Sequence record: SRR20825006_662
DNA length: 33,010 nucleotides
Strand: one strand, 5' to 3'
Within the stretch, counting starts at the first letter, position 1. Each line of letters begins with the position of its first letter. The notes under the pieces are model-generated. The model ran no database searches. It worked only from the letters and a program-made list of their open reading frames with translations, and had not been told where the DNA came from. Positions 1 to 33,010 of the stretch are shown here, piece after piece. The position numbers and the translations under genes are program-made.

Positions 1-21
1 GGCTCATTAAATCAACAGCCC

Positions 22-74
22 GATAGGCTTTCAGCCTGTGATTGCGAGGAACACAGGCTGGAAACCTATCCCAC
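22..74. repeat. REP-like imperfect palindrome (GATAGGCTTTCAGCCTGTG ... CACAGGCTGGAAACCTATC CCAC)
   Basis: Arms 22-40 and 52-70 are near-complementary; a related half-copy lies at 32976-32995. Confidence 0.7.
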
Positions 75-156
75 AATTTCGCTCCAACACTTCTTCTTCG
101 CTCGTTGCTAAACTGCGCCGGCAATGTTGTCATCGTTCTTTTGAAAAGCCCCGTTC

Positions 157-1053
157 ATGGCAGATTTTACCCCAACCCAGGGCCGGTATCTTTCTTACAT
201 TCATGCCTACACCGTAGGCTTCGGATTGCCGCCCGCGGAATCTGAAATCGCGGAGGCCATCGGCGTCTCACCACCGTCGGTCAACCAGATGATGAAGACG
301 CTGCAAAAGAAAGGACTCATTCATCGCGAGCCTGGGGTCCCGCGGTCGATTCAGATTCTCATTGACGAATCGCTGATCCCCAAATGGTCTGGTGGCAAGA
401 TCACTCGGGTCGTCCGCGAGTGGGTGATGACGAATTCCGAAACAAAGAAGCAAGCCCGGCCAACACTCGCGAACAAGAACCACAAGCCACCCGCTGAAAT
501 CTACGTCATCAAGATCACGCTGTCGGGCTCCAAACCGCCGATTTGGCGACGCATCGAAACCGGTGACGTTTCCTTGGCCAAATTGCATGAGTTGATTCAG
601 GCCGCAATGGGCTGGACAAACTCTCACCTGCATCAGTTTGTGATCGGGGAAGCCCACTATGTGGATCCGCGTGGCCTCGAGCATGGGATGATGGATTGGG
701 CCCAATCCTACTCAGGAATCACGATCGCCAAATTGGTGGCAATGCATGGTGCCAAGCTGAAGATGCAATACGACTATGATTTCGGCGATGGCTGGACACA
801 CAAGATCGTGTTGGAAAAAATTGTTGCTCCCAAACGCAACGTCACCTATCCATGTTGCACCGCCGGTAAAAACGCGTGTCCGCCGGAGGATGTTGGCGGC
901 ATCTGGGGCTACTACGAATACCTCGAAGCGATTAGCAATCCCAAGCATCCTGAGCACGAGGAGTACATGGAATGGAGCGGTCCATTTGACGCGACTGAAT
1001 TTGACAATGCAGAAGCAACGCATCTCATGCAAACGGGAATGCCGTCCTGGTAG
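157..1053 (+). CDS. LexA-like N-terminal winged-HTH fused to a plasmid pRiA4b ORF-3 family domain
   Basis: N-terminus FTPTQGRYLSYI...PPAESEIAEAIG...TLQKKGLIHREPGVPRSI resembles the LexA DNA-binding domain. C-terminus has IKITLSGSKPPIWRR, LHELIQAAMGWTNSHLHQF, YDYDFGDGWTH and ACPPEDVGG, typical of pRiA4b ORF-3. Confidence 0.85.
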   Translation: MADFTPTQGRYLSYIHAYTVGFGLPPAESEIAEAIGVSPPSVNQMMKTLQKKGLIHREPGVPRSIQILIDESLIPKWSGGKITRVVREWVMTNSETKKQARPTLANKNHKPPAEIYVIKITLSGSKPPIWRRIETGDVSLAKLHELIQAAMGWTNSHLHQFVIGEAHYVDPRGLEHGMMDWAQSYSGITIAKLVAMHGAKLKMQYDYDFGDGWTHKIVLEKIVAPKRNVTYPCCTAGKNACPPEDVGGIWGYYEYLEAISNPKHPEHEEYMEWSGPFDATEFDNAEATHLMQTGMPSW

Positions 1054-1059
1054 AGAGAC

Positions 1060-2226
1060 TCAGTTCAATAGCCCACGTTTCCGCAACGATGACTTGAGCA
1101 TGCTGAGCGTGGGGTGGGCTTTGGCCATCTTCTCGGCACAGTCGCGAGCAAGCTTCTTTCCCGCTTCGCCGCCAACTGCGTCTCGCAGATCGGCGAGGAT
1201 CTCGGCGGCGGCCTTGTAGTTTTCCGTGCCGCGAACGGCCACGATCTTCTCGGCTTTGGCAAGCCATGTCGTTGGCGATTCTTTCATCTTCTCCATTCGG
1301 GCTTGGCGTTCTTTCTCTGCCTTGGCGGCTTCTCGCTTGGCTCTTGCAAGCTCCTTCTTCCTTTTCACTGCGTTCGCCTTCTCTCGCAATTCGTTAGCCG
1401 AAGAAAGCAGCGTCTCAAGCGAGTGACCTCGCACCGTCGTGGGCCAAGCAGGGGCCGATCCGGATTCGCGAATCTCGGCAAGCAATTCGGCTTTGAGTGA
1501 CGCGGGATCCTCTTTCAACAGCCGACGCAACAAAACTCGCGAACGCGCTTCGCTTATCGAACGTGACCAATTTTGAATCGGATCTTCCTCGTCGGTCTGC
1601 GGAGCAAGCTTCGGCACGCCATCCGCAGCTGCCTTCAACGTCAACGGATCAAGTCCAAAGAAAGGCAGTAAATCGCTGCTGCCTGATGGCATCGTGTCCA
1701 GACCATGCGGCACAGGAGGTTCGATCGTCTGCTCCGGAAATTCGTTGTCATCGTACGCAGCACACAACCACAGCAAGTACAACGCTCGCAAATCACCATC
1801 GATCAGTTGCTCGCGGACTTTCGCCAGCGCATCCAGATAATCCTTAAACTCCCAGACGTCCTCAATGCTTCCTGACTCATGATAGGGACACACACTGAGG
1901 ACTCCCGCTTTACCCTTGGGATCCTTTTTCCAAGAAATCCCGTCGCAATTGAGAAACCGCTTGAGCGTCGATTTTGAAAATGGCAGGCCACTTGGCAATC
2001 GCAGTCTGATCTCACGAGAACCGTAGTTCGCGTACGCCAGATATACGTTAAAGCCACGCCGCAGCAGGCCATCAACGTCACCACCAAACGAACTGTAGTG
2101 ATACTCAACCGACATCTCCCAACGAGAAAGCTCTGAACGCGACGATTGCTGTGCAGCAAACTCAAGTTGTTTGTCATCCAATGCTCGGTCAACGGCACGG
2201 AAGGCCACATACTGGTATTCGCTCAT
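1060..2226 (-). CDS. Hypothetical protein (388 aa) with a charged C-terminal coiled-coil
   Basis: Long ORF with ATG start (MSEYQYVAFRAVDRAL), convergent with the upstream gene (6-nt gap); no catalytic motif recognised. Confidence 0.8.
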   Translation of the reverse strand: MSEYQYVAFRAVDRALDDKQLEFAAQQSSRSELSRWEMSVEYHYSSFGGDVDGLLRRGFNVYLAYANYGSREIRLRLPSGLPFSKSTLKRFLNCDGISWKKDPKGKAGVLSVCPYHESGSIEDVWEFKDYLDALAKVREQLIDGDLRALYLLWLCAAYDDNEFPEQTIEPPVPHGLDTMPSGSSDLLPFFGLDPLTLKAAADGVPKLAPQTDEEDPIQNWSRSISEARSRVLLRRLLKEDPASLKAELLAEIRESGSAPAWPTTVRGHSLETLLSSANELREKANAVKRKKELARAKREAAKAEKERQARMEKMKESPTTWLAKAEKIVAVRGTENYKAAAEILADLRDAVGGEAGKKLARDCAEKMAKAHPTLSMLKSSLRKRGLLN

Positions 2227-2456
2227 GGGATCTCAATATTCGAGTTGGTAGTGGACGAGGCGACGATTCCTGGCGTCGCGAACTGGTTGCCTCGTCCAAA
2301 ACGGATCGCGACTGGGCTGACCTGTGAACCGACAATGAACTGAAAGGGTTTTCGAGCGGCAGCAGATCGTATTCGACCCAACGTGGCAAACACCAAACAG
2401 GGCCCCAAAAGACGCCGGGGGTCTTTTTCGGATTCACGTTGGGTGACAATTCCGGC

Positions 2457-2496
2457 TTCGCCTCGGAACTGAAGCGGGAACGGTTCAGGTTGGTTC
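2457..2496 (+). repeat. 40-bp direct repeat, copy 1
   Basis: TTCGCCTCGGAACTGAAGCGGGAACGGTTCAGGTTGGTTC, 38/40 identical to 10771-10810. Confidence 0.85.
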
Positions 2497-2684
2497 AACA
2501 GCGACAACACCGATTGTCCGAGGCAGACACAACGCTCATCTCAATTCGCAGGGTCGCGTTGACCCAATTCAAAGAGCGACGCGTTCGCTGCGTCTTTGTG
2601 GTTGGCCATCGACCTACGAAAAAGCAGCGAACCTCGCTGACTGCAAAGTGTCTTTGCACCAGTCCGTCAATCCTGGAAATTAAG

Positions 2685-2765
2685 ATGCCCACCTTCACTT
2701 CATCCACAACATCAACAACCGACTCGTCTTTCGAGGACGAGGCGGGGAGGGTGTGTCGTGAGTGA
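2685..2765 (+). CDS. Putative Thr/Ser-rich leader peptide (MPTFTSSTTSTTDSSFEDEAGRVCRE)
   Basis: 26-codon ORF with 11 Thr/Ser in the first 15 codons, ending about 23 nt before an intrinsic terminator upstream of the EF-Tu paralogue; RBS is weak. Confidence 0.5.
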   Translation: MPTFTSSTTSTTDSSFEDEAGRVCRE

Positions 2766-2788
2766 CGGTTGATTCCGAAACGATCCAC

Positions 2789-2825
2789 AAAGCCCGCCCG
2801 GTGACTCACTTGGCGGGCTTTTTTT
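2789..2825 (+). terminator. Intrinsic terminator / candidate attenuator upstream of the EF-Tu paralogue
   Basis: AAAGCCCGCC-CGGTGACTCACTT-GGCGGGCTTT: GC-rich stem followed by a 7-T run (2819-2825). Confidence 0.8.
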
Positions 2826-2865
2826 GTGGTTTGCTGATTCTCGATTGATGGCGGTTTCCTGTTTC

Positions 2866-2946
2866 TTCGTTCCCGATCATCTGGCGCTCATGCGAGCGAA
2901 AAGGCGATGGAGGCTGCTCACCTCCACCGCTGGCGATCGGTGCGAA
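2866..2946 (+). promoter_or_regulatory. Candidate multi-stem RNA structure in the 5' UTR of the EF-Tu paralogue
   Basis: Outer stem CCGATC (2873-2878) / GATCGG (2935-2940), extendable by TTCGT/GCGAA; it encloses CGCTC-ATGC-GAGCG and GCG-A-TGGAGG...CCTCCA-C-CGC hairpins. Confidence 0.35.
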
Positions 2947-2977
2947 ACGCTTTCTTTGAAAAAGGAGTTTGCGAGCT

Positions 2978-4195
2978 ATGGTTCAAAACGAAATGACGCC
3001 GAAGACCTCGGTCAACGTTGGCACGATCGGTCACATCGACCACGGCAAGACGACGCTGACTTCCGCGATCCTGCGCGTTCAAGCCGAAAAGGGTCTGGCC
3101 AAGTACAAGTCTTACGAGTCGATCGCAAAAGGCGGCATTGTTCGCGACAAGAACAAAACCGTTACCGTGATCGCTTCGCACGTGAAGTACGAAACCCCAT
3201 ACCGCGATCCGACGCATCCAGGTCGCCGATACGCCCACATTGACTGTCCCGGTCATGCCGACTACATCAAGAACATGATCACTGGTGCCGCCCAAATGGA
3301 CGGCGCAGTGTTGTTGGTGTCGGCTGCCGATGGCCCGATGCCGCAAACTCGCGAACACTTGCTGTTGGCACGGCAGGTTGGCGTGCCTCACTTGGTCGTG
3401 TTCATGAACAAATGCGATCTGGTCGAGGACGCTGAATTGCTGGATCTGGTCGAAATGGACTTGCGCGAAATGCTCAGCGATTATGGATACCCCGGCAACG
3501 AGATTCCGGTGATTCGCGGGTCTGCAAAGCAAGCTCATGACGACCCAGCCAACCCTCAAGCGATCGCATGCATCGAACAATTGTTGGACGCACTCGATGT
3601 TTCGATCCCCACTCCACGACGGATGGTCGACAAGCCGTTCTTGATGCCAATCGAGAATGTCTATTCGATCGCCGGCCGCGGCACGGTCGTGACAGGCAAG
3701 ATCGAGCAAGGCGCCGTGCGTGCAGGTGACGCAATCGAGATCGTTGGTCTGACCAGCGAGACCGGCAGCGACGTGATCACGCAAGTGGAATCATTCGGTG
3801 AAGTCTTGGAAGCAGGTCACGCTGGCGACAACGTCGGTGTGTTGCTTCGCAAGACCGCTCACACGGCGATCACGAAGGGGCAGGTGTTGGCGAAAGCCGG
3901 CAGTGTGACTCCGCATCGAGAATTCGAAGCGGAAGTCTATGTGCTGCAGAAAGAAGAAGGAGGCCGTCACACGCCGTTCTTTGATGGCTACGCACCTCAG
4001 TTTTTCTTTCGAACGACGAACGTGACCGGCAGTGCATCGGTGATGGACGGCGTGCAGATGGCAATGCCCGGTGATGGTGTTCGCTTGAAGATCGCACTGA
4101 AGCAACCGATCGCTGTCAGCGACGGCGACCACTTCGCCATCCGAGAAGGCGGCAAGACCGTCGGCTCGGGTGTCGTCACAAAAGTCGTCGCCTAG
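2978..4195 (+). CDS. tuf: Elongation factor Tu paralogue (divergent)
   Basis: [16 protein letters not shown] (G1), [25 protein letters not shown] (G3), NKCD (G4), GSA (G5), GGRHTPFF and [23 protein letters not shown] at 2961-2967 supports the ATG at 2978. Confidence 0.95.
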
Positions 4196-4208
4196 TTCAT
4201 CAAACGCA

Positions 4209-4247
4209 AAACGCCCGCGGTGGAGCAATCTGCCACGGGCGTTTCTT
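4209..4247 (+). terminator. Stem-loop after tuf (probable terminator or stabilising hairpin)
   Basis: AAACGCCCG-CGGTGGA-GCAA-TCTGCCA-CGGGCGTTT with a GCAA tetraloop; the U-tract is short and interrupted (TTTCTT). Confidence 0.6.
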
Positions 4248-4332
4248 CGTGTTCTCAGCCATACCTTGTCACAGATCAAAACTTGTTATCATCTCCGACA
4301 GGATCCACGACGGGACTTGTGAGTAGAGACCG

Positions 4333-6210
4333 ATGGCGAATCAACAAAACACCTCCAAGGCTTCACCGCCGTCGAAAATACTGCTTGATGAGTTATTCCA
4401 GAGTGAAGACGATCAGTTCCTGGACTTGTTCGTTCAGTTTGAATCGTACGAATTCTTGAGACACTTCTCGATCCAGTGGATGGAGGACGCGCGGCCCTGG
4501 GCGAGAAAACAGTTGATCGAATACCTTCACGGTAGTCTCAACCATCCTGGACACGAGGTCGTCTTCAAACGAACGCTTAAGCTGGCCATCGAGCGAAATG
4601 ACGACGAACTGGTTGCTCACTTTTTGGTGGCGCTCGATGGATTGGTGCGTCGAAATCGAACGACATCGTACGTTTACAATTATCGAACCCGCCAAAGTTA
4701 TCGCCGTGAGTACTTGTTCGCCAAACCAAATCGAACCGTACGCGAGCAAAGGAACAGGTTCCAGGAATTCACCTACGGCAAGCAAACATATCGAACGCCG
4801 CTTCCAGACTTATTGAATCGGCCGCACAACCGATTGTTCTCGCAAAAAACACGTGCCCACCTGCGCCGCCGAGTCTGGCGTTATTTCCGCTTCATGGCTT
4901 ACCAGGATGCGCCCCGCTACACCGACGCGATGGTCAACGCCTTCGCACTCTACGACAATTCCTATTTCTCGTCCGGAGAGGCGATCCTGGACAATTGGTC
5001 GCTCATGCACGCTGGTTTCTTTCATGCACCGGAGATCGCGTTTACGCCCTCGCACACGAACATCGTTGCCGGGCAGTCGCTGTCGAATTTGAAGCCGTCA
5101 CCCTATCTGCCGTCCGTTTGGGACGGCGACGAGGTTGCGGCGAAGCTGTGGTTGCTATTGGCAGAAGCGAACAGTCAGTTCATCCGCTTGTGGACGATTG
5201 ACATGCTGCGGCAAAGACACGCCGATTGGCTATCAAAGATCTCCATCGAAGAACTGGTTCAACTGCTTGCTTGCAGTGATGCGACGGTGGGTGAATTTGC
5301 AGTGGAACTGTTCCGAAATCATGAGTCGCTTGCTCACGTGGAGATGGCAACTTGGCTTCGCTTGCTACAAGAAGCCGATTCTTCGGTGCTGCCCACGATT
5401 TGTGAGGCAATGCAAACGCATACCGATCCCAAACGTCTCAGCGACGACCAACTGATCGAAATGACAATGGCTCGTCCGGCCGCCGTCGCGTCCCTGGGAT
5501 TGGCATGGCTCCGAGCACGACAGGAAATGCGTCGAATTGAGCCTGACAAGTTGGCGAAACTGTCGGAAAGCAAGTGCGTTTGGGAGTCCGAAAAGATTGC
5601 AGACTGGGCACTCGACCAGCTAGCGACCTCCGAGTCTTATTCGGCCGAACGTTTCGTCCAATTCTTCGATTCGCCAACGCAGCCTATTCGGCGATCAGCT
5701 TGCAAATGGCTAGAGTCTGCGAAAACGGAAGTGACAGCGGCCAAAGGTTCGGAGGCACTTCAACTTGACCCCGTGTTGTGGGCAAAACTGTCGGAGACAC
5801 CCTACGACGAAGTTCGTTTTTCTTTGATCAAAGTTCTGGCGGACGTTCTCGATCATGCTCCGGAACGATCTCATGAGGGAGCAATTGGTGACAGCATGAA
5901 TCTGGATCGCTGGATGCGAATCTATTGTGCCGTCATCTTGTGCGTTGATCGCGGATCGCGAACCAAGCCAAAAGCGATTCGACAACTCGCCAAGATCGCC
6001 GAGCAGGATCCGCAGCGATGTGAGAGCGTGATGCCGATTCTTGCAATTGCTGCTCGTTCGATTCGCAATCCCGAACGCTTTGCTGCTTTGTCGGCAATCG
6101 CGACACTGGTGCAGCAGAGAACAGAACTTCTGGAAGTCGTTTCTCGATGCATGCCCGAATGGAATTGGTGTGAAAGCGACGGTCAACTCGCTAGCGGAGA
6201 GGGAGCATGA
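4333..6210 (+). CDS. Large alpha-helical (ARM/HEAT-like) protein; putative retron-associated component
   Basis: 625-aa ORF with a Leu/Ala/Trp-rich helical-repeat-like C-terminal two-thirds; ATGA overlap with the next gene. The fold is inferred from composition and context. Confidence 0.75.
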   Translation: MANQQNTSKASPPSKILLDELFQSEDDQFLDLFVQFESYEFLRHFSIQWMEDARPWARKQLIEYLHGSLNHPGHEVVFKRTLKLAIERNDDELVAHFLVALDGLVRRNRTTSYVYNYRTRQSYRREYLFAKPNRTVREQRNRFQEFTYGKQTYRTPLPDLLNRPHNRLFSQKTRAHLRRRVWRYFRFMAYQDAPRYTDAMVNAFALYDNSYFSSGEAILDNWSLMHAGFFHAPEIAFTPSHTNIVAGQSLSNLKPSPYLPSVWDGDEVAAKLWLLLAEANSQFIRLWTIDMLRQRHADWLSKISIEELVQLLACSDATVGEFAVELFRNHESLAHVEMATWLRLLQEADSSVLPTICEAMQTHTDPKRLSDDQLIEMTMARPAAVASLGLAWLRARQEMRRIEPDKLAKLSESKCVWESEKIADWALDQLATSESYSAERFVQFFDSPTQPIRRSACKWLESAKTEVTAAKGSEALQLDPVLWAKLSETPYDEVRFSLIKVLADVLDHAPERSHEGAIGDSMNLDRWMRIYCAVILCVDRGSRTKPKAIRQLAKIAEQDPQRCESVMPILAIAARSIRNPERFAALSAIATLVQQRTELLEVVSRCMPEWNWCESDGQLASGEGA

Positions 6211-7880
6211 AGGTCAGCATGAAATACGCAGGCCGAAGCGCTCTGCTGGACATCAGCGGCGGTGCAAAGCTATTGCAAATGGCTCCCAACTTGGCTCGCC
6301 AGCAAGTTTCGTTCGATGGGTCGCTGAACCGACCGATCGAATTTCGCGAGGCGATCAGTGCGCTGCACGACATTGTGATCAACGACTTGCGATTCCAACC
6401 ACGGGATAAGACGGCGTACCAGCAATGGCTTTTAGAACAGCGAGCACGTGAACGTACAATCCGCCAGACTGCGATGGACCAGAAGCGTCGTGACATCGCC
6501 AGCGGCATCGTCGACAAGCCGACCGCGGAGCTAAAGAAAGCTCACGCCGATGCACTCAAACGCTATTGGTCCGCTCGCAAAACACTCGATAAACGACTGC
6601 GGAAAGAGAACGAGGCACTATGGCGCAAGTTGATGCCGTACGACCCAGTCATCACGGTGGCCGAAGATGTCGTATTTTTTGAATGTTTCTCGGTCGACCA
6701 ATCCAGCTATGGGTGCTTGACCGTCGACCGCGGTGACGGGTTTGGCGAAAGTGGCCAAACGCAGCTGGGAACGACGAACGTTGATTATTCCTGGGACCTT
6801 TACGACAGTTTCCAATCGCTCCGAACGTATCGTCAAACGCGATTTCAGATCGACCCCGCCGCGTTTGAAGTCTCGACCTCTGGCGGTGGCAATCAACATC
6901 GCGAGGAGAAGATTGACTTGCCCAGCGGTTGGCTCAGTGGATTTGTGCGACTGCAATCGGCGATGGCGATGCCAATGAAAAAAGTAACGCTACCGCTTGC
7001 AACGATGTATTCCCTGCTTGCGTTTTTGAAACGCAACAAAGCGAAGACCAGCCCCAGAGCGATTCGCTTCGAGTTACGAGAGAACGAGACACCGCGTTTG
7101 GTTTTGGAACCGTGGGGAAACACGATCGAAGCGATCGGCGCAACTTATCAAGGTTTGCCCACGGAACCGATTCGCGTTTGGGGGCGGCGGCGTTTGTTGA
7201 CGCTTTCCCGCTTGTTACCGCTTGCCGATTCGGTCGATGTCTATTTGCTCGGCAGCGGACTACCAAGCTTCTGGGTGGTGCAAATGGGTCCGATGCGTTT
7301 GACGCTAGGCTTAAGCGGTTGGACGACGAACGACTGGTCCGCTGGCAGTTCAATCGACATGCTGATGCCACCTCAGAAACCTGAACCTACCTTGGTGGCG
7401 TCGGTTGCCGAACTTCTTAGCAATCGCCTTGTCGGAACCTTGGATGAGGTCACTGGTCATGCGGGCGTCCCATCGGAGTTGGCGTCGTCGGCACTGAACC
7501 AACTCGCACTTCGCGGCCAAGTCATCTATGACTTGCACGCTGGTCGCTACCGTTGGCGGAGCGTTTTGCCGATGGCACTTTCCGACAAAGAAATCGGGCC
7601 GGCCCACCCCGAGTTGCAGGCGGCGGAGTCATTGATTCGAGCGGGCAAGGCTGAAGTGCAAGAAGCAATGGCGGGACCACGTGGCGGAATCATATTGACG
7701 GGTCGAGTGGAGGCGACGCCCTGCGAAACATTGGTCGATGGTGATGGCGTGATTCGTCGAGGCAAATGCCTATGCAAATGGCACCGCAAGACTGGGATTC
7801 GCAACGGCCCTTGCCGTCACATCCAAGCATTGCGGATGCGTCACGAACATCAAACTCGTGCCAAAATTTCGCAAGCTTGA
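6207..7880 (+). CDS. SWIM zinc-finger protein; putative retron-associated effector
   Basis: C-terminal CLC-x12-CRH (CxC...CxH) SWIM motif; N-terminal DPVITV...FFECFS.D.SSYG segment; lies immediately upstream of the retron ncRNA. Confidence 0.85.
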   Translation: MKVSMKYAGRSALLDISGGAKLLQMAPNLARQQVSFDGSLNRPIEFREAISALHDIVINDLRFQPRDKTAYQQWLLEQRARERTIRQTAMDQKRRDIASGIVDKPTAELKKAHADALKRYWSARKTLDKRLRKENEALWRKLMPYDPVITVAEDVVFFECFSVDQSSYGCLTVDRGDGFGESGQTQLGTTNVDYSWDLYDSFQSLRTYRQTRFQIDPAAFEVSTSGGGNQHREEKIDLPSGWLSGFVRLQSAMAMPMKKVTLPLATMYSLLAFLKRNKAKTSPRAIRFELRENETPRLVLEPWGNTIEAIGATYQGLPTEPIRVWGRRRLLTLSRLLPLADSVDVYLLGSGLPSFWVVQMGPMRLTLGLSGWTTNDWSAGSSIDMLMPPQKPEPTLVASVAELLSNRLVGTLDEVTGHAGVPSELASSALNQLALRGQVIYDLHAGRYRWRSVLPMALSDKEIGPAHPELQAAESLIRAGKAEVQEAMAGPRGGIILTGRVEATPCETLVDGDGVIRRGKCLCKWHRKTGIRNGPCRHIQALRMRHEHQTRAKISQA

Positions 7881-7913
7881 AAACTGATTCAACACCCCTT
7901 ACAACCAAGGAAT

Positions 7914-8143
7914 AAAGATTAGAGCGAGGTGACGATTCAAGCCTACCTTGCTGCGGCGATCCGCCGTGGTTGAGTTTTGCTTCTCATTCGTCCCCAAGGT
8001 CGTTGTTCGTTTGGCCACCACCGCATGGTAGTGCGTCGACCAGGACAAGCCGAGGCTTTCGACGCACTACCATGCGGTGGTGGCCTTGGTGAACGACCTC
8101 GGTCCGCAGACGTGAAGTTGAATCGTCACCCGCTCTGGTCTTT
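7914..8143 (+). ncRNA. Retron msr-msd non-coding RNA
   Basis: Terminal inverted repeats AGAGCGAGGTGACGATTCAA (7921-7940) / TTGAATCGTCACCCGCTCT (8118-8136), extendable to 7914/8143. Unpaired G at 7941 is the candidate branch point. msr hairpin at 7951-7969, perfect 27-bp msd stem 8013-8039 / 8059-8085, directly 5' of a retron-type RT. Confidence 0.9.
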
Positions 8144-8151
8144 TCAATACG

Positions 8152-9780
8152 ATGGGCCTGTTTCGAGTCTTAAAACAGTTCTTTGCCCCTGGACGCAATC
8201 CGCCTCAGGATGCGTCGCGCTCCCAGGCAACCGCTCCATCATCGATCGACTATCGTGACCTGACACCGCCAACGACTCCGGTTGTCACGACCGGCCCCGA
8301 TTATGTTCCATTGAACAACTTGCCTGCCACACCTCCGCGGGAATCGTCTGGTTTTGATGGCCTGGATGCGAGCCAGTTTCAACCGCTGACGCAAGACGAA
8401 GCGATGGAAGCGACCGCCGAACCGGGGTGGCGGACGGCCTATTGGGATCCGCTTGGTGTCATCCCTTCTGCGGATTTACCGCGAATTCGAGTGATCGACC
8501 AAACAATGGTTGGAATGGGGCTGATCGACGCCGATGAACTGGCGCAGATCCACAGCCTCGGCGAGGAGATGTCGAGGTTTCGAACCGACTACTACGCGGT
8601 CCAAGACGCGGGTAATCAGGCGGTCCAGCAAACCAGAGACGCTCGAACGGCCAGAAAAGCCGAAATGAAGCAGCGTGCTGCTGAACGGAAGAAGCAACAC
8701 GATGCCGATGTCGCTCATCGCAAAGCCACTGACATCGTGTTTCTGGGGCGAGGTGTGTCACGCGGACTTGCCGACCGTCGATCTAACATCGAGCGGTTGA
8801 AATCCAGCGAACTACCAGTGCTCTCATCGCCTGCCGATGTCGCAAGTGCATTGGAAATCTCAGTGGGAACCCTTCGTTGGTTGGCCTTCCACCATCCGGC
8901 CAGCAAGACGACTCACTACCACACATGGACGATTGCCAAACGCTCCGGCGGAGACCGAACGATCAGTCGTCCGCAAAAGAAACTCGCCGCAGCCCAGCAA
9001 TGGATTCTTGATTCGCTACTCAGCCAAATCCCAGTTCATGATGCTGCACATGGATTCGTTCCTGGCCGCAGCACTTTGACGGGAGCCCAGCCACATGTCA
9101 GATCTCAGGTCGTGGTCAACATGGACCTTCAAGACTTCTTTCCTACGATTGATTTCGCCCGTGTAGCCGGCTTGTTTCGCGGCATGGGATATTCCCCGGC
9201 TGTGGCCACGATCTTCGCATTACTCTGTACGGAGTCTCCTCGACGTGTGATTCGCAGTGGTGGCGAAACACTGTACGCCGCCGTCGGAAATCGTTCTCTT
9301 CCGCAAGGCGCGTGCACCAGCCCGGCACTATCCAACTTGATCACCAAGCGACTGGACAAGCGACTTGCCGGAACAGCAAAATCCATTGGTTGGCAGTACA
9401 CGCGTTACGCTGATGACCTAACGCTTTCGACCAAAGTGAACTCGAATAAAGTTGGCTACGTCCTTGCCCGAGTTCGCCATATAGCGAAGGAAGAGGGCTT
9501 TGTCGTCAAAGAATCTAAAACGAGAGTCCTCCGGCAATGCACTCAGCAATCTGTGACGGGCATCGTCGTCAACGATCGTCCGTCAATTGACCGCAAGACC
9601 ATTCGAGAAATACGGGCGATTTTGCATCGAGCGAAATTTGAAGGTTTGGAAAAACAAAACCGGATTGATCACCCGAATTTCTCTGGCTGGGTCAGCGGCA
9701 TGATCGCCTACATCAACATGGTCAACCCGCAACAAGGCGGCAATCTTCGTCGCCAATTCGAAGAACTGAGCATGGGGTAA
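8152..9780 (+). CDS. Retron-type reverse transcriptase with long N-terminal extension
   Basis: IAKRSGGDRTI, AAHGF, GAQPH (variant of the region-X NAxxH), DLQDFFPTI, LPQGACTSPALSN, YTRYADDL and VTGIVVN (region-Y VTG); no intron maturase or endonuclease domain is evident. Confidence 0.95.
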   Translation: MGLFRVLKQFFAPGRNPPQDASRSQATAPSSIDYRDLTPPTTPVVTTGPDYVPLNNLPATPPRESSGFDGLDASQFQPLTQDEAMEATAEPGWRTAYWDPLGVIPSADLPRIRVIDQTMVGMGLIDADELAQIHSLGEEMSRFRTDYYAVQDAGNQAVQQTRDARTARKAEMKQRAAERKKQHDADVAHRKATDIVFLGRGVSRGLADRRSNIERLKSSELPVLSSPADVASALEISVGTLRWLAFHHPASKTTHYHTWTIAKRSGGDRTISRPQKKLAAAQQWILDSLLSQIPVHDAAHGFVPGRSTLTGAQPHVRSQVVVNMDLQDFFPTIDFARVAGLFRGMGYSPAVATIFALLCTESPRRVIRSGGETLYAAVGNRSLPQGACTSPALSNLITKRLDKRLAGTAKSIGWQYTRYADDLTLSTKVNSNKVGYVLARVRHIAKEEGFVVKESKTRVLRQCTQQSVTGIVVNDRPSIDRKTIREIRAILHRAKFEGLEKQNRIDHPNFSGWVSGMIAYINMVNPQQGGNLRRQFEELSMG

Positions 9781-9901
9781 GGCACGTCATTTCATTAAAC
9801 GAAGCCCGCAGACCTTCGATCCGGAATTGCACTGAGAGTTGCAATTTTACTTCCGCGGGGAGAAACCAAAGATCGCTATGCAACCGAAACCGCCTGAATT
9901 A

Positions 9902-9935
9902 CCGAGCAAAGTCGAGACTTTTGCTCGGGATTTTG
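9902..9935 (+). terminator. Hairpin downstream of the RT (possible terminator)
   Basis: CCGAGCAAAGTC-GA-GACTTTTGCTCGG followed by GATTTTG; lies between convergent genes. Confidence 0.35.
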
Positions 9936-10186
9936 CCGCGATGTTGACCGATGATTGTGTAGCCTGTCAGGCGAAGCGATAAGGGCATCTCGCCATCGTC
10001 TGGATCACAGGGACGTTGGTTACCCGCAATATTTCATTGAGCCTGGAATGATGGATTGCCCATCTGGCAGCCGGTCATATCGGTCGGCCAGTCACCGGTC
10101 TGCCACCTCCGTGGCACACTGAAACCATCTTCGGAAGTGCAGCGGAAGTAGGCAATCAACGTTTCATGACCGTCTGGGACGATGCT

Positions 10187-10591
10187 TCAGTCAGCCATCA
10201 GTTCTGGGTCATCGAGATCCGTTTGTATCCAGCTTTCTGAGACGTGGATGTCAGTCGTCTCCAGTGAACCGGGACCGACGTTGTGGTATTTGTGCGGGAC
10301 GTTCGCTGGACCGAGCAAAATGTCGCCCGCTGTTGCTTCGATCTTTTTGTCACCAATGGTGAACAACGCGTTCCCGTTGCGGACGATGAAAATTTCGTCG
10401 TATGGATGAACGTGCCAGAGAGGCCCGGCTCCAATTTCATCCGTGCAATAGAACAAGACGGTCACTTCCGTCCCGATGTCCTTTCCCTGAACGTCTCCCT
10501 TCCAGAGTTGATCGTGTGATGCCCAATCAGAACGGTGCAAGATTTTTGGCTCACGACCAATTGCGTTTTTGGTGACGGCGTCGCCTTTCAT
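10187..10591 (-). CDS. Cupin domain protein
   Basis: GPLWHVHPYDEIFIVRNG and GDILLGPANVPHKYHN cupin motifs; start taken at ATG 10591 (the ORF is open to 10609). Confidence 0.85.
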   Translation of the reverse strand: MKGDAVTKNAIGREPKILHRSDWASHDQLWKGDVQGKDIGTEVTVLFYCTDEIGAGPLWHVHPYDEIFIVRNGNALFTIGDKKIEATAGDILLGPANVPHKYHNVGPGSLETTDIHVSESWIQTDLDDPELMAD

Positions 10592-10770
10592 GACAAGCCT
10601 CCAATTCATTGGTGTAGCGGAAAGCGAAACGGCAAATCAATCTTCCAGTAGGTGTAATTGCCGATGACATCGAACAACCGACAATCGCGGGTGCTCGGAA
10701 GTCCCAAAGGAGATGAGCCCAAACGGAGGCAGGGGTCATCGTTGGGCTCGCGGAGGGCGATCACCCAGGT

Positions 10771-10810
10771 TTCGCCTCGGAACTGAATCGGGAACGGTTC
10801 AGGTTGATTC
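10771..10810 (+). repeat. 40-bp direct repeat, copy 2
   Basis: TTCGCCTCGGAACTGAATCGGGAACGGTTCAGGTTGATTC; it overlaps the stop codon of the minus-strand gene ending at 10799. Confidence 0.85.
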
Positions 10811-11296
10811 CGCTGTGGGATGGTAGGGATTGTCAGAAGCAGACAGATCCGTTGCAACTTTGGCTTCGTCTTCCGGAGTGGCTTCGATTGGTGAGTCGAC
10901 CGGTCTCTGGAACATCATGGCACGGATCACAAACAGGGCGATGGCGACAACGCAGAAAAGCAAGAACGCCTGGAAGCCATAGATCAATGGACCAAGAGAT
11001 CGGTTGGCACCATCGACCGTCAAACCCATGTAGCCTTCCTGGGTCATCTCAGCCGGATGTGCGTCCGCCCACTCGCGTCGGATCCGCCACTTCTCTTCGA
11101 TCTCGGATGCAGACCACTGCGTTGCAATGATCGCCAAACCAAAAATCGCAATCACTTTCAGAATGCGACGAAAAGCATCATGCTGGATCACTGACAACAC
11201 AATGAGCACGCCAACTCCTGCATACAGGGTGGCGGTATAGCCCCAAGAAAAAGCGTTCGTCCGAGACGATTCCCAAACCTGTCCAAACGGGTCCAT
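10799..11296 (-). CDS. Hypothetical membrane protein (about 3 TM segments)
   Basis: Hydrophobic segments; AAGGAG RBS (11306-11311, minus strand) before ATG 11296; C-terminal DNPYHP tail. Confidence 0.75.
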   Translation of the reverse strand: MDPFGQVWESSRTNAFSWGYTATLYAGVGVLIVLSVIQHDAFRRILKVIAIFGLAIIATQWSASEIEEKWRIRREWADAHPAEMTQEGYMGLTVDGANRSLGPLIYGFQAFLLFCVVAIALFVIRAMMFQRPVDSPIEATPEDEAKVATDLSASDNPYHPTAEST

Positions 11297-11309
11297 TTGC
11301 GTTGGCTCC

Positions 11310-12125
11310 TTAGCCAGGGATGTCCGAATCAGCCAAACCCTCACTCAACGAGCCGCTGATTTGAATGGAATGACCATAGAAGATATCACCATCGTCGTGC
11401 CAAAATTCAAACTCACCGTCGGGACCAATTGAGATCGATTCCAACACCATACGACCCAAAAATTCCTCCGCGTCCATCTCATTTCCGACCTCCTGCCAAT
11501 CGTTCGCCAACTCTAACTTCTCGGCAACCGCGAACGCATCGATTTTTTTCTGCCATTGCGTCGCATCACGAAAAAGTGTTTCTGCAGTTTCGAGCTGGCT
11601 CGCAATGTCCAAACTCTCATCTGATTCGATCGAGAGTTCGACTTCGATTCCGTTCCAATCCGCGAGACCTTCGAACCAGCCAATGCTGCGGTTCAACGTG
11701 AGGTCGCCGAACCGTTCTGTTTTAACGACGACCGGTTGTTCGAGCTCTTTCGCAACAGTTGCGAGCTCGCGGTTTACGATGTCTCTCTTCGTCAGCTTGG
11801 ATACAACCGCACGAGTCTGATCGACCGACAACAAGACTTCGAACCGGTGCAGCGTCCCCGCCGCGAATTCACCGAAATAGTCAGCCTCTACCGGAACGGG
11901 CCGAAGCAACAACAGCGTATTGCGACGTAACGGTTCTCCCACAACCAGCCAAGCCGCAAGCGAAAACAGATGAACAGAGTAGCCTTCCGATCCGGGCCAG
12001 CCACTCTGACTCGACTGGGAAACGACCCCTTCGACTTCCACCAACTTGGACGAATACTCACAACCTGCAGGGTCCACCGCCGAGAGGTTGTCGAGGTCTG
12101 GGAATTCAAAACGCTCGCTCATCAT
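11310..12125 (-). CDS. DUF2262 domain-containing protein
   Basis: Acidic protein with FGDLTLNRSIGWFEG...W and C-terminal FEFWHDDGDIFYGHSI...G, matching my recollection of DUF2262. Confidence 0.75.
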   Translation of the reverse strand: MMSERFEFPDLDNLSAVDPAGCEYSSKLVEVEGVVSQSSQSGWPGSEGYSVHLFSLAAWLVVGEPLRRNTLLLLRPVPVEADYFGEFAAGTLHRFEVLLSVDQTRAVVSKLTKRDIVNRELATVAKELEQPVVVKTERFGDLTLNRSIGWFEGLADWNGIEVELSIESDESLDIASQLETAETLFRDATQWQKKIDAFAVAEKLELANDWQEVGNEMDAEEFLGRMVLESISIGPDGEFEFWHDDGDIFYGHSIQISGSLSEGLADSDIPG

Positions 12126-12401
12126 TCAAATCCGTGTTGCTCCATCGACAAAAGCCCAATTGTAAGCGTATCGATGTTTCTGATCACGCTTGAAGTGTTC
12201 ATCTAGTCAACAACTCGACCTCTCGATGTTTCCCAACCGAAGGCGACTTCACCGAGCGGCGTTCGGACCGAATGTCAGTAAAAGCTTTGGCGAACGCCAA
12301 AACGGCGAATGTATGGGCAGAGGGTTCAGGTAATTACGTGAGACAAACCTCACAGTTGCCGTTGCTGGATCAATGGAACGGACAGTGATCCCACTGACGT
12401 G

Positions 12402-12797
12402 TCACCAGTTGTTCCAGGTGATTGAGAACTGCAAGATGCTCGCGATCGTCACCCAAACTAAGTACGGAATCTGTGCGAAAGTGACCCAACAATGGTGTGG
12501 CCAGATGGCTTTCATTGCCCACAGAATCGTGCTCCAAACGATCGCAATATCGAGAGCAGCAAGCGGGAGGTTTCGCAAACCGAACTGAATTGGCGTGAAG
12601 GCAATGTTGGCAAGCAGATTGATCGCGAAAGGAACCGCGACAGACCATGGGATTTGCTTACGGAAAACGCGATAGAAAACGTAGCCGAACGTGACCAAGA
12701 TGATTGGATAGAGGATCTGCCAAATCAGTCCGATCGTCGATGGCTCGGGGGTCCAAGTCGGTTTATCGAGGGCGTCGTACCAGTCTCGCCAGGTCAT
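12402..12797 (-). CDS. tspO: TspO/MBR family tryptophan-rich sensory protein
   Basis: WYDALDKPTWTP, IWQILY, NIAFTPIQFG and PYLVWVTIA motifs; start at ATG 12797. Confidence 0.9.
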   Translation of the reverse strand: MTWRDWYDALDKPTWTPEPSTIGLIWQILYPIILVTFGYVFYRVFRKQIPWSVAVPFAINLLANIAFTPIQFGLRNLPLAALDIAIVWSTILWAMKAIWPHHCWVTFAQIPYLVWVTIASILQFSITWNNW

Positions 12798-13087
12798 GAA
12801 TGGAAGCTTGATAAGGAAATGGAAAACGTGCGAACGCAGACTACATACAAAAGTAATCGAATGACGACACCGAGTGTTCGAAGAGTTTTGCCAGGAGCAA
12901 TGCGTGGCATGAATCACCTTCTTCGATAAAGTACCGTTTGAGGCTGACAAGTCGTGCCTGATCAGCAAACTGCGTTGCCAGACGCAGCAACCCCAATCTT
13001 GAATCGATGCATCAAAGATGCACGCACGTTGCGATATCCGAAGAGTGAATTTGTATCACTTCAAATTCAGATCGACCACAAATCTTT

Positions 13088-13807
13088 TCAAGCAACGCAC
13101 ATCGCGTAGAACGCCAAAGAGCCGACTGCGGACATTTGAATCACCAGCAGTAGGTACGCGATCGTTCGTTTTGGTCCCAACCGGATGATCCAGATGCCGA
13201 TGATGATCTCAAGTGCGTTCAGCAAAACCGCCAGCCACTGCATGTCCAAAACATATTGTTCAAGTGGTATGCTCAACAATGCCGTTGGAAGAAATGCGGG
13301 CATTTCGACCAACATCATCATGAGACCAAAAAGGACATTGCCAATATCCTCATCGCCGACCATCCAGCTATAGGGCAATGCCATGCATGCAACCAAGGTC
13401 ACCTCGGCCATGCGATGTTCAGGATGCCGTGCACCGAACGCAGCGAGATACGCAAACGCCCCGATGCAAACGATCCCGCTCAACACGATTGGAAACTTCG
13501 CAAGCATCGGTATCGCGATTGCGACACCAGCGGTGAGAAGCAACAAGGCACGAACCGAGAACCGCATCGGTGTCCGCTGCGAATCGTCTAGTTTTCCTGG
13601 CGTAATGGGCAGCCACGGTAGAGCCAAGCAGAAAACCAAGGAAGCAATCGCCGACCACATAGGCAAATTCCAAAGCAGTGGCGACGGACGGCTTTGGTCG
13701 GAATCCGTCCATGCGTAAAAGTCGGGCATGAACCATCCAACGAGCAAACTCGCCGCGATGAATAGCGGGTAGATCGGAACTCGTGCTGCCAATTTAGAAA
13801 TCTCCAT
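13088..13807 (-). CDS. Hypothetical multi-pass membrane protein
   Basis: Many hydrophobic segments; contains RFSVRALLLLT, a motif common in planctomycete membrane proteins; GAAGGA RBS-like sequence upstream. Confidence 0.75.
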   Translation of the reverse strand: MEISKLAARVPIYPLFIAASLLVGWFMPDFYAWTDSDQSRPSPLLWNLPMWSAIASLVFCLALPWLPITPGKLDDSQRTPMRFSVRALLLLTAGVAIAIPMLAKFPIVLSGIVCIGAFAYLAAFGARHPEHRMAEVTLVACMALPYSWMVGDEDIGNVLFGLMMMLVEMPAFLPTALLSIPLEQYVLDMQWLAVLLNALEIIIGIWIIRLGPKRTIAYLLLVIQMSAVGSLAFYAMCVA

Positions 13808-14194
13808 CGTCCTTCAAGAGCCCTTGCTGGCTGGTGCACCGCGCCATTCTTACGTGTTCTACCGAACAATATGGTTTAAACCTTGACACGTGCGTTGACG
13901 AGGGAACTTCGCTTTCAATCCTGCCTCCGCAGTCCGACCTGCTCGAGAGGGCTACCGGGCTGTTGATTCAACGCCCCTACCACGTGGAGGTCGTGCAGTT
14001 TGTTGATGCAGGTATCTCTGCTGCTTTCGCGGACCGTACCTCTCCCGCTGCGCGGGCGGGGTTTGCAAGACGTCACGAACACAGCACTCAAGAACCGCAC
14101 GACCTCCGTTAGCGGCGGTTAACTAGACACCATCAGGGCTGACGCCAAACGGCGAATTGTTGTCATTCGGTAGGCGACTAAATCAACAGTCTGC

Positions 14195-15661
14195 CTATGC
14201 CAGAACGTCGCGGATGACTTCCCCATGAACGTCGGTCAGGCGGCGTTGGATTCCGTTGTGGTAGAACGTCAGCCGCTTGTGATCCAATCCCATCAAATGA
14301 AGGATGGTGGCGTGAAAATCGTGCACGGTCATCACGTTTTCTTGAGCTCGAAAACCAAACTCGTCGGTCGCACCATAGCTGAACCCCGGCTTCACCCCCG
14401 CACCCGCCAACCAACACGTGAACCCATTGGGGTTGTGGTCGCGACCGTACGTTCCGGCTTGAAACATTGGCATTCGACCGAACTCCGTGGCGAAGACGAC
14501 CAGCGTCGAATCGAACAGCCCACGCTGCTTCAAATCTTTGAGCAATCCAGCAACCGGCTGATCCAAGATTTCACCGTGGACGTCGTATTGTTCCTTGAGC
14601 TTACTGTGACTATCCCAGTTGATCTTGCCGCCCGATGCGTACGCTCCGTTGAACAGTTGGACGAACCGAACGCCCCGTTCAATCATTCGACGGGCCAGGA
14701 TGCAGTTGTTTGCGAAGTCGGCTTTGGTCTTGTTGGAACTGTCAGCACCGTAGAGTTCTAGAACATGTTTTGGTTCACCTGACAGATCCACCACATCAGG
14801 CACCTGCAATTGCATTCGAGCCGCCAATTCATAGCTGGCCATCCGTGCGGCTAATTGCTGGTCACCGGGAAAACGATTCTGGGATTGTTGCTCTAAAAAC
14901 CGGAGTGCTTCGCGTGACGCAAGCTCCGTGCTTGCCGAGATCGAATCGGGACGATCCAGGTAGCGAATCGGTTTGGTGGTACTGAACGGTGTGCCTTGAA
15001 ACGCTGCTGGCAAAAAGCCGTTGGCCCAGTTATTCGGTCCCGACTGCGGCATCCCACGCGGGTCCTCCATCGCTACGAACGACGGCAAATCACGATTTTC
15101 GCTGCCCAGGGCAAAGTTGACCCACGCTCCCATGCTGGGAAAACCATCGAATGTGAATCCCGTGTTCATCACGTTCTCGGCGGGTCCATGCGTGTTGGAC
15201 TTGTTCGTCAACGAATGAAAGAAGCACAGGTCATCCGCCATCTCGCCGATGTGAGGCACGAGATCAGAAATCATCTTTCCGCTCTCACCTCGAGGTCGAA
15301 ACTTCCATAGCGGCCGGGTCAAATTGCCGTTGGGTCCCTGAAACGAAACCAGGTTTTCGTTGCCAGGCATTGGCTGACCGTGGCGACGCTCGAGTTCCGG
15401 TTTGAAGTCAAACGTGTCGACGTGACTCAACGCTCCCGAGCAGAATACGACGATGACACTTTTGGCTTTCGCCGGAAAGTGCGACGGTCGGGGCTCGTAA
15501 GGATTCGCCGGATCGATCTCGGAAGCGGAATTGCGAGATGAATCAGCGAGCGCCGCTGCCACACCAATCGCCGACAATCCGCCACCAGCATTTGCGAGAA
15601 ATTGGCGACGACTGGAAGTCGCTTGAAACTTCGAACGTGAGTGCATGTTTGAAAGGCTCAT
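14195..15661 (-). CDS. DUF1501 domain protein (sulfatase-like fold, Tat-type signal)
   Basis: [56 protein letters not shown] and RLTDVHG; ATGA overlap with the upstream gene suggests a start at 15661. Confidence 0.9.
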
Positions 15662-18447
15662 TGGATATACAAGAACTCGCTCGTGTTCATCAAAATTCGA
15701 CAAAGTTGTGCGAGACCGTGTTCGCTCGCGAAGTCACGCATCTTGCTTCGTTCGATTTCGCTGGGTGCTCGGGACAATGCGATCTGAAAAGCACGATCGA
15801 TTTGGTCCGAAAGACTCTCCCCCGCTTCGGTTTGAACTCGATCGGCAAAATATGCCGCCTGCCGATTCACAAAGGGACTGTTCAGCAAACTGAGGGACTG
15901 AACCGGCGTGATCGATCGCGTTCTTTTAGGAGTCATCTGCCCGGCGTCGGGGCAATCGAACGCCCCAAAGATGTCAACGGCTTGCATGCGAATCTTGTGA
16001 GCGTAGATCATCCGCCGCCAACCTGATTCATCAAACGTTTCCTTCGCGGTGTAGTCTGACAGCCCACCACGCCGGTCAAAGAAATCAAATCCGGGACCGC
16101 CCATTTCCAAATTCAATTTACCGCTGGCGACCAACATTGAATCGCGAATTGCCTCTGCTTCGAGACGCCTAGCTGGGAACCTCCATAACAATCGCGAATC
16201 GGCATCGATGGCGATGCCTTCTGAGTTTGGTTGACTCGATTGCTGAAACGTTTGGGACGTCACAATCAAACGATGCAGTCGCTTGAGAGACCAACCACCG
16301 GCAACAAAATCCGACGCCAACCAATCCAGTAATTCAGGATGCGACGGGGCGGCCCCCATGACTCCAAAATCGGATGGCGTTTCGACCAATCCGGTTCCAA
16401 AGTGTTTCTGCCAGACCCGATTGACGATGACTCGTGCGGTCAACGGGTGATCGGGACGTGTGAGGTGTTTCGCAAGTCCGAGCCGACGATCCGGTTCGTG
16501 CTGATCGACCGTCATCCCCAGATCGCCCAGCACAACGGGAATCGCGGGGGCCAGCTTTTTGGTTGGTTGCATGGCATCACCGCGGCGAAGCAACCAAGTG
16601 GGCTGCGGCGAAGGGTTGAAGCTTGCGGCGTAGACTTTGGGACCTCCCGCCAAACGGCTCAACTTCTTTTGCGTTAGACGGATGTCGCTGAGTTTGCCAA
16701 CCAATGCTTGCACCTGATCGGAATTCAAATTCGCGAGTTGAATCTGATCCGTTTTTCGCGAATCATCTTCACGCAGCATGCGATTCTTTGGACTGGCAAC
16801 GATCTGCCAGTCATCGGATCCTGAAAGTTGCATCTCGATGGTGTAGTCCACCGGCACGCTGCTGCCACGATCCCAGACCACTCGATCGATCATCACTGGC
16901 TCTTTGAAGTCAACCTGCAGCCAAGCTGGACCACCTTTGTCCGCAACCCACGGAAAGGCCTGACGTCGATCCGACTGGCCATCCACCAGATTGTCAAAGT
17001 GCCGAGTTTGATTGGCTAGCGCGAAACCGGATGCGGATGGCCTCGCACCGTTCGATGCCAAAGCTGCGTTACGGGCGGGCTGCTTCTCGGTGGCGACCGT
17101 CCAGGCCTCGAACTCGTACAAAGAAGCAGGCGAGCCATTCGCGGTCGCTTGAATGTTCATCCGAACGGAGGATGCGAGTACCGGAGAAAACGTCTCCGTT
17201 TGCCGGTCGACCAAAGCTGGCTGCAAATCATGGTTTTGTCGCAAGGTTTCCAGTTCGGCGCGCAAGGCTTTCAATTGATCTCGAACCGCGGGAACTTGCG
17301 CGGCCATCGCATCGTTTTGCTCTCCGCGTAGACGTCGTTCGCCATAGGTGAGCCCCGCGAACACCGCTTGCATGGAGTAGTAGTCGCGTTGCAGGATCGG
17401 ATCGAACTTGTGGTTGTGACAGCGTGCGCAGCCGATGGTCAATCCAAAGAACCCTTGCGAGACAGTGCGAATCACTTCGTCCAGTTCGTCTTGTCGAGCC
17501 TGACGCATCGCCTCTTCGTCACGCCCAATCTGGCCCGGCAAGTTGGCGGGACCGGCAACCAAGAAACCGAGAGCGGCGTCTTCGCCCACGGTGTCGCCCG
17601 CCAATTGTTCGAAGAGGAATCGATCGTAAGGTTTGTCGTCATTGAGCGAGTCGATGACCCAGTCGCGATAGGGCCAAGCATTGGGGCGAGGCGAATTCGT
17701 CTCAAATCCAACCGTCTCCGCCCACCGAATCACATCCAACCAATGCTGGGCCCACCGCTCGCCATAACGAGGTGAATTTAACAAGCGGTCAACAAGTTCC
17801 TCATAGGCGTATTCCAAACCTTCTGGGTGCTCAACAAACGCACGAACCTCCTCAGGGGTCGGAGGAAGTCCAGTCAGGACCAGCGAAACACGTCGGGCCA
17901 ACGTCGCGGCATCGGCTTGCGTCGACAGCTGAAGACCGCGTTGCTTCAACGACTCGACAACGAAAGCATCAATCGGGTGAGACGGCGACGTTTGACTCCG
18001 TGGCGGTTGAATATCAGCGACGGGCTGCAGGGACCAATGATCGCTGTGGACCTCATCGGCATCCGCATCCATTTGTCCCGGCCAATTGGCACCTTCCTGG
18101 ACCCAGCGTTCTAGAAGCGATACCTGTTCCGGTGAGAGTGGCGGTCCCTCCGGGGGCATTTGCATATCGGGCTCATCCCCTCTCACCACACGGAGCAAAA
18201 AACTCGCGTCAGGATCATTGGGAACGATGGTAGCTTCGCCATAGTCGCCTCCGCGAAGCATGTTACCGCGTTGATCGAGTCGCAAGCCGGACTCGTGTGC
18301 GTCTGGACCGTGACATTCCAAACAGTGGACGGCGAAGATGGGCTGAATTTGCTTTTCAAAATCCACCGCTTCGGCGTGGACGCATTCGATGTGGAGAACA
18401 ACGAGTGCCAGCGCGAAAAACGCTTGCGTCATTTGTCGATGATTCAT
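15658..18447 (-). CDS. PSD1 / planctomycete cytochrome c domain protein (DUF1549 + DUF1553) with central discoidin-like insert
   Basis: Signal peptide, [58 protein letters not shown] and [10 protein letters not shown]. Confidence 0.92.
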
Positions 18448-18616
18448 GCCAATCCGCCTGCACCTCGAGTCACTCTTTTAGCTTGCCCTGCCGCCGACGC
18501 AGGTTTTTGAGCAACTGTTCAACCATCTACGTCGAAGGTCGCAAACGCATTGTAGTCGTTCACGAGGACGCTTTGAGACGCGGCCCACTCGCACGTACCA
18601 AAAGACAGCGAACCGC

Positions 18617-19843
18617 TTATGAAACGGTTGTACAGGGTTGTACCGCAGCACCTTCGATCCATCGCATGACCAGCAATGACAAAGACCCCAGGACCGCGAA
18701 ACCGCCTACCAATGGTAAAATGGTGCCGTTGTAACTGTGACCAATCAGGATACCGAGCGGCACAGAGATCAATGTTGAAATCGAACCAACCAGTGCGGAT
18801 CCTATCCCAGCGACATGCCCCAATGGTTCCATCGCCAAGGAATTTAGGTTTCCAAACAAGATTCCGATGGCAAAGAATGTCGCTAGCAGATAAGCCATCG
18901 TGCACCACAGCGGAGGACTTCCGGCGTGAAGAAATGCGAATCCAAAGAAGGCGGCCGAGGTGACGGCGAGCGATAGCATCGCGTGGCTGATCAATGCTCT
19001 CATGCCAAAACGCATTACCAAATTGGCATTCATCAGCGAGGCAACACCGGCGGCCGATGCCAACACGGCGAAGTAGATCGGAAACAACGAACCGAGTCCG
19101 TATTGTTGCTGAAAGATCTGAGCCGCCGAACTCAAAAACCCCAAAAACGCCCCCGACACCAAACCCGCGACCATCGTGTAGCCAAACGCGATACGATTGG
19201 TGCAAACTTCGCGTGAGACGTGAAGGATTCGTTGCAGCGAGAACGGCATTCGATGCGACGGCAAGAGTGTTTCCGGCTGTCGCCATGCGAACCAACCAAA
19301 CAGCATCAAAGCCAAGACGGCGAGCACCGCAAAAATCGCTCGCCAATTCGCCACCAAAAGAATTGCTTGGCCCAAAGTCGGCGCGATCACCGGCACCAAG
19401 ATAAAAATGGTCATCACGAACGACATCACTCGTGCCATGGCCCGCCCTTCGTATTGGTCACGGATCAACGCCAACGAAACGCTGCGAGGTCCGGCGACGC
19501 CGAGTCCCTGAACGAAGCGTCCCACCAACACCCATGTGAAGCTTTCGGCGACCAGCGAGATCATCGACCCAACAACGAACAGACCGAGCCCGGCGCACAA
19601 CGCCGTCTTTCGGCCAATGCTGTCTGACAGTGGTCCAAAGAACAGTTGCCCCAGAGCCATGCCGAGGAAAAGCAATGACACGATGAGTTGGCTGTCGTTC
19701 TCATGCTTGGCCCCGAGTTCCTCACCGATGATTGGCAAGGCGGGCAACATCGCATCAATCGCCAACGCGACGAGGGCCATCATCAACGCCATCAAGGTCA
19801 CGAACTCACCCAACGGCAAGGCAGGCTTTTGTTTTAAATCCAT
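18617..19843 (-). CDS. Bcr/CflA family MFS multidrug efflux transporter
   Basis: ALAIDAMLPALP, GQLFFGPLSDSIGRK, GRFVQG and PETL motifs; about 12 TM segments. Confidence 0.9.
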   Translation of the reverse strand: MDLKQKPALPLGEFVTLMALMMALVALAIDAMLPALPIIGEELGAKHENDSQLIVSLLFLGMALGQLFFGPLSDSIGRKTALCAGLGLFVVGSMISLVAESFTWVLVGRFVQGLGVAGPRSVSLALIRDQYEGRAMARVMSFVMTIFILVPVIAPTLGQAILLVANWRAIFAVLAVLALMLFGWFAWRQPETLLPSHRMPFSLQRILHVSREVCTNRIAFGYTMVAGLVSGAFLGFLSSAAQIFQQQYGLGSLFPIYFAVLASAAGVASLMNANLVMRFGMRALISHAMLSLAVTSAAFFGFAFLHAGSPPLWCTMAYLLATFFAIGILFGNLNSLAMEPLGHVAGIGSALVGSISTLISVPLGILIGHSYNGTILPLVGGFAVLGSLSLLVMRWIEGAAVQPCTTVS

Positions 19844-20142
19844 TCCAATCCCAACCTATCTCACCACAACAAAGCTCATTTTCCCATTGCCCCTTTAATG
19901 CACTCGCACCCTCAAGCACCACATCCATCCAAACGTCGCGAACGAATGAACCCGTCACGCCCCATTGTTGGTCTGGCCAACCGTACGATGGACTTCCAAG
20001 TCCGTCGAATCCAAAAACGATCTTTGCTCGATGCAGGAGCCAGACATCGCCCAGAACGGCCGACATAAATGGAAATACTCTCGGTCGCTTCAACAGCTAG
20101 ATCCAAGCACGACATGGATGACAAAGCGAGAGGCGACTGGGT

Positions 20143-20988
20143 TCAGTTCGGTGCGAAGTTTGGCCGATCGTGCGAATTCACATAAGCGGCGATGTCGTAT
20201 GCCTCTTGGTCGGTCAAATCGGCGTCGTCCAGAGGCATAGCGACCTGAAGCCAGGACGCCATTTTCTGCACTCCAGCCAGCCCGGCACCGTCGTTGAAAG
20301 ATTGATCGCCCCAAACCGGCGGCCCATCATCGCTTCCTAGTCCATCGTCCGAATGACACGAAGAACAACGGTCCATGTAGAGCGACTCACCTCGCTCGAC
20401 ACTGGGTGGCGTAGGAGGTTCGTCCAGAAGGGACATGTGGTTGGGACCGAGCGGCTTTGCCGGGTTCATCTTCAATGGAGTGCCCTCTGATAGCCAAGTG
20501 ATGTAAGCGGCAATCGCGACCGGCACCTTGGAACCATTCGGTGGCCGGGTCCCATTCTGACTTCGGATAAAACAGTTCAAAATCCGATCTTCGAGCGTGA
20601 TCACGCTTTTCTCTCTGGGGGAGTAAGCGGGGTACGCCGCCGCAACTCCGATGAATGATCCCGCCTCTTTATGCCGACCGGCATCCAAGTGACAGGAGGT
20701 GCACTTCAACGAATTGCCGACGAATGGACTCGATAGCGGATGCGTGTTGGTTGTTTTGACCAGCGACTCACCGAGCCTCACGATTTCGCCGAGTTCTCCA
20801 GGCGGGTAGGGCTGGTTCGATGACGATTGATTCGCTGCAACCAATCGCACCGGAACGGGACGGCTGGTTGCTGCCCGAGATGCCGTATCCTCATTCACCC
20901 CCACCATCCACCCCAATGTCCCCGCGACCATGCCGCACGTGAGGGCGAGCCGCAACTTTGATGATCGAAAAATACCGAGCCTACGCAT
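20143..20988 (-). CDS. Diheme c-type cytochrome, TsdA (thiosulfate dehydrogenase)-like
   Basis: CTSCH and CSSCH heme motifs, EDRILNCFIRSQNG, PPVWGDQSFNDGAG and AMPL; N-terminal export or anchor segment. Confidence 0.8.
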   Translation of the reverse strand: MRRLGIFRSSKLRLALTCGMVAGTLGWMVGVNEDTASRAATSRPVPVRLVAANQSSSNQPYPPGELGEIVRLGESLVKTTNTHPLSSPFVGNSLKCTSCHLDAGRHKEAGSFIGVAAAYPAYSPREKSVITLEDRILNCFIRSQNGTRPPNGSKVPVAIAAYITWLSEGTPLKMNPAKPLGPNHMSLLDEPPTPPSVERGESLYMDRCSSCHSDDGLGSDDGPPVWGDQSFNDGAGLAGVQKMASWLQVAMPLDDADLTDQEAYDIAAYVNSHDRPNFAPN

Positions 20989-21337
20989 TGCACTGTGTCA
21001 AAAAACTGGGGCAAAAAAACTGCGGTCGCAAGAATAACCACGCCACAAAGGAAACACGGTCCCTACGAAAACAGAACTGCCATCGAAAGACATGCAACCG
21101 AAAAGTCACTGACAAACCGCCATCGCGAAGACGATGTTCGTCGTCCCCGAAAACGGCCCACTTTGCGACCGCTTGCTGTGCTAGAGATGTCTTCCCAAAA
21201 GCTGGGACCGCCAAGGATCGTGCGGTCGGGCACTGACTGTCAACTTTCCCAACTGTTGGACTGTGCGACTTAGCACATGACCGCTGATGTCCCACATTCG
21301 ATGAGCGATTGTTTGGACGATTGACGACGTCGTTGGT

Positions 21338-22252
21338 CTACACTCTCGTCGACCGAAGCGTTTGTGGGAGAGGGTTGGGTTCAACCGACTTTGTCGCACG
21401 CGGATTGTGGCTGGATCGCAGGGAAGCGTTTTCCAGTCGACGCCCACCTCGGGCAAATTCATGTCGGCTCAAAGGAGCGAACTGACCCGTTTGATCGTCA
21501 AAAATATGATGGGTCACGATGATCGTTTGCTCGGTCACGTCAATCTCGTTGAAAGAGTTCTTCTCTTTCTCACGTCCTCGACCACGGCGTGATGTCGTTG
21601 TTCCACACTGGACGATCACAATGCCATGAGCACGACCTGCACCCGGATAGAAGTCGAGCGTGTTGCCAATGAAAGCACGGTGCAAATGGCCGCCCAAAAT
21701 CAGTTCCACTCCGAGCTTGACGAACAAGTTGATCGCTCGCTTCGCCTTCGGCATCGTTTGGTCATGCAAGTAGTCTGGTGCCGGCGCAAAGTGATGATGT
21801 GCGACAATAATCTTTGCCAACCCATCCGGAACACTGCCAAATGCATCGCGACAAAAATCGAGCTGCGACGGATGAATGCGTCCGTTGCTGATGGCCGATC
21901 GCGGAGCGGTGGAGTCGAGGCCCACGAAGAGGGCATCGGGTGTCTGAAGCACCGTGTTCAGTTCGTTGCTGATGTATTGGCGATAGTAACGATGCGGATC
22001 AGTCAGCCGTTCCACGATTCGGTATAGCGGCACGTCATGATTGCCTGGAATGACAATGCGAGGAACGTCTGGCAGTTGCTTGATGAACTCAGCGGCCTGT
22101 TGAAATTGCTCCGGTTTGGCACGTTGGGTCAGATCACCACTGACCACCACGACGTCTGGATCGATCGAGGGAGCCGTCCGAAGCAACGCCTCACCGACGT
22201 TCGGCAAATAGGGTGGTCCGAAGTGAACGTCGGAGATATGCAAGATTTTCAT
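21338..22252 (-). CDS. Calcineurin-like metallophosphoesterase (CpdA/Icc-like)
   Basis: HISDVHFG, SGDLTQ, PGNHD, HHH and GGHLH motifs. Confidence 0.9.
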   Translation of the reverse strand: MKILHISDVHFGPPYLPNVGEALLRTAPSIDPDVVVVSGDLTQRAKPEQFQQAAEFIKQLPDVPRIVIPGNHDVPLYRIVERLTDPHRYYRQYISNELNTVLQTPDALFVGLDSTAPRSAISNGRIHPSQLDFCRDAFGSVPDGLAKIIVAHHHFAPAPDYLHDQTMPKAKRAINLFVKLGVELILGGHLHRAFIGNTLDFYPGAGRAHGIVIVQCGTTTSRRGRGREKEKNSFNEIDVTEQTIIVTHHIFDDQTGQFAPLSRHEFARGGRRLENASLRSSHNPRATKSVEPNPLPQTLRSTRV

Positions 22253-22481
22253 GGCACACGGATTGCTCGTTCAAAGGTTCGTGAAGCGTGTACGGAGAAA
22301 GGATTTGGCAAGCACATGAACCGTTCGGTCTTTGGCCTTGGCTCCGTGTTGAAACCGTGGCGACCACGAACGGCTGAAGCACCAATCGACTCCGCAACAT
22401 CTGCTTCGTCTCGGACAGCTTGGATTGGCAAAACCAAGAAAGCTTGTCCCACAGCTCCTCATTGTTGCAATTCGCATACCG

Positions 22482-23423
22482 ATGAATTCATCCGTTTCCA
22501 TCCTCTGCAACCCTCATGCATCCGGCTGGGATCGTTGTCGCGATGACCTTGAGCGTTCAGCGAGCGAGCGAGGACATGATCTGGTCAAACTCGATCCAGA
22601 CGACCATTGGCTTGATCAAATCCGAAACAACTCTCCACAACGGCTTTGTATCTTCGGAGGCGACGGGACACTCTCCAAGGTGGTCCAAAAACTTGACCAC
22701 GAAAAGATGCTGGATCGATTTGAACTGGGTTTAATCCCAGGTGGAACGGGAAATGACTTTGCTCGCTCAATCGGGATGCACGGACTGCCATGGCGTGACG
22801 CTTATGCTACCGCAACAGAGCAACCAGTAACGCCAATTGATTTGATTGACATTCGCAATGGTTCCGCCCACTTGATCATCAACGCCGCCACGGCTGGCTT
22901 CGGCGGATTGGTTTCGGGTGAAGTCAGTTCGGCAGACAAGCAACGGTGGGGATCGATGGCATACTGGATCACCGCCGTCACCCATCTGACATCGTTACCG
23001 AAGTACTCACTTGAATTGACCTTCCAAGATGACACACAAGCCAAGTTTGAGGTGTTTGGATTGGCGGTGGCATCCGGTCGGTATGTCGGGGGCGGGTTTC
23101 CGGTGGCGCCCGAGGCAACAGTCAATGATGGTTTGCTGGATGTCACGGTTGTGCCCGTGATGCCCGTTTCTGAATTGTTGGCCGTGGGAGTCGACACAAC
23201 GTTTGGCTGGCATCACGAATCCGGGCGTATCGCGACCTTCACCGCTCGCTGGGTTCGCGTCGAGTCCACACCTCCGCTGCCATACAGTTTGGATGGCGAA
23301 ACCGAACAAAGTGACGGCGTTGACTTCTCGATCCGCCCCGCTGCGATGCGTGTCGCATGCCATGCCGAAGCCGTCGGCGTGCAGTCGCCGGGTGCATTCC
23401 AAACCGCTACGCAGTCTCCATGA
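22482..23423 (+). CDS. Diacylglycerol/lipid kinase family protein (YegS/DgkB-like)
   Basis: NPHAS, GGDGTL, PGGTGNDFAR, YVGGG, DGLLDV and LDGE motifs; start taken at ATG 22482. Confidence 0.9.
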   Translation: MNSSVSILCNPHASGWDRCRDDLERSASERGHDLVKLDPDDHWLDQIRNNSPQRLCIFGGDGTLSKVVQKLDHEKMLDRFELGLIPGGTGNDFARSIGMHGLPWRDAYATATEQPVTPIDLIDIRNGSAHLIINAATAGFGGLVSGEVSSADKQRWGSMAYWITAVTHLTSLPKYSLELTFQDDTQAKFEVFGLAVASGRYVGGGFPVAPEATVNDGLLDVTVVPVMPVSELLAVGVDTTFGWHHESGRIATFTARWVRVESTPPLPYSLDGETEQSDGVDFSIRPAAMRVACHAEAVGVQSPGAFQTATQSP

Positions 23424-23443
23424 TTGAGGCTCCATGATTGAGG
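23416..23443 (+). repeat. 14-bp exact tandem duplication (CTCCATGATTGAGG x2)
   Basis: Directly visible at 23416-23429 and 23430-23443, spanning the kinase stop codon. Confidence 0.85.
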
Positions 23444-23538
23444 CGGCGATGGAACGAGAAAGTTCGCCGATGGTTTGCTTTCAAATTGGCGCGGCAGTTG
23501 CTCGCCTATGGGGCATCCAACCCCAACGAGGTGACACA

Positions 23539-23904
23539 ATGACACGAAACGATTTGATTCGCAGCCTGGTGAACAAACTTCAACGTCGAGCAGCGGAAAT
23601 CCAGGAAATGGTTCGCACCGAGTTCGATGAGTTTCAACGCGTGAACGATCATACGGTTGGCGATGCCGGCGATCGTGGCATTGAATCTCACGCCAGCGAA
23701 CTGACCAGTCGCATGGCCGAATCAGAAAGCCGCGAACTGGCGGACATCGAAGAGGCTCTGGATCGATTGCGAGACGGTACGTTTGGTGATTGCGAAGATT
23801 GTGGCAAATCGATTCCGATGAATCGGCTGCAAGTCGTACCTCACGCTCGCCGGTGTGTGCGATGTCAAAAGGCAAGTGAAAACAGTCAACTGATGGCCGT
23901 GTGA
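23539..23904 (+). CDS. TraR/DksA family C4 zinc-finger transcription factor
   Basis: Coiled-coil tip DAGDRG, ALDRLRDGTFGDCEDCGKSIPMNRL...P.ARRCVRC; GAGGTG RBS before ATG 23539. Confidence 0.9.
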   Translation: MTRNDLIRSLVNKLQRRAAEIQEMVRTEFDEFQRVNDHTVGDAGDRGIESHASELTSRMAESESRELADIEEALDRLRDGTFGDCEDCGKSIPMNRLQVVPHARRCVRCQKASENSQLMAV

Positions 23905-24611
23905 TGCGACGATGGCTGATCTTAGTGCTGGTCGTGGCACTCCTCGCGACGCTTTGGTATTTCTCGGGTGCTTCCATGCATTACGACACCATCGCGGAAA
24001 ACGAGAAGTGGCTTCGATCCCTGATCAATGACCATCCGATTCTTTCGGTCGCCGCCGCCACGGGCATCTACATTCTGACATCTTTGATCCCCGGAACGAC
24101 AGGCAAATCCATCCTCTACGGATGGCTCTTCGGACTGTGGATTGGCCTGGCAATTGTCAGTATCTCACTAACAGTCGCCGCCTGCATTGCGTTGTTATCC
24201 GTTCGACTGATGTTTCGCGAATGGGCACTGCGCAAGGTCCCGCGGCTGGTTCGAAAGATTGAGTCAGCTCTCAACGTGGGAGGCCAAGCGACGTGCCTGC
24301 TAACACTTCGGTTGCTGCATGCACCCTACACGGGAGTGAACTATTCGGCCGGAGCAACCAACGTACGGATCTCGACGTTCGCATGGACCACGTTGATTGG
24401 CATGATCCCCAGCAACGTCGTCTTCGTGCTAGCAGGTTCGCGGCTCCCCAGCGTTGATCGTTTGGGACAGCTCGATCTGTGGACCGTGGTGGATTGGAAA
24501 ATTCTTCTGGTCAGTTCGGTCGTGATTGCGATTCCTTTGGTCATCACTCATTCATCGCGACGATTTCGTGGGATTGGCGATGAAGCGACTCCCGTCGAAG
24601 GAGGCTCGTGA
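23901..24611 (+). CDS. TVP38/TMEM64 (VTT/DedA superfamily) membrane protein
   Basis: GWLFGLWIG, LRLLHAPYTGVNYSAG and FAWTTLIGMIP; GTGA overlap with the previous gene. Confidence 0.85.
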   Translation: MMRRWLILVLVVALLATLWYFSGASMHYDTIAENEKWLRSLINDHPILSVAAATGIYILTSLIPGTTGKSILYGWLFGLWIGLAIVSISLTVAACIALLSVRLMFREWALRKVPRLVRKIESALNVGGQATCLLTLRLLHAPYTGVNYSAGATNVRISTFAWTTLIGMIPSNVVFVLAGSRLPSVDRLGQLDLWTVVDWKILLVSSVVIAIPLVITHSSRRFRGIGDEATPVEGGS

Positions 24612-25573
24612 TGACTAATGTTGCGATCTCTGTGTTTGGATTGCTGTTGGTAGGAACTGTCTATCGCTTGGCAACGCTGAAAGACTGGACCAGCGACCTT
24701 GCTCGCAAACGCTTGGGCAGCTTGCTTTCGTGGTGGATCGTTTCCACTTGGGTTCTGCTCTGTGCAGTTGGTGCAACGATCATCGCCTCGCTATTGTTTG
24801 CGACGGTGAGCACGCTTGCATTCCGAGAGTATGCAAGACTTGCTTTTCATCACGACAATGAGAGCAGCCAACCCAACATTCAACGCCACTCAGAGAACAA
24901 GACACACGCTCTGCCGGCCATGCCAATCATGGCGGTTGGCTACGTCTGTATCGCATCGCTGTACGCGGGGCTCGCCGCGGGCGCGGACCACACACTCATC
25001 CTTTGCCTTCCACTGGCTTGCGTCATCATCGCAGGCAGCGTGCTGATGATGACGACATCTACGAAACGATTCACCAGCGATGTTGGTGGACTTGTTTATG
25101 GTGTCACGCTAACGGGGTGTCTTCCCGCAGCATCGATTTTGCTGCTTCCGTCTGACGCAACTCCGTCGCTCGCAATTCCGGGTTGGTTCTTGCTGTTGAT
25201 TTGCTCGACGGAAGTCAACGACATCACCGCCGCTTGGTTCGGCAGAGCATTGGGACGACACAAACTCGCCCCGACCCTTTCGCCCAACAAAACGATGGAA
25301 GGATTCATCGGCGGGACTCTCACCACCATCACGCTAGCCATCCTCATCGGCCCACATCTCACCGCCATGTCACACGCGACGAGCGGCATTTTGGGTCTGG
25401 CAATCGCGATTGCGGGAACTCTCGGCGATCTCAACATGTCCGCGATCAAACGTTCCGCAGGCGTGAAAGACAGCGGCGATGTCTTGCCCGGGCAAGGCGG
25501 TATTCTCGATCGCATCGATTCCCTCACATTCACCGCCCCGGTCGCGTTGCTGCTAATGAAGGTCCTTTCATGA
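24608..25573 (+). CDS. Phosphatidate cytidylyltransferase (CdsA/YnbB-like)
   Basis: ND...FGRALGRHKLAPTLSPNKTMEG and GDLNMSAIKRSAGVKDSGDVLPGQGGILDRIDS signature. Confidence 0.92.
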   Translation: MMTNVAISVFGLLLVGTVYRLATLKDWTSDLARKRLGSLLSWWIVSTWVLLCAVGATIIASLLFATVSTLAFREYARLAFHHDNESSQPNIQRHSENKTHALPAMPIMAVGYVCIASLYAGLAAGADHTLILCLPLACVIIAGSVLMMTTSTKRFTSDVGGLVYGVTLTGCLPAASILLLPSDATPSLAIPGWFLLLICSTEVNDITAAWFGRALGRHKLAPTLSPNKTMEGFIGGTLTTITLAILIGPHLTAMSHATSGILGLAIAIAGTLGDLNMSAIKRSAGVKDSGDVLPGQGGILDRIDSLTFTAPVALLLMKVLS

Positions 25574-26250
25574 ACAACGTGGAACAGATCGCGCCGCCTC
25601 CCGCCAACCGTGGCCCTAACATTCCAAGCGGCGATGGAAAACCCAATTCCACTGCGCCCGAGCATGTCACGTCCAATCCAGTCATATCCAATCTCACAGT
25701 GCCCAACATCATCTGTGTCCTGCGAGCCTTGCTTTCGCCGTTCATGGTTTTGTTGTCTTGGAACGATCAAGCTCAAGCCACGCTGATCTTGTTCATAGTT
25801 TTGACCTTATCAGACACCGTCGATGGGAAGATCGCTCGATGGCTCGACCAACGCACTGAGATTGGCCCGAAACTCGACAGCATCGCGGATGCGGCCATGT
25901 ACGTCTGCCTGGCATTGTCGCTGTTGTTCTTACGAGCTGACCTATTGGCGAACGAAGCAATTTGGATTGCCGCAGCGATCGGCAGCTTCATCGCGGCGGA
26001 ATGCTTTGCTCTGCTCAAGTTTGGCAAGCTACCGACCTACCACACGCGAACCGCAAAGACCGCCTGGTTGTTGGTCGGGATCGCCGCGGTCAACCTTTTG
26101 ATCGGCGGACCAGCTTGGCCACTTCATATTGCCATGGCGAGCGTCATCGTTGCCAACATCGAAAGCGGATTGTTGACCTATTCTTTGAAGAAACCGGTCA
26201 GCGACGTGACGTCAATCTTTCATGTCCGTAGCAAACAAAACCTGACATAG
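25570..26250 (+). CDS. CDP-alcohol phosphatidyltransferase family protein
   Basis: TVPNIICVLR and DTVDGKIARWLDQRTEIGPKLDSIAD signature; ATGA overlap places the start at 25570. Confidence 0.92.
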   Translation: MNNVEQIAPPPANRGPNIPSGDGKPNSTAPEHVTSNPVISNLTVPNIICVLRALLSPFMVLLSWNDQAQATLILFIVLTLSDTVDGKIARWLDQRTEIGPKLDSIADAAMYVCLALSLLFLRADLLANEAIWIAAAIGSFIAAECFALLKFGKLPTYHTRTAKTAWLLVGIAAVNLLIGGPAWPLHIAMASVIVANIESGLLTYSLKKPVSDVTSIFHVRSKQNLT

Positions 26251-26293
26251 CGTTCGCCGCAGGCAGTCGAATTCGCCTGGCCGCCGCGCCAGC

Positions 26294-27838
26294 TCATGGC
26301 GAACGAAGCGACATGCAAACGCGGGTTCCATCAGCGGGTTTGGTGGAGACACCCGCGCGGGCAGGATTCTGTGGCAATTCCGACCGGAAACGGAACGTTT
26401 TCACCAATGCCCCAACGGTCAACCCGACCTCCAATTCACCCAGGTGTTTGCCGGGACAAACTCTCGGGCCGTGCCCAAAACCGAAATGCAACGTGTCCTT
26501 TGTTGCCCGACCCGACTCGGCAAGAATTCGCCAGCGATCGGGTTCAAACACGTTCGCTGGATAGCCAGACACCTCCACGCCCCAGTGGTCCTCATGACGA
26601 TTGGCATGCCACACGTCCAGTAACAAATGGGTGCCCCAGGGAATGAACATTGTTCGACCGTCGGCCGACGTCACCCAAGTATCGGCGGTGGCTCGTCGTG
26701 GCAAAAAGTACAACGAAGGTGTCAACCGCAATGTCTCGTCCAGCACCGCTCGCAGGTATTTCGCACCCGCCAAGATCTCCGGTGTGTAAACATCGATGTC
26801 CTTCACTTCTTCGAAGACTTTTTCTTGCGCGTCGGGATGACGTGCCAAATGAGAGATCGCCCAAGTCGCGTAGGACGTCGTCGCTTCCAAAGCTCCTGCC
26901 AAGAAGACCTTGAGGTTGCTGATCAACTTCGCATCGGGTGCATCTGACTTGAATTGCTTCCACAAAGCTTTCTTTTCGCCGCGAGGAGCCAAAATTCGCT
27001 GTGTCAGTTCCTCGAACGTGGCATCATCTGCTTTCGCTCGAACAATCCGATCGCTCAAGCTCGGAAATTTCCGCCATGGAACCCCAAGCCGATTCTTCAC
27101 CGTGTCTGAGACAATATGGTCGATCACACGCTCCAAAGCAGGAACATACTTTTCACGCAGCTCTTCATAGCTAATTTCGGCACCGAAAAAGTTGTTGGTG
27201 AGCATCTCCAGCATCACCACCTTGACTTCGGGTTCCAACGGAATGTCCACCGTCTCTTGACCACTGGCCGCTAGATGCTGTCGCAGCACATCGATCCGTC
27301 CCCGAACAGTTTCTCGAAAGGTGTCAGCGAACTCGCAAAACTGTTCCGGTTGAAACAAGGTCGTTTTGCCGAATGGACATGCCGCGATTTTCCGCTGCTT
27401 TTTCCATTCCGCTCCGTTGGCGTATAGCAACGTATCGGTGCCGGTCGCTCGAGCAATGCCGACCGAGGGAAGCGTGTCTCGATCGAATTGCCCCTCTCGG
27501 TCTCCAGTCGCCGTCGCGATGGCTCGGATCATGCCCGGATCACGAGTCACCAGCACAGGTGCAAACCCGGGAACATCGAGGTACCGATTGTGGCGTCCCG
27601 GACCTTGTTCTTCTTCAGCATTCCAGAAGTACGTTTCGAGAATTCGAACTGGATCTTCGAAATTCCAGCGGTGCGGAAACGGCTGGGTGGGCCGACCTGA
27701 TCTCGGATCAAACAAACGCACGCGTGACGGCATGCAATCCCCATCAAACGGACTGATCGCCAAGAATTGCTTTGGCAATCGCGAAAGACGTCGATAGCCA
27801 GGAAGGTGATCTTTCAAGTTGCTCGTTCCGTTCTGCAT
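26294..27838 (-). CDS. Cytochrome P450
   Basis: ETLR (ExxR), FEPDRW and FGFGHGPRVCPG heme-thiolate motif; AAGGAAG upstream of ATG 27838. Confidence 0.92.
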   Translation of the reverse strand: MQNGTSNLKDHLPGYRRLSRLPKQFLAISPFDGDCMPSRVRLFDPRSGRPTQPFPHRWNFEDPVRILETYFWNAEEEQGPGRHNRYLDVPGFAPVLVTRDPGMIRAIATATGDREGQFDRDTLPSVGIARATGTDTLLYANGAEWKKQRKIAACPFGKTTLFQPEQFCEFADTFRETVRGRIDVLRQHLAASGQETVDIPLEPEVKVVMLEMLTNNFFGAEISYEELREKYVPALERVIDHIVSDTVKNRLGVPWRKFPSLSDRIVRAKADDATFEELTQRILAPRGEKKALWKQFKSDAPDAKLISNLKVFLAGALEATTSYATWAISHLARHPDAQEKVFEEVKDIDVYTPEILAGAKYLRAVLDETLRLTPSLYFLPRRATADTWVTSADGRTMFIPWGTHLLLDVWHANRHEDHWGVEVSGYPANVFEPDRWRILAESGRATKDTLHFGFGHGPRVCPGKHLGELEVGLTVGALVKTFRFRSELPQNPARAGVSTKPADGTRVCMSLRSP

Positions 27839-28032
27839 GAATTAGCTTCCTTCCTCAACCTATCGAAACCAAACTGCGGTCCGAACCGAAAACCCAAATC
27901 ACCTCGCAATCGCAGTTACAATCGCGATTCCCACCGGCAAAGCTCGCTCACGCACCCCCGCAGGATTGTAGCACCAGCGACGGCCAACAATCTCTCCCAC
28001 CCCAAACGCCTCCCTCTCACCGATCTCCATTC

Positions 28033-29307
28033 ATGCACCGACCTTCAAGCACGCTTTGCCTTCTAGTCTTTTGTTTGTTCACCTCGCATCAAGCTCACGG
28101 CGAGTTTGAACTTCGAGATGCGGTGGAATGTCACCCTCGCGCCGGATTGCCTCACTTCACCGCCAAGGTTGAATCAGGCGAAACGGTTCGCGTTGCCTAT
28201 CTCGGCGGCAGCATCACTGCCGCACCGGGCTGGCGGATCCAGTCACGCCAGTGGTTACAACAGCAATATCCCGCGGCAACCATCGAAGAAATTCATGCGG
28301 CGATTGGTGGCACCGGGTCAGGCCTCGGTGTGTTTCGTCTTCAGCGTGATGCGTTGCAACACGATCCGGATTTGTTGTTTGTGGAATTCGCTGTCAACGA
28401 TGGCGGAACCGCCCCCGAACGCATCCATCAATCCATGGAAGGGATCGTGCGTCAAACCTGGGCCGCGAATCCGAACACTGACATTTGCTTTGTCTACACC
28501 CTGACGCAGCAGATGCTACCCGACTTGCAGTCCGGCAAGATGCCTCGCGCAGCCAGCGCGATGGAAGTGTTGGCCGATCACTATTCGATTCCCTCCATCC
28601 ACTTTGGCGTCGAAGTCGCACGCTTGGAATCCGCTGGCAAGCTGGTTTTCAAAGCTCCCATGCCTGCGGACATGACCACCGAGCCGATGGTTTTCTCAAC
28701 CGATGGAGTCCACCCCCACGTCGAAACCGGACACCGCGTCTACACCGAAACGATTGCACGATCATGGCCGAAGATCATCGATGCAAACCAAACCACACAG
28801 CCGCATTCGCTTGGAAAGCCACTCCGAGATGACAACTGGGAACAAGCCAAGATGGTCGCCATTGAGCCCGAGATGTTAAGCGGGGACTGGACCAAGCTCC
28901 CCTCGGATCATTCGTTGGCCAAGCGGTTTCAACGGAACATGTCCGAGCTCTATCAAGCCAACGGCCCTGGTGCCAGCTTGGAGTTCACGTTCGAAGGTAC
29001 CAACGCGGGAGTGTTCGACATCCTTGGCCCGGATGGTGGCGAAGTGCGTGTCCAAATCGACGGGAATGAATTCACTCGCAATCGAATTGATGGTTATTGC
29101 ACCTACCACCGAATGGCAACACTGAAAGTTGGCGCGGAATTGGAACCGGGACAACACACCGTCAAAATTGAATTGACGCCCACACAACTGGACAAGCGAG
29201 AGATTCTCTTTGAACGAAATCAAGCGGATTTCGATGCGAAGCCAGAAAAGTACAAAGACCAAACATGGTACGCCTCCTCGTTGATGCTGATTGGCGACTT
29301 GAAGTGA
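28033..29307 (+). CDS. Secreted SGNH/GDSL hydrolase family protein
   Basis: Signal peptide, YLGGSIT, AIGGTGS, VEFAVND and DGVHP motifs. Confidence 0.9.
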   Translation: MHRPSSTLCLLVFCLFTSHQAHGEFELRDAVECHPRAGLPHFTAKVESGETVRVAYLGGSITAAPGWRIQSRQWLQQQYPAATIEEIHAAIGGTGSGLGVFRLQRDALQHDPDLLFVEFAVNDGGTAPERIHQSMEGIVRQTWAANPNTDICFVYTLTQQMLPDLQSGKMPRAASAMEVLADHYSIPSIHFGVEVARLESAGKLVFKAPMPADMTTEPMVFSTDGVHPHVETGHRVYTETIARSWPKIIDANQTTQPHSLGKPLRDDNWEQAKMVAIEPEMLSGDWTKLPSDHSLAKRFQRNMSELYQANGPGASLEFTFEGTNAGVFDILGPDGGEVRVQIDGNEFTRNRIDGYCTYHRMATLKVGAELEPGQHTVKIELTPTQLDKREILFERNQADFDAKPEKYKDQTWYASSLMLIGDLK

Positions 29308-29873
29308 GCGGTGCCCCGCTAAGATCCGAGAAGGAAAAGATGCTTGCCGGTGAGCTTTATGATGCGAGTGATCCGGAACTGGCGGAAGCACGCTTGGTCG
29401 CTCGGGAACGTTGTCACGAACTCAATCACAGTTCACCTCGTGATGAAGAAAATCGACGACGTATTTTGAAAGGACTGTTCGCCAGCGGTGGCGACTCCGT
29501 TTGGTTGGAACCGCCGTTTCGCTGCGACTACGGAACCAACATCCATCTCGGCGAACACGTCTACTTCAACTTTGATTGCGTGGTCCTGGACGTTTGCGAT
29601 GTGCGAATTGGAGACTCCGTCTTCATTGCCCCCGGCGTCCACATCTACACAGCCACGCATCCCCTTGAATCCCACCTGCGTCGCACCCAGGAGTATGGAA
29701 AACCGGTCACCATCGGAAACGATGTTTGGATCGGCGGCAAAGCGATCATTTGCGCGGGCGTCACGATCGGTGACCGCAGCGTAATTGGTGCGGGCAGCGT
29801 GGTGACCAAGGACGTGCCTGCAGGATCTCTCGTCGTCGGAAATCCAGGCAAAGTGATACGACAAATCGACTGA
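29304..29873 (+). CDS. maa: Sugar (maltose) O-acetyltransferase, hexapeptide-repeat family
   Basis: SEKEKMLAGELYDASDPEL, EPPFRCDYGTNI, YTATHP, PVTIGNDVWIGG and GAGSVVTKDVP; GTGA overlap start is assumed. Confidence 0.88.
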   Translation: MSGAPLRSEKEKMLAGELYDASDPELAEARLVARERCHELNHSSPRDEENRRRILKGLFASGGDSVWLEPPFRCDYGTNIHLGEHVYFNFDCVVLDVCDVRIGDSVFIAPGVHIYTATHPLESHLRRTQEYGKPVTIGNDVWIGGKAIICAGVTIGDRSVIGAGSVVTKDVPAGSLVVGNPGKVIRQID

Positions 29874-30188
29874 CGGCGGGTTTGTTGTGACAGCGACCTA
29901 CGTTGGTCATTGCATTTGTTACAGACAAAAGCAGAGAAAATCATTTTCATTTTCGAAGCAACTCGATCCAGGGCCACACGTGACAAACACTCGTGAATGG
30001 TAGCTTTGCTGGCTCTGCCGGTGCGTGAGATGACCACCTGATCGAGGAGTGTTGTCGCCCCAAAAAAACACAAGAACTTCGACATCACACACGACTTCGT
30101 GGCGGATACAAATCCAGAATCCGCATCAGGTTGGATCACGGGACATGGAGCTGTGTCCCAATCGAACCTTTGTCGATGAGAAACCAAG

Positions 30189-30665
30189 ATGAAATTTGGA
30201 TGGAAGGACTCTGTAGTCGCGTTCGCCGCTGTATTGGTGGTTGCCATGAGCAGTGATGCCAGCGCACAAAGCGGTTCATGCGGAGCGGCTTGTGCAGCCG
30301 CTCAAGCGGTGTCGCCGCAAGTGACTTATTCCGCACCCCCGGTGCATTCCACGACCAGCATGTACACGTCGACTCAAGCGGCACCTATTGCAGTTGGATC
30401 AGGTTGTGCATCCGGCAACTGCGGCGGAACCGTCGCCTCGCCCCACCCCATTGCCCAGCCAACAATCCGCTACTCGACACCCGTCTCGACTCCGACCAGA
30501 TCGAGCTACACCAGCTACGCTCCGAGTTATCAGTCCACCCAAGGTGTGCCTGTCTCGTCCGTGCCCGCCAGTTCATGGCAAGGCGCCCGATACCAGACGT
30601 ACTCGGCACCGACTTGCTCCGGTGGCACCTGCTCGGCAAATCGAGTTTATCGCCAGCGCCGCTAA
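30189..30665 (+). CDS. Secreted low-complexity Ser/Thr/Pro-rich protein with three Cys pairs
   Basis: Signal peptide ending DASA-Q; CGAAC, CASGNC and CSGGTC motifs. Confidence 0.7.
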   Translation: MKFGWKDSVVAFAAVLVVAMSSDASAQSGSCGAACAAAQAVSPQVTYSAPPVHSTTSMYTSTQAAPIAVGSGCASGNCGGTVASPHPIAQPTIRYSTPVSTPTRSSYTSYAPSYQSTQGVPVSSVPASSWQGARYQTYSAPTCSGGTCSANRVYRQRR

Positions 30666-30795
30666 TCGCGATCTAGAAGAAACCGCCAAAGACACGTGCC
30701 TCGAAAAAGGACAACGTGTCTGCTGATCCGCTGGCAGACGACGACTGAGTGATTCCGTCGTATCATGGAGTCTTTTCGAAGCAGTCGGACTCAGT

Positions 30796-31758
30796 GTGAC
30801 CAACCGCCACGCGCAGCAAACGCCAAACAACGAGACCGCGACCAGCGACACTTCCGTTCGGATTGTCTCGGCCTATCTCGCGGTGCAAGCCTTTGGCACG
30901 CTGGCGTGGTGGGTGTTGCTGTTCGCTATTCCATCCAGCATCGATTGGTTTCAGCCGAAGGTTTGGCCCGACGGTGCACTGCTTTCGTTTTGGATGGCGG
31001 ACTTCGTGTTGATCATCGCTGGCTCACTCTTGGCCGCGATTTGTGTGTGGCGCCGAGCGTCTTCGGCCGCCACGTTGGTCTGGGTCGTTGCCGCGGTCAC
31101 TTGGTACCCGACCTTGGTGTGCATCGCGACCAGTCTTCAAACCGGAGAAGCTTGGATCGCATCGGCGATGATGGTTTGCATGGCTGGGTTGTCGCTGTCC
31201 ATGGCAACGATCCATGGAAACACGTCGCAATCTCCCGCCACGATTCGCGTTGCTTCGATGAGCCCCGCTGTTGCAACCGCGTTGACTCTGGGGCAAACCG
31301 TGATCTTCTGGGGGACGTTTCTGTGGGTGCTGCCGATGGGAATCGTTGAACTGCAACTTCGACTCGGATGGCAAGTGTTTCAACATCCGCTGCAGTCACC
31401 ATTGTCCGGTGGCCTGTTTCTCGTTGCATCGTCGCTCGGGCTATGGAGCGGCATCACGATGGCGATTCGCGGCGATGGCACGCCTCTGCCCACGGCCACC
31501 GCACCTCGTTTGGTGATCGCTGGTCCGTACCGCTACGTTCGAAACCCGATGGCACTCGCGGGCATCGCTCAGGGCCTCGCGGTGGGATGGTTTCTCGGCA
31601 GCATCCCCGTCATCGTTTACTCGCTGTGCGGAGCGGTGGTCTGGCACGTCTTCGTGCGTCCGGTCGAAGAATGCGATCTTCAGCTTCGGTTCGGGGAGGA
31701 CTATCATCGCTACCAGAAACACGTCCGACTCTGGATCCCTACGGCACCTTTCTCTTGA
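30796..31758 (+). CDS. Isoprenylcysteine carboxylmethyltransferase / PEMT family membrane protein with extra N-terminal TM segments
   Basis: GDGTPLP...RLVIAGPYRYVRNPM and EECDLQLRFGEDY..Y...VRLWIP motifs. Confidence 0.85.
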   Translation: MTNRHAQQTPNNETATSDTSVRIVSAYLAVQAFGTLAWWVLLFAIPSSIDWFQPKVWPDGALLSFWMADFVLIIAGSLLAAICVWRRASSAATLVWVVAAVTWYPTLVCIATSLQTGEAWIASAMMVCMAGLSLSMATIHGNTSQSPATIRVASMSPAVATALTLGQTVIFWGTFLWVLPMGIVELQLRLGWQVFQHPLQSPLSGGLFLVASSLGLWSGITMAIRGDGTPLPTATAPRLVIAGPYRYVRNPMALAGIAQGLAVGWFLGSIPVIVYSLCGAVVWHVFVRPVEECDLQLRFGEDYHRYQKHVRLWIPTAPFS

Positions 31759-32918
31759 TCCACCGAATCGCAATCGCCGGCTACCGTTCGATCCGCTCGC
31801 TGACCGTGAGACTGGGTGAGTTGACCGTGGTCACCGGTCCCAACGGCAGCGGCAAAACGAATTTGTATCGTTCGCTGCGTTTGATTGCTTCGGCTGCCAA
31901 TGGCGACCTGAACCAATCGTTGGCGGAAGAAGGCGGGTTCAAATCAGTGCTTTGGGCGGGTCCGGAATCGCTTTCCGCAGAAATGAAGCGGGGTGAGGTT
32001 CCCGTGCAAGGAACCTTGCGTCGAAAACCCATCGCATTGAAGCTCGCCTTCTCCGCCGACCCGATGAGCTACTGCATCGACCTGGGTCACCCGATCCCTA
32101 ATGACTCCATGTTCGATGGTGACCCGGAGATCAAACGCGAATGCATTTGGACGGGGCCGACGCCGGACGCCAGATCGCTGTGCGTCGATCGCAAGGGAGC
32201 GAACTTACGATGTCGATCGGGGAAAGGCAAATGGCAAGACATCGACTTGCACTTGTCTCGCGGGACAAGCCTGATGACCGAGTACGCCGATCCTTTTGCG
32301 GCTCCCGAGATCATCGTGATGAAGGAGCAATTGCGGGGATGGAGGTTCTACGACACGTTCCGATGTGACTCGCACGCGCCCGCTCGATTGCCATCGCCCC
32401 AGACATTCACGCCGGTGATGGCCAACGATGGATCCAACTTGGCCGCGGCTCTGCAAACGATCCGCGAGATCGGCGACAGTCACATCGTCGAACAAGCGAT
32501 TGAAGAAGCCTTTCCTGGTTCGCAACTCTACGTGCAATCCGGCGAGAACGGCATGCAAGTCGTACTGACTCAACCTGGCATGCTGCGTGGGCTCACGGCC
32601 AGAGAATTGTCCGATGGCACGCTTCGGTATTTGCTGTTGCTGGCGGCGTTGTTCTCACCTCGACCACCGGAGTTGTTGGTGTTGAACGAACCTGAAACCA
32701 GCTTGCATCCGGAGCTGATCGAACCGCTGGCAAACATGATCTGCCGAGCCGCCGAGCGAAGCCAAGTCATCGTCGTTAGCCACAATCAACAACTCGTTGC
32801 CCAACTGGAACGGGACGACATCTGCGTGCCCGTGCGTCTGAACAAAGAAACGGGTGAAACCATCGTCGAAGGAACCGACTTGCTGAGCCAGCACGGATGG
32901 AAGTGGCCGGCACGGTAG
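31755..32918 (+). CDS. ABC/SMC-type (AAA_21-like) ATPase
   Basis: IAGYRSI, Walker A GPNGSGKT, signature LSDGTLR, Walker B LLVLNEPETSLHP and H-loop VVSHN; TTGA overlap start at 31755. Confidence 0.88.
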   Translation: MIHRIAIAGYRSIRSLTVRLGELTVVTGPNGSGKTNLYRSLRLIASAANGDLNQSLAEEGGFKSVLWAGPESLSAEMKRGEVPVQGTLRRKPIALKLAFSADPMSYCIDLGHPIPNDSMFDGDPEIKRECIWTGPTPDARSLCVDRKGANLRCRSGKGKWQDIDLHLSRGTSLMTEYADPFAAPEIIVMKEQLRGWRFYDTFRCDSHAPARLPSPQTFTPVMANDGSNLAAALQTIREIGDSHIVEQAIEEAFPGSQLYVQSGENGMQVVLTQPGMLRGLTARELSDGTLRYLLLLAALFSPRPPELLVLNEPETSLHPELIEPLANMICRAAERSQVIVVSHNQQLVAQLERDDICVPVRLNKETGETIVEGTDLLSQHGWKWPAR

Positions 32919-32975
32919 GCGTTGCTCTCGTGTGTGGCTGGGGAAGAACGCTGCCTACGATTGGGTGAGTATCAA

Positions 32976-32995
32976 GTGGGATAGGCTTCCAGCCT
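32976..32995. repeat. REP-like half element related to 22-74
   Basis: GTGGGATAGGCTTCCAGCCT is 19/20 identical to the reverse complement of 55-74. Confidence 0.65.
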
Positions 32996-33010
32996 TTTTA
33001 TACCCCACAT

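Follow-up and report, generated by a model that had tools for sequence, protein, structure and literature searches.

Alternative EF-Tus are known in actinomycetes and organelles, and leader-peptide attenuators in amino-acid operons. Attenuators of the trp, thr and his type couple a short ORF rich in the sensed codons to four segments whose helices (1:2, 2:3 and 3:4) exclude one another and to an intrinsic terminator and its U-run, while in erm, cat and ABC-F leaders, which encode drug-dependent arrest peptides, stalling on the leader ORF turns on a translation-rescue gene. Streptomyces EF-Tu3 (tuf3; 'actEF-Tu2' in Atkinson 2015), a divergent second EF-Tu found beside the housekeeping copy, is under positive stringent control rather than leader-peptide attenuation. 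Two papers describe it as non-essential, expressed under starvation or stress and reportedly GE2270A-resistant (PMC12309360, PMC4342817), with stress expression and GE2270A resistance given specifically for S. coelicolor tuf3 (PMC12309360). Nematode mitochondrial EF-Tu2 and SelB are EF-Tu-family factors whose pocket is fitted to one aminoacyl group (PMC4013460). The planctomycete paralogue described here, also termed EF-Tu2, lies behind a leader with the features of a classical attenuator. In the main texts of open-access papers and preprints that we could search, we found no description of an alternative EF-Tu together with a leader-peptide attenuator, or of a planctomycete EF-Tu2 family, and at abstract level the open-access literature yielded no leader-peptide attenuator of tuf and none for the phylum.

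The EF-Tu2 coding sequence occupies positions 2978–4195 (+ strand) of the window, by which we mean the whole 33,010-nucleotide stretch of DNA analysed, as a stop-free ORF of 405 amino acids. The protein scores 562.5 bits against TIGR00485 (cut-off 522.4) and contains all three Pfam domains, GTP_EFTU, D2 and D3 (E-values 1.1e-50, 6.9e-12 and 2e-33). Its start is the ATG at 2978, not the TTG at 2969, with AAGGAG at 2962–2967 and the arrangement GAGC.ATG invariant in 31/31 aligned loci. Motifs G1 (GHxDHGKT), G2 (Thr61), G3 (DCPGH, with His84), G4 (NKCD) and G5 (SA(L/K)) are identical in the window protein, and among the 121 paralogues listed the key GTPase residues 19–25, 80–84 and 135–138 are kept in every one and T61 in 120. 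A sequence-only reading had called G1, G3 with its catalytic His, and G4 intact and the G2 Thr apparently retained, in agreement with these results, and every protein string that it quoted, including the C-terminal REGGKTVG, is found in the translation. Neither of the usual housekeeping contexts, tRNA genes – tuf – secE – nusG and the str operon, is found at this locus, which is flanked by a retron and unknown genes, and no tRNA gene lies within the window. In the nearest genome available (G001) the housekeeping tuf lies in the order tRNA-Thr/Tyr/Gly/Thr – tuf – tRNA-Trp – secE – nusG, and its product is 63% identical to the window EF-Tu2.

The best 120 listed relatives of the window protein (68–95% identity) all bear the paralogue signature. 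The paralogues form a clade separate from housekeeping tuf (SH-aLRT 100) in a quick IQ-TREE run, the root of which is unsure because E. coli falls inside the housekeeping side. Among the genomes searched, the family occurs only in the class containing Pirellulaceae and Gimesia-like genera, and its distribution is patchy, with carriers making up 36 of 401 genomes of the source family and 5 of 13 in the source genus. Only five of 401 genomes of the phylum have a match of at least 70% identity to paralogue P0001, and all five also have a housekeeping copy at 66–67%. A housekeeping tuf was present in 5/5 carriers of the same genus and alongside EF-Tu2 in all ten other carrier genomes checked. Median dN/dS is 0.105 for EF-Tu2 (531 pairs) compared to 0.112 for the housekeeping gene, which contradicts neutral evolution and places EF-Tu2 under purifying selection. 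We are therefore nearly certain that EF-Tu2 is a working accessory second EF-Tu paralogue; the 63% identity, separate clade, patchy occurrence and purifying selection bear out the earlier proposal of a specialised, non-housekeeping EF-Tu.

Alternatively, EF-Tu2 could be a superfluous second copy that does nothing in particular and has persisted by chance or is in slow decay. Gene turnover is seen: copies in two genomes (G427 and G519) are degraded, a third genome (G424) has an orphan leader, and the forms encountered include a frame-disrupted copy and a 3' remnant. However, a dN/dS of about 0.1, the same as that of housekeeping tuf, a fixed set of substitutions common to the 121 members listed, and an elaborate leader conserved with compensatory changes make this a very improbable explanation.

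We compared 25 housekeeping copies with the 121 paralogues, using E. coli tuf numbering; relatedness among the sequences makes the loci non-independent in these counts. The feature that had seemed most distinctive, a rewritten switch-I loop, turned out to be an artefact of comparison with E. coli, as the same loop is present in 25/25 housekeeping copies (KTVT and GGTVRD in each), including that of G001, which reads IAKGGTVRDATKTVTI. R233Q, also proposed as a paralogue change, is matched by Q in 12 of the 25. The unusual switch I and R233Q are thus lineage traits of planctomycete housekeeping EF-Tu and not marks of the paralogue, which corrects an easy mistake; sharing with housekeeping copies, named by the sequence-only reading as evidence against itself, applies to these two items only. 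Because its switch-I signature is shared with its own housekeeping copy, EF-Tu2 arose independently of Streptomyces EF-Tu3. An insert noted before RRYAH does exist in the window (PYRDPTH, seven residues following switch I, 3197–3217, + strand), but only 4/121 paralogues have it (P0001, P0002, P0005 and P0007), making it a feature of one sub-lineage. The change of EDVF to ENVY likewise held in part: position 216, D in 25/25 housekeeping copies, is N in 95 and G in 23 of the 121 paralogues, but F218Y is present in only 39.

Positions 216, 230 and 257, all singled out from the sequence alone, do carry fixed paralogue changes, with K at 230 in 110/121 and Q or S at 257 in 112 and 8 respectively. 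Further paralogue-specific changes are M260 to S/T/A, position 262 to G/A/S, K263 to E/Q/A/D, R/K327 to T/A, G280K (99/121), Y331F (119/121) and N355G (120/121). On the evidence of this alignment the pocket of EF-Tu2 for the aminoacyl-A76 end is remodelled (D216N, R230K, G257Q, M260S, 262G, K263E, G280K), although the pocket residues H66, E215, T228 and N273 are unchanged. Thiopeptide-type inhibitors presumably bind in the same pocket, with contact segments that we take to be 215–230, 256–264 and 273–277, and it contains positions of resistance to GE2270A (we assume G257S and G275A) and to pulvomycin (R230C, R333C and T334A). On this assumed list, 230 and 257 are changed, and G275, R333 and T334 are unchanged, as are the kirromycin positions L120, Q124, Y160, G316, Q329, A375 and E378. 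Inhibitors that bind in the pocket may well fail to act on EF-Tu2. We know of no test of Q at 257 for resistance, and our literature search for G257S with GE2270 and EF-Tu returned nothing. If the model set out below is true, the family is a natural experiment on which residues of the EF-Tu aminoacyl pocket tolerate rewriting with function kept, which bears on the action of EF-Tu inhibitors and on the engineering of EF-Tu for non-standard amino acids.

The leader begins with a promoter-like bipartite motif, GAACC-N14-GTGTC (2629–2652, + strand), some 33 nt ahead of the leader ORF. The motif is present in 29/32 non-identical leaders, 27 of which have the 14-nt spacer, fixed in length and variable in sequence. 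It appears to resemble ECF-sigma promoters, and a sigma-70 promoter scan found none. The leader ORF itself (2685–2765, + strand) has 26 codons, MPTFTSSTTSTTDSSFEDEAGRVCRE, followed by a stop, and an ATG ORF of 15–35 amino acids is found at this position in 32/32 non-identical leaders. Over codons 2–14 the fraction of Ser plus Thr is 0.615 in frame and falls to 0.256 and 0.034 when the two alternative frames are read; Gimesia-like leaders are Ser-rich, those of Pirellulaceae Thr/Ser-rich, and D-S-S is conserved after the run. ACA and TCA codons are over-used, a bias that may reflect mere selection for unstructured RNA.

Overlapping the end of this ORF is a four-segment structure (2723–2825, + strand; segment 1, 2723–2728; segment 2, 2736–2746; segment 3, 2792–2802; segment 4, 2808–2818; T7 run, 2819–2825). 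In an alignment of 32 sequences, 98.0% of cells are paired in the OFF state (1:2 with 3:4), where five pairs are changed on both sides, a figure reached in 0/500 shuffles; for the ON state (2:3) the share of paired cells is 95.3%. Covariation extends to both states at once, pair 58–119 changing from GC to AU in the same three sequences in which the terminator pair 119–137 changes from CG to UA. RNAalifold gave helices 1:2 and 2:3 without segment 4 and helices 1:2 and 3:4 with it. A covariance model of the leader (E≤1e-7) had 11 matches in 151 genomes, every one of them EF-Tu2 or its remnants; Rfam had no match in window positions 1–13000 at E≤0.1, the leader terminator, a hairpin with an internal mismatch, escaped a terminator scan, and five of 38 loci (L104, L107, L108, L110, L111) showed neither terminator nor hairpin by our search patterns. 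In 19/32 leaders, 27 nt separate the stop codon of the ORF from the terminator arm. We consider it likely that the leader acts as an attenuator. It differs from those of trp, thr and his in controlling a translation factor and not a biosynthetic operon, and in having its stop after segment 2 rather than between segments 1 and 2. A 252-nt RNA-library contig from a relative, with 15 differences, covers 2705–2956 and crosses the terminator, a weak hint of read-through, as it derives from a single run in which 8% of words matched and from which ends, strand and expression level are not readable. The high-depth bins of that run correspond to conserved tuf segments of other organisms.

By analogy with Streptomyces EF-Tu3, we suggest that EF-Tu2 is a stall-induced replacement factor and its functional analogue, an explanation that we rate at about an even chance. 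By default, transcription would end at the leader terminator (2792–2825); a ribosome stalled on the Ser/Thr codons would cover segment 1, leaving segment 2 free to pair with segment 3, so that no terminator forms and EF-Tu2 is made, as in classical ribosome-mediated attenuation. EF-Tu2 would then sustain translation when housekeeping EF-Tu fails to deliver aminoacyl-tRNA. The likeliest trigger would be an inhibitor that blocks formation of the ternary complex, where one insensitive copy suffices. According to PMC6685928 a second EF-Tu copy helps only against drugs of this kind, a rule with which the unchanged kirromycin positions agree. Against replacement stands the finding that an ectopic resistant EF-Tu did not protect S. 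coelicolor (PMC12309360), and we put the narrower claim that inhibitor-insensitive replacement is the purpose of EF-Tu2 somewhat below even. If the model is true, the locus is a compact natural sensor of stalled elongation wired to a spare translation factor. In the proposed use of stalling to turn on translation rescue it is like the erm, cat and ABC-F leaders, from which it differs in that its conserved feature is a run of Ser/Thr codons.

Drug-sensing leaders usually rely on arrest peptides, and a run of Ser/Thr codons is typical of amino-acid-specific attenuators. The leader, being such a run and not an arrest peptide, therefore fits at least as well the main rival explanation, that EF-Tu2 is specialised for better delivery of Ser-tRNA and Thr-tRNA, with their small polar aminoacyl groups, in a homeostatic loop in which slow Ser/Thr decoding in the leader induces EF-Tu2 and EF-Tu2 then re-closes the attenuator. 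It is established that trp, thr and his attenuators sense the amino acid that their genes supply, and here the sensor codons are Ser/Thr in 32/32 leaders, across families; the fixed pocket changes include D216N/G, the bulkier G257Q and the polar M260S. There is also a precedent in nematode mitochondrial EF-Tu2, which PMC4013460 describes as binding only Ser-tRNA via an evolved pocket. For that protein and SelB, however, recognition extends to unusual tRNA bodies or an mRNA element, whereas planctomycete EF-Tu2 has standard T-stem contacts and no extra domain; Q329 and E378, which bind the T-stem, are kept and thus give no sign of a special tRNA body, four pocket residues are retained as noted above, and the surroundings of EF-Tu2 show no conserved gene for a dedicated tRNA or synthetase. 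We regard specialisation of this kind, and the loop that goes with it, as unlikely though well short of negligible, and slightly less likely still that EF-Tu2 is the first bacterial EF-Tu besides SelB to be dedicated to one amino-acid class, set by a Ser/Thr attenuator. Were it such a delivery factor, the cell would be tuning elongation-factor specificity, beyond tRNA charging, to amino-acid supply.

In the window, EF-Tu2 lies in a strain-variable islet of 7.4 kb (2497–9896) defined by comparison with G001, which matches positions 1–2496 at 98% and 9897–12281 at 97% and carries about 9.3 kb of other sequence at the islet position, with no PADLOC match. The islet separately carries a type XIII retron (Mx162/Mx65 group) as the immediate neighbour of EF-Tu2, with PADLOC matches for HEAT/ARM (1e-248), SWIM (4.8e-180) and RT (5.4e-161) genes. 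Position invites the idea that EF-Tu2 is a fourth functional component of the retron, as it shares a strand and the strain-specific islet with the HEAT/ARM gene, which begins 137 nt downstream of it. We rejected this partnership for lack of conserved co-occurrence: HEAT/ARM, SWIM and RT genes were found within about 9 kb at 0/37 other EF-Tu2 loci (with two weak SWIM-like matches, 25–29%), the EF-Tu2 cassette has its own promoter-like motif and terminator, and 'EF-Tu' and 'elongation factor' have no occurrence in the main text available for the retron classification paper (PMC7736814). The idea is close to refuted. Between genera, DNA homology is confined to window positions from about 2614 to about 4250, its 3' end falling at about 4245–4254, and EF-Tu2 travels within a self-contained cassette of some 1.6 kb. 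The cassette runs in the order promoter-like motif, Ser/Thr-rich leader ORF, terminator/antiterminator, second conserved hairpin, Shine-Dalgarno sequence, coding sequence and terminator, the last being a terminator-like hairpin with a U-rich tail (4209–4244, + strand; RNA fold z-score −2.6 for 4193–4335) that closes the cassette before the retron genes.

A strain-variable islet with a retron is also what might be expected of a back-up or decoy in genetic conflict, by which EF-Tu2 would restore translation or bait the attacker when a phage, toxin or abortive infection disables housekeeping EF-Tu or its tRNAs. At three loci of the same genus EF-Tu2 is followed by a large helicase-nuclease protein matching PADLOC models MkoA, MkoC and Hhe, and there are single neighbour matches to DarG/PARG, RtcB, RlaP, AbiEii and viperin-like models; the gene turnover described above (orphan leader, 3' remnant, frame-disrupted copy) would also fit. 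However, no neighbour gene is conserved across the 38 EF-Tu2 loci, and when the 108 neighbour ORFs of 18 loci were surveyed with Pfam and PADLOC, no family, defence families included, recurred in more than three loci. In genera g337 and g13 the EF-Tu2 loci lie in ordinary contexts conserved within each genus, and PADLOC has no match for EF-Tu2 itself. Neither switch I nor T382, which we take to be the Doc site, differs from the housekeeping copy, which leaves EF-Tu2 no evident way around the toxins known to target EF-Tu. A role in conflict is in our view improbable. The neighbourhoods likewise contain no conserved biosynthetic or resistance genes, and no conserved tRNA beside EF-Tu2; a single ARAGORN tRNA call overlapping the L089 leader was taken as chance.

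Two further RNA elements lie between the attenuator and the coding sequence. A hairpin with the invariant loop CUGCUCA (2904–2930, + strand) follows the terminator, and in an alignment of 31 sequences it has 91% of cells paired, with 7/10 pairs changed on both sides, a value not reached in any of 500 shuffles. Immediately before the start codon, the Shine-Dalgarno AAGGAG is preceded by a pyrimidine stretch able to pair with it (together 2952–2967, + strand). In 27/31 loci the MFE fold pairs 75% or more of GGAG, compared to 0.54 with the upstream part shuffled, which is weakly above the control. The CUGCUCA loop and the invariant GAGC that lies just before the AUG are complementary in sequence.

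The window encodes a stop-free 405-aa protein at 2978–4195 (+), which contains the GTP_EFTU, D2 and D3 domains and scores 562.5 bits against TIGR00485 (equivalog cut-off 522.4); all strings quoted from it in the sequence-only reading were found in the translated product. Its start codon is ATG 2978, since AAGGAG lies at 2962–2967 and GAGC.ATG is invariant at the start in 31/31 aligned loci. A protein search with this sequence (EF-Tu2) found 7999 EF-Tus with E ≤ 1e-100. Of these 7999, the best 120 display 68–95% identity to the window protein, are nearer to it than the same-genus housekeeping copy is and carry the paralogue signature without exception (120/120); their source annotation is only 'elongation factor Tu' and their hosts are Allorhodopirellula, Rhodopirellula, Novipirellula, Roseiconus, Mariniblastus, Blastopirellula and Gimesia. 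A branch with SH-aLRT 100 sets the paralogues apart from the other sequences (quick IQ-TREE run, 92 rows), the root of this tree being unsure because E. coli, a long branch, falls within the housekeeping side.

EF-Tu2 matches of at least 70% identity were present in 5/401 genomes of a phylum-wide sample, each of which also has a 66–67% housekeeping match. In the family sample EF-Tu2 occurs in 36/401 genomes (E ≤ 1e-178), with 25/271 high-quality genomes, 18/126 genera and 5/13 species of the genus represented, and it was not found at this threshold in the nearest relative genome, G001. A housekeeping tuf, 94–99% identical to that of G001, is likewise present in all five same-genus carriers, and together with the separate clade this upholds the earlier proposal of a specialised, non-housekeeping EF-Tu. 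In the carrier G473 the housekeeping tuf (C2:2372730–2373921) matches as two overlapping pieces, residues 1–194 and 185–397, because of a frameshift or a fault in the assembly. Median NG86 dN/dS was 0.105 for 531 paralogue pairs compared to 0.112 for 112 housekeeping pairs, as expected under the purifying selection for which a check had been proposed. The patchy distribution beside a housekeeping tuf and the dN/dS values thus argue that the EF-Tu2 gene is accessory, functional and under purifying selection.

The rewritten switch-I effector loop, previously put forward as a mark of the paralogue, proved not to be one. G001 has only one EF-Tu match (63% identity to window EF-Tu2), which its context, flanked by tRNA-Thr/Tyr/Gly/Thr and by tRNA-Trp, secE and nusG, identifies as the housekeeping tuf; its switch I is IAKGGTVRDATKTVTI, and KTVT and GGTVRD are present in 25/25 housekeeping copies collected. 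As housekeeping copies carry the same loop, it is a general trait of planctomycete EF-Tu, for which Jenkins and Fuerst reportedly described a unique 11-residue motif in 2001. We compared 25 housekeeping with 121 paralogue sequences, using E. coli tuf numbering. All G motifs, T61 and H84 are unchanged in both groups, as had been read for G1, the G2 Thr, G3 with its catalytic His, and G4 of the window protein; the aminoacyl-pocket residues H66, E215, T228 and N273 are the same in both, G275, R333/T334 and T382 show no change in either, and the kirromycin positions L120, Q124, Y160, G316, Q329, A375 and E378 are untouched. Paralogue-specific changes include D216N/G (N 95/121, G 23/121), R230K (110/121), G257Q/S (Q 112/121, S 8/121), M260S/T/A, position 262 to G/A/S, K263 to E/Q/A/D, G280K (99/121), R/K327 to T/A, Y331F (119/121), N355G (120/121), and A33R, V64A, E68K and S312K. 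The substitutions first singled out by eye at D216, R230 and G257 are specific, and three other features are not: R233Q (Q in 12/25 housekeeping copies), and F218Y (39/121 paralogues) and the 7-residue insert (4/121), neither of which is a family-wide mark.

Judged by these residues, EF-Tu2 keeps what GTPase activity, ribosome binding and T-stem contact require, and its divergence concerns the site for the aminoacyl-A76 end. We take this site to be bound by GE2270A-type thiopeptides, with contact segments 215–230, 256–264 and 273–277, and G257S and R230C to be resistance mutations. According to PMC6685928, a second EF-Tu copy helps only against drugs that block the ternary complex, which matches the pattern in EF-Tu2, where the changes fall in the pocket and spare the kirromycin sites; Streptomyces tuf3, a stress-expressed, GE2270A-resistant second EF-Tu (PMC12309360, PMC4342817), is a precedent for an inhibitor-insensitive second copy. 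On this pattern and precedent we tentatively favour EF-Tu2 as a stall-induced, inhibitor-insensitive replacement factor, at somewhat short of even chances.

Between-genus DNA similarity of 77–88% extends upstream past the start codon, from window ~2614–2700 to ~4245–4254, and with its upstream elements and a terminator-like hairpin after the stop codon (4209–4244) the EF-Tu2 cassette is self-contained. A promoter-like motif, GAACC-N14-GTGTC at 2629–2652, is present in 29/32 non-identical leaders with a spacer of fixed length and variable sequence, and presumably resembles ECF-sigma promoters. The pattern GAAC[CGT]-N12-17-GTGTC also occurs at window 13552–13574 (+), 19677–19700 (-) and 20398–20421 (-), a count close to chance expectation, although the same sigma factor might use them as promoters. 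A leader ORF at 2685–2765 encodes MPTFTSSTTSTTDSSFEDEAGRVCRE and has an ATG counterpart in 32/32 leaders. In its codons 2–14 the Ser+Thr fraction is 0.615 in frame vs 0.256 and 0.034 for the two alternative frames; ACA makes up 45% of Thr and TCA 51% of Ser codons, compared to 15% and 13% across twelve genes of the window, and the stop codon lies 27 nt 5' of the terminator arm in 19/32.

The probable four-segment attenuator consists of segment 1 (2723–2728, inside the D-S-S codons of the leader ORF), segment 2 (2736–2746), segment 3 (2792–2802) and segment 4 (2808–2818), followed by a T7 run (2819–2825). In the alignment of 32 leaders, 98.0% of cells are paired in the OFF state (1:2 with terminator 3:4), where five pairs are changed on both sides, a level that 0/500 shuffles reach; for the ON state (antiterminator 2:3) the paired share is 95.3%. 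Pair 58–119 changes from GC to AU in exactly L049, L050 and L105, the leaders in which terminator pair 119–137 changes from CG to UA, so that segment 3 is linked to both of its partners by three-way compensation. RNAalifold gave 1:2 with 2:3 when segment 4 was left out and 1:2 with 3:4 when it was included. The leader had no Rfam match, and neither terminator nor hairpin was seen by pattern in 5/38 loci (L104, L107, L108, L110, L111), all belonging to the most divergent EF-Tu2 branch.

If no ribosome were present, or if it ran fast through to the stop codon, helices 1:2 and 3:4 would form and transcription would end at 2825. Stalling within the Ser/Thr run or at D-S-S would place the ribosome over segment 1, leaving segment 2 to pair with segment 3, and the terminator would be blocked and the EF-Tu2 mRNA completed. 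Because a stall there would free segment 2, the signal would be slow decoding early in the leader, which a shortage of Ser/Thr-tRNA could cause, as could failing delivery of aa-tRNA in general. Taken at face value, the Ser/Thr leader points to the main rival of the replacement-factor reading, that EF-Tu2 specialises in Ser- and Thr-tRNA as part of a homeostatic loop; a Ser-specific nematode EF-Tu2 is a precedent (PMC4013460), and we consider this account rather unlikely.

A covariance model of the attenuator gave 17 hits in 151 genomes of the family, 11 of them at E ≤ 1e-7. Seven of the 11 precede an intact EF-Tu2, and one each precedes an EF-Tu2 cut by a contig end, a frame-disrupted copy (L121, G427) and a 3' remnant with only the last ~86 codons (L120, G519); the other, L129 (G424:C1:2117235–2117365), is an orphan leader without EF-Tu2. 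The six weaker hits comprise one preceding a divergent EF-Tu and five terminator look-alikes. The leader is therefore exclusive to the EF-Tu2 gene, and the orphan, the remnant and the disrupted copy point to a cassette that has been both gained and lost.

Conservation continues for another 150 nt past the attenuator and takes in a 10-bp hairpin at 2904–2930 with invariant loop CUGCUCA, 91% of cells paired and both-side changes in 7/10 pairs (0/500 shuffles as high). The loop sequence complements the invariant GAGC(A) immediately 5' of the EF-Tu2 start codon and the 3' strand, UCACCUC, in our estimation resembles the 3' end of 16S rRNA; the hairpin could act as a pseudoknot or anti-SD mimic. 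Pairing of the SD with an upstream pyrimidine stretch is a weak signal (27/31 loci vs 0.54 in the shuffled control).

Only one RNA run contains part of the locus sequence. A 252-nt contig with 15 differences spans 2705–2956, across the leader terminator, and a second spans 4105–4245; both are from a relative and possibly DNA, and give a weak hint of expression. No description of the EF-Tu2 family or of a tuf gene controlled by a leader-peptide attenuator was found in main texts of open-access papers and preprints, and neither appears in the main text of a translational-GTPase survey (PMC4342817). Alternative EF-Tus and ribosome-mediated attenuation are each of a known kind, and EF-Tu2 appears to combine the two.

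The cassette lies in an islet (2497–9896) that is absent from G001, where a different 9.3 kb, including an IS66-family transposase and a 1283-aa MshEN-domain protein and with no PADLOC match, takes its place between flanks 97–98% identical to those in the window. The islet is bracketed by diverged copies (83–93%) of one ~530-nt sequence (window 2454–2496 and 10768–11297; G001:C1:6120025–6120067 and 6129723–6130251), the left copy in the window being reduced to 43 nt, which suggests cassette exchange via recombination between repeats. The islet also holds, strain-specifically relative to G001, the full gene complement of a type XIII retron at 4333–9780 (+): HEAT-ARM_XIII (HEAT/ARM, 4333–6210, PADLOC E = 1e-248), SWIM_XIII (SWIM/DEDE protein, 6207–7880, E = 4.8e-180) and RT_XIII (8152–9780, E = 5.4e-161), with the 272-nt gap at 7880–8152 a candidate msr/msd RNA site. 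This set agrees with the type description in PMC7736814, whose main text makes no mention of EF-Tu. In regions of ~20 kb around 37 other EF-Tu2 loci, retron genes were found at none (0/37; weak SWIM-like matches of 25–29% at two), and we therefore reject the retron as a partner of EF-Tu2 and regard it as a neighbour only.

No neighbour gene is common to EF-Tu2 loci above genus level, and when 108 ORFs lying up to three genes from EF-Tu2 at 18 loci were scanned with Pfam and PADLOC, no family recurred at more than three loci. The one family reaching three is a large SF1-helicase/nuclease protein, MkoA- or Hhe-like, all in the same genus. Three scanned neighbour ORFs gave hits to helicase (AAA_11/AAA_12) and nuclease (MTES_1575/DUF559) domains (PADLOC MkoA, MkoC, Hhe); a ~1160-aa protein lies downstream of EF-Tu2 on the same strand in L080 (10726–17759), L081 (3927–8669) and L082 (3848–8632), to which we assign these matches by inference. 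Surroundings so variable and partly defence-like would fit EF-Tu2 as a conflict-related back-up, an explanation we hold to be improbable. No conserved tRNA gene was found beside EF-Tu2 across loci; a 19-tRNA array lies ~6 kb upstream of it in G764 (L095 459–3509 (-)). Elsewhere in the window, a gene at 157–1053 (+) encodes a fusion of an N-terminal winged helix (LexA/MarR-like) with PRiA4_ORF3 (E = 1e-61) and adjoins an uncharacterised 388-aa gene on the opposite strand, and window 1–116 is a short repeat, resembling a REP or MITE, with > 25 partial copies (74–100% identity) on both strands of the G001 chromosome.
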